A DNA stretch of 62,600 nt, filler included, from Diploschistes diacapsis (Eukaryota), in assembly GCA_023645945.1 (NCBI GenBank). It is 13 parts of 13 records of this genome, joined end to end, with 100 filler letters (N's around TTAATTAATTAA, not from the genome) between each part and the next. Parts side by side here need not be neighbours in the genome. Positions count along the whole stretch, not along the records: positions 33,882 to 55,972 come from JALAIB010000289.1; 12 more parts are not named here. One strand, 5' to 3'. The notes under the pieces are model-generated. The model saw nothing but the letters and a program-made list of their open reading frames with translations, searched no databases and was not told the DNA's origin. This document shows, piece after piece, positions 1-62,600 of this stretch. Position numbers and translations under genes: made by a program. The stretch's first letter is position 1, and the number at the start of each line of letters is the position of its first letter.

Positions 1-207
1 TGATTAGTGTAAGAAAATGTTGATGTGGTATCATACCCTGGAGTACTAGGTCCTGGCGCAGCAAGCAAAGCCATCCTCCCTTCCCTCACCCTCCCCCCAA
101 TCCAAGTCTATCGCGTGAAGCATCTATCAAGCTAAAAGAGCTTCGTACGACTCCCTCCACCCCAAACCTCGTCGACTATAATGAGGGCATCAAGCAGCGA
201 AGGACAC

Positions 208-2657
208 CTAAGCCTTTGCTGCCTCAGGCTCGGCTTCGGCCTCCTTTCCCGCCTCGTCGGGGTTGCCGTCTGGCTCCTGTGGCTCTCCGCCGGCGTTCTT
301 GACGTACTCGTCGTAGACAGCAAGAGCTTCCTGGACCTTCTCGCGCAGCTTGTCGTCGTTGTCGATTCTGATGTTCGTTAGCATCGTAGCCTGTGTCCGG
401 TCAAGGATGCCGGAAAAACTCACAACTGGAGGAGCTCGCTGTTGTCCATCTCGAGCAACATGCCAGTAATCTTACCCGCAAGCTTGGGCTGCAGGTTGGC
501 AATTTTAGGGAAGAGTGCTTCGCCAAGAAGTTGCTTCTGAGCCGGAGGCGGTTGGGCCATGATGTACTCGACCGGCGGCCCGCTCATCTGCGGCATACTT
601 CCCTGGGCCATCATCGGAGCCGGGTTCATCGGCTGTGGCCCGCCGCGGCCCTGTTGGAAACCACCCATTTGTCCCTGCTGCATATTCACAGCCATTCCGC
701 CGCCACGGCCGCCTTGACCGGCAAACTGCGGGCGGCCCTCGCGACCCCGTTGACCGCCCATGCCCACTTGCGGCATACCCTGCATGCCTTGCATACCTGA
801 CTGTCCGCGTCCACCACCACCACCACCACCGCCGCCGCCGCCCCGTCCGAATTGAGCAGCTTGTTGTGCTTGGGTCATCTGGTTGAACTGGGCTAGATTT
901 GGAGGGAAAGCGCCTGGACCGGCCTGCTGCATGCTGAAAGGGAATTGTCCGGGCATAGTGAAATTGGAGGGAATGCCCTGCACATTGTTCGGAGCGCTAC
1001 GGCCTGCTTGTTGCTGACCTTGCATAGGGAACTGGCCAGAACGACCGCCTTGGATGCCCGGCATCATCATGGCTGCTTGTTGGTTGAAAGGGACACCACG
1101 GCCGCCAGCGGCAGGCGGAGCGAACCCGCCCTGTTGCCCTGGGCCATAGAACATAGTAGGACCAGCAAATGGTTGCTGCATGCCTGCTGCTGCGGCCGCT
1201 TGCTGCATCCTGACTTGGTTGCGCGCCTGGATGCTTGCTTCAAGCTGACCCTTGCGAACATCCTTGCGCTGCGCCAGTGCAACGTAGAGGGGCTTCTCCT
1301 GAACCATTTTCCCGTGGAACTCTCCCACCGCTTTAGTGGCTTCATCGGGGTTGCTGAAGCACACGAAGCCGAAACCCTTGCTCTTGCCAAGCTTCCTTGT
1401 CTTGGACGTTTCCTTCTTGCCCTCTTCTTCCTTGTCCTCCGACTTGGCCGTCTCGCCCTCCTCGCTCTCGACCTTCTTGTTTTCCTTTTCGTCCTTTTCG
1501 CTCTGATCGTCTCCACGAATATCATCGCGCATGACCTTGGCAGATGTGATGGTCCCTGCGCCCACAAAGATTTCGCGTAGTTTCTCGTCGTCAATGTCAT
1601 CGTGCAAATTCTTGACATAGAGGTTGACGCCCTGGTACTTGGAAGCCTTCTCTACGCGAACAGCCTCGTGTTGCTTGCGAAGTTCTTCCTCACGTTCGTG
1701 CTTCTTCTGCGCTCGCCCAACGTAGAGGTTCTGGCCATGGAAGTCTTTGTCATTAAGTTCATCGACTGCCTTCGAAGCGTCTTCGTGTCTGATGTAGTTG
1801 ACGAACCCGAAACCTTTGCTCTTGCCGGCATCATCTCGAGCGATGGTGGTCGAAGAGACGTCGCCGTACCTTTCGAAGAGCTCGCGGAACTCATCGTCTG
1901 TGACTTCGGACTCGATGTTCTTGACATAGACATTGGTGAAGTTCGCCTTCATCTCCTCGAACTTGCTCTCACGGTCCTTGCGTGCTACATGGTGGCCGAC
2001 GTAGACCTTTTTGTCGTTCAACAACATGCCATTGACATGCTTGATCGCGTTCGTGGCTGACTCGGCGGCCTCGTAGTGAACAAAGCCGTAGCCCTTGGAG
2101 TTACCGAATTCGTCCTGTGCGACCTTGCAGCTAAGAATATTGCCAAAAGCGGCAAAGGTGTCGTGGAGAGCTTTGTTGTCAATAGCAACGTCAAGGTTCT
2201 TGATGAAAACGTTGCCCTGTCCGGTTTTGCGGAGCGCAGGGTCACGCTGCGACCACATGATACGGCAAGGTCTCCCCTTGATCATGGTGTAGTTCAGCTC
2301 TTCCAAAGCCCGCTCGCCATCGGCAGCGTTATTGTAGTTCACGTAGGCATAGCCAAGCGAGCGACGGGTAACAGCATCGCGGCAGACACGGATCGAAGCC
2401 ACTTGGCCTTGGGTAGCGAAAAGCTCGAAAAGCATGGCTTCGGTCACGGAAGGGTCAAGTTCACCAACGTACAGCGATGCCGAATGAGGTTGGTTGGCAC
2501 CGCCAGGCGTGGCCGAGGCGGGTGTCTGTCCCGCATCTTGATCGTTCGTGGGAGGGACACTGGTGTTGATCGTAGTCCCGTTAGCAGGGGCCTTGTCCTC
2601 CAGAGAAAGCTTTTCGAGGGAGGGGACCGAGTTATCGGCAGTGGTCTCAGTCGACAT
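208..2657 (-). CDS. PAB1: Polyadenylate-binding protein (4 RRM + MLLE/PABC); exons 2657-424 and 367-208
   Basis: Motifs [64 protein letters not shown] 56-nt intron (423-368, GTGAGT...GCTAAC...CAG) joins the 745-aa ORF to the C-terminal [16 protein letters not shown]. Confidence 0.97.
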
Positions 2658-3457
2658 TTTGTTCTAGTCCGAGAAACAGCACAAGTCAATTAAGTGACCT
2701 GGAGAGATGTAGAGCTCGGTGGAACAAACCTAGGAGCAGAGGACAAAGAGCTGGACTATTTGGTTGACGATCGGAGTGCTGAAGACTGCTCTAGATGCCA
2801 CACAAAGTGACCGGGCCCAACTTGGGGGTTTTTTTGGAGATTTTCAATTTTTTTTTGCAGGTTTTTGTGGGTTAAGAAGGTAGAACAAAACACAACGCAA
2901 GGAGTTGGGGGGACTTTTTGAGGGCTGGAAGATGTTTGTTGAGTCGTAGTTTTGCAATCACGGAGAGAAGCTGCGACTGAGACTTTTATTTTATTTTATT
3001 TTATATTTTTTATTTTTCAACGTTTTGCGTCTCGTAGTTCTTGGCATGGCAAGAGATAATAATAACCTTGCTGTTAACTGACTGCGCAATTACATAGAGA
3101 CTAAGCTCGGCTTACTTCCGGGTCAGGTCGTTGGCAACAGCTATTCTGATACTTTGTATACAGCTTTTTGTGTTGCTGATGTGGCGGGAGGTTCCTCGAG
3201 GTTCTAAAATTACGGTTTGGCTTTCAGTTCCCCAATATGTGAAAAATTATCTGCTAAATAAGACCTGTTTATTACTCAACTGAAGACGACCGCGCGCTAT
3301 GTCATGTCCATTATCATGCCTTCATGACCGTGTATCCTCCCGACATCCCAGTAGTTCTATCCGCCGATGGCCGTCCATGATGCTCCGAAGCCCATCCAGA
3401 GCGTCAGAGTCCCGGAAGCAGCGATCTATGTACAAAAGTGGTGCTTGCGGCTCCTTC

Positions 3458-6400
3458 CTAGCTGAGGTTGAAACCTGCTCCGGCATTGATCGCGTAAACC
3501 AACTTGTCCTTCAGAACCTGCTTGTCGTTGTAGATTGGAAGTTTTAGGAGATTGACGCACGTGCTCGCACTCGGCAGTCTGGACTGATCGCTTCCGGAAT
3601 CGCGTATACTGAAGCTCGGATGCAACTGATTGAACCCAAGCAGGGGGGCCCGCGGTGTGGACGTAACGTACTTGAGCAGCTTGCGACGATCTTCATCGGA
3701 AATCTCCTCCATGGCCTTCCAGAACAGCTTGATGGTCGGGTGCTCTTCCCCATCGTCCCCAATCACGTATACCCCGCCATACAGCGTGTTCCGTCTCAAG
3801 TCCGCCACGTCAATTTCTGAGGCATCGCCACTAATCAACGTCTGCAACTCTGACTGATTGAACATGGACAGCCACGACGGCTGGATCATGGTGCCTAGAC
3901 CCTTTAGGAACGCACTGGTTTGCGAGTGCGGTCTCACGGTAAGGCGATGTTTTGCAACATAGGATATGTACACAAGACGATTTTCGTTGGTCACGGGCAT
4001 GTTAGCCCCATTCGGACAGAGCTCCCGGGTAATGGTTTGAGGCGGCGAGCCTTTGAACGAGATGGTATCGTTGATGGTGAAGTCCAATCCAAAATCTTCG
4101 ACATTCCCAGCATAGTTCTTAAGTTTCAGCAGCCCCTCATACAAAGCTTCATCGAGATCTCTAAGGTCGTTGATGTTAGCTCGGTAGCCAGATTCCTTAG
4201 TAGCTGATCCCGAACCTCCCGTGAGTGCCCATTTAACAAGGAAGAAAGGTGCGAAGCGAATGTCAATTAGGATGCCTTCGTAAAGGCACTTGCCGACCAC
4301 TCGGCCCAGGAACTCGTATTCACGTAGCTGCTCCCTTATTGGTTCGTTCCAGTCAGCGGAGCGTTCTGAGATCCCAGCTTCCCTAAGAAAATACTTTTGC
4401 TTGTCGATAATCTCTGGATTGGGATACAGCAGATGCTGATCGTTCTCTACGAAAAGCTCCGGACCTCCGTCGGGCATGAAGGCCTCACTTGTGATACTCG
4501 TCAGGAATTCCTTGGTCACTCCGCCGCCGTCAATACCAGCCTCGGGCGTGTCGAATTGATCGACAAAAGTTATTTGAATGGGCTCTTTGAGACCTTCTCC
4601 TAGATCGTAAAATTGCTCGAAAGCATCATGGAAAACGCGATCTCTGCGCACTCTCGCCGACTGTTTCTTCAGATAATTGTCTCTGAGCGCCATGGCACCA
4701 CTGGCAAGCCCTCGTTGCATGACGGACATCCTCCATTGATCGGGATCTATAAGGCCGTTGCGTCTTACCTCTTGGTTTTCCCGCACAAACTCGCGGAAAA
4801 TACGCACTCTCGTCTCAAATGGAATGAAAAAGGGCACATTCTCCAATATGTTCAGACGAGGAATAGTGTCCTCCATTCTCCTGATCCGCGCAGCCTTTTG
4901 TTGCTGTCTTTTCAAGCGCTCTATTCGCCGAACTGCTTGCGTCCTCGAGGTCCCTATGAGTCTGGCTTCTCTATCGTAGCCGTCGAGGGAGTCGTCCACC
5001 ATCGTTTCCTCGTCGTCTTCTTCTTCGTCGTCGTCTTCATGATGTTCACTTTTATGTTTCTGCTCTTCGAGCACGGCGCCAAGGAAGCTAGACATATCAA
5101 AGTCTTCCATCAACCAGTAATCTCGAGGTAGGAAACGGCGACGGGAGCTGTAGGGAGAATGATTAGTCCAAGTCATGCGTTTTGTTCTATGGGTTACTAA
5201 CTCTCTTTCATAGAGCATTCGGAGAAGCCCAGTCACGATGCCTCTCATAGATGTCACTGCAGAAGACTGGATGCCTGGTATGATGAGCAAATCCTGTCTG
5301 TTTGGCTTCGTTTCAGTTAGAGGAGGTGATGGAATATCATTGCTGCTATTGAAGTAACTCTTGAGCCCCCTTGATTCAACGACCTGCTCCTTGCTGTTAA
5401 ACTCCGCGGTATACCAGTACATTGCAAAAGCCAGATTCTTCAGGAACATGATAAGAGCCTTGACGTCGGATAGCGGCAAGGCACTCTGACGGGTCCAAGA
5501 CATGTGATCTGGCATAATGTTTTCCCCAGACATGAATTCCTCATCGTCCATGATTCTCAATCCAAAGGTGTAAAGCTCAAGAAATAACAATACTAGCCAC
5601 CATTCATGCTCGAGATGAGATTTTTCCTGGGTAGATAGCTGTTTCCTTTGCTTATGGCCAAGCAGATCTATGGCATCACGAGATTCCTTGGAAATCCTTT
5701 GGAAGATCTTGGTTCGAGAGACAGCTTGGTAGAAAAATTTTACGGCGGGTAAACGCTCGGAGCCGTGGCGTGTTCCTGACGATTGTGATGCCGATCCCAT
5801 GTACAGCCACATTCGGATCTCATCGCTACGGCGCGGAAACACTTCGAGCAAAGTCAATACGTAACAGGCAAATACCATAGCAGTCTCCGATTGAGGCGGT
5901 GATAGGGTGTTGATGGGATCAAGTGTTTCTGCATGTGCAAGAAGACGAGTGATTCTTTGTTGATCAATCAAGGCCTCGATTTCTTTTAGCACGTAAGGGG
6001 CGAAAGATGCTGAAGCTCCAGAACCTTCCCCACCAAGGCCGACTTTAATGTCGTCAGCAAGGGCAGAAAGCAGAATCGATACGGCCGCAACGTCGTCAAT
6101 CTCAGTGGCATGAGTCGGGGGTTTGATGCCCGCAGAGATACGATGTAAGTGAAGATAATGACCGAGGAGCCAAGGCAGTTTACTATGTGGTAGACGGTCG
6201 GAGAGGTCGTCTCTTGCGACGATTGATCTCAAAGACGAGCTCAATGTGGTAAGATCCACGGCCGTCGCGAGATTATTAAGGTCTAGCTGTTCTTCAAGAC
6301 CGGGTGTTGTCAAGAGACCCAAGAGGAGGCCCTCGTAAGCGAGAGCGAGGTCTCGATTCGAAAGACATCGCTGGAGGGGAGCCTTGAAAAGGTCCAGTAG

Positions 6401-7102
6401 CAATGAGCTCACGCCATGCCGACCTGACGTGTCAAACGCTAATAGTTTGCTCAATGAAGAATAATAGGAGTGGTAGAGATCGGCTAGGTGACCAGCAAAC
6501 AAGAGGACAACCGTATCAAGAAATGTAAGTAAACTCGTAGTAATAGCAAGCTCTTCATCCAGGTTTTGTATTTTTCTCTTGTCGTGAAAATCAAACCACG
6601 ATAGCACCAAGTATGTGAGCCTTGTCAGCGGCCCAGCCCACTCTTCGTCCGAAAGTTTGGCGTTGTAGGTTACATACTCTCTTGTAAAAGAAGATGTATA
6701 GGAGGCGATTCGGTGAAGATCAGTAGGCTCCGTACGTGGATTTGCAAACCGCAGAAGTAGCTTTAAATGTGCTGAAGGTCGAGTATCGTTGCCGCCGCTT
6801 TCGAACCAGCTAATGTGGGAGTGCTGCAAGTCTTCTTGTTCCATATCCCACTTTTGCCTGAGATCCGTCGCGAATCCTCTCCTCGCGCTGTATCCCCTCC
6901 ATCTCCTCTGGATCACCTTGGCCGCCTGTAGCCTTTCCCTCTCTTGTTGTCGAGCCTTTCTCTCTTGCTGAGCTTGAACGACAGCAGCCGGAGAACCTTG
7001 TGGGCCTGTTCTCTGCTGCACAGCGGCAAAGGGATTGCTGTTTCGGCCTGACAGATTGACCTTCCTAGGGCGGCGTGAATTGCCTGTAAACGTTTGAAAC
7101 AT
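3458..7102 (-). CDS. IQ-motif HECT E3 ubiquitin ligase (Hul5/UBE3C-like)
   Basis: N-terminal MFQTFTGNSRRPR (ATG 7102), IQ motif AAKVIQRRWRGY, HECT motifs EAGIDGGGVTKEFL, LLKYVTSTPRAPLLGF, RLPSASTCVNLLKLP. In-frame 54-nt intron 5201-5148 restores LYERDSRR. Confidence 0.93.
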   Translation of the reverse strand: MFQTFTGNSRRPRKVNLSGRNSNPFAAVQQRTGPQGSPAAVVQAQQERKARQQERERLQAAKVIQRRWRGYSARRGFATDLRQKWDMEQEDLQHSHISWFESGGNDTRPSAHLKLLLRFANPRTEPTDLHRIASYTSSFTREYVTYNAKLSDEEWAGPLTRLTYLVLSWFDFHDKRKIQNLDEELAITTSLLTFLDTVVLLFAGHLADLYHSYYSSLSKLLAFDTSGRHGVSSLLLDLFKAPLQRCLSNRDLALAYEGLLLGLLTTPGLEEQLDLNNLATAVDLTTLSSSLRSIVARDDLSDRLPHSKLPWLLGHYLHLHRISAGIKPPTHATEIDDVAAVSILLSALADDIKVGLGGEGSGASASFAPYVLKEIEALIDQQRITRLLAHAETLDPINTLSPPQSETAMVFACYVLTLLEVFPRRSDEIRMWLYMGSASQSSGTRHGSERLPAVKFFYQAVSRTKIFQRISKESRDAIDLLGHKQRKQLSTQEKSHLEHEWWLVLLFLELYTFGLRIMDDEEFMSGENIMPDHMSWTRQSALPLSDVKALIMFLKNLAFAMYWYTAEFNSKEQVVESRGLKSYFNSSNDIPSPPLTETKPNRQDLLIIPGIQSSAVTSMRGIVTGLLRMLYERELVTHRTKRMTWTNHSPYSSRRRFLPRDYWLMEDFDMSSFLGAVLEEQKHKSEHHEDDDEEEDDEETMVDDSLDGYDREARLIGTSRTQAVRRIERLKRQQQKAARIRRMEDTIPRLNILENVPFFIPFETRVRIFREFVRENQEVRRNGLIDPDQWRMSVMQRGLASGAMALRDNYLKKQSARVRRDRVFHDAFEQFYDLGEGLKEPIQITFVDQFDTPEAGIDGGGVTKEFLTSITSEAFMPDGGPELFVENDQHLLYPNPEIIDKQKYFLREAGISERSADWNEPIREQLREYEFLGRVVGKCLYEGILIDIRFAPFFLVKWALTGGSGSATKESGYRANINDLRDLDEALYEGLLKLKNYAGNVEDFGLDFTINDTISFKGSPPQTITRELCPNGANMPVTNENRLVYISYVAKHRLTVRPHSQTSAFLKGLGTMIQPSWLSMFNQSELQTLISGDASEIDVADLRRNTLYGGVYVIGDDGEEHPTIKLFWKAMEEISDEDRRKLLKYVTSTPRAPLLGFNQLHPSFSIRDSGSDQSRLPSASTCVNLLKLPIYNDKQVLKDKLVYAINAGAGFNLS

Positions 7103-8440
7103 CTTCGGTCTATGTACAGATGGCACGAAAAGTTGAGAAAGCTGCTACCGAGGAGCGGTAGCAGTCGAACATCACAGCTAAACTCAAAGCATGAGATGGC
7201 CGAGGACTGTAGGTCTTGCCCATGGAGGTTTAGAAAGGGAAAGAAACGATGCGAATATGTGCTATGGCGAAGCTCTCTCGGAGCGTGCGCGGGAGAGCGC
7301 CGAGGTTATGACGCAGCAAAAGTTGAAGAGTGAAAAGTTCTACTTCTGTAGCTTCTTCTACCCAGGTTCACGATAAACAGCCAACCTGGAAGAGAAGCAA
7401 CTACTTGGGTTATCTCGCTGAATCAGAGCAATAAAGGCATTTTTGGCGTGGTGTAAATTATACAAGATTCGGTCACACCAGGAAGCTCTTCAGGTGAACG
7501 ACAAAGCGAAAGTGGCCATCAAGGGAACTTGTCTTTCCTTTCAAAGCGCAACGCACAATGCTAAAGAGCAGCTTAACAAACGGGACTGTTGCGAAGATGA
7601 ATCTGATATTTAAGCAACGGCTGGGACGTCTCAATTTGCGGACCAAGCCCATCTGCGATCTACTGACAGAAGCCTCCTCGGGCCTCCTCCGTCCTTATCA
7701 GCATCTATAGGCATCACTCTCTACTCTGCGAAATCTGGATATTCAGAGGAGTCCGATCGAAGGATGTGCGATCACGTTGATCATGATGGCCAATTCCTTT
7801 TGTCTCCGGAAAGTCGCCCTCCGCCGCTATATGTACCGCAATTTGGTTGGATATGCAAACTATGTGGCACGCACACAGAATAGCAGAGATCTCGCGACTT
7901 GTCCGTGCGATATGGTCTGACGAGGAAAGAGCGAGGGGAGCCTATGAGGTAGGTTGCTGTTGCTATTGCTACTAGTCTACTGCTGCTGTTGTTGATACCA
8001 ATCACTGTTATATAAGCAGAGGCAAGATGGCTATGGCCAGAGGAAACAAGAGAATATTGGTGGAATCTTAACAACTTTGAGCCGTTCAAATTTCTGTGAG
8101 ATCTAGAGATCACGATCGCTCAAGGCCCAAGTTAAAACTGGCGCCTCTTATCTGTCTGGAACAAGAGTTGCCTCTTCCCACTCCTTGTAAAGGAGCCTAG
8201 AGGGTCCTCGTTGCCTACATGGCATGCTCGAAACAACGCACAATCGTACATGTTCATACATCAGACCACAGATTCTTCCCTCCCTCCAAAGCAAAAAGAC
8301 AAGATAAGCTAATCGAAAGCGGGTTCAGCCTTGGGCGCCAATAGTGTCTATCCCAATCCTTCCTCCAAGCCAGAACCCCGGAACTCCGTTCGCTCTTCGG
8401 GTGGGTTCGATAGGAACTTCTTGCAATAGAATCCGAAATA

Positions 8441-9940
<1,500 letters not shown>

Positions 9941-10865
9941 AGCTGAGACCGACCGAGGATGGAGAAGTTTAGAAGCTGGTCAGTTGAGGTGGACTGAAGG
10001 AGATCGACTGCTCGGTCGTTTGCGCGCAAGTAGTTGGAGTGAGCGGTCAAGGGCTGGAATTTACGAGCGAACATGATGGGGAAGCTCAAAAGTTTTTTGT
10101 CAACCGCCCAGTGACAACGCCAAGCCATCGACCCCAGTTCTGGTGGACTATCTAGGAGTTGCTTCTCCTAAGGTCAGATGGTATTTCTGGGGGTTTTAAG
10201 CAACTTTGCTCAAGTTCATTGCAAGCCTCTACGAAGATGCCCGCGCAAGAGACGCAGATTGCACGGTTTTGGTGTTATCATTAGGAAAATTATGCATTCG
10301 GAAGCTGGATGAAGCTCGCTGATAAGGAGGCAAAATCACGCTGCCTAACCTCCTGCCATCCAAATCATCCAGTGCTGCTGCCCCCGTATCCACCTGCCGC
10401 AAACATGCTAGAACCCGGCAATACGCAGAGCCAACAAAGCTCCTCCAGGACCAACTCGCCTAATGTCTGGAACGACATTGTTTTGGCGAGTGGACGAATG
10501 CCAGCTCCACCACCACTAACCCAGGGGGAGCTTCGTCTAGGAAGCAACCACAACAACCGAAACCCGAGCGATTTGAAGTATCTCCAAAATCGCTATTTCT
10601 CCTCACCCCTCCGGATGAACCCAAACTTTTCAGTATGACAGATCAAGGGTCATCCATCGCTTCTGCTAATATGTTATTCGCTGTGCAAGAGCACAGCTGA
10701 GCGTCTAGGGAACGGAGCACAGGGCAGCTTCCACACCTTCGAATTGATGCGGAAGTAGTACAGTTTGTCAAAGATATGGTCATTGCCTCAAGACGCTCAT
10801 GTGCTTGATGATGCTCTGAGTGGCGAAAGAAAGTCCAAAGGTGTGTGTAATTAGTTGATGCCTTT

Positions 10866-13810
10866 TCAATCCTCCTCGCTCTCTTCACTAGCGTCGTCCC
10901 CACTAGTGTCAGCTTCGTTCCCGGCTGCTTGAGACGCTGCGCACCAGATTAGAGGAGCTGTCGCAAACGTGGTGGCTCTTCAACACTTACAATCTCCGGG
11001 AGAACCAAAGCTAGCTCCCGCCTTCTCTTGAAGCCCACTTAATTTGCCTCGAAGTTCTTCGATTTGCGCCTCTTGCTCCGCCTTGTTCATGGGCTTGTTT
11101 TTCTTGGGACGAGACGCCGTGGTGGCAGCAGAGGATGCCGTTTGTACAACCTTATCCTCTGGCCTAGGGGCGTGCTTCTTTACAAAAGTGAGCAGTTTAT
11201 AGAGAACGTTGTCGTCCAGCTCATCGATATCCAACTCGATCTCCTCCTCTTGAGCTCCCTAAGGTTGTGTTAGAAAACCGACTTCCTTTCAAAGAGGGAC
11301 GACCTTAAGAACACGCCGTGGGAACGCTCACCTTCAAGGCCGGCATGTTATCTCGGATGAGCTGAAGGACTTGGCCGGTTTTGCCCTCGGGAAGTTCGTT
11401 GATGCGATCAGAGATTGCGCGCTTTTCCTCGTAGCTCATAATAGGCACCTTTTGGTGGCTTTTCTTTGCGGTGCTTTTCTTGTTGCTCTTCGGCTGAGCC
11501 TTCTTGGGCTCTTTCTTGGTAGCTTTCGCACCCTTTGACTTCTTCGATCCTGCCGCCGGTGACTTCTTCTTGCCTTTCTTGAGAGTATCGATCTGCTGCG
11601 ATATGGCCATAATCGATTTCTGCAGCTCTGCGATCTGATCGTTATTGTCATCTTCTTCTTCCTCCTCTTGTGCCTCGTCGTCCTCGTCGTCCTCGTCCGC
11701 TTCGGAAAAAGATGGGCTCTGTGCTTCCGAGGTTGGTGCGTGATCGTTGAGCCACTTCGCCTTCTGAGACCACTTCTCGTCAAAAATCTTCTCGTAGTCT
11801 TTGCCGAACCTGTGGATGGCATGGTCCGGAGGATTGAACTTGTAGCAATTCTGGAACATGAGTCGAACGTCTGCTTCGAACTCTTTTGCGTTTTCGTACT
11901 GTCCAGAGTTGAGCTTCACGTCGACGGTACTGATGTCCATGGGGCGTTTGATGACCTTGTGGTAGTTTGGAATATTCAAAGACACGGGATCGACGGGCTG
12001 CTGAAACGGGTAAGAGAAGTGGCTGTACTTGGCCTTCTTCATTTCGTTCAGGACGTCATAACAGAATTTCAGCTCCTGCTGAAACTTCTTCCGCTTGGGC
12101 TTCGAGGCTGAGTAAGGAAGATCTTTGGGAGCTGGTGGATGGATCTCCCTCTTCGGCCGCCCGTCGGCAACGGTCGAGTCTCTCCGTATCAGCGGAACAC
12201 CCGACGGGCCGAGGGCGAACGTAGTCTGCGGCGAGCCTGCTGCTGGTGACTTTGCGTTGCCTAGGGATGACCTCGACTCCCGGCGTGGTGGTGGTTTGGG
12301 TACGGCTGCTTTCTTGGCCTTCTTCTCTGCTGCCGACGGTTCGGCGAATTCCCGAGGGGGAAGCGTAGCGAGATTGCGATCGAACGCGACTCGCAAGTGG
12401 AAAGCATGTTGGGTCACATCATGACTGTCGCCGTTGAAGATGACAGTATTCGTAACGATTTGGTCAAAGTCCCGTGCGTAGTCTGCTATTGTGGTATATC
12501 CATCTTCCTTGAGCTTCTGGTCCATTGTCTTGAGATCCATAGGACGTTTGACGAGGTTAGGATAGTTTGGAATGTTCAGCGCAATGTGATCCACTGGTGC
12601 AGTGAAGTTGGGAGCGTGCTGGCTTTTCTTCATATTTGTAAGACCTCGCTGTAGATGCTTCCGCTGAGGTGCTGTCATAGGAAGATGGAAACTTGGATTG
12701 TCTTCCCTGTCTGCAGGCCGCGGAAGCACGGATTTCCCACTTGGCGCCAGAATGGTGGAAGTAGGCGCCGGAGCTGGCGCATCGGATGCTGTTCTTGACG
12801 TGCGGGTAACATCGGGAGCGCCGCTCATGTGTACATCCTCAGCTGCCGACTGCTGCACTGGCGGATCTGGAACTTTGAATTCCGGCGTTGCCTGCGGATT
12901 TTGCCCCTTTATCCGCTTGCTCGCAGGTTCATTATCACTGATTTCCTCATCACGTGGGCGAGAAACCTTGTACTGAATGGTGGGGGGCTCCTCAACTTCA
13001 GGCTGGTTGTTCGTAACACCGGTTGCAACTAGCGTTGACGTTGGCTCTTCGATCGATGGTAGTAGAGGCTCCCTCGTGGAGGTCTGAATGGCATCGGCTG
13101 GAACGTCCGGCACTTGTTCCTCAGCTGAAGCAGGAGCAGGATGGTGTGGTATTGATGTGTCAAGGCCAGCTTCGACCCTAGTACTCTGAATATCAGAGCC
13201 CTGCGGGGGATTTGTGCGCGTAGGAGGGTCGACATCCATCAAGTCCTCGGAGATCGGAGGCGCATCTGATGCTAACGACCCTTGAATGCGAGCATCGCCG
13301 TCCTCGGCCAGGCCATTAGCTAGCATTGCATCGACCACAAGATCCTGCTGCAGGTTGAGTTCCTTGATTTCGGTCGCCACATCAGCCGATACTAGCTCCG
13401 TCGGTTGACGTAAATCCGAAACAGGTTGCTTGATCGCTGGATCGCTCTCCGAGGGTGGGAGCGGCGATTGCGCTTCTAATAGCTTGGTCTCATGTGGTGC
13501 TTGCGCTTCTGGTTTAGCTATTGTATCCAGCGTCGGAATCGAAGACTTCGCCTCGAGAGTAGGAATAGTATGCAAGGTAGCATCGCTGTTTGAATGTGTT
13601 TTAACGCCATTTACCTCGTGCGCTGCGTTCGCAGTGACGGCAAGAGCGTTGTCCTCGTTGGGTAAATCTGCGGGAACAGTTGTAGGAGCAACCGAGTCCC
13701 CAAACCCAGGATCTGGAATTTTGCTGTCGCTTGGTGAGTATTCTTCGTGCGCCTCAAAACGGGGGGGTAAGGTTCATATAGAGAACTCACCTGGCTGTGT
13801 CTGGCTCCAT
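10866..13810 (-). CDS. BDF1: BET-family double-bromodomain + ET-domain protein; exons 13810-13791, 13723-11332, 11258-10991, 10936-10866
   Basis: Two bromodomains (PVDHIALNIPNYPNLVKRPMDL; PVDPVSLNIPNYHKVIKRPMD..NCYKFNPP) and an ET domain (MSYEEKRAISDRINELP..EIELDIDELD). Three introns with canonical donor/branch/acceptor give one reading frame ending SEESEED*. Confidence 0.93.
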
Positions 13811-14577
13811 GTTGATTTGGCGGAGTGTGAAGTGGGTGACTGTGTGTAATCAGACTTTGTCTGTCAGTTTTGACCAGTTGCAGAAGGGTACCACTTCAGA
13901 TTACCCATCGATGACTTCCCGATTACGATGAATCTGCCTCGAATGTTTCCGCTCAGTGGTATCGCTCCAAGTGATAATAGGATGATTCCACGTTTTTAAA
14001 TTTGAAAAGCAAAACAGAAAGGAGCAAGCGTAAATGTTGATTCTGAAAAGAGCGTGAGTCACAGGTTCTGTGTTATCGCTTGATGTTCTGACAAACAACA
14101 GCTTGAATGAGAACTTGTTCAGCGGTTGTATCTAGAGTGTTCGTATCTCCCAAAGGGGAAACCTCTGAATAGCTTCAAAACCCCAGAGTCCGTGTGCGTG
14201 TGCCAAGAAAGGCGATTTGCCAAGAAGCACCGGCAAAAGACCCTTGAGCAATCTTTAGCCACACCAAAACCAAACAGCCCACCCCAGCGGCTATCGAGGG
14301 GTACCACGACGGTAGCGTTTCCCGTGAGAAGCGTGCTTTAAATGGCTATCCGATAAAAGAATATATGGCCGGGTGTTTCTAGAACCGTTGCGCAAAAAGA
14401 AGGTTGACAAGTTGCGGGGGAGGGGGGCCAATTAATGGTGATCAATTAATTGGTGGGCGCAACAACAGGAGTGGATGGATGAAGAGGAAGAGGGATAGGG
14501 ATGATAGGGATGCACAGGTGCATAAAAACCGTGGATGGACGAAAACGAGTAGGCATAAATAAATAGTGCGAGTGGAA

Positions 14578-14761
14578 TTAGTAGTAGTAGTAGTTGTAGT
14601 AGTAGTTAGTAGTAGTAGTAATAGCAGTAGGTTCAGGTTGACAGCTAGGAGGGGGTAGGGTAGTGGTAGTGGTGGTGGCGGTGGTGGCGGCGGTGGTGGC
14701 GACGGTGGTGATAGTCGTGGTCGTTGTTGGCCGTGGTTGTGGTTGTGGTTGTGGTTGTGGT
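14578..14761. repeat. Compound microsatellite: (TAG)n, (GGT/GGC)n, (GGTTGT)n
   Basis: Trinucleotide and hexanucleotide tracts directly visible upstream of BDF1. Confidence 0.85.
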
Positions 14762-15543
14762 GATGGCATGAAGGACCCCTCGGTAAAGTAGAAAATTGGT
14801 CTCCAACATCTCACGTTTTGAAAACGGGGGAGACGCGGTTTAAAAAGGCAGCGGTGAGTGACGACGCGGGCAAATGGTGCTAAAAGAGGCTAGTGTGAGT
14901 GGCAGCGAAAATGAGGTACTAGGGATGTATAGTAAATAGTAAATAAGTAACGGAGGTAAAAAGTCTTTTTGTATACTGTTTTCAGGACACGTGACATCCG
15001 CTTTTCCTCTTTTCTATCGTGTACCATGTCTCCTCTTATCATTGGCTCGTCTCCGAGCACAAGAGTGGTGTCTATCTTTTCATATTATCATGTTCAAAGT
15101 TTCTGCTCCATTTTCTAAGCTCAATCGTGCTCTTTGAGTCAAAACACTCGGTCGTTCAACTATGATGACCTTTTCGCGAGTATCTCATGAAACCAGCTCG
15201 GATAAGTTGGGAAGACTGGCAGATGTTTTTTCTGACGAACTTCTATCGCGTCACAGCGCATCTGGATCACCTGCTTTGTAGGTACAAGAGTACAGCAGCC
15301 CTATGGGCGTCAAAGTCCATTCGAAGCTAAATTAATGAATAACATACATAAGTTCTCGCGAGATGCTTCAGACTAATTACCAAATAAAGCCCAGAAAGTT
15401 GAAGCTCTCCCCGGAACCTTTAGGTTTGTACTATAATTAATTCTGGGATTCTCATTAAATCGCCTCGCTATTTTCTATGCCCTGTTTTGTGGGTAACTAT
15501 GCAATAGAGCTTATATAATAGCGCATAAAGCAACTAAAATCTA

Positions 15544-15646
15544 CAGTACTAGGCCAAAAGTAGTTAGGTACACCATAAGCGGCAGTAAAGAGTTGACTTA
15601 TTTACTGCCGCTTATGGTGTACCTAACTACTTTTGGCACCTGACTG
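15544..15646. mobile_element. 103-bp Tc1/mariner-type hairpin MITE or internally deleted element
   Basis: TA-CAGT...ACTG-TA termini; perfect 37-bp inverted repeat (15553-15589 / 15601-15637) with an 11-nt loop. Confidence 0.75.
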
Positions 15647-15927
15647 TACTATCGTCGCTTTGCAGCTTTACAGAAATTTACCTACTAATCTATATCAAGC
15701 TAGTACACTGAACTCCGCAGCAGCGGCTGCCTGCCGAACTTTAAGCGAGTCGGACATCAAAATCCAAAAAATTTTGTACTAAACTTTTTCCAGAGGTAAA
15801 ACTCGATAAGAGGTGTGCACTGAGCCAGGACCTCATGTAACTTCCAGACAGCTCCCAGTCATGCTTTCAGCGAGAAGTATGCACTCCCTGCGGTGATCTT
15901 GCTGCTGCCGTTGTCGGTGAAGTCAAC

Positions 15928-18402
15928 ATGGCCAATAAAAAATCAACCACCAGGGTAGCACCAAAGACCTCCCCTGCAACGGCTCTTGCAGCTTCCTCTG
16001 AACCCTCGCGATCGCTCAAGTCGTCCATCTTGAAATCCTCATTTTCACCTTCGCACCTCCACTTGTCCCTTTTTGCTTCGGTAATTCAATCACTCGATTC
16101 GCAACAGCTGAGAGTGCACGACACAGTTTCTGGCCGTCTCAGATCCGACTACACACCTCACCGCAACCGCATCAATTGCATCAGCTGGGGCTTCTACGGC
16201 TCGGGGGATGGAAGCTGGGGTTTACAGCCTGCCAAAAAGAAGAGAAGGACGCATGAAGCACGCAGAAGTCCAGATCGAACCCATGGCGTTGCTGTAATAG
16301 CTGTAGGCACAAATGCCGATTCCATCGAACTCTTTTCTCCTCTCGAATCAAGAGTAGTTGGCAGTCTCAATCCTGCTCACGCACACGGTACGCGTCATTT
16401 TGAATTCAAGGATGCAGGTGTCAGCTCCGAGGCTTGGAGTCTTGGTGCAGATGGTACTTTGATACAGTGGAACCTGAGCACTGGAGCGCGCATGCGGTAT
16501 ACCGTTCCTCTACTATCTTAGGCCCCTGCTAATGTCTCTAGTCTTCTCCCAACACCTGCAGAATCTGTCAATAGTTTCACTCTCCTTCAAACAACTATCC
16601 TCGTTGCTTCGAACAGCAGCTTCCTCCTGGATCAGGAACTGGGTCGAACAAAAGCCACTTTTCCTGGATTCAAAGATCCAATCCATAGTTTAGTAGCCTC
16701 ACCAAGGCCGTGCACCGGCACTGCTTCTTCCTTATTCCTCGCAGCTGCCCACGCAAGTCGCTACGTCAATGTCTATGATATCCAGAGCAGTTCTTTGGTT
16801 GGCAATTTGATTGCGGACAACGATGTGGAAATTTTGGCCTTCCGAACAGGATCCTTGCTTGGTGACGACTCGGAGCGATACCAACACCCGCTTGCTGTTG
16901 TGACGAAGGACGGCAGGGTTGATTTGTTCTGGTCTCCCTTTGACAACTGGCAGAACGCGAAATCGAAACCGCAAGACTTGAAAACCAGATCGAAACAATC
17001 GACCAGAAGGCCGGAAGCAACTATACAGTTCTCCAGGCCGGACAAAGCCGAAACTCCAGTTCCTATCGTCAACGTCTTGTTCCATAATTCAGACTTAGTC
17101 TTGGCCCTGGCGGAAGGTAGTGCAGACTTGAGCTTTGAGAGACTAGCTTGGCGAAACGACCTCGGAGAGCCATTACTTTCGGGCTTCAACCAACGAACGA
17201 AAGTGAAAGTTTTAGGCTTTGGCGTTGAAGCAACGAACGGTGCGAAGGACGTTGGAAACAGTCATGTTGACGAAGCGCAGGCGGCTGTTGCGCAAGGCCT
17301 TGATGCCCGAGATGAGGAACTTGTCAATGGGGAGCCAATAGTCATTGAGATTTCGAGTGCCGAGGAACAAAGTGAGGACACTGATTGCGAGAAGGAAGAT
17401 CAGCCGTCAAAAGTTACACCATTCACTAATGGCATCCATGGTGGAGACACAGAGATGGCCGGTGCTGCAGACGGCGAACTACGCGAGGATCGTGAAGAAG
17501 AGGGCCAGGAGTTATCTTTTGGTGACATGATTCGAGCGAAATCGAATGGTGTCGTCGACGTTGCCGCTGCACTCCCGGCTGCAAACGAGCAGGCCATTGT
17601 CTCTGCAGGCGAAAGGGTAGATGTATCGACCAATCTTTCAATGGGAAGCGTTCTATCACAGTCTCTGCGTACTAACGATATAGGACTGCTCACAACTTGT
17701 CTCGAGGTCGAGGATCTTGAGATCGTCCGCGCAACAATAGAGAGGCTGAACTCTGATCTCGCGATGACCCTACTTCAGAAACTGGCAGAAAGGCTACACA
17801 ATCGACCGGGCAGAGCGGGAAGTCTCCTGGTGTGGGTCCAGTGGACGCTAGTCGCCCATGGAGGCTATCTTGCAGCAAGGCCAGACATTGTCAAGAAACT
17901 TTCTTCCCTACATACAAGTGTTCGAGAACGCGCAAGAAGTCTCCAGCCTCTCTTGTGTTTGAAAGGTAAACTTGATATGCTAGAAGCCCAAATCAATCTC
18001 CGCAAGAGTATACAACGTCGGAACCAGTTTTCATCCGATCAGCGGGGAAGCCGAACCCCTGTAGTCTACGTTGAAGGTCAGGAAGAGTCAGGCTCCGAGT
18101 CTGAAGAAGAACGGCCCTCGAGCGTTTCGGCTCTGCAGCTAAAAGGGCCCTCTGATGTTGATGGCGGCTCGGGCGCTGATGATGAAAGCGATGAAGACGG
18201 AGACGATGCTATGGAAGTCGACGAAGACGAAGACGCGGATGAAGACAGTGAAGAGGAAGGCTTTATTGACGACGAAGCCTCAGAGTCCGGTACATCCCAC
18301 GACGAAGATTTGGGTGACGACGTTGACTATGACGATGTCGAGTCGGTCGAGGGAAGTGGAGACGAGGCTTCATCAGGATCCGAAATCGAGGTTCAAAACT
18401 AA
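15928..18402 (+). CDS. UTP5: SSU processome subunit Utp5-like (WD40 N-terminus, Utp12 domain, acidic tail); exons 15928-16496, 16542-18402
   Basis: C-terminal SLRTNDIGLL..IVRATIERL..LAERLHNRPGRAGSLLVWVQWTLVAHGGYL..LKGKLDML. A 45-nt intron (16497-16541) links the two ORFs in frame. Confidence 0.85.
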
Positions 18403-19935
18403 GGCTAGCGGCAAGTATAGAAGAAGCAAGCGCTAGGGTTCGAGTTGTATCTTGCGTTCTCACGAAAGTCCTACCTCCTCGGCATTGTCTATGTTCGAGA
18501 CGTGCATCGGCAAGCAAGAAGAAGCATCGAAGCAAGCATATACTGTATCTTATGCATGATGAAACGAGTGCATGGTCGGCGAACTTCTGTGGATTGCTTG
18601 TTTGGAGCGTTATACCCCTTGACGTTTTCAATGTATCTATGAATCAGCTTTATGATTAGGGTCTACGAATAGGCATCCTTAGGTTGGTTCAGTAACCACC
18701 GTCAGGTTCAGGAGCCACAACGTAGAATTCGCAAGCAAGCACACACATGCTTCTTGCTTCATGGACTAAACTTCAGATACCTTGCATACGTTAACCTGGA
18801 CCCGGCATGATCATGATAGGCAGGCGATAGTAGTCAGCTTACATTCAAACGGGAGACTGTTTTTTATATCAATGCTTAACGTCATTTGCAACCTGGTGGC
18901 CTGTTCGTATAGTCCTTGGAAGCACTCACGACGTGAGTGAGTGATACGGGGATGGAAAGCTATTTGAAGTGGCAGGTGATACTGGGAGAAACAAAGCCGA
19001 TGTTTGACGCGGATGGATCCCAACACAGAAACCAAGCATCTCCACCGTTATCAGAGTATCCAATCCAAATATTCCCATCTACTGGCCTTCGAATCTCTTC
19101 AAACCATCTACAGTACAGGTTCCGATTAACATAAGAACTGCTTATCTCGTTCTCGGTTGCTTCTATTCTGCTCGTCTCTCTTTCGATGTCCCTGGCATCC
19201 TGGCATCCATCGTCTAGTCTATAAAATTTGCTAGACGGCTTCGTATAAGACATGCTCGGAAACGCTGCCAGAGTACAGAGTTCAATTGCTCACTGCTGCG
19301 AAAAATTCCATGTCTCGGGAGTCCTGATGTTTCTTGCGGCAACGTGTTTGATGTGATGTTTGATCTGAATGTCTTCAAAAAAAAAAAGGATACTGCATTT
19401 TTTTTCATATCTTTCGTCGTACTAGCATTCCACAAAGCTTCAAGTCTACCTTGTCCATCAACAGCTTTACCTCTTTACGAGCCCAACAGTCATCGAGAAG
19501 CTGTTACTATCATGTAAAACTAAGGTTACTGAGCTATGAACCTGCAGAAAGCTTTGTGGTGACTCTGTGACGTTTAATTTGCATTGCGCGCATTCTTGCA
19601 TTGGGCTGTAAGTAGCGCTGTCTCACACGAGCTCACTTTTCCGTGTTCGGTATGGGAGCTCAAACAATAGGGCTCTGAGGACAAAGAAACTCTGCACGCA
19701 AGGCGCAGCACCTCCCGTCCGGAAAAAGCCTTTACAATCAGACTTCAAAGACATTCGATCTGCTTGAGAGACAAAGACACGGAGGCATGACGAAGTGCAA
19801 ACGAGCCATGGCCTACGCTTCAAAGAAGCTTGGTTCCTTTTCATTCCTGCTGATCTGGCGAACCTTTCCTGTCACTGCTTTCAAAGTCAAAGAACCACTT
19901 GTTTTCTGCCTACTGATCAATGCATTTCTTTCTCC

Positions 19936-22131
19936 ATGTTCTACCACCGAATCCTTCCACCGCCGTCAAATCTTGCCAAAGCCCCTGTAGCCGGCGTGAA
20001 ACCACCCAACGGAGACACGCTGCTGGAAAACAGGATCATAATGAGTGAGAATCAAAGGCTGCATACAGATCGCAGGCAGAGTCAGATACAGCAACACACG
20101 CCCTCCTTCTCGGACGAGCAAGTTCAAAGAGCCGAAGACGATCAAGTAAACTTATCGGGAGGATACGCTACGAGGTCTTCAGCTCGCTTGTCCCGCAAGC
20201 GGGATTCCGATCCTTCGCCCGAGGAGAGTAGCCAGCTTAGCAGGAACAGAGTCGCCTCGGTCTCCGGCGAAGGCCCCGGTACAAAGCTTGCAGAATCCCC
20301 AAGTCAACTTTGTCTGTGCCAGCCAGATCCAAAGGTTCCTAGGCCAAGAAATGGTGAGAATCAAGTAATCTACTTTCTTGACCTCCAAGTTGTGTTGTGA
20401 TGTGATGTAGATCTGCAATCCTCCACTAACACCTTTTTTAGCCTTTATCCTATTCCGCCAACACCATCAAGCGGCAGTCGTTGCTCAGAACCCAGGGCTT
20501 GCAAACCCAGACATTTCCAAGATTATCGGCGATGCGTGGCGATCATCATCGTCGGAGGTCAAAAATCATTGGAAAAGGCTAGCAGATGTATGTAGCGTGT
20601 TCTTTTCATCCGGCGTTCCACTAATAATCTCTTGTTCAGGAGGAGAAGATACGCCACCAGAAGCAATACCCGGATTATCGATACCAGCCACGACGAGCAG
20701 GGAGGAACTCCGTGGCCAATTCTACCACCACGGACCCAGACACCCAACGATGTCTAAAATGCGGAGGTAAGACGATGCCAACGCCTCACAACTTGCCAAC
20801 CCCAGGTGTGACACCCACCCCTATGTCCCCACGTGCACCGATACTCCACAGCCAGCAAAATGGTGGTAACGGTAGTTTCAGTCGCCCATCTCGCTACATC
20901 TCAAGCCCTCCGCCTCCACACAGCGAACTAGCTCGAGTTCATCCAGGGGTAGGAGGCGGGCCATTGGCCTTCCGGAACGCTGCCAGGTCGTATCCAGAAA
21001 CGTTTCTTCAAGTAACACCAGACTTGAAGCGTCGCAGGTTGGAGAATCCATACAATCAGGCGCTCCCAAGGACAGCGAACGGGCCCATGCCTCCGCCTCA
21101 TTCCCAGTCCTTGCACCGCGCTTCCATGTCACGGACAGACCTGGGGCTGAGGAATCCAAGCCTAGCTGTTCAAAGGCCACACGCTACGATTATCCCACCG
21201 CAACTCAAAGCCGTGGCTTTGGCGCCGTTGAGGCTAGACGAAACTAAGGACTCTGCCGCTCAGGCGAAAGCCGTAGAAGCGATGGTGATGTCCATCCCGG
21301 CGATCAACAAGATCAAGCTCCTGGCCAAGATCTCTCCTCCGCTTCCAGCGCCAAGCCCTGCGTCTCCTCCTCACGCTACTCGCGGCGCTCTTCTAGCAAT
21401 CGAAGGCAACGACGAAGAAGCCATAAAGAACGTCGTGAACTACCTCAAAGACTACCTCGAGCGAGACAGCGACTACAGGATCCGGGTCTACTCCAAGCCG
21501 GCGCCGACCCGCTGCGAGACCATCTCCGAGTGGATGAAGCTCATGCGGAGCTACCACGAGCAGGCCGAGGAGATCATCAAGTACATCACCACCGTGCCCG
21601 GCAAGCCGAACGCCAACGCCCAGGACCCCACCGCAAACATTGCTGCAACCGAAGCCAGGAGCAACAACTCCTCCCCCGTCTCCCCCAAGAGCCTCCGATC
21701 CTCCAAAAAGCAGCAAGCCACCAAACCCAACGAGCCTGGCACCGACTCCGACAACGGCACCGGCGACGGCGACACGGAAATGCAAGGCACGAACCCCAAC
21801 GCCGAAGACCCAAGTGGCGAAGCCGTGGGCCTCGGACCCCCCGACGCCGCCCAATCCCGAGCCCGGCCCCCTTCTCTCCCTTGCAACCGGCCCCGCGACC
21901 CGATCCCCATCGCCCTGGTGCCCAAATACCAGCTCACGCTGACCGACGCCGCGGCCTCGATCATCCCCATCCTGGACGAGTACTCGCCCACGGACCACTG
22001 GCAGTGGATGGCGACGCTGTGGCGCGGGATCGTTGGCCCGGACGTGACAGTCGACGTGAGGACGCTGAGTGGAGTGGAAGGGCTGGGCAGTAACCAGCAG
22101 GGGGGAGCAGGTGGTGGTGGTAGTGGTGGTG
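19936..22131 (+). CDS. Sequence-specific HMG-box transcription factor (Rox1/Rfg1-like, SOX/MATA_HMG class), 3' truncated by the contig end
   Basis: Spliced HMG box: KVPRPRN|AFILFRQHHQAAVVAQNPGLANPDISKIIGDAW..WKRLAD|EEKIRHQKQYPDYRYQPRR; introns 20354-20441 and 20588-20639. Confidence 0.88.
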
Positions 22132-22231
22132 NNNNNNNNNNNNNNNNNNNNNNNNNNNNNNNNNNNNNNNNNNNNTTAATTAATTAANNNNNNNNNNNNN
22201 NNNNNNNNNNNNNNNNNNNNNNNNNNNNNNN
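22132..22231. other. Artificial contig linker N44-TTAATTAATTAA-N44. Also at 23798, 25464, 27130, 28795, 30458, 32120, 33782, 55973, 57633, 59290, 60946.
   Basis: Twelve identical 100-nt spacers whose core gives stop codons in all six frames. Confidence 0.98.
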
Positions 22232-22706
22232 TCAACATCCCATCTATTCGCAATCTAATCTTCTAAATACATCTTAATTAAATTTTATTTTTTTATCTTT
22301 TTAATACTGGCAGGCCATTTAAAGACAATTAAATATCCCTTTCCTTTCTTTTTTCATATTTTTATAAATAATATCTTCTTATTATGCCTGGAACTTTTAG
22401 ATCATAACCTTCTCCTTACCTTTCTTAAGATGTGGAAGGGTCCTTAAACAAGTCCTTAGGTTAGCCCTCATTATAAACACAAAACGCGCTGTCTAAAGAG
22501 ACTTCCCTTGCTATAATAGGTAAATAGTCGTAAGGGGTGTAGTAAAGGAATGTAGTATGATTTCGTAATCAATAGCATACCTAGATAGGACATTTATAAA
22601 GTATAGGATGCATTCCTTGTCTAGAGCTACCTAACAGGCCTCCTTAAATGGAGCTGCCCTGTGGGGACTACCCCCACCAAGTCTGCCGCCTACTTTTATG
22701 TTTACA
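22232..22706 (-). mobile_element. LTR of family A (partial), inserted into a Copia reverse-transcriptase region
   Basis: Reverse complement of the repeat starting TGTAAACATAAAAGTAGGCGG at 32815 and 33346. Confidence 0.75.
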
Positions 22707-23797
22707 CTATATCCTTCAAATAACATTATATAGATCTAATACGTCAACGACGTCTTCGTAAATGCATTATTGATGTTTATTTAATAACATTCTAGATCTT
22801 TTGCTGTAATGACCGTTAATAGGATGCGTAGAAAGTCCGCTCGAATAATAAGAATAAATATCTCGATAAAATCGATTCTTTTCTGCTGCGAGAATCCTTT
22901 TGCGATTAATTTAGTTTTAAATTTTTCAATATCGCTATTAAGATTGTATTTCACGTCGAATACCTATCTTGAGCTTACTATGTTAGTATTCTTTAGTTCA
23001 GGTAGTTCAGTCTAGGTCTAATTTAAGAATAAAAAATCGATTTTCTTTCCTATTACTTCTTTTTATTCTTTTTTAAAGATTAGGTCATTAATGGCCTCTT
23101 TATAGTTCTTTAGAATACTAATTCGAGATAATTTTGGTTTAACGTCGCTGATTATTTCTTGCTCGCTGGCGACTAGCGCGACATAGCTTCTTAAGGCTTT
23201 AACCGACGAGTATCCTTTATTGTCCCGTTCTCGTTTGTTAATAATAGGGGTCGTGTTAAATAGCTCTCTGTCTTAATACGTAATTATTCTTATTGATATA
23301 TTATTCAAGTTCATTTTGGTTGATTTAGATTTAAAATAGAATTCGGGTTTAAATTTAAATTTAAATTCAATATTTTTCTTTAGAATTTCTATTTATAAGA
23401 ACTTCTTGACTGAAGCATCGGTTCTTAGGATACTGTAATTTATAATCGATTTAAATGGTTCAGCATCTTCTATCTAACCTTTTAAAGTATAGGCCCTTAG
23501 GGTGCTGTAATCTACCGCTGGTTTAAATGGTTCAGTATATTCGTTCTAAATTTCCTATTTCTATATTATTGATGTCCTATTGTCGTTCGTGATTGACGTA
23601 TTATTATCGTTTATTATTGACGAGATATTTATTTCCCCGATACTGTATATTAGGTTAACGGTTGGTCGTTTTATTGGTTTTCGGATAAATATTATGTTAT
23701 CGTTTTTGTTATAGTTTTCGAGAAGTTTCAGTTTTTAAAAAGTAAGTGTTTTATTTTTTTTAAATTTGATCGAACTCGTTTTAATGATTTTTTAAAG
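22707..23797 (-). mobile_element. RIP-degraded Ty1/Copia pol fragment (linker and reverse transcriptase)
   Basis: Minus-strand translation IVSSR*VFDVKY..KFKTKLIAKGFSQQKRIDF..LRILL..KDLECY*..NNAF resembles Copia RT with W/Q codons mutated to stop. Same family as 32220-32814 and 61046-61725. Confidence 0.85.
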
Positions 23798-24160
23798 NNN
23801 NNNNNNNNNNNNNNNNNNNNNNNNNNNNNNNNNNNNNNNNNTTAATTAATTAANNNNNNNNNNNNNNNNNNNNNNNNNNNNNNNNNNNNNNNNNNNNTTA
23901 TAATCCTTCTTAATAATAACTCGGATTAGCAAACCGCTTATCTTAAGAACCCTTTATATATCTATAGTTATTATATAGGTTAATTACAGAAAGAATAAAT
24001 CTATAAGGATCACGATTATAGACCTAATATCGGGAAAGTAAACCGTTTTCGTTAAAATATACGGGTTTAATAAGCGGATCAAGAAGCTATCCGACATCCC
24101 GAATAATAAGTAATCTAAAATTAAGATTTAAGATCAAAAAAACGAATCGTAAGGATTCTA

Positions 24161-24756
24161 ACTAGGCTGGCCGTTTCGTGCCACGGTCACTGACACGGAC
24201 ACTACAGCAAAAAATTTCAAAACACGGACACTGACACGGACACGACAGCTAAAATTTTAAAACACGGATACTAACACGGACATTACACTACAGTAAAAGC
24301 ACGGACACGGACACTGCAATTAAAAATTTTAAAACATTAACACTAACACGGACACTACATTTCCGTAAATCCACCGAAACACTACGGTGAATCCGCCGAA
24401 ACACCGCAGTGAAATTTTTTTAAAAAAATAAAAGCGTAAGAAATAGGCGTGATAATTCCAGAATTATTAAAATTAAAAAAATAATTTAAAGTGTTTCGGT
24501 GAATACACGGACACGGACACCGCAATAAAAAATTTTTCGACACGGACACTGACACGGATATTATACTATAATAAAAGCACGGACACGGACACTATAATTA
24601 AAAATTTTAAAATATTAATATTGACACGGACACTGTACTTCCGTGAATCCACGGACACGGACACCGCAGCTAAAAAATCTAAAACACGGACACTGACACT
24701 GTCAGTGTCCGTGTCACTGACACGGCCGTGTCAGTGTCAGTGACGGCCAGCCTAGT
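24161..24756. mobile_element. Non-autonomous TIR element (hAT-like MITE) with dense ACACGG/ACACTG subterminal repeats
   Basis: 14-bp TIR ACTAGGCTGGCCGT...ACGGCCAGCCTAGT; no ORF; partial second copy at 59747-59922. Confidence 0.75.
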
Positions 24757-25463
24757 CTTATTTAATAGATCCGAATCCGCTTATAACTAACGAACTCGAT
24801 CTCAACCTCCGGGTACTGCCAACGAAGGATTTAGATCAAGTCTGCCGCCTCTATAATCTCGGTACACACCTCTAAGTTAACCGAAAGAGCTTATACTTAC
24901 TCCGTTTCTAATAATTTCAAGAACTATAACTATATTTAACAAATAATTATCAAGGATGCCTATTATCGAAAAACAACAAAGCATAACGCCTACTTAAAAA
25001 AACGACATCATACGATCATTTAAAGAATAAATAAGAAAACCCTTTTAAAAAGAAATAAATATTTTACTAAATAATTACGAGCGTCGAAGAAATCGTCGAC
25101 CATAGAATCCATAAGACGATCTTCTCGAAAACGATCCGCCTAAATTTACGACAAAACGTCAATTTAATGCTCGCACGATCGGATACTTCGATCTAAATTA
25201 AAATACTCCCGCCGTCGAAGTTAAAGATAAATATAATATATATCACGATCCCTACGTCTTCGTCGAGAAACTTCGAGTAAAGCTAATTATAAAAACCAAC
25301 GAATTCCTAGTATAGAATCTGAATATCTATTTATTAAAGGTAACGAATCGATGGTATATCGAAGAAATTAATAAAATAATAAGAATTAGATTTCGAACTA
25401 ACGACGTCGAGATATGATACGATAATTTAACTGCTCGCTTTAAACAAAGTTCGGATAAAGTTT
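24757..25463 (+). mobile_element. RIP-degraded retrotransposon remnant, probably Gypsy gag
   Basis: AT-rich, stop-riddled, with a FNARTIGYFD segment reminiscent of fungal Gypsy gag. Confidence 0.4.
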
Positions 25464-25563
25464 NNNNNNNNNNNNNNNNNNNNNNNNNNNNNNNNNNNNN
25501 NNNNNNNTTAATTAATTAANNNNNNNNNNNNNNNNNNNNNNNNNNNNNNNNNNNNNNNNNNNN

Positions 25564-25727
25564 GGGGGTAGTGCCTAATAGGTAGCAACTATCCCACTGA
25601 GCCACAAAAGACTGAACACAATGCTTTCAGGAACCCCGAAGCACTGTTTCCCTATTACACTATATGTAGGTGCGTGGCTGTGGCAGCAGGGGGACCTGAA
25701 CCCCAGGGCGCACCTTTGAGTGTTACA
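25564..25727. mobile_element. End of an LTR (…TGTTACA) inserted into a Fot1-like transposon
   Basis: GC-richer block ending in TACA that abuts Fot1 sequence. Confidence 0.45.
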
Positions 25728-26111
25728 ATACTTAAATCGATATATATTAAGTTTATAACGCTTCGTAAAGAAAACCGAGAATAAAAAACGTTTCTTAATA
25801 ATCGTAAGAAACGTAAATCAAATAAACGAATCGAATTAAAAAGATCGTTTTATATTTAGTACAAACGAAGTTCTTAAGATAACAATTCGGATTAAATCGA
25901 GTCGAATAATTTCGAAACGACCTACAACGCGTAAAAAACGTCGTCGCGTTTTTAAAATCGAGAAAGATAAAAAGGAAGAAAATAGATTCGATTTAAATCG
26001 ATTAGATTTTAATTACGACGAATAGGTTATATCTAAAAACCGTAGAATGTTAGCGGTAGTGATTTGAGGTAGCCGGAATCTGGGGGTGGCCGGAATCCCC
26101 GTGAAACACGT
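25728..26111 (+). mobile_element. Fot1/pogo transposon 3' end with TIR
   Basis: Near-identical to 27830-28208; TIR ends ...GGGGGTGGCCGGAATCCCCGTGAAACACGT followed by TA. Confidence 0.85.
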
Positions 26112-26467
26112 TAACGATAAAATCAAACAAAACTAAACGACCGAAATAAAAAATATAATCGACTCGATTTCTTAATAACATCCCTGACAAGAAACAATAG
26201 ATTAATAGACTCTATATAATATCCAAGATCGACGAGATTCATTCTATTCGAACTCTTTATAATTTTTTTTAAATTCTCAATATCTACAATAATTAGGATA
26301 CGGATCTAATAAACAACCTAATCTAGATCGTAAAAAGTCAAACTTTAAAAACCTTTAAATACTTAAAATGGTAAATCATTTTTTATTATTTTAAAACTCT
26401 TTTAACATTATCGTTCTATTTAATTTTAAGATAGAAAAGTATTTTAAAAAAAGATATTAACTAAATC

Positions 26468-27129
26468 TGTTGAGCAGGCAGGCAGAATGCATGGCTGGGA
26501 GGCTCACCTGAACCCTTTTGGGTTCCTGTTAATCCGGATTGGGAGTGGCGTAAGCCTATAGGGCTTAGCGGATCCTATAAATATAAAGGTTTGCATGTAG
26601 GTTATTCCTCTTAAATAGATCTTCAGACTTAATACATACGTTATACAATAGGTTATAAGTTCGGGTTAATTTACTATCCCGTCGCGTATATATATTGAAA
26701 GTGTTTCCGGGCAGGTGTTACCGTAACGACTACGGGATCCAATTACGCTACCTATTATAGGTTAAATTGAAAAGATTTTAAAATCTCTAGATCTGGATTA
26801 TAGCACCCTGGGGTGATCAGATCCAAAATAGAAGTTAAATTACTTATTAATAAAACGCGGGTACCGATTACGCTGCTCTAGAAGAGCTAAATTGGCTGAA
26901 CCACGTTAAAGTTTAGGACCTGAATACAGGTTTATTTAGTTGACATCCGAAAAAACTTTTTTTCTCGACAAATATCGAAGTTTGGTTAAACTCGTTGAAC
27001 TTATTCGATTACCTTTATTTTTTTAATAGAAAATTTATACCTTTTTATTCCATTTATCAACGATTTATTAATTATGATTTATTTATTATATCAATCTTTT
27101 TTGTTTACGAAAACTGTAATTATAAAAGA
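26468..27129 (+). mobile_element. Repeat family B (probable LTR, starts TGTTGAGCAG)
   Basis: Co-linear homology with 61726-62400, where it interrupts a Copia element. Confidence 0.6.
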
Positions 27130-27229
27130 NNNNNNNNNNNNNNNNNNNNNNNNNNNNNNNNNNNNNNNNNNNNTTAATTAATTAANNNNNNNNNNNNNNN
27201 NNNNNNNNNNNNNNNNNNNNNNNNNNNNN

Positions 27230-28208
27230 ATTAATAGCTTATACGTATCTTTAAGCCTTTAATCAGACCGAATCGACCCGAAACGCGTCGTTTATTAATT
27301 ATAGACGATCATAACAACCATATTACCGCTAATATTATTCGTTTTTATATGTCTAATCGAATCGATCTAATAATATTATTTCCGTATAATTCTTATCTTC
27401 TTTAATTATTCGATATCGTAGTGTTTTCGCCGTTAAAAAACGCGTTAACGTAAAAGACGAATTATATTACTCGACTTAATAAATCGCGTATGGTACGTTC
27501 GGAATAAATCGAATTATTTTTAATAGCTCGGAATCGAGCTGTTACGAGTCGAAACGTTTAGGCAGGCTTTATAGATGTTGGATTATGGTTTATTAATCTT
27601 ATAATCGTGTTTAATAAGCTTTATTCGACCTATCGGACCCCTTTACTTCCATTTTACAGCCCTTTTTTAACCTCGAATTAATTCGATTTGGATTTATTTT
27701 TATTATATAGTTTTCTACTAAATACGATCGAACTGCGAAAGGTTAATAAAGAATTTAATTAGGCGTTATGAGCCGTTTCAGAACTGGCTAATCCGATTCG
27801 ACGTTATTCGAGTCGAGTAACCCGTATGCTTAAATCGACGCATACTGAATTCACAACGCTTCGTAAAAAAAACCGAGAGCAAAAAACGCTTTTTAATAAT
27901 TGTAAAAAACGTAAATCAGATAAACGAATCGAATTAAAAGATCGTTTTATGTTTAATATAGACGAAGTTTTTAAAATAATAACTCGGGTTAAATCGAGTT
28001 GAATAATTTCGAAACGACCTATAACGCGTAAAAAACGTCGTCGCATTTCTGAAATCGAGGAAGATAAAAAAGAAAAGGATAGATTCGATTTAGATCGATT
28101 AGATTCTGATTGCGATAAACAGATTGTATTTAAAAACCGTAGAATGTTAGCGGTAGTGATTTGAGATGGCCGGACTCTGGGGGTGGCCGGACTCACCGTC
28201 AAACACGT
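27230..28208 (+). mobile_element. RIP-degraded Fot1/pogo DDE transposase 3' half and TIR
   Basis: RRLLIIDDHNNHITANII..IDLIILFPYNSYLL*LFDIVVFSPLK matches the DDE_1 consensus (LDGHGSH..PPHSSHLLQPLD). Tan1/Fot1-style TIR ending ACACGT followed by TA. Confidence 0.9.
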
Positions 28209-28210
28209 TA

Positions 28211-28794
28211 TGTATTTACTTTCTAGAATTGTAAAATACGAATAACATTTTTCCGAGTTTTATAAGAAATAGATCAAATTCTTCGCGAATAATTATCGAT
28301 CATCTCTATAAGGTACTAATTGTTGTCAAGTGACCTTAAGATGGATCTATAGATGTCGATATTTACTAAATTTAGGATGTTTTGCTTATATTTAGTTAAG
28401 GTACGGCCAATCTGTTATTTAGTTTTTATTAATTAGTATATTTTATACGTATAAAGTGCGATACGGATAGGATTAGCGAGAATCGTAATTTCGTGTAGAT
28501 TTTAAAGCTTCTTGGGTCCCATATGGGCCATACGTGCGTGCTATAGTTAATAACTGTTTTTATTAGACTGAACTTTTGGATTTAATTTAAATTTAGGTTC
28601 AGTTATTAGATACGCAGTTATTTTATACGTATGTTTTCTTTTTATAATTTTGCTCGAGTAATAAACTTTATTCTTTTTTTTATATATAAGAATGATCCGA
28701 CCGTTCTCGTCGTATAGATATAAGTTTTTTTAATTAAAATTCCCCCGTAATCCTATTTTATATAATTTTTGTTTTAATATGAGGTTTGTTTTCA
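28211..28794 (-). mobile_element. RIP-degraded Copia GAG-pre-integrase/integrase region (target of the Fot1 insertion)
   Basis: Minus strand L*HARMAHMGPKKL matches the Copia LWHxRxGH motif. Confidence 0.7.
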
Positions 28795-28894
28795 NNNNNN
28801 NNNNNNNNNNNNNNNNNNNNNNNNNNNNNNNNNNNNNNTTAATTAATTAANNNNNNNNNNNNNNNNNNNNNNNNNNNNNNNNNNNNNNNNNNNN

Positions 28895-30036
28895 GAATCT
28901 GAACCATTCAGCCTACAGATTGCAGCTACACGTGATCCTTCCAGATTAGGCTCAGCCCCTGGTTGTGTAGTATTCCTGTAGGGGCGTTCTACATTCGAAA
29001 AGGTCCTTCAGGGCTACCTGCTCGGCTCAGGACCTAAAGTATTCAGCCTACCTACCTCCCTACTTACCTACCTACGAGAAAGAATCTAGACTTAATCTTA
29101 TCTGATGCTGCCTACGCGAGCTGGCGCGTTTTTGAAGATGAAAGGTCTACGACACCTTAAAACGACGAAAAACTTCTTATAAATAAGCAAAAGATCGACG
29201 AATCAGAATTCTCGATTTAATTAGTATTCAGTTATAATTATAGTTGAAATATTAGATCTAGTCTTATCTGTCGCGATAAAACACTACCTAAGCGAATAAT
29301 CTGGTAGTAATAGATCTACGACACACCTACCTAGGAGCGACGAAAAACTTCTTAAACGAAAAGAACCTACGACAAGCAGATCGACGAATCAGAGGTTACG
29401 ATCTAGTCTAATCAATTACGATAAAAGAGCTTGGGATCCTATATAAGTTTTTGAACCAGTCGAACCTTTATTTTATCAATAAACAAACCTTCATTTCGCC
29501 ACCTTTCGAAAGCATTTTCTGCTATCACGCTACTGCTGTTATTATTACTGCTTTTCGCCCTAAAAGTCGCCTGTTTTTAGTATTATTGGTCTAATAGTAT
29601 CCATTTACGACGCCGAAACTTGAAAGGAGTAAGGTCGGGTACGTGTCTACGTGTAGTACGGGTTGAAGACAATAGAGGGAAAAGGGACTGGATTAGGCCG
29701 AAAAGAGTATATTAGGGCATGAGAGGAGCAGATATCCGATTAGGAAAGGGGTTTTATTGTGGTTTTGTTTTGTTTTGTTTTGTTGTTAGGGGACAGCAAT
29801 AGTTTGGAAAGGGGGATAGTGGAACATCCTGATCGTTTATGGGTTCTAGGGTTGAAACCCGTAGGGCAGTAAGGCTGGCACCTAGACTATTTATATGTGC
29901 CTTGCTCCCACTTAGATAGTTCCTTCTTCACCTTTTCGAATCTGAACCATTCAGCCTACAGATTGCAGTTACACGTGATCCTTCCAGATCAGGCTCAGCC
30001 CCTGGTTGTGTAGTATTCCTGTAGGGGCGTTCTACA
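28895..30036 (+). mobile_element. Miniature non-autonomous LTR retroelement (TRIM-like): partial 5' LTR 28895-28993, non-coding interior, PPT 29806-29819, 217-bp 3' LTR 29820-30036
   Basis: 99-bp direct repeat (28895-28993 vs 29938-30036) differing at two C/T positions; TG...CA termini; polypurine tract GGAAAGGGGGATAG immediately before the second LTR. Confidence 0.8.
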
Positions 30037-30557
30037 TCGAAATAAAAAAATACGACGTTATTTTAAAAAATTTATAACTAAATATTCATAATTTAACGAT
30101 TAATTTTAAGACACGGATCTTTAAATTAAACGGATATACGTGTATTAATATATCCCGTTTATACGTAATCATGGCGATTACGATAAATAAAAAGAAAATA
30201 TTATACGATATTCCCCGAACCGGAATTAAGAAAAATCTTGATCAATAAATTTAATTACGAGAAGTAAAAACTCGTATTAACAGAAATATTAATAAAAAAA
30301 AAGATAATTATCTTTTAAAAATCCTTGAAAAGTATTATCGATGACTGCACCTCTTTTAAGAAAAAATATGCTTACGAATATTACCTAAATATAAACCACG
30401 GGATCATGTTATCGAACTTATGGACGAAGAAACCTCAAAATTTGGACCCCTTTATAANNNNNNNNNNNNNNNNNNNNNNNNNNNNNNNNNNNNNNNNNNN
30501 NTTAATTAATTAANNNNNNNNNNNNNNNNNNNNNNNNNNNNNNNNNNNNNNNNNNNN

Positions 30558-31309
30558 CTAAAATACATTCGATCGTAATTACCTACTTTTATTTTCCTTT
30601 AATAACCTTTTAATTCGAGTCTGTTCGACTCGAAACGAAGGCTTTAAAAAAAGAACTATTATTAATATTAAAATTTAACTCGTTTATATTATAAATATAT
30701 TCGGGCGCGTATTATCTTTTATTATATTAAATTATTATTATATCGAATTACCGTTATATAGCCTTATAACTTATCGTATTAAATCTATTAAACTCGATTT
30801 ATTTTATCTAAATATTAATAATTTCAAAAAATCGTTTACGAAATCGCGATACCTAATGTTTACCGATAAATTAAAGATTCGCGATCGTAACTTTTAAATT
30901 CGAACCGAATCGAATACGTTCGCGTCGAATTTCTTCGGCCATATCTACCACCAACGCAGGCGATGCAGGAAAGCTAGTTTATATAAGACGTGTAATCCAT
31001 CGTACTAATATCTTTTCTTCTAAATTTAAGAAAATTTAAATCGTTTCGTGGCTATTAAAACATGATTAAGCTCCATTAAATCGATCTATAATGATCGATC
31101 GAGATACTTTAAATACGCGGGCAGTTTCTTGAATGCTAGTATATTATTATGATTTTAGGGCCTGTAAATAGTCGTTAATATTAAATTCTATTAAAATCGA
31201 ATTATTGCGATACGATGTAATCATTATTGAAAAAAATCGAATGTAAGATGAAAACAGTGATTTAAGATGGCCGGACTCTGGGGGTGGCCGGACTCACCGT
31301 CAAACACGT
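30558..31309 (-). mobile_element. Fot1/pogo transposon 5' end (TIR and HTH region), RIP-degraded
   Basis: TIR identical to 28165-28208 and flanked by TA; minus strand SIQETARVFKVSRSIIIDRFNG is HTH_psq-like. Confidence 0.85.
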
Positions 31310-31311
31310 TA

Positions 31312-31720
31312 TACGGATAACTTTAGGACACGTAAACCCTTTAAGAATCTAGATCACGTTAAAGTCGGACCTTTTTTAATCGATAAATAACCCGTTATAT
31401 TAGACGAAATCAAACGAGTTAATTACCGACTTAAGCTATCTAAAGATATTAAAATTCATTTAATGTTTCATTCCAGATACCTCGAATTAATATATTCAGA
31501 CATATCGTTATAAGAAACCTTTTATTTCGAACTAGATAACGAAAACGAGTACGAAATCGAAGTAATAATATATTATAAAAATAATAAGTATTTAGTTAAA
31601 TAGAAAGGATATTTAGAATCGGACATAATATAGGAACTAAAGGAAAACTTAAAGAATTATAAAATAAAATTAGCGAAATTCTACGATATTAACGGACCTA
31701 CTATTAAAGATAATTGGGAT
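31312..31720 (+). mobile_element. Gypsy/chromovirus integrase C-terminus with chromodomain, RIP-degraded
   Basis: KNLDHVKVGPFLI..VNYRLKL..IHLMFH, then EYEIEVI..YLVK*KGYLESDII*ELKENL (chromodomain YLVKWKGY..WEP.ENL). Confidence 0.8.
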
Positions 31721-32219
31721 TAAAGGTAAAAAGTTTACGGAACATACGTACATCTGATATAAAAATTAATCTGGCGGGACAGAAGCTTCGTTTTTTAAAA
31801 CTTAATTTAACTAACCCGGCGACATTACCGCCAATTCAAATAATTCTAAATTAAATTCCGATGGCAAATCTTTTTAAACGTTAGTATATATCTCGGACGA
31901 TTTTAAATCCAGTTTTTTCGTTAAATAACGCGTTTGTTCGTCAGCACGATTTTCCGTTAACTTAAGAATTTTTCGGTTACGACGAATGCGACGTTTACGT
32001 TAGAGACGACGATTTTTAATTTTACGGAATTATTTTTCTAGTTCCTTTTCTTACTTATTATCTTCGTTAGTAAGCTTCTTATTGTTATCGGATCTCTTCT
32101 CGTATCGAAAGGATAATTCNNNNNNNNNNNNNNNNNNNNNNNNNNNNNNNNNNNNNNNNNNNNTTAATTAATTAANNNNNNNNNNNNNNNNNNNNNNNNN
32201 NNNNNNNNNNNNNNNNNNN

Positions 32220-32814
32220 ATATTCAAGAAACGAAATAAGGATACGTTTTTTAAAATTATGCAGCGATGGCCTAATGTTATATTAAGAATGTAATTATTA
32301 TTAAATTTAAATTAAACGGTTCAGTTATAACACCTAAAGAACATTAAATAGGGGAAAAGCCGTCAATAGATCACTTCCGCGTTTAAAAATTAAAATATTA
32401 TAATTACGTGAATCTAAAATTATTATTTAGACGATAAGATAAGTTAATAAATAAAATAAAATTTTATATATTAATTAAATATATCGATATCGATAAGCAA
32501 TATAAGATCTAAATATTAGATCTTTAAAAGATTATTAAAACGAGCTCGGTTAAATTTAAAAAAAATAAAACATTTAGTTTTTAAGAACTAAAACTTCTCG
32601 AAAATTATAAAGAAAGTGATAACGTGATGTTTATCCGAAAGTTAATAAAACGATCAATCGTTGATTTAATATATAATATCGGGGGAATAAATATCTCGTT
32701 AATATTAAATAATAATGGTACGTTAATCACGGACGATAATAGGATATTAATAATATAAAAATAAGAAATTTAGAACGAATATACTGAATTATTTGAACCT
32801 GCGATGGATTATAG
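32220..32814 (+). mobile_element. RIP-degraded Copia post-integrase region
   Basis: TPKEH*IGEKPSIDHFRV*..YVNLK..R*DKL resembles the Copia PYEAW.G.KP...H.RVWG motif; homologous to 59140-59289 and 61046-61320. Confidence 0.75.
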
Positions 32815-33781
32815 TGTAAACATAAAAGTAGGCGGCAGACTTGGTGGGGGTAGTCCCCACAGGGCAGCTCCATTTAAGGAGGCCTGCTAGGTAGTTCTAG
32901 ACAATCAATGCATCCTACACCTCATAAATATCCTATCTAGGTATGCTGTTGACTACGAAATCACACTACATTCCTTTACTACATTATCTACGACTACCTA
33001 CCTATTACAGCAAGGGAAGTCTCCCTAGACAGCGCGCCTTGTATTTATAATGGAGGTTAACCTAAAGACTTGTCTAAGGACCCTTCCATATCTTACGAAA
33101 GGTAAAAAGAAAATTACGATCTAAAAGTTCTAGATATAATAAAAAGACATTATTTACAAAAATATAGAAAAAAAAAGGAAGGGGGTATATAATTGTCCCT
33201 AAATGACCTGCCAGTATTGGAAGGATAAAAGAATAAAATTTAATTAAGATATATTCAGAAAGTTAAGCTGCGAATAGATGAAATATTAAGAAAAAATTAA
33301 AAAACTTTTATTAAGAACGTACGATATAATATTTATCGGATATATTGTAAACATAAAAGTAGGCGGTAGACTTGGTGGGGGTAGTCCCCACAGGGCAGCT
33401 CCATTTAAGGAGGCCTGCTAGGTAGTTCTAGACAATCAATACATCCTACACCTCACAAATATCCTACCTAGGTATACTATTAACTACGAGATCATACTAC
33501 ATTCACCTACTACACCATTTACGACTACCTACCTACTACAGCAAGGGAAGTCTCTCTAGACAACGCGCCTTGTGTTTATAATAAAGGTTAACCTAAGGAC
33601 TTGTCTAAAAACCCTTTTACATCTTGTAAAAGGTAAAAAGAAGGTTACGATCTAAAAATTCCAGATATGATAAAAAGACATTGTTTACAAGAATATAGAA
33701 AGAGAAAGGAAAAGGACATTTCATTATCCTTAAATGATCTGTTAATATTAAAAGGATAAAAGAACAAAATTTAATTAAGAT
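32815..33781 (+). mobile_element. Two head-to-tail copies of LTR family A (531-bp period; second copy truncated by the contig end)
   Basis: TGTAAACATAAAAGTAGGCGG.. starts at 32815 and again at 33346; the copies differ mainly by C/T and G/A transitions. Confidence 0.8.
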
Positions 33782-34634
33782 NNNNNNNNNNNNNNNNNNN
33801 NNNNNNNNNNNNNNNNNNNNNNNNNTTAATTAATTAANNNNNNNNNNNNNNNNNNNNNNNNNNNNNNNNNNNNNNNNNNNNTTGATGTTGTATTCCGATT
33901 CGAGTGGTTGGTGTTTCTTTGCTGAGGAAAAACAGTGACAGAAGCTTGAAGAATGGATGGGATGTGGGGGGGGGGAAGAGGTGTTTTTGGTATGGATGGC
34001 AGTCTACTTGCGCCGATACAACCTCCAGGGTGGTCCAACCGTTAGCGTGCTCAGGATTTGGTAGGCCATATCTGCGAGGAAAATATGCTGTACGTTAACA
34101 ATTGGGCCTGCACGGGCTGGCTTCAAAGGCTGAACGTGATAAATAAATGAATGCCGCGGCGCGGGCGGGCGCGGGCGCTGCCTATCTGTCCCATTTGTCG
34201 AAGTCTAGCAGTTAACTTGCATGTTAACTTGCATGTCGAATGCAATGCCGAGCAGCTTTGTATGGTCACCGTCGTATTATCTCCTGTAGTAGTAGGTTGC
34301 GTTCTTGCAAAAGCACAAAGTACATACAGAGCCTCAACCCGCAAAAATTGAAACGCTCCTAAACACCTGAAACGCGGGGTTATTCATTCATCGGAACAGC
34401 GCCTGTGTTTATTAATACAGGTTGAGGATGTTAATAATCTCGTGCTCTTGCATGTTTCCTTCTTTTGCCCGGTGAGCGCTCTAATATCTCTCTGCTTCCT
34501 GAGCCTTTCTTTTCCCGATGGGTCTCTCATACTGAGCCTCGCTGCTCGCTTTCATTCTTTTGAACAGTCGCTCTTTGGCCCCTGGATAGAATCCGCCCGT
34601 TTCTATTCTCTGTATCTCAACAAATTCTTTCCAG

Positions 34635-35981
34635 ATGCGTTCTTTCAGAAGCGTTGCTGGCATCGCCACCGCTCTTTTCTTGACGACTTCCGTTCTCGCC
34701 CATCCCACGATTGAGAAGCGATATGACTTTGATCACAACGGTATTCCCGATGAGTGTGAGAAGGTTGGTAACGGGAACGATGCATGCCTGCTGGACAATG
34801 GCTCCTGGACCACCTTCGCAGCCGCCACAGCAACCTCGACCTCATCCGTAGTTGCATCTGCTTCTCCTCCTCCAGCAGCTGTTTCCCCTGCTGCACCTGC
34901 TCCGGATACTTCTAGTGGCCAAGGCACAGCCTCTGGCATGGCTACCGGTTCCCTTCCGTCGGCTTCGGACTTCGGATCGCAGAACGGTACTTCCTGGACC
35001 ATGGAATATGTCGGCAATCTAAACTACTCTGGCATTCTTGGCACTCAAGGGCTGCAGGGCGACAAAGCGCGCAGCTCCGTCGTCGGCGGCAAGACGATCT
35101 GGAACTTCGGTGATATGGACTGCCCGCCCGACTACACCGTGTGCGGGTTCAGTATGGGCCCTGCAATGTACGACACCACAGGCGACTTCACCATGAACAC
35201 GAAGGGCATCGCCAACATCAACGACGCCCTGTTCGCGAGCAATTACAGTACAGACGGTACTCCTCAGGACTCTGGCTGCTCGGCCTGGGGCATGGACAAT
35301 TCCAACATCGCTGCCATCAACGACACTGCTGGCGTCGTCTACAGCTGGGAAATGTACCGTGGCTGCACCGACAATCCAGCCGGTGTCAACAAGGGCCTCG
35401 CCGTCTCTCTAGTCACGATAGGCGACGACTTCCCCGTAGCCACCCGCCTCGGTCCCCTTTTGACCGACGGCTCCGCCGTGCAAGTCGGCCTGCTCGCCGT
35501 CCTCGCCGCGGAGAACTACATCTACAGCTACACCGTCTCCGGCAGCAACGTCCTCGTCGGCCGCGTTCGCCCCGCCAACAACGCCCCCTTCAGCGCAGAC
35601 AACTACGAGTTCCTGTCCTCCGACGGGCAAACCTGGGTGCCCGGCATCCCCTCCGCCGCCGACGCCGGCAACTTCAACATGGTCACCTCGCAGCAAGGCG
35701 GATGGGGCTGCTCCGTGTACGGCAGCGCCATGTATTCCAACTACTTCAACCAGTACATGCTCTTCTGCGACGATTACGAGAATTTCTTCAACTTTTACAC
35801 CAGCGACACGCCGTACGGCCCGTGGAGCGACCAGTACCAGATCATCAAGGGCGTGCAGGGATACGGGAGCATGGTGCATCCGGGGTACTCGCCGGGTGGA
35901 AGCAATAAGGTGCTGTATATAAGTCAGGGGCCGAATACGGTCTTCGATGTGTGGAAGGTCACGTTCGGGTATGATGATTAG
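34635..35981 (+). CDS. Secreted 448-aa protein, putative DUF4185-like beta-propeller hydrolase
   Basis: Signal peptide MRSFRSVAGIATALFLTTSVLA, Kex2-like KR site, Ser/Thr/Pro linker, strong C-ending codon bias, motifs IWNFGD and YTSDTPYGPWS..YGSMVHPGY. Family assignment is tentative. Confidence 0.7.
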   Translation: MRSFRSVAGIATALFLTTSVLAHPTIEKRYDFDHNGIPDECEKVGNGNDACLLDNGSWTTFAAATATSTSSVVASASPPPAAVSPAAPAPDTSSGQGTASGMATGSLPSASDFGSQNGTSWTMEYVGNLNYSGILGTQGLQGDKARSSVVGGKTIWNFGDMDCPPDYTVCGFSMGPAMYDTTGDFTMNTKGIANINDALFASNYSTDGTPQDSGCSAWGMDNSNIAAINDTAGVVYSWEMYRGCTDNPAGVNKGLAVSLVTIGDDFPVATRLGPLLTDGSAVQVGLLAVLAAENYIYSYTVSGSNVLVGRVRPANNAPFSADNYEFLSSDGQTWVPGIPSAADAGNFNMVTSQQGGWGCSVYGSAMYSNYFNQYMLFCDDYENFFNFYTSDTPYGPWSDQYQIIKGVQGYGSMVHPGYSPGGSNKVLYISQGPNTVFDVWKVTFGYDD

Positions 35982-37338
35982 GGGGAAAGTTGAGGCTGGA
36001 GCTGGTGTAGTCGTGGATATCTCCGAGGAAGCTCTGCTACATACATATTCTAAACCATTTTGGGAACAGATTTAGCCCACCGAGTGAGGAGATGCATGTG
36101 TTTTGAGGCCCGCGTGCCGAAGATGGCCAAACTGTTTAGCAGGTCTATTATTCGTAAAACTTGCCATTGCAGACTATCCGCCTCTCCTTTCCAATATTTA
36201 ACTGCCTGAATATCGCGGCTTCTGTGCTATTTGGTTACGGATACTCTCGGGCTTCGTAGCATATATATTTGCGATTCAGAGAGAATGTCCATTATAACAA
36301 CGCATCTATCATTGTCTAAACTTGTCCCCCTCCGGTCGGTTTCGCTCTTGAAGCCTGTCATAATTAAGCGAACCAGAGTCCTGCACTCTCGTCCTCTTAA
36401 AAGGCTTCCCCTTGATCATGATCTCCTACGGAATCCATAAGAATAACACCATCGATGCAAAAACGCCAAACCGTAGCAATTACATTGTGATAACACAAGC
36501 AGTTATGGGCTGTCAAGATGGGCAACAATATCGCGCCATGCAGGCTGGTACAATGCTATCCAATCAGACAAGGCTGAGCAGTAAACTTCGCTGCAGGCTA
36601 CTTTCAGCCTGATTGATTCATGAGAAAGAATCAAAGCGTGTAACCGCGAGGGGCCGAGCTTGTGACTCTCGACGACTTCAAACATGGCCTGCCAGACTTT
36701 CTGTCCGGACTCGGACGGGATCGATCCTCCTGGGATCATGGGAGGTATTTGTTAAAGACATAGATTAGACTCTCTGCATCGCGCGCGACGACGTACGCTA
36801 TCATATTCTTTGCCGGTCCCCATCCGGGGGGGGGGCCTCGACGTCGAAGACATGGCGCGCATAATGGGCGAAGAACAGCATCCTCGAACTGGTTTGCTTC
36901 ATCAGATGAATATTTGACCCCAAGAATCTGCAAACTCAGCTTGCAGGCTTTAAGGATGTGCTCTGTGATCGAAACAGAGCAATCACGGCGGCTTGAAGGG
37001 GTGAGTTTGCCCCTGTGTGTCAAGACATATTTTAACCAGTCTAATAATGCGATCTTGCAGCTTCCCAGGCAAATTGAAACACCAGTCCCTTTAGTATCCG
37101 ACTATTTCGAACATGATCAAAATTCAAAGACAGGCACGAGTCTGGCTACAATCATGCACTTTCGAATCCAAAGCTTCTGTGAAAAGAGCACCTGAATTAG
37201 TTCAAAGGCCGTTCGGTAGGCTGTAGAACGGCTTTCTTCTTTGAGCGATTTGACGTTTAGGTGGATGGTGGCTTTGGGCACTCTATTGACAATTTCTTTC
37301 ATTGATGGTGTCAGGTTCGAACCATACCATGCTGAACC

Positions 37339-38990
37339 GTTCCGTTAGAGAGGAACATTCGATTTACTGGCCGTACTGAGCAATTGGCCAAGCTGGAGGA
37401 GGTTGTTACTTCTCGCGGTCAACCCTCCAAATTCGCGAATCCCGGTCTCGGAGGAGTAGGCAATACACGGCTCGCTATTGAGTCTACAGAATCCAAAGCG
37501 AACTTCCAGGTTACTCCATATTTCGGACACCTGCCATGAATTTCGATACTCTACAACAGGCATGTTTGAACGCAGTCCAGCAGCTTGGAAATCGTGGTTT
37601 AGGACAGGACAAAGATGACGCTCAAGCTTCTAAAAAGCATCTAGAGAATCTGAATGCAGGCCGCTGGCCACTCAGATATGACAATGCCGATGATCTTGGC
37701 ACGTGGCTTACTAGTGATGAGAATATGTCTCAGAAGCCAGGCCTTGTGAAATTGATCCCACTGGTCGAGTCATCATCACCACGGCAAGAGACAGCAGAGT
37801 TGCTGTACGGCTTGCACGAAAACATGTACCGAAAATACCGGATGAAGACAGCAAGATGGCCCAACAGTTGGCACGACAATCCCTTCTCGACACAAATCAT
37901 TTTAGAGAACGGGACATCAAAGCCCTAACCTCCGAGCTTGTACAACCTTCCACTAACAGTCGAGCAAGCAACTGCTTACATAAACGAAACTGGGACACCA
38001 ATCTCAGACTGTCTCTCTATCTGGCGGCAACAAGATCAAAATGCCATTGAATTGCTCAGTGGAGACTTTGAAGAGTATGGAAGACACCGGAATAGCCGGA
38101 TTGAGGTTACTGCGACGTGGTTGATATCTTATGAAAAGATCCGGGCTCATTGTCCTCTAGCAATCGAATATCTGTCGTTTATGGCCTGCCTAAATTCTAA
38201 AAACATTCCTCAATCACTTCGTCCTCCTGCCGCATCTCCAAAAGCGTACGCTGATGCGGTTGGGATACCTGATACCTATTCTTTCATAACGGGACGACCT
38301 GAGGACGCAGCTCTTGACCTACATCCACTGCTACACCTCATTACAAGAAATCGGCTCAGGAAGCAAGGATTGCTAGTCCCGTGGGTTCGCAAGGCAGTTT
38401 TGAGCGCAGAAGCAAGCCATTACGTTCAAAGCTGCATTTCTACGCGTAAAGCATGGATGAAGTACATTCCACATGCACAAGATGTTCTGGATTTGGTGGG
38501 ATGAACGTGGCGAAGCAGATAAAATGACCTATATTGAATTATGGAAAAATCGTGGTGAACACCAGATTAGTCTCGGCAGAGACTGGGGATGCGAGAAGCA
38601 AGCCTGCAACTTACTTCCGTTACTTAGAGCGAAGTTTGGCCCATGCATCCACATACTCTGCAACTGAAGCTAGATTTGGCAAATACATATTCCGGGCGAA
38701 GAGGTTGCTAGAGGCGAAATCGTTATGCATTGACATGATAGACCGATTGCTGCAAGTTCACCATTCTGACGGTCACTATCCACTGAAGGTTGTAGCTGAT
38801 TTGCTTGGGAAAGTGTATCATGACGCGGGTCGACTCAGGAGGCCGAGCATCTTCACTTGCTGGTGCTAGAAGCCGCCAAAATGTATTATGGGGCTGAGGC
38901 GCTATCTACAGCACACACAATATTCCACCTGCGTTAACATACAAGAAGCAAGGACGATGGGGGGAGGCTGAAGCACTGCTACTATCTTAC
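37339..38990 (+). pseudogene. NB-ARC + TPR (fungal NLR-like) pseudogene
   Basis: VPLERNIRFTGR, Walker A GLGGVGNT (K to N), Walker B-like WPLRYDNADD, NLPLTVEQATAYI, TWLISYEKI, LHPLLHLITR and TPR remnant TYKKQGRWGEAEALL, spread over several frames with stops. Confidence 0.8.
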
Positions 38991-39621
38991 CGCCTATGTC
39001 CGACAAGGGGCTTCGTAGATCAAGTCGAAGCAGCGACTGCGAACCGTGGCCGCAGTGATCTAAATCTCACCGCTCAATACATATACACGGTGCTCAGTCC
39101 TCCGAGTGCGAAACATGAGGTCTTTTCGCATGCGTCTCAAAGCTGTTTCGTTTACTTTCGATTTATTGGGTACAGTGGCGAACAGAAAGCATTGTGCACA
39201 GAGATGATGGTTCGATATGGAAAATATAGGGATGTAGAACGCAGTCTCAGTTTGTCCGAACAGCAACAGAGCGATACTTCAAATGACATAAAACCTTTGG
39301 CAACATTCCGTCTCCAGGTGCGTCTCTTCTAACCCGCAAGCCAATCTCAGAGTTCCTCTCCCGGGACCTCTGAACCTCTTCGCTGGTCTCTTGCTCCTCC
39401 GGCTCTGAGTGTACTTCCGATGGTCAATCCACAAACTCCTCACCCAATCCCTCGCCGCTCCACCTCGGGCGCTGCCTCCGCTTGGCGCTCCATGCGCTCT
39501 TTGTCCCTCTCTCTTCCACGACGCTCCAACAACGGAACGTCCGTCGAACCAGGCACCAGAGGCCTCGGGCCCAGGAAGGGCTGACGCTACTCTCCAGCTC
39601 AATGTCCGTGTCTCCGGGATT

Positions 39622-40020
39622 TCAGATCTTTCCCCTGGTCGTCAGTGCCGCGACCGGCGTCTTCTTCGACAAAGCCTTCTCGTTGATTACTGTCTACCCT
39701 ATTAGTCTCAACCCGTTACAACCCAACGGAACAGGGGTTACAGAAATCCAGGAGGACTCACGCTTATAGGCCTCGAGCCTCTTCTGCGCACTTTGAGAGG
39801 CGCCGGAAGACGACGACCCGGAGGTGGACGTAGAAGTGGAGCGATGGGAGCTCTTCTCGTTCACGGAGGAGCCGAGGCTGGTGTAGGAGGAGTTTCTGGA
39901 GGAGAGGAGCTTTGAGAAGGGCATCTTGGCGGAAGAGGACTTTTTGGAGCGGGCGGGGTCGGCCTTGGGGTTCGACGGGGCTTGGAGGATGCTGTGGGCG
40001 GAGAAGATGGGCGCCGGCAT
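39622..40020 (-). CDS. Small Ser/Lys-rich spliced protein of unknown function; exons 40020-39762 and 39689-39622 (alternative start 39924)
   Basis: GC-rich codon bias, GTGAGT donor at 39761, CTAAT branch, CAG acceptor at 39690, CTATATAA box at 40250-40243. Confidence 0.5.
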
Positions 40021-42388
40021 GGATTGCTCTGCTTTGCAAGCCGAGTTGGTGGGGAGAGATTTGGCGTGAAGGTGGCTAGGATGTCGTGTGGTTGAGTATT
40101 TTAGAAGGATGTCTTTCGAGGCTTTGGATGCAATTGGTTACTCTTGACGGGCGAGTATCTGCTTGATCGCTCTGACTACTTTCCGATAGTATTGCCGAAG
40201 GTATGGGATGCGATGGGATGGAAGGGCGGAAAGGAACGGAGGTTATATAGATGCCCAACTTCGCGCATGTACGTATGTGCATGACGCAGAATATCGCTGC
40301 CTCGAAGGCCTCGGGCACCCCAACGAACAAGCTGTTCGCACACAGCTTGCGGCTACGACGAAGTATGACTCCTCCCCCCTACCCTTGACCGACGGCCCGC
40401 ACCATCATCACCGCCCTTTACAAGTCACAATATTAGGCATCACTCAGAAGGGTTACCCCCCTCCCCCTTTACTATGAGATACTCCCTTTCTGACACTAAC
40501 CAACTTTGTACTTGACGAATAGTCATCGTGCACCAGCAGACCAGTAACCAGCATGAAGATTTGGAGGGACTCCAACCGTTGAACGTTGAACGTCGAACCT
40601 CGAACCTCGAATATTGGTCCATCCATCTACTTTAACAAGCTTCGCTCGCTCACGTTGTGGAGAATGATGGGTGGGTGGTTTGGTGGACGGCTGAAGGGGG
40701 TTACTCGTATCCCCAGTAGGCAGGGAGGGCAGGGCAGGGCAGGGCAGGGCAGGAGGCAAGGCAGACAGGCACAAAAGGTCTACGCAACATCTTATCTCTG
40801 CAGGATCCTCCCGCTATGTTTGGATGAGCGAGGTGCCTTGTTGTAGGAGGAGAGGGGGGGGGCTGGCATGGCGTGGCCGGTTACGCCCCAGATGGGTCAG
40901 AATGAAACGCAGCTGAATGACTCTTACTCGTGCTTCTACCACCTACTTATTTATGAGGGTTGTGTGTTTTATGGTTAATTTTATTTCGTCCCATCAGGGG
41001 GGCCTTCTGACTTCAGAAATCGGAAAGGTTCTGACCGTCAACTTGACGCTGAGTCATCATAGGAACAGGATATAATTAGAATAGAATAAACGACTCTCAA
41101 TTCGTTGGTTTTCGTCCTCGCCTTTTTTTTTTATAAAAAAAAATATGGATATTGAAAAGGCGGTATAAATAACGGTTCGAATAACCCACTGCCGCCTTCT
41201 GTTAGTGCAAAAATTCAGCATGGTGTTTGCTGAGGAATTCAACGGCGCCGGTAACGGTTTCCCGTAATGACCATGTTTTTCTTGGGCCATGTTTGTGTAC
41301 TGGAGATAGGGATAGATACGTGGCAGTTGTGTGCGTGGGCTTTTGAAAATGAACTGCTAACTTACTGGATTTGGATGAGTCAAATGCCTAACTTCATCTT
41401 TTTTGAAGAGGGCAATGCCTCTGGCCAATCAGAGCGTGTGCTTAAAAAAACTGCGCTAACAGTTGAACGTGAATATAAATGGGGCTTGTCAACAACCAAC
41501 CCTGCTTTGCTGCCAATGCGCCAAAGAGCAGAGGAAAAGAGTTCACTCACGTAACTCATAGCTGCTGAAAACCAATTCAATGGATTGTTGGATAGTATCG
41601 GCCATTGGGAAATGGTGCAAACACAACCGGCCAATTCCAATTCCAATTCCAATTCCCAATTTCACTCCCTTCGTGTTCATTCCCCGAACGAGAACGTACT
41701 TCTGAAAGTACCTTAGGTAACCCCTCCATAAGCCAGTACAGATTTTTTGTTTACGCAATAGCTTTGGTCCTCCACAAAGATCTTCAGCAGGAGTACCCTA
41801 CCAGCCGGCCTATCTTACGGACACCCACTCACAAACTCTGTTCCAATTTCCAGAAAGACGCGTCCTGGAAAAAATATCAGAGGAGAGCGACAGGGGGGCT
41901 GACGAACGAACGCGCTTGAGCGGTGAGTGAAGCGGGGAGGACGTAACGCTGAAAACGAGGTTTGAATGTTGACTCCAGACGCGCACGGGGACGCGCTAGA
42001 TGGGAAACATGCATGGAAAGTTGACTCACTGCACGGTACGTACTCGACGACATGGGGGTGGGGAAGCGTGCGTGTGTGTTCCCGAGGTAAGTTTTTTTTT
42101 GTCTATCGAGTAACAAACAGTTGTGAATGGCATGCTGTTGTACCCCTCTCGCGCGCGCGCACGTGTGTGCTGTTCGCTTTGCTCTGGGATTATCTATGCT
42201 ACCCTTATTCATTCCGTGAGTGCTGCAGTGGCTGATTTGGCATTGCCTCTTGCGATTGAGGGCCTCGCCGTGACCCGTTTTTGCTGACTCTACTTGGTCG
42301 CTAATAAGAGCCCTTGGCTATTGTAATGGGGAGCCCATACATATCTAGTTGTGCAACTGGAGTGCTCCTGAAGCTAATCTACTCTACT

Positions 42389-45300
42389 CTACCCGCTGCC
42401 AACGCCAACTCCCATCTCCCCTCCCCGTCTCACTATCCACTCCAGCATCCGCCAAAACGCCTCTTCCGACATCGCCATCTGCTCCTTGGCTCTACTCATT
42501 GTCGGGCTGAATCTCTCCGCCATCCATGTGTCGAACTGCAGCCCTCCCCCCTTTCCGCTCGCTTTTCTATCTGCCATGGACGACCTCGAGTCGGTAGCAG
42601 ATGCCTTCCACCCCTCGCGCCAGAGTCCAAGCAGGTTCTTTGCTGGGTGATCACTCTCCAGACTTTCTAGGCTGTCTAGCCACTCCTGCGCCGGGATGAT
42701 TTGGATTGGCTGCACGCGAGAACGGATTGGAGTGGAGCCCGAGTGAACGGTGCTGTTCTGTCCTTGGGTGAGCCATCGTTGCACATCCGCCCACGTGGTG
42801 CCATCGGGACCGCAGTTCAGGACGTGGTAGACCACCACAGCTGAGCCACCGCTACGGTCCATTCGAGCCTGCTCGTCTTGCAGCAGCGCAATGTCCAGTA
42901 TCGACCGTGCAGCCAGGTCTACCGGCAGCCAATCCAACCTTCCCAAACCCACGCCGTCCAGATCAGGGAGCTTGCCGCCCATGCATCGGATGCCCGCGTC
43001 GAGCATCATCGGCCACGCCTCGCGCATGTTCCAAATCCCAGTGCTGGTGGACCCGCAGAGCTGGCCGACGCGGACAATGTCTGGCTGCGGGCGGGGGTCG
43101 TCTGTTACAGCAAAACGATCAAGGAGCTTCTCGGCAACCCACTTGCTTCGGCCGTAACCCGTACCGGAAGCATCTTTGGGGTCTTTGGAGATTAGCTCAG
43201 GAACCGGCGTTTGGGGGCTGGAGGTGGCGCTCGCGGTTGAGGAGATGAAGGTGAAGGAGACGGAGACGCCTCTCCTGTCTTGGCTTAGAGCCGCAATGTT
43301 GTAGAGGTTGACGAGGCCTCGAAGCTGTGTTTCAAAGTACGCGAGCGGGATGTTGAAATTCACGGCCCATGCTCCATGGATTACGTCTGTGACGCTGCCG
43401 AGAATGTTGCGGAATTCTTGAGGACTGAGGCCCAAGGTCGGCGAGTCCAGGTCTGCTGCGAGGTATCGGACTGTGGGGCCTTGTTCGGCCGGCAAGGGTA
43501 GGTCGTACGATTCGAGAGACGACTGGACTCGCAGTCGAGCAAGTGCAGAGGGCTTGCCTCCAGTCTTGACAGACGGTAGACGAACGGGCAAGATGACAGT
43601 TGAGACTTGTTGCACCTGAAGCAGCTCGGCGAGGATATGGGCTCCCAAGAAGCCAGTGGATCCGGTAAGAAGAACGACCCTGCCTCCTGCGTCTGGAGAA
43701 GTCTCTGCCCTTGGGGGGAGCTCCATTGCCTGGCAATCATAGATATGAGGCTGCAGTCTCACGAAATCGGTAACCAGATCCATCATTCGCCCCGAGAAAT
43801 AGATATCGCTTCCGTCCATAGTTGCTGCAAAATCTACGCCAAGCTCCCCAACAATTCCAGCCAATTTCCTAACGTTTCCTGCCTCGTAAACCACATTCAG
43901 GGCTAACCGCTGCGCAACCGCAGTCGACAATCGAGCTTTAATGCGGTTGCGAATTTGCATGCAAGCCATCGAATCGACACCTTCCCCATAAAAGTTGCTG
44001 TCGAGACTAGGTAGCTCCCGTCCAATCTGGCTCTGGACGATGGAGGAGATCTCCCTCACCCGTGTTTCGTAGTCTTTCGAATCTAATGCCGCTGCTCCTT
44101 CGCTTCGCGTTGCTGGCTCTTTATACAGATCCTGAATCTCTTGAGCAAAGCTGGCAGCGAACTTTCTACGCATGATTGTTCCCTTGCTGCTCTTCTGGAT
44201 CTTTGGGGCTTCCGAGGAAGGGAGTATCCTGACCATGTCCCTCTCAATCCGCGCATGGGAAGGACAGCCCTCGTTGACCTTTCTCACAACCTCCCAAATC
44301 TCAGCTTCTTTTGCGGAGTCTCCAAGACTCTCGGCTGGACCTATGAGGAATAAAAGAGCGGCAGGACGCTGCCGATTATCTCCAACAACTACAGCATCTT
44401 GAATCAAAGAAGAGGTGCATAACGCAGATTCGATTCCTGCCGGATCGAACTTCTTCCCCGTAACCAGCGTTATCTGCACATCAGAGCGCCCGCAATATCG
44501 CCAAGCACTCGGAATAGTCGGATGAGGCTGGAAGACATCATGGGAATTGAATGGTAGGTTATCATGGATTGCAGGCGAAAGAGACGGCCAAGCTTCTGAC
44601 ACAACAAGCTCATAATCCGTATCGTTCCACTTTTGAAAGTTGAAGGAGTCCACCAACTCATGTTTCCGAAGAAACTGCCACTCTTTGTCCTTTTCAAAAT
44701 CACGATGGGAGGACAGAAGGAAGCCACACTCTCTGCTCCCAAAGCGACTGACTAGATTGACACCGTCTTTGACTAGCTTGTCTCCCAGCTCGCCAGGCAT
44801 AGCTGCTCCCCCAACGCCAACCATTTCCAGGTCGCGAAGCCATTGCATGAGCGCCTTGTTTCCTACCATCATCTGCACCACAAAAGGCACGCATGAGAAG
44901 TAGCCAATCGGCGCAGTCCGATCCTGGTTCGCCTCATCTTGCTGCCATGCGTGAGCAGCCCCCAGGAATCGTAATACGTTCTGTTCTGTAACGGGAATCT
45001 GGTCTTCGGGGAACGTCCACAGTGTTACTGCGGCGCTCCACGAGCGCCAGAGATCAGCGAGACCGCCAGTGTATATGGGTGTGGTTGTGAATGTGCTGGG
45101 CGCGTTGCTTTGGGAGTTTGACTCGTGAAATCGAGGAAGAGCTCCAATCTCGTCACAACTTCTGATTGGTATGGGCTTTGGAAGGCCTGTCGAGGTTCCA
45201 GAGGAATGGCCGTAGAGGACGATGTCCTCACCATTAGCCGCAGTGCTCGAGGTTGAAGTGGTGGCACTACATGACGGTTTCGTTTCAAGGCGGCGAATGT

Positions 45301-46263
45301 CATCCACGCCGGTCCACGCGATTCGTAGTCTTGTAGGGTGCGCTACCGACGGGACGGCATTGATCTTACCTTCGCCATTCGCCTCATCCATCGAGGACAA
45401 GGCAGCTGATACCGCAGGTTCATGCTTTTCGTCAAAGCAGATGGCAATAGCACCGCAGGCTTTCAGCAAATGTCTAATTGCATCCCTGCTGCATGCCGTT
45501 CTGTACTTCCATCGCTCTCTGAATCAGCTATCCACGCTTCATCGGCATCATATACACAGTAAGCTTGACTTACGAAATAAGAATGACTTGGTAGCCAGCT
45601 CTAATCCAGCCCAACGTGATCAGCAAGTATATAAGGGAGCTTGAAGCGTAGAGAGCTACAGCTCGAGATTGCGTCGGCGTGCTTCTCTCGCCAGCACAAT
45701 CACTGCCCAAGCTTGTTGCTGCGCTGTCTCTTTGCCGCTGCAACTCTGCATCGAGCCAGTCGCCGGCCAGTGTAGAGAGATCTTTGACATCTTGGAAAGC
45801 TTTGAGGTGGAGTAAAAAACCACGGTCAGTTTATGTGACCAAAACTTATAATGAAACACCGAGAGAAGATATTCTAATCCATAGGGACATGATCCAATCT
45901 AACAGGCTCGGTATGCTCACCCGTGTTTGATATGATAGACCATACCAAACTGGAGAGACAGCTTCAATATGATCAAGAAGGAAAACCAAAGCAGCATCAC
46001 AGAGATTAACTGAGAAACGTCGACGTACTCAGCCCCTCAACCTCCCACACCCTCTCTTCCCCATCGGCACCGCTCTCCACATCTTGCTTTCTTTTAGGGG
46101 GACCGACAGAAGCCACGGCCACATCATCACCCCTCGTATTGGCGAGATAATCTACAAAGCCGTTGATGGTAGTGTATGATCTCTTCGCTGGGAGGGTGTC
46201 ATTGAGAATTTTTCCCTCGCCCAGGGTAGCGGTGAAGTATGATGCCGGTGGTGGGGTAGTCAT
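42389..46263 (-). CDS. NRPS-like adenylation-thiolation-reductase (carboxylic acid reductase type); exons approx. 46263-46029, 45799-45574, 45500-42389
   Basis: A-domain motifs HSSGTSTGLPKPI, SRFGSRECG, GRSDVQITLVTGKKFDP, KSSKGTIMR; carrier Ser in GVDSMACMQIR; R domain LTGSTGFLG, HGAWAVNF, GYGRSKWVAE, RVGQL. Confidence 0.92.
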
Positions 46264-46656
46264 TGAAACGATGAGTGATGGGATGTAGGGACGGGAGCTT
46301 GTAAAGGTAAGATATATCCTTCTCTAGAGCTTTAAGAGTTGATACTACATGTACCGTGCCTCTTTTTAGACGCATAGGAGGATCGATGAGTGAGTGATAT
46401 CAACGTTTGGGAAAGAATGAACTATCACAGGTTGCATGTTTGTGGGAGCTTTTGTGGCCGTGAATCATGTCTGCCAGGAAGGGTGGCATGAGCCGTCCCT
46501 TTTTACCCTGGTTAGACGAAGGAAAGGAAATCTCATTACAGCGCGGGTAGCTGGTGTCTCCTTCCTGAGCTGTCTGTACTAACTTTTATTTTTCGAAATT
46601 GCTGCCATTCGCTTGACTGTCTACTCGTTGTCCGAGCACAAACTTTCCAAGATGCG

Positions 46657-48355
46657 TCAGTGAACGCGGTTGGAGTGACCGTTGACACCATTTGTCACGC
46701 TGTTAACGTAGCCATTAGCGAGGCCATTTGCAAGCTCAGACTTCAACGAGCCGCTGTTCGCTTGCTTCAAGTCCTGTTTGGCATGCTCTTTAATGTCCTG
46801 CTCGATCTCCTTCTTGTTATCTTTGGCATCTCCCGTGTCAGAAGCGTCGACGTAGGCCTCAATACCCTCACCCTTCCTGGGATAGTTTTGAGTGATGCTC
46901 TTGTGTACGCCCAGGATGCGCTTCAAGTTTTCATTGGTATAGTCGTTGACGAATGTGCATCTGCCAAGAGGTCCAGGAGTAGCCAATCGGAGCTGACCAT
47001 CACGGGTCCTCAGAATTGCGGCAGTGGCCTTTTCCAGCACATCTTCGTTAAAGTCCAGATGATCGATTGAGAGACCGGCTCTCGAGAACAGTTGAAGCAA
47101 TCTCGAGTGCTCCTCCTTTGAGATGAGGCCCATCTCCAAGCCAATAGTAGCAGTGTATGCCATATCAATGCTGATCGCGTGGCCATGCCGCAAAGGCGTT
47201 TCCGGAACAAGTTCATGGAGGGGGGACCAGCTGCGACCCTTAGTTCTATGATACGCAAATGGTATCAAGGTACGTACGTATGACCGTATGCAATTATCCT
47301 ATCGAGGCCGATCTCGTGGAGGTTCGGCGATTCTAGCTTGAGCATGACGTGGATCGCTTCTTTGCAAATCTTGTCGGAGATGCGCTTGATCTCGGCGCTG
47401 CTGCCCTCAGCACGTCCAAATCTCGTGGCGATGATTTCCTCGCAGTGGGCATCCAGGAGCTTGAAAGTCTCGAGATCGGCACAGGAAGTAATCTTGATGA
47501 TCTCTGCGAAGCCATTGCGGACCTGCGCGGTAGGTAGTGTCTTGAGGAAGTTGAAGTCTAAGAACGTGTGGATCGGGGCCTGATGGCTTGTGAGTGGCCG
47601 ATCTCAGATGGGGTCTAGCCCTATTCTACTCACGTGATATGCACCCTATAAGACTGGTTAGCATGGGGCTTGGGAACTAGTAGATTGATAACTTACTAAG
47701 CGATTTTTGTAATTTCCGTAATTCACTGCAACCTTGATGCTGACACTTGCGTCGATCAGTCCAATGACGGTTGTAGGTACTCGAATAAAGTTGGTGTTGC
47801 GGCGGTAGCACGCAGTTGCGAAGCTGCAACAACCCAAATGGTTAGCAAGGCGCCTCTGGAGAGGGGACTGCTGTCGCGACGTTCAGTCAAAATACTTTGA
47901 CTGGGTCCGAAGAACTTTTCATTACCCAGCAACATCAGTGACGAGTCCACCACCAACGACAAGGACGGGCTCCTGAACACAGATCAGTTGGCTGCTATTG
48001 TAGCATTGTAGGTTGGATATTTAACCTTCCTGATGATGCCGAAGCTGTTCATGGCATCAACAATGCCAAGCAAGCTTGTGATGTTCTTGGCCTTCTCTCC
48101 AACAGGCATTGCGTGAACAGTCAAAGGGAGTTGGTAATTGTCAAAATAAGCTCGCATTTCATCCCCGTACTGAGACTCCATGTTCTCGTCCATGACAGCG
48201 AGTACACGCCCCCATTTCTTGTAACAATCGGCAAGCTGGTGTTTTGTCGGGTGAAACACGTTGTCGAGGAATTGGAAGTCATAGTTGATCTTTTCGTACC
48301 CAGCAACGGAGAACCCTCCCTGGATCTCCGTGACGGTTGCACTCAGGTCCGACAT
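46657..48355 (-). CDS. mysA: Desmethyl-4-deoxygadusol synthase (sedoheptulose-7-phosphate cyclase, DHQS-like); exons 48355-48026, 47972-47926, 47823-47697, 47645-47634, 47579-47278, 47230-46657
   Basis: Spliced protein contains [86 protein letters not shown] and [12 protein letters not shown], the DDGS-type signatures. Confidence 0.92.
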
Positions 48356-49616
48356 CGTGGAAAGTAGTAAGCTGAGGATAGTGAAGGGGTGATAAAGAAG
48401 AGGTAAGGGAATGAGCAAGGGCAGGCAAGCGAACCCCGGAAACATGGGGTATGACTCTGCGCCTTATATGCTAGGCACATTGAAGACACGAGAATGCTGA
48501 GATTTTCTAAACTTGCATGACATCTTCGCTCACCTAGAGACGCTGAGGTCTACTCAACAGGATATGTCAATCACTGACCGGAGAGCAGGGATTCATCGCT
48601 GGAGGATAGAGTGGCCTTGGTCGAGTCCCAGGGAAGTAGACAGATTTGCTCTGCACGTGCAAGATCTAGACGTCTGCCCCTTCTTCTTTCTCAGATTAGG
48701 TTCAGATCTTGCATTTTTCCAGTCAAAGTTTCCCGCCCCAATCGTCAATCACAAAGCGTGCTGTCGTGGCGTCATTGCATGCCATTGAGCCTCAGGTCAT
48801 CATGAAGTCATACAATTGGGGTATAGTGCATGGATAACTCGGCGAATCCTAGAAGAAAACCCATGCCCAGTCCAAAGCAATTGGTCTTCCGGAGGAAGTC
48901 GGATGATCTAAAAGGCCGATCTCTGCCAACAAAAAACTGTAACGCTTCGGGCATGATCCGATGGAGCGGATTCAGGTTACCTTGTAGTTATGCACTCAAC
49001 TACCTTCAGGTTGGAAGGAACGCATTGAAATAGGTGCAAGATCGTCGCAGGCGTCGTAGGATTTCCAGGGTTAGCCCTACGGAGATAGGACGATCATGAC
49101 CTAAAAAGACTAAAAGCGCGTCCGTAAGTTCTATGACACACTTTCCGTTGGAGGGCCTAGACCGATGCATACCCCATACTGTAATAGAAGTGGGAAAGGA
49201 GAATTAACTGCCAACTGTGAAGGTTAGAAAGTTCATGCATGGATAACATCACTACTGTGACCAAAGTTGCCAGTTTGCGTCCGGTTAAAGTGCGCCAAGA
49301 GTGGGGGAGAAACAGCCAGCAAAGTTCTCTAATAGGAAACTGCGCCAGAGAGGAACGATCGTCCAATGCCGTGGGGGATGTTTCTTCAGAAACAGTTCAG
49401 TACCAATGGGTGATAATATCATCACGTCTTTTGACAGTCGCCTAGAGCATGTTGGGGTCACGGCTGGCCCCTATCGGCTTTATCCACCGGCAAGTCATAA
49501 ATTAAAAAGAACAACAAAAACGCTGTTGAGCGAAATAAGAGCAATATTCTGCAACTCATTACTATAGAGACTGTTTGGAGAGGAGGAAGCTAGTTACACA
49601 GATGGACAGCTCAGCA

Positions 49617-50537
49617 ATGACCCACTCACCAGTGAGCCCCGACACTGCGGTCTATAGGGCAAAGGAAGTGAACAGCCCATTTGTAAGACATTGCACTCCG
49701 CAAAGCTCGATGAAACAGTCGTTAACCGGGCCACGATAGTTCAATGATGGCCGCGAAGAGCAACTTCTGGATTATGTACAGAAGACCGTGGGTTCGTCAC
49801 CGTCGTCCCGCAGCCCGCGGCAAGTCCTGCGCCTCATAGACGAATATGGTGCGAAACACAAATATCTCATGAATGTGGGATCGCAAAAGGGCAACATCGT
49901 TACAAGCCTGATAGCCCAGAGAAAGCCAGGATGCATGATTGAATTGGGGTCCTACATAGGTTACTCAACCATTTTATTCGCTGATGCTGTCAAGAGCAAC
50001 GGTGGTAAGCGATACATCTCATTCGAGCGCGACCCGAAGTTCGCTGGTGTTGCTCGAGCGTTGGTTGAGCTTGCTGGCCTGAGCGACGTCGTGTCCTTCG
50101 TCGTAGGCTCCAGCTCCAAAAACATATTTAAAGAGCATGCAGCAGGTAGGCTGGGAACCATTGATATGATGTTTCTCGACCATTACAAGCCTGCGTATGT
50201 TCGGGATCTGAAAATATGCGAGTCTCTCGGTCTCATCAGCAAGGGGACAGTGTTAGCCGCGGATAACGTGATCTTCCCTGGGAACCCTTCCTATCTGGAA
50301 TACGTCAGAAGTTCTCCACAGGAAAAAGAGCGCAGACTGGCTGAAAAGGACGCCAACGGTTCAGCTGTCGACCCAAGGTTTCAGCAAAGGACTATAAACC
50401 AATATGACGACGTCGAAGAAGATGATGCCGTGGCCCCTGGAAACCCGAAGATCGTGTATGAAAGCAAGCTGGTTCACGGCAGCGAGCCTACTGGTGAACC
50501 TGATGGTATCGAGATCACCAGGTGCATAAGCGTATGA
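49617..50537 (+). CDS. mysB: SAM-dependent catechol-O-methyltransferase-like enzyme (4-deoxygadusol-forming OMT); exons 49617-49682, 49740-50537
   Basis: FNDGREEQLL, YLMNVGSQKG, ELGSYIGYS, FLDHYKPAYVRDLK, AADNVIFPGNP; divergent from DDGS. An in-frame upstream ATG at 49602 is an alternative start. Confidence 0.85.
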
Positions 50538-50576
50538 AGAGTTCTTCCCATCTAAATAGCCTTATATGTAGATACT

Positions 50577-52100
50577 CTACATGACAAACATCTTCCCTGT
50601 GCTTACGTTGATCTGACTCCAACGTGTTCCGGACCACGAGGCGCTTACCAACTGACCCGGCCAGTAGATGTGATTTAGAACAAACCAGGGCAATGGATCC
50701 CACCATTCAAACGTTGGATCTTTCCAAAGTGTAATATGCTTCCAAAATTCGAAATGCGACTGCGTTAGGTCCTTGAGAGACCCGGACCCGAAGAGAAATT
50801 GCAGCAAAGGAAGGACGCCTAGGACGATAAGATCATGCGCTATCCAGTAATATCCGGAAGATTCTTTTGTATTATTACCCACGAGCAAGTCCGGTACATA
50901 CGGATATGGACTTGATCCTTTTTCAGGGGGCAAAAGAGACAAGTAAGCTGTGGTCAAGGCCAGCTCATGTCCTCGAAAGTGCACAACCGCGGTATGACAT
51001 CTAGGGTTGCACTCAATTGGCAGTAGGGTCTTTTTCATGCCAGCCACCGTGGGCTCATTGAAGGCAAGAAAGTCGAAAGACAGGTGTCCCGAAAAATGGC
51101 CGTATTTGGCGTACATGCCAGTTGCATAAGTTTGGGTGAACCTCAGCATAGCCTGGAAGAGCGGAGATGTGGCGTCCAGAACTTCGTAATGCATCAGAAT
51201 GGAAGCACTCGGACACGCTAGGAAAGCGCGGACGTGGCCGTCGACCACAAGGGATTGCGTGCAATATTCTTCGCTTCCGGGTATGTACTGTTGCATGATC
51301 CAGCTAGCATGGTGGTAGTCGAGACTATCGAGGACATCGCCCATTTGCTTGGGTCGGTCCGCACTCAAAAGGGGTAGAGCACCACGTGTACGGTCATCCA
51401 TCGCAACATTCTTTAGTATGAACTCGTGAGGATGCGCTCCAACTGTCTGAGGAGCCGGACCGCGAACGACATTCTCGGCATCTCCTGGACAAGTTAGAGA
51501 ACCCCATTGGGGAACAGGCAAGCCAAAGCTCGCAGTAGTTCTCATGAATTCGTATTTATTGTCCAGCTTGAATGTAGCATCCTCGTTGAATTGATACGCT
51601 TTGCATGAAGTTTCACTCTCTACCCTTTGCATCAATCTGGCGTCCTCTAATGCTGTAGCTACGCCGGAACAGCTGACCCAGAGATCTATCTTCTCCTCCT
51701 TGATTATTCCTAGAACCTGGTCGATGTAGATACCAATGCCATGGTTGCCTGTTGGGATCCTCAGCGAATAGAATTTGTCTATCGTTTTAGAGAATCTGCC
51801 ACACACAGGCACACCATGTTTTTCAAAGTCCGCAGCGACTATGGAGCAACCGCCAACATGTAAGGAACGAGCCAGGAAGAGTCCTTTGGCCATACCGACG
51901 CCGGTGACGAGGACCCTAACTTGACGTTTATTGCGAGTGACTGGCGGTCCCTTTGGATCCTTGGTAACCGATAAGGTCATAGCGACCTGTGCTAGAAGCA
52001 TGATAGATAGGCTTATAGGTAAACAGGCAACGCTTAGAGCACATAAACCGAGATTTCGAGCAATCTGCATAGCCACGTAACGTCCTTTCGCCATGACCAT
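50577..52100 (-). CDS. mysC: ATP-grasp C-N ligase (mycosporine-forming)
   Basis: VLVTGVGMAKGLFLAR, GRFS, DLWVSCSGVATALED, QQYIPGSEEYCT, GHLSFDF, PIECNPRCHTA, WKDPTFEWWDPLPW, INVSTGKMF; adjacent to DDGS and OMT. Confidence 0.88.
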   Translation of the reverse strand: MVMAKGRYVAMQIARNLGLCALSVACLPISLSIMLLAQVAMTLSVTKDPKGPPVTRNKRQVRVLVTGVGMAKGLFLARSLHVGGCSIVAADFEKHGVPVCGRFSKTIDKFYSLRIPTGNHGIGIYIDQVLGIIKEEKIDLWVSCSGVATALEDARLMQRVESETSCKAYQFNEDATFKLDNKYEFMRTTASFGLPVPQWGSLTCPGDAENVVRGPAPQTVGAHPHEFILKNVAMDDRTRGALPLLSADRPKQMGDVLDSLDYHHASWIMQQYIPGSEEYCTQSLVVDGHVRAFLACPSASILMHYEVLDATSPLFQAMLRFTQTYATGMYAKYGHFSGHLSFDFLAFNEPTVAGMKKTLLPIECNPRCHTAVVHFRGHELALTTAYLSLLPPEKGSSPYPYVPDLLVGNNTKESSGYYWIAHDLIVLGVLPLLQFLFGSGSLKDLTQSHFEFWKHITLWKDPTFEWWDPLPWFVLNHIYWPGQLVSASWSGTRWSQINVSTGKMFVM

Positions 52101-52689
52101 GGGGTGCTGCAAAGGTGACGATAGCTATATCAGGAATCCCAAAACAAGCAATATAATGGGAATTGATGCTCGAAATAGCAAGAGATAAAATGAAGGTGTA
52201 TCGAGCTGCTGCGCGTCATGACGCGCTATCAATGTGTATCATGGTTGCCCATACTAAGCGACAGCACTGGCGAAACATGGCACTATGCTCTGGTATCAAA
52301 AGTAGCTGATAGGAAAGGGAAATTGATCAAGCTGTAAAAGAAGTGGAGGTTGATTTCGCAACCCAACTGTGTAATACACGTATATGATGCATCGATGCTT
52401 GGGCACGAACAGTCTGTGAATATATGAAAGGCACGGCAGGCTTGGCAGGCTTGGCGCACTCGAGAAGTCAATCTATAAAGTCGGTCATTTATCATGGCCA
52501 TGGCCATTTGAAGCTTTCTATGACATGATGGGTGTTTGCATTATCATCACAAGTAGGTTCCCGACGAGTCTTTTCCCATGTGTAAACACTATTCACCTAC
52601 TCGTCTAAAGATATAGGTTCGCCTTCCAAATTCTCACATGCTGCAAGCCAATGTGCACTGATTGCGTGATTAACAACGTACATATATGC

Positions 52690-53879
52690 TCAGTTATTAG
52701 TTTCATGACGATGCCTCCGAGTCAAGCTCCCAAACTTGTTGGCAATCTGACCTCTTGCTGAACTGTTTCTTCTTAGCCCGCTTTCCCACTCCGAGTAACT
52801 CTGAGCATTTCCCGAAGCCATCGCGCTGTTGCTTGATGCCCGGTCTCTGTTGATGGGGGAGCGCCCATTAATGGACCGTCGCGGATGATCCTGCATCTCT
52901 ATACCACTTTCAGAAGCGTGCCTTCCATGACCTTTGGCCTTTAGTGCCCTCTCGACCGAGTATGAGGGCTCGCCTTTGCCTTTCCGGTCATCAGGGTGAT
53001 AGTCCTAATCCGATTAGCTATAACCAGCCAGGGGGACGGTGCCACCCACAACAAGGCCTGGCCAATGGTTCAGATAGTTCTTCTCGCCATCCCGTTGCAC
53101 ATCGGTACCCTCTTCGTATTCATAAACTTTGCCCGTCAGGCGGTCTGGAACGCCTGGAGGAATCTGAGCCACTCCATCAATCGGTCTATGATGCCTGAGA
53201 CTATCTGAGATGCTTGCTTCGGGGGTAGCCTTCAGTGCTTCCATGTTCGAGTCTAACAAAGCAGCTACGGGGGCCCCTCTTGATTTAGAGTTGCGAGCCA
53301 GGCTGACGGCATCATAGGGACCTTCGTGATGAAAGCCGTCCCCAATCTCTCCTAGTCTGTCAATAATATCCAAGCCATGGTGTCGATCTTTGCGCAGATG
53401 TGGAGATCGATGAGCCCTTTTAGACTCTCTGCGGATGATATCCAAAGGGCGATGCGATTCATCGCCGTTGTATCGTTCGCTCAAAGACGATCCTCGACGA
53501 CGCTCATGGCCTCCCTCCGTAGACGTTCGAGCGGACGCGGCTCGCACCGATGAAGTAGGAATCTCACTTGATTGCCTTGCGGAGGGTCTTCCATAGTGAC
53601 TGCTTGATTCCCCTGTGAGTTCCGATAATACTGATCGATGCCGTCCTACTGAATCTGGCGGACTAGGATGGGACCCAATTTCATGTACAGTCGCTTCGGG
53701 CTGCTTCTTCTCCTCTTTGGGGGCCACGAAGTGCGTGCCAGGCCCTGTTTCGGTGCTTGGTGATGGCGCATTGAGAGGATCAAGAAGGTATTTGGTGGCC
53801 TCGCACAGCGTAAGGTTGATTGGTTGTGTAGGACAATAGACAGTCAACTTACCCACTGCTTATCTTCTGAGCTCTCCAT
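52690..53879 (-). CDS. PAL1: Pal1-family cell morphology protein; exons 53879-53853, 53799-53050, 53004-52690
   Basis: KYLLDPLNAP, RPLDIIRRE, DIIDRL..FHHEGPYDA..ARN..APVAAL, DDRKGKGEPS. Confidence 0.8.
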
Positions 53880-54434
53880 CTTGGGAACGATCTGGATTAG
53901 GCGAGAAAGTAGTGAGTCGGGAAGAACACGAGCCCGTGATCTAGGGTAAATGGTGATGATTATCCGAAGGGCAACGAATGGTTTGAACAAAATCAAAATA
54001 AGAATATTAGAAGAAGAGGAACAGGACGTAGCTTGACGGAAAATTGAATAGAATTCCAGTACTGTGTGTACAGCTTGCGCCTCCTTTGAATTGACACTCC
54101 GACGCATCAGCCCGCCACGTCATCCGACATCAACAGGCCCCTGCACTGCTGCCACCGCTTTGAATTCAGTCCTGAGTCCTGACGGAGGCTTATCCGCGTA
54201 CCTATACTTATAGGAAGGAACGTTGAGGTTGCACAAACGCACAATTGAGGCACTTCGCATTGGGCACTCTCGAAGAAAGCTGTCAGATAACCTCAGCCTC
54301 CCGGATAGGAAGCAGCATCATGCCCAGAGTAAGCAGCTAGCGCTTGTTGATATCTAACTTGACAGTATTGTTGCTCGCATGTCAACATGAAATGAGTAAT
54401 GGCTTGGGGAGCTCTTAAAGAAACTTCACATGCA

Positions 54435-55652
54435 ATGGCGCTCGTCGGTTACTCTTCGGATTCCTCCAACACGAGCAACGCCCAGCAACAGCCTCCAGCG
54501 AAGCGCAGACACCAAATTCCCACTACTCCTCCCAAGGATGCCAAGAGCTCACTACCTCCTCTCCCCTCTTCATTTCTCGATCTCTACTCCGCCCCAGTCC
54601 GAACGAGCGCAGCCGATGACCCGTCCCTCCACGGCGGAAGACAGAGGATAACTCCGCACGTGGTAGGCAACTGGCCCACGCACGTCTATACAGAGTGTAA
54701 GCCTTCCAAACTCCGCACAACTCAATCACGACTCACTCCCAGCATCTGAACCTTATATAGAGAGTGCGGCTAAGAACCTTGAGGGCACCCCTCCCCAACA
54801 GAATCCCTACTTCTCTCGAGCATCATCCAAAACGTTCACAGGACCTCCCTCAACTCTCCAACCTCTCAGTCCTCTCCTTCACTCCCCCAAACCAATGCCC
54901 CCCAAATCCACTCCCTCCTCCACTCCCCTCTATCCGTGCCCCTTCCCCTGCACATTTCCCTCTCCCGCTCCCTCAACCTGACTACGTCCCAGCGAGATGT
55001 CTTCCCCACCCACATCGGAACCGCCATCGAGAAATCCAATACCGGAACCTTCTTCATCACCCCCATAGCATTGAAATGGGTCCCCAATTACCCCCGTACG
55101 CGCTGGTTCCTCGTGCTTGCGCTCGCAAGGCCGGAGGGGAATCAGCTGAACAAGCTCCTGGCCGCCTGCAACAAGGTCGCGCGACGCTTCGGTCAAGGCG
55201 AGCTCTACAGCGGCGGCGGCAGCGGCGCAGCGACTGCTGTGGGGAGCGGCGCGGTGCCAGCCCCAGGCGAAGAAGAGGCAGCAGTGGCGGACGTGGAGAT
55301 GGACAGTGGCGCGCCCTGCACAGCATCTGCAGCTGCGGCGCTGGGCATCCAGAACGGCAGCGGCAACGAGGCACCGTCTGATCCGTTCCACGTCAGTATC
55401 GCGTGGTCGCTATCGGAGCCCGGGGCCGATGTTTCGCGGGTGCAGCCGCAGCCACAGCCACTGTCCGAGCATGGCACGGAGAGCGCCGAGAAGCAGTTGG
55501 AGCTGGACGCGCTGGAGGACCTGCGCGGGCTGCGGGTCCCCGTTGCGGCCGTGAAGGTGAAGGTGGGAAACACGATCAGCAGTATACCGCTGGCCAAAGA
55601 GGCGAGAAGGGTTGAGGAGGAGAGGGGGAGGAAGAGGTGGCTTGGGGAGTGA
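54435..55652 (+). CDS. USB1: U6 snRNA 2H phosphodiesterase; exons 54435-54696, 54784-55652
   Basis: MALVGYSSDS, DDPSLHGGRQR..HVVGNWPTHVYTEW, and two HxS motifs (PLHISLSRSL, FHVSIAW). Confidence 0.88.
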
Positions 55653-56072
55653 TATCCACGCTGTCCCAAGTGACGGGCACACGGAAGAGCATCGTAGTTT
55701 CCAGCGAGACGTAGCGATGGACTACAGAGAACCAGAAGAAGAGTGTGGAAGAGTGCGAACACTTGATTCCCGCCATGGCCGGCTTAGCCTTGGCCAGTAG
55801 GGCGAGCTCCCTATCACACAATACAGAATAAAAGAAAAATGGATGCCGGAAAGAAGCTCCTGTGCTCCGTCTGCTTGAACTGGCTTGCTCAAAATCGAAC
55901 ACGCATGTCCCTCCCTCCTCCCTCGAAACAATTTCCTTCTTCACCAACGCCTCCCATCCCGCTCGTTATCCCNNNNNNNNNNNNNNNNNNNNNNNNNNNN
56001 NNNNNNNNNNNNNNNNTTAATTAATTAANNNNNNNNNNNNNNNNNNNNNNNNNNNNNNNNNNNNNNNNNNNN

Positions 56073-57124
56073 CCTTCTTCTCCCTCCCCCCCTCCTCCTC
56101 CCTCACGGGCCCGCGCGTGGAATCCCACCTCCGCGCCCTCGGCTTCGGCTACCGCGCCAAATACATCCACCAGACCGCCGTCCTCCTCGCGCGGCGCCCG
56201 TCGTCCTGGCTCGACGGCCTGCGCAACCCGGCCTGTCCCGCCTTCGCTTCCGGCGCCGCGGCATCACAGCCGACGCTGGCCCCGCTGCAGCCAACACCAC
56301 CGCTCGCTACCAGCGACGCCGACGCCGAACCGCCGATGCCAGCGCAGGGCCGGGCCGGCTACCGCGCGGCGCACGCGCAGCTGCTGGCCCTGCAGGGCGT
56401 GGGCCCCAAGGTGGCGGACTGCGTGTGCCTGATGGGGCTGGGGTGGGGCGAGGCGGTGCCGGTGGACACGCACGTGTGGGCGATTGCGCAGCGGGACTAC
56501 CGGATGGGAAAAAACAACAAAGGGGCTCGCGGCGGCGGCGGCGGCGGCGGCGGCAGAGGACGGGCGACGACGACGACGCTGACGAAGGCGCTGTACGACG
56601 CCGTGGGCGACCACTTCCGCGCGCTGTGGGGCGCCGAGGCCGGCTGGGCCCACAGCGTGCTCTTCGCCGCCGACTTGAGGGCCTTCAAGGCCGACGCGGC
56701 GAGCACGCGCGGGAAGAAGGCGGCCGAGGTCGCGACGGAAACGCACGGGCTCGACGGCGAGCGGCGCGCCACCGGCCCGGAGACGCAGTTCGTCCGCGTC
56801 AAGCTCGAGGACGCCGCGGCCGAGGCGCCCCCGAGCACGCCGCTCGGCACGACGCCGACCGGAGGGGTCGGGAGCGGGAGGAAGGGGAAGAGGAAGATGA
56901 AGAGCGAAGCCGACGCGGACGCGGACGCGGACGCGCACGAAGGCGGGCGTGGGGCGAAGAAGAGGGCGAAGGCGACGACAAAGGTCGAGCGCCAGGAGGA
57001 GGAGAAGGAGCCGCCGAGGCTGGGCCAGAGACGGAGCCTGAGGCAGAGTCTGCGGAGGAGGAGCAGGAGCAGGAGCAGGAGCAGGAGCGGGAGCGGGAGC
57101 GCGTGGGGGGGCGTTGGCCAGTGA
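56073..57124 (+). CDS. OGG1: 8-oxoguanine DNA glycosylase/AP lyase, 5' truncated
   Basis: LRALGFGYRAKYI, HhH-GPD LQGVGPKVADCVCLMGLGWGEAVPVDTHVW..AQRDY, LWGAEAGWAHSVLF. Confidence 0.9.
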
Positions 57125-57509
57125 TGCAGAATATACGGTGGGGTTTTGTTTCAGATGGCGCTTTTGAAGATTGTGGGGGGGTACATTATAATAACTACGT
57201 CCGTCAAAACGGTTTGGCGCTTTGTCACGGAACAATATGTTCCTGTGGCCTCTCGTTCTTCATAGGTGGGTGGGTGTTGCAAGTTGCTTGTGTGGAAGGG
57301 AACTCCCAATCTATCTTCACACGAAGCAAGGACGGAGTCCCGACTCATGCTCGACCCCATCCCGGGCTACTGCGCAAAGCAAGCGATTGAAAGTTTGAGT
57401 TTAATAAGTAATTTCAAAAAGGGCAATCCTTTGGACCTGCCGTGTTCTTTCTACCGGATGCGACTCTAATGTGCGCGATTCTAATATGCCGCCGATGCTG
57501 GGTCCTCGT

Positions 57510-57632
57510 TCACGTCCTCCCGCCTCCTCTACCGACTTCGGCCTTCGGCCCCGTCGGGATCCCCAGCTCCTTCACGACCTTCACCTTCGTATCCCCCCCA
57601 CCCGCCTCCGCTTCCTGGCCTCTTTCCGCCTC
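57510..57632 (-). CDS. 3' end of an unidentified gene convergent with OGG1
   Basis: Open GC-rich frame EAERGQEAEAGGGDTKVKVVKELGIPTGPKAEVGRGGGRT* running from the contig end. Confidence 0.35.
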   Translation of the reverse strand, partial: EAERGQEAEAGGGDTKVKVVKELGIPTGPKAEVGRGGGRT

Positions 57633-57732
57633 NNNNNNNNNNNNNNNNNNNNNNNNNNNNNNNNNNNNNNNNNNNNTTAATTAATTAANNNNNNNNNNNN
57701 NNNNNNNNNNNNNNNNNNNNNNNNNNNNNNNN

Positions 57733-58776
57733 ATGTCTAGCGTATTTTTAAAATTTCGCCGTGTATTTTAAAATCGAGCTTTTTTAGTTAACTGTTTTAA
57801 TGACTCGAATCGCATATTTCTTATCGTTAGTTATTTCGAAGGCCAGTCGGACTTATTTTTTGAACCCCGTAAAGTTCTTAAACATTCCGTAATTATCTTT
57901 TTAGTTTTTTAAATATACGTCGAGGTGGGGTTTCATTTATGTCAATACGCGGTTACGTATGAATCCTACGGCGAAGACGATCCGTATCTCTTAATCGTTT
58001 ATAATGTACGAGTTCTAGTAAAAGTACATTAAGAATTAGAATATTTAGTATTTTAATTTCTTGCGATCTTTAAGGAACGTTATTAGTTTTATAGCTTTTA
58101 TAATAGGTTTTTTATCCGGTTTATTTTCGTCGGGTTTATCGTTACTTCCGAGATCGTCGCCTCTAGCTTCCGTAATATCTATTATCGGAACATCGGTTTC
58201 ATCCGGTAACGTTATTATCTTAGATGCTCTAGATGGTGCGGATTTAGCCATCGATGACGATCGCCCGGTTATGCTGCCTGATACACTCATTCTTAAAAAT
58301 GTTCAAGTGTTATAATCTCTATCTATACAAGATATATATAAATAGAATTAAGATAGGTTTGATCTTTATTAGAAGAGGAGTGCAAGTAAGAAAAAAAGAT
58401 AAAGCAGTTATAAATCTTAAACTACCTTTAAAAAGAAGGCTCTCTAAAAATAAAAATAACGAATATAAATTAATCCCGAGTAATAATTAAGGATATCTAT
58501 AAAAATAAACACGTCCCGGATTTATAAAAGCCGTAACGACGTTCCTATATAATTTAAAACGATAATCAGTCACCGATAACAGAATTATCGTAATAAAGCT
58601 ATTATTAATAAATATCTATCCCGGCAGATCTATCCCCGATAAATGTCTGTTTAACGGAAATCTGTCAGTCACGTAACCTCTGGTCCGTGGTTGGTCTATA
58701 TATAAAGAGTGGTTGGGAAATGCCCGACTAGCTGTTGCGTGCCAAGTACTACCGACTAGTACCTTGGATCGTAACA
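57733..58776 (-). mobile_element. Gypsy element 5' end: 469-bp LTR (58776-58308, TGTTA...TAACA) and RIP-degraded gag starting at 58290
   Basis: Inverted LTR termini; gag-like FLKDRKKLKY*..FLMYFY..EIRIVFAVGFIRNRVLT*MKPHL. Confidence 0.7.
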
Positions 58777-59289
58777 TTTTTATAAAATTCGAAAGAATGC
58801 TATTCGTATTTTATAATTTTAAAAAATGAATACAGAACTTTAAAACGGTAAGTAATTAAAAGCGATACGTTTCGATAATATACCTAAACTAATCTTTACA
58901 ATCGAGAATTAGGGGAAAAGTTTAAAAATTTAGATGGAACCGATAGTACTATACACATCAAATCAAAATGGCACTGCCGAAAGATTCATACAAATTATCG
59001 AGATAAACATCCGTGCTATACTTAAAGGAACGAAACAAGAATACGCTTTCTAAGACGAAACAATATTGGCCCAATACCACATCCGAAACAAAACAGCAAT
59101 AAGATCTAAACTAAACGATTTAATCGCGATATTTACCGAGCATTAATTAAACGAAAAGCCGTTAATAAATAATATCCGTATCTAAGAATTAAGATACTAT
59201 AACTACGTAAATCTCAAGTTATTATTTAAACGATAAAATAAATTAATAAATAAAATAAGACTAAATATAATAATCGGATATATCAATAC
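58777..59289 (+). mobile_element. RIP-degraded Copia integrase core
   Basis: MEPIVLYTSNQNGTAERFIQII matches the integrase PYT..QNG.AER motif. Confidence 0.75.
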
Positions 59290-59389
59290 NNNNNNNNNNN
59301 NNNNNNNNNNNNNNNNNNNNNNNNNNNNNNNNNTTAATTAATTAANNNNNNNNNNNNNNNNNNNNNNNNNNNNNNNNNNNNNNNNNNNN

Positions 59390-59746
59390 CAACGATATTA
59401 ATAATACCGAAATCGTTACTTTTAAAATCGGTCCTGCTTATAAAATATTTACATTTCCTTTAGATATTTAGAAGGCGAGTTCTTTATTACTTTTATTTAA
59501 TTCTATTAATAGGCTTATAGGAAAGCATATTATCGACGTAAATAGAATTATATTGATATTTTAGATATATTAAGCATATTATTTTAGAATTATTAATAAT
59601 TTATATTAAGATCGGAGTTACGAAGTGTCGACGTTACGTGTCGTATTTTTATATGGGTATTAATATTTCTTTCTTTTTTAAGGGTTATTATTAATAAGGT
59701 TTTTATTTAGATTTTTTTTATCTTTTAGCTACACGTTCGTATTACT
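59390..59746 (-). mobile_element. RIP-degraded retroelement remnant, possibly reverse transcriptase
   Basis: Minus strand IYVDNML..KCKYF resembles YxDD..KC.F. Confidence 0.4.
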
Positions 59747-59922
59747 CTGGCCGTTCCGTGCCACTGACACTGACACTGACACCGCAGTAAAAATTTTCTC
59801 GACACTGACACTAACACTAACATTGCACTGTAGTAAAAGCACGGACACGGATACTATAACTAAAAAATCTAAAACATTGACACTAATATTAATATTATAC
59901 TATAGTAAAAGCACGGACACTG
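59747..59922. mobile_element. Partial copy of the ACACGG/ACACTG-repeat MITE
   Basis: CTGGCCGTTCCGTGCCACTGACACTGAC.. matches the left end of 24161-24756. Confidence 0.75.
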
Positions 59923-59936
59923 CTATGCAAATCATC

Positions 59937-60945
59937 TGTAAAATCAAGTGTGAGAAGTGTGTGGATTGTTAGCTAAGTCGGAGCGAAAATCTACTTATGT
60001 ACATAAGATGCCAAGCAGCATCGTTATAGATGTCGCCTGCTGGCAGCGATGTCGGCACGACCTGCCCCAAGTAATCTACCAGCAATCCTTAAGCTACCTA
60101 ACGATTATTATAATCTTCCCGTCCATTAAAAAGTTTATACCCATATAAGCATATAATTAGCTTATATTTTTATACTAATAGCTATCCGAAACATCTTCTT
60201 TTTAACCCTTTATCTTAAAAACAAAACCTTCCGACAAAACTTCCAAAAAACCCTCACAAAACAAAACCCCTTTTGCTCTCTCGATACCCGCTTAATCCTC
60301 GCTAATCCTACTTATATCTTATTCTTAATCTTATTTAATCTTTATAATATCTTTATACTTCCTCTCGTAATCGGCGATTAGATTCTTAATATATCGTAAT
60401 AATTCTTTATTAAATATCCATATGTCCTCACTAGCGTCATATCTTATTTAACGTATTAAGTATTCTGTTTTTTAACCTCTACCTTTTTTAAATCTTCTTT
60501 TAATTAATAATTTATTTATTTTATAATAACCTTCCTTTAAGTCGACGATCATAGGCGGTAAGAACAAGAATCGGCAATAATAGGGGTCGCCGACGGGGTC
60601 TAAAATAGGTTCTAGATATGTTATATTAATAATATCGTGTATCTTATAATATTAGAAGAATTCTAACCTGTAAATGAGCTTGTTTACTCGTTCCAAAACT
60701 TTAAAAGAATTAACGAATTACGGTAAAAGCTTCTTATTTAGGGTCACGAATCTCTTATATTTCTTATATAATCGTAACATCGTAAAGTCCTTTTCGCGCA
60801 TAAAATAAACTTTATATTTTCGATCGTACGTTTCTTTTATAATAATCTTTATTATTATTAAACTATCCTTTATATCTATAATTTCTAGCTTTAATCGCAT
60901 TAATTCGACGATTATGTTACGTTTGCGTCGTATTTCTCGTAATAT
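59937..60945 (-). mobile_element. Gypsy 3' end: integrase C-terminus, PPT and short LTR (~60111-59937)
   Basis: KETYDRKYK..MLRLYKKY..KKLLP*FVNSFKVLERVNKLIYRLE (GPF-type motif); purine tract GGACGGGAAGA precedes an LTR-like block ending TTTTACA on the minus strand. Confidence 0.7.
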
Positions 60946-61045
60946 NNNNNNNNNNNNNNNNNNNNNNNNNNNNNNNNNNNNNNNNNNNNTTAATTAATTA
61001 ANNNNNNNNNNNNNNNNNNNNNNNNNNNNNNNNNNNNNNNNNNNN

Positions 61046-61725
61046 GTTCGGTCAGATTTAAAAAAAATAAAATATTTATTCTTCAAGAGCTGAAACTTAC
61101 CGAAAGTTATAAGAAAGACGATAACGTAATATTTATCCGAAAACTAATAAGACGACCAGCCGTTGACCCAATATACAATATCGAAAAAATAAATATCTCG
61201 TTAATAATAAACGGTAATAACACGTTAATCACGGACAACAACAGAATATTAATGATACAAAAACAAAAAGTTTAGAACGAATATATTAAACCATTTAAAC
61301 CAGCGGTAAATCATAACACCCTAAAAGCCTATACTTTAAAAGATTAGACAAAAGATATTAAACCATTTAAATCGGTTATAAATCATAACATCTTAAGGAC
61401 CGATACTCCAGTTAGGAAGTTCTTACGAATAAAGGTTCTAAAGAAAAACACTGAATCTAAACTCGAATCTAAACCCGAACTTCATCCTAAACCTAAATCA
61501 GCCAAAATAAACGTAAATAATATATTAATAATAATAACTACGCATTAAAACAAAGAACTGTTTAACACGACCTCTATTACTAATAAACGAGAACGGGACA
61601 ATAAAGGATATTCGTCGATTAAAGTTTTGAGGAATTATATCGCGTTAATCGTTAGCGAGTAGGAAATAATTAGCGACGTTAAGTTAAAATTATCTCGAAT
61701 TAGTATTCTAAAGAGTTATAAAAAG
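61046..61725 (+). mobile_element. RIP-degraded Copia pol linker region
   Basis: Co-linear with the reverse complement of 23100-23797 and with 32580-32814. Confidence 0.75.
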
Positions 61726-62600
61726 TGTTGAGCAGACAGGCAGAAGGCATGGCTGGGAGTTCGACTGAGTTCTAGAGGGAGGTCCAGTTCTGCTGAACTC
61801 TGAGGTTCAGTTCAGCTGAACCTCCTGGAATTCCAACAAAACCGATTAAGGAATAGTGTAAGTAATAAGACTTAACGTATCCCACGAGGATAAAAATCTA
61901 TAAAATAAAATAATCTCCTGAAAAGGATCTTTAAACTTTAATACATCCATTACGTTACTAAACAGGTTATAAATCCGGATTAGCACCTACTTTATTACGC
62001 TTAATCGTTTATTAAAACTATATCTCCCGGCAGTTATTACGATTATGAACGCGGGCACCGATTACGTTATTTAACGCAGATTAAATCAAAAAGATCTAAA
62101 AGCCTAGGATCTAAATTATAAAACCCTAGGGTAGGCTGATTCAAAGATAGAAGTTATATTATTTTAAAAAAACGCGGGACTTTAATACGCTAACCTAAAA
62201 TAAGTTTAAATAAAAAATAATTAGATCCAGATATCATCTATATAGGCCAACGAAAAACAATCTTCTTCTCTTTCTCGCCAATATCGAAGTTCAGTTAAAC
62301 CACGCTGAACCTTTCGATTACCTTTATTTTTATTATAAAAGATCACCTTTTATATTATTTATTAATCATTTATTAACTACGAGTCATTCATTTAATAAAT
62401 CTTCTTTATTTACGAAAAATAGTAATAAAATAAACGACATTTTATTTAAGAAACGAGTTGCTCCCATCCTAAAAAAAGAAAATTAATAATAATGATTCGA
62501 ACTCATACGCATATATCTTAAAAATAAAGAGATGGACTACGTTTTTAATAATTAAGTACTATCGCCTATTACAGTCACCTTAGATGATTCTATATTATTT
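61726..62600 (+). mobile_element. Repeat family B (probable LTR) inserted into Copia
   Basis: Starts TGTTGAGCAGACAGGCAGAAGGCATGGCTGGGAG; homologous to 26468-27129. Confidence 0.6.

Follow-up and report, generated by a model that had tools for sequence, protein, structure and literature searches.

The window, a 62,600-nucleotide stretch of DNA from the lichen fungus Diploschistes diacapsis, filler included, contains an intact adenylation-carrier-reductase (A-T-R) gene directly beside the genes of a core cluster for mycosporines (mys), which are UV sunscreens. We consider it probable that this gene belongs to the mycosporine pathway. We predict, with something close to an even chance, that it encodes the dedicated carboxylate reductase of the fungal pathway and reduces the side chain after condensation. 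The reduced side chains of fungal and lichen mycosporines (glutaminol, glutamicol, and serinol) have been known for decades. The original prediction knew of no biochemical demonstration of the reduction, and our literature search agrees: it found neither a demonstration of this step nor an enzyme assigned to it. Side-chain reduction goes untreated in a genetic study of the fungal pathway from 2023 (PMC10057719), and PMC9318770 describes lichen fungi as producers of mycosporine-glutamicol. With an intact carboxylate reductase in the cluster, the reduction question can be tested directly by adding one gene.

Gene model and domain architecture

The gene has three exons, and the spliced product of 1190 amino acids contains zero internal stops. 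The intron donors are GTACGT and GTAAGT, and the choice of the second acceptor follows the full-length homologue P0008, whose sequence is continuous across that junction. Pfam searches used P0001, the translation of exon 3, which is without the first 146 residues of the full protein. The gene and its parts are as follows.

42389..46263, minus strand: A-T-R adenylate-forming reductase gene of three exons encoding 1190 aa, with its stop codon at 42389-42391 (open reading frames, splice model, and Pfam)
46029..46263, minus strand: exon 1, N-terminus of the A domain, ATG at 46263, with a conserved SYFT..TL..G start common to homologues
45574..45799, minus strand: exon 2, between intron 1 (45800-46028) and intron 2 (45501-45573)
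42389..45500, minus strand: exon 3, remainder of the A domain followed by T and R, including the stop
44117..44482, minus strand: C-terminal subdomain of the A domain, AMP-binding_C_3 (PF23562; 5.5e-33, Pfam on P0001)
44183-44185, minus strand: A10 lysine, Lys593 in full-protein numbering (K447 in P0001), invariant in the alignment
43856..44053, minus strand: carrier (T) domain, PP-binding (PF00550; 7.1e-6, Pfam on P0001)
43970-43972, minus strand: phosphopantetheine serine of GVDS, Ser664 of the full protein (S518 in P0001), invariant in 20 of 20 members
42392..43669, minus strand: thioester reductase (R) domain and its C-terminal subdomain, with TGxTGFLG and Tyr936/Lys940 (full-protein numbering)

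Residues invariant across the 20-member alignment include the P-loop lysine, the A10 lysine, the carrier serine, and the Tyr/Lys pair, along with the nucleotide motif TGxTGFLG; in P0001 numbering they include K116, E265, D329, K447, S518, Y790, and K794. NAD_binding_4 (PF07993) is matched at 1.7e-29 (Pfam on P0001). Pfam finds neither a thioesterase (TE) nor a condensation domain, and the R domain forms the C-terminal end. The protein has the parts of an adenylate-forming reductase: an ANL-type A domain, a carrier serine, and a terminal SDR-type thioester reductase. The architecture and catalytic motifs are intact. The original prediction of an NRPS-like enzyme with adenylation, GVDS carrier, and NAD(P)H reductase domains is borne out by Pfam and by the invariant motifs.

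The core of the A domain is very divergent. The AMP-binding core family PF00501 falls short of E 0.001 on P0001, and the profile alignment to PDB ends at the P-loop. Most homologues are annotated with PF00501 in precomputed annotation, and an hhalign profile alignment of the A-T-R to nine canonical NRPS A domains gave a probability of 99.8% (E 1.8e-29). Among R domains, the best sequence match is 8aep (3.4e-27 by sequence, 5.2e-49 with a profile), which also appears to be the best match in fold (TM 0.77 for the predicted model). The myxalamid R domain is second (1.3e-18; TM 0.76, again on the predicted model). An AlphaFold2 model of the exon-3 protein (20-row alignment, mean pLDDT 72, A core low, first 146 residues absent) was used solely for such domain-level matching, and Foldseek matches it to benzoate-CoA ligase and to the A-PCP portion of carboxylic acid reductase (CAR), the A core of the model being of low confidence. 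TIGR01746 is matched at 1.1e-37, but the 130 bits lie below its curated cut-off of 213. A Protein Atlas search with the A-T-R returned generic A-T-R clusters only.

Linkage to mycosporine genes

The A-T-R gene was predicted to start about 390 bp downstream of the cyclase gene on the same strand, which the gene models reproduce with a gap of 393 bp and both genes on the minus strand. The neighboring features are as follows.

46264..46656: 393-bp spacer from the DDGS stop codon to the A-T-R start codon
46657 to about 48445, minus strand: DDGS-like sugar-phosphate cyclase, with introns (DHQS_C and aroB matches, exon mapping)
49740..50537, plus strand: O-methyltransferase (OMT), 5' end provisional (PF01596, 9.2e-15)
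50577..52094, minus strand: MysC-type ATP-grasp ligase (ATPG), 505 aa (PRK06849, 7.7e-38; homologues; mapping)

These three genes together make up the fungal mycosporine core cluster as the available text of PMC10057719 describes it; the cyclase is DDGS-like, its homologues carrying the names demethyl-4-deoxygadusol synthase (DDGS) or EEVS.

We surveyed synteny across the A-T-R family and found that the pairing with mys genes recurs without being universal. In metagenomes, within the available flanks, mys genes adjoin the A-T-R in 10 of 48 family loci, or eight lineages once two near-identical pairs are merged. No mys gene is present in nine of the 48 loci, each with at least 5 kb on each side; these represent seven lineages, including one divergent, possibly non-orthologous branch. 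Three gene orders occur in the linked loci: OMT<-, DDGS->, ATR-> (as in the window); ATR->, <-DDGS, OMT->, ATPG->; and ATR->, <-ATPG, <-OMT. A same-contig fingerprint places 10 of 120 A-T-R homologues on a contig matching in size that of one of 120 ATP-grasp homologues. Five of these ten are within the eight homologues P0003-P0010 (at least 44% identity), and three are on short contigs (16, 28, and 29 kb). As a control, among the open reading frames at 34-58 kb of the window, only those over A-T-R, DDGS, OMT, and ATPG have homologues in the loci. Since only these four are common to the window and the loci, the linkage is not explained by a broad syntenic block.

Tight linkage was found in three of the four major clades of the family tree, on which four changes of linkage state suffice, and the tree neighbors of linked members are named Lecanoro-, Dothideo-, Leotio-, and Eurotiomycete proteins. 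Because distant fungi retain the same pairing with mys genes, the A-T-R appears to be a strong candidate for the acid-to-alcohol step of the side chain. NRPS-like "myc" clusters in Hypoxylaceae are listed independently in the available text of PMC8403587.

The survey also holds the evidence for another explanation, that the enzyme is unrelated to mycosporines, a conserved Pezizomycotina carboxylate reductase with some other substrate whose adjacency to mys genes arose by accident and was inherited. Conservation across Pezizomycotina means that the family may have a role outside mycosporines, and it is widespread and often unlinked, as in the nine loci above. A lichen clade of 91 rows has zero tightly linked and 14 unlinked members, at least 12 named species have the A-T-R and DDGS or ATPG on separate contigs, and in Xylographa bjoerkii 23 locus tags separate the A-T-R from a mys gene. 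The neighbors in unlinked loci are others (a PDR-type ABC transporter, a GT8 transferase, and Rit1), and three genes are claimed to be sufficient for the pathway (PMC10057719, available text). Against this explanation, linkage recurs in three gene orders and in three of four clades, mys genes are the only shared neighbors, and the powdery mildew Golovinomyces cichoracearum retains the A-T-R, DDGS, and ATP-grasp genes. We judge an unrelated enzyme to be unlikely.

The GT8 glycosyltransferase near unlinked members might act as a mycosporine glucosyltransferase, but ordinary lineage synteny accounts for its position equally well, since all the loci in which it occurs are related ones of the lichen clade.

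The three-gene claim counts against a role for the A-T-R in mycosporine synthesis. In the available text of this 2023 study, DDGS, OMT, and ATPG alone are reported to give mycosporine-glutaminol in S. cerevisiae, and the ATP-grasp ligase is said to "incorporate" glutaminol (PMC10057719). This product was identified by HPLC and UV, and the term "mass spectrometry" occurs zero times in the main text (PMC10057719).

Substrate and place in the pathway

In canonical amino-acid A domains, Asp235 of the A4 motif (FDxS) binds the alpha-amino group. The profile alignment to nine NRPS A domains puts Thr298 (full-protein numbering) at this position, and all 16 family members have Thr, Ser, or His in this column, never Asp or Glu, which sets the A-T-R apart from the canonical amino-acid-activating A domains of NRPSs. 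The absence of an Asp235 equivalent argues against a free alpha-amino acid as substrate; the A domain is divergent, and the argument hangs on a single profile alignment of it. An N-substituted substrate, for example mycosporine-glutamine or mycosporine-glutamate, would fit better. To our knowledge, the sole carboxyl groups in the mycosporine pathway are those of the amino-acid moiety. Specificity-code positions 278-331 were dropped because the bacterial template has six extra residues between A4 and A5, and an invariant Arg at position 322, found by hand reading, was also discarded.

We propose the following route. A phosphopantetheinyl transferase (PPTase) would prime the carrier at Ser664, and the A domain would adenylate the alpha-carboxyl group of the mycosporine amino-acid moiety. 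The substrate would most likely be mycosporine-glutamine or mycosporine-glutamate, formed from 4-deoxygadusol by the neighboring ATP-grasp ligase. The acyl group would then move onto the carrier as a thioester, which the R domain may reduce with NAD(P)H to the aldehyde. The aldehyde may go on to the alcohol, giving a glutaminol or glutamicol side chain, either if this R domain reduces it once more or by the action of a general aldehyde reductase.

The A-T-R may instead act earlier in the pathway, converting free Gln, Glu, or Ser to an amino alcohol or aldehyde that the ATP-grasp ligase would then join to 4-deoxygadusol. Linkage to mys genes is identical evidence for this order and for reduction after condensation, and some A-T-R enzymes do reduce free amino acids. 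Against it stand the instability of free amino aldehydes and the Thr, Ser, or His that all 16 members have at the Asp235 column. The ATP-grasp ligase is assumed to incorporate glutaminol in the available text of PMC10057719, but amino acids are known substrates of MysC-type ligases in the available texts of PMC10666671 and PMC10057719. We regard this earlier action as improbable.

A different chemistry within the pathway, such as release of an aldehyde for later amination or cyclisation, or addition of a second substituent as by MysE, seems very unlikely: the cyanobacterial NRPS-like fourth gene MysE does add a second amino acid (PMC10666671, available text), and reduction by R domains can end at the aldehyde, as it does in the closest relatives, the CARs, but the A-T-R is without a TE or condensation domain, only oxo-mycosporines are reported from fungi in the available texts of PMC10057719 and PMC3083659, and the fungal side chains known so far are alcohols.

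Adenylation and reduction had been predicted for either the mycosporine-amino acid or the free amino acid. Of the two, the missing Asp235 would favor the mycosporine-amino acid, and a role of this kind is consistent with the intact motifs and with linkage in 10 of 48 loci and three of four clades; the nine unlinked loci, the separate contigs in at least 12 species, and the available text of PMC10057719 weigh on the other side.

Extended to the whole family, the proposal of a reductase acting after condensation becomes more tentative. It is possible, though short of an even chance, that the ascomycete mycosporine pathway has its missing fourth core enzyme in the A-T-R family, ancestrally clustered with mys genes and carrying out the four-electron reduction of mycosporine-Gln or -Glu to glutaminol or glutamicol, with two ancient paralogue types, both mys-linked, which perhaps tune the repertoire of side chains. 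The published three-gene model for fungal mycosporine-glutaminol would then be incomplete. A clustered side-chain reductase would in itself round out the toolbox for heterologous production of fungal-type sunscreens and give a function to a widely conserved, uncharacterised fungal NRPS-like family that genome mining routinely flags as orphan clusters.

Comparison with known enzymes

The CARs of Neurospora crassa (R domain 8aep) and of bacteria (5msc, 5mso, and 5msp) have the same A-T-R order as the window protein, and the implied logic of adenylate, thioester, and NADPH reduction is shared too. The window protein differs from them in its divergent A core and its location in a mycosporine cluster, and it scores 49 bits with the NCBIfam CAR model NF041592 (cut-off 1300). 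Its score with TIGR03443, the model for Lys2 alpha-aminoadipate reductase, is 71 bits (cut-off 1030). The R domain of MxaA (4u7w and 4w4t) is part of a PKS-NRPS assembly line, whereas the window protein is a stand-alone A-T-R. The MxaA domain is an alcohol-forming four-electron reductase, and this is the outcome needed for the mycosporine side chain.

The A domain of the glycine betaine reductase ATRR (A-T-R-R) is also without the usual amino-binding Asp. Like the window protein, ATRR is a conserved fungal stand-alone adenylate-forming reductase, but it has two R domains (PMC8403587, available text). The window protein has a single NAD_binding_4 stretch, and its C-terminus (positions 675-1094) aligns whole to the single R domain of 8aep, with the tail on the C-terminal subdomain of that structure.

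MysE of Anabaena variabilis (A-T-TE) is likewise an NRPS-like fourth gene on a mysA-B-C core (PMC10666671, available text). Its last domain is a thioesterase, and by ligating serine it forms an imino-mycosporine (PMC10666671, available text), whereas a reductase, with no thioesterase after it, forms the C-terminal end of the window protein.

The MYC cluster of Phaffia rhodozyma, in the available text of PMC10057719, contains the same three core genes as the window, including a divergently oriented DDGS/OMT pair. It consists of these three genes without a reductase, whereas the window and at least eight other lineages have the A-T-R as a fourth gene.

The A-T-R gene and its surroundings

The gene model, domains and neighbours confirm that the A-T-R gene (encoding adenylation, carrier and reductase domains) lies next to a DDGS-like cyclase gene. 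Its coding span coincides exactly with that of the original prediction, which placed its start about 390 bp downstream of DDGS on the same strand; the measured gap is 393 bp.

Features of the mycosporine cluster in the window
42389..46263, minus strand: A-T-R coding span, ATG at 46263
46263-46029, 45799-45574 and 45500-42389, minus strand: A-T-R exons, with donors GTACGT and GTAAGT
46657 to ~48445, minus strand: DHQS/DDGS-like cyclase, upstream of A-T-R
49740-50537, divergent from the cyclase: O-methyltransferase
50577-52094, after the O-methyltransferase: PRK06849-type ATP-grasp ligase

Intron 2 of A-T-R has two possible acceptors; we took 45501/45500 because the full-length homologue P0008 is continuous across that junction. 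The spliced product is 1190 aa with zero internal stops. Pfam domains in the exon-3 translation (P0001) are AMP-binding_C_3 (5.5e-33), PP-binding (7.1e-6, with the GVDS serine motif) and NAD_binding_4 (1.7e-29). The A-domain catalytic residues (P-loop lysine, A5 glutamate, A7 aspartate, A10 lysine) are invariant in a 20-member alignment, as are the serine of the carrier domain, the TGxTGFLG motif and the Tyr/Lys pair. The predicted three-domain architecture is thus borne out by Pfam and the invariant motifs. A profile of 16 full-length family A domains matches nine canonical NRPS A domains with 99.8% probability.

The best R-domain match is the Neurospora carboxylate reductase R domain (PDB 8aep; 3.4e-27 with a single sequence, 5.2e-49 with a profile), followed by the myxalamid R domain and bacterial CAR PCP-R structures. 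The R domain of an AlphaFold2 model (mean pLDDT 72, A core poorly modelled) aligns to 8aep with a TM of 0.77. The three features that define a stand-alone adenylate-forming reductase are all present in the window protein. Its scores, 49 bits for bacterial CAR (cut-off 1300) and 71 bits for Lys2 (cut-off 1030), place it in neither family; its single R domain rules out an A-T-R-R glycine betaine reductase, and its lack of a thioesterase rules out a MysE-like enzyme. The family is conserved in Pezizomycotina. Among the matches listed, the closest relatives share 53-60% identity and the closest named protein 37-38%; one homologue carries the automatically transferred name "Adenylate-forming reductase Nps10".

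Spliceosomal introns, housekeeping genes (PABP, HECT ligase, TIP49, BET bromodomain protein, Utp12) and AT-rich blocks with a GC content near 30% mark the window as fungal. To the right of the cluster are Pal1, HVSL (USB1-like) and HhH-GPD repair genes at 53014-53859 (minus), 54783-55652 (plus) and 56021-57124 (plus), which do not recur near the cluster in other loci by ORF clustering of the metagenome loci. Five successive plus-strand ORFs at 37482-39769 are probably one multi-exon gene; neither these nor a separate 463-aa ORF (34590-35981, plus) has a Pfam domain at E 0.001. Blocks of 28-35% GC (22001-34000 and 58001-62600) within 48-57% GC sequence resemble AT-rich isochores of the RIP type. 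Between 22 and 34 kb no ORF of at least 110 aa has its start, and the blocks together hold only one of the window's ORFs of that size.

Linkage to mycosporine genes

Scanning metagenomes with the family alignment yielded 69 loci. Of these, 48 (L001-L048) encode family members, and their flanks were searched with the window's mys ORFs (DDGS, O-methyltransferase, ATP-grasp ligase). The synteny survey called for by the original prediction was positive, though not in every locus. Mys genes stand beside A-T-R in 10 of the 48 loci, representing eight lineages (L001, L003, L010=L029, L012, L022, L030, L033=L034, L046; L030 and L046 are close relatives), in three different gene orders. However, nine loci from seven lineages (L006/L009, L013/L014, L018, L026, L032, L042 and the divergent L038) have no mys gene despite at least 5 kb of flank on each side. 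The flanks of the other 29 are too short to score. The 21 loci outside the family (L049-L069) gave no mys match. As a control, all ORFs of at least 100 aa from the loci and from 34-58 kb of the window were clustered. Clusters containing a window ORF fall only over A-T-R, DDGS, O-methyltransferase and ATP-grasp ligase (one is an antisense ORF overlapping DDGS). The common content is therefore these four genes only, and there is no broad syntenic block.

A second line of evidence is A-T-R and ATP-grasp homologues on contigs of equal size, which suggests rather than proves a shared contig. This holds for at least 10 A-T-R homologues among the 120 A-T-R and 120 ATP-grasp matches listed (16105, 28299, 29083, 64610, 201006, 273721, 417285, 649910, 955420 and 2458394 bases). 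The species name is also identical in four pairs (Pseudovirgaria, Tothia, Caeruleum, Pycnora). Five pairs fall among the eight homologues P0003-P0010, and P0011 (also at least 44% identical) is unmatched. A DDGS search placed DDGS on the A-T-R scaffold in Baudoinia; Xylographa bjoerkii has both on one 126-kb contig, 23 locus tags apart. Among the matches listed, A-T-R and DDGS or the ATP-grasp ligase are on different contigs in at least 12 named species: Candelaria pacifica, Squamulea squamosa, Circinaria calcarea, Haloplaca sp. 1, cf. Caloplaca sp. 3, Pyrenodesmia sp. 2, Pyrenodesmia sp. 3, Ikaeria aurantiellina, Xylographa soralifera, Lambiella insularis, Pseudocyphellaria aurata and Golovinomyces cichoracearum (short contigs). 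The last, a powdery mildew, retains A-T-R, the ATP-grasp ligase and a protein named demethyl-4-deoxygadusol synthase (P0055, P0149, P0324). Powdery mildews are known for genome reduction and sparse secondary metabolism.

A FastTree of 161 rows, rebuilt for state counts, can be explained with four linkage-state changes, and a quick IQ-TREE of 42 rows agrees with that tree.

Linkage by clade
Window's clade, 19 rows: tight, the window, P0006, P0007, P0009; same contig, five more; unlinked, one
Clade near Venturia and Stipitochalara, 9 rows: tight, L003, L010/L029, L012, L022
Clade near Cladophialophora, Baudoinia and Cryomyces, 29 rows: tight, L001, L030, L046, L033/L034; unlinked, four
Lichen clade, 91 rows: tight, none; unlinked, 14; same long scaffold, two

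Dothideomycetes, Leotiomycetes and Lecanoromycetes occur on each side of the deepest split, which also separates Tothia from Venturia (presumably both Venturiales) and Thelotrema from Stictis (presumably both Ostropales). This distribution suggests two old paralogue types from an ancient duplication, with mys-linked members in each. The tree is rooted on partial bacterial sequences and support values are SH-like only; we treat paralogy as a lead. Our reading of the tree is that mys linkage is old and has been lost more than once, most visibly in the one lichen clade.

Unlinked members have other recurrent neighbours. In three lichen-clade lineages without adjacent mys genes (L005:2610-3839, L008:2033-3040, L013:17734-18807, the last equal to L014), A-T-R has a GT8 glycosyltransferase 2-7 kb away, in varying position and orientation. 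This glycosyltransferase could be a mycosporine glucosyltransferase, or else plain lineage synteny. A PDR-type ABC transporter recurs upstream of the A-T-R match (L004/L006/L007/L009, L008, L019, L018, L026), and Rit1 is a further neighbour in some loci.

Proposed role and relation to known pathways

Taking together, with rounding, the three readings that place it there, A-T-R likely belongs to the mycosporine pathway. In that pathway carboxyls occur only on the amino-acid moiety, and their reduction would thus give glutaminol, glutamicol or serinol side chains. If a pathway member, A-T-R would reduce this carboxyl to yield these known side chains. Its R domain may stop at the aldehyde, as in CAR, or continue to the alcohol, as in the myxalamid R domain.

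The canonical FDxS motif aligns in the profile alignment to Tyr297-Thr298-Gly-Gly of the full A-T-R protein. Asp235, which binds the free alpha-ammonium group in canonical A domains, is replaced by Thr, Ser or His in all 16 family members. The alignment thus favours a substrate without a free amine nitrogen, such as mycosporine-glutamine or -glutamate, reduced after condensation with 4-deoxygadusol. The predicted side-chain reductase role is partly supported: recurrent mys linkage and the missing Asp235 equivalent speak for it, and the unlinked loci and species and the lichen clade against. We hold reduction after condensation tentatively, as close to an even call. Reduction of the free amino acid before condensation would draw on the same linkage but conflicts with the Asp235 replacement, and we consider it unlikely. 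That A-T-R is unrelated to mycosporines would fit the unlinked members but not the recurrent linkage, and is likewise unlikely. Other chemistry within the pathway would also account for the linkage, but we consider it very improbable.

Our literature search, which covered openly accessible papers, found no demonstration of the side-chain reduction step; the original prediction likewise knew of none. PMC10057719 describes a fungal cluster of three genes in which the ATP-grasp ligase incorporates glutaminol, and reports mycosporine-glutaminol from the three genes in S. cerevisiae. A figure legend bases the identification on RP-HPLC co-injection and on UV spectra; "mass spectrometry" occurs 0 times in the main text and "LC-MS" in the reference list only. 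The compound made in yeast could be the acid, still unreduced. PMC11567843 (2024) still credits PMC10057719 with revealing the pathway, and the accessible portion of a 2023 review (PMC10666671) does not treat the reduction step. PMC8403587 lists "myc" clusters of NRPS-like type, found in most Hypoxylaceae, and assigns them to "yet unidentified mycosporine-like compounds"; co-location was thus noticed before, in that text without the present functional proposal.

The enzyme type is known; what is new is its place as the fourth gene of a fungal mycosporine cluster, which makes the old side-chain question testable by a single reconstitution experiment. The three-gene Phaffia core, as described in PMC10057719, is present in the window, to which A-T-R is added as a fourth gene.
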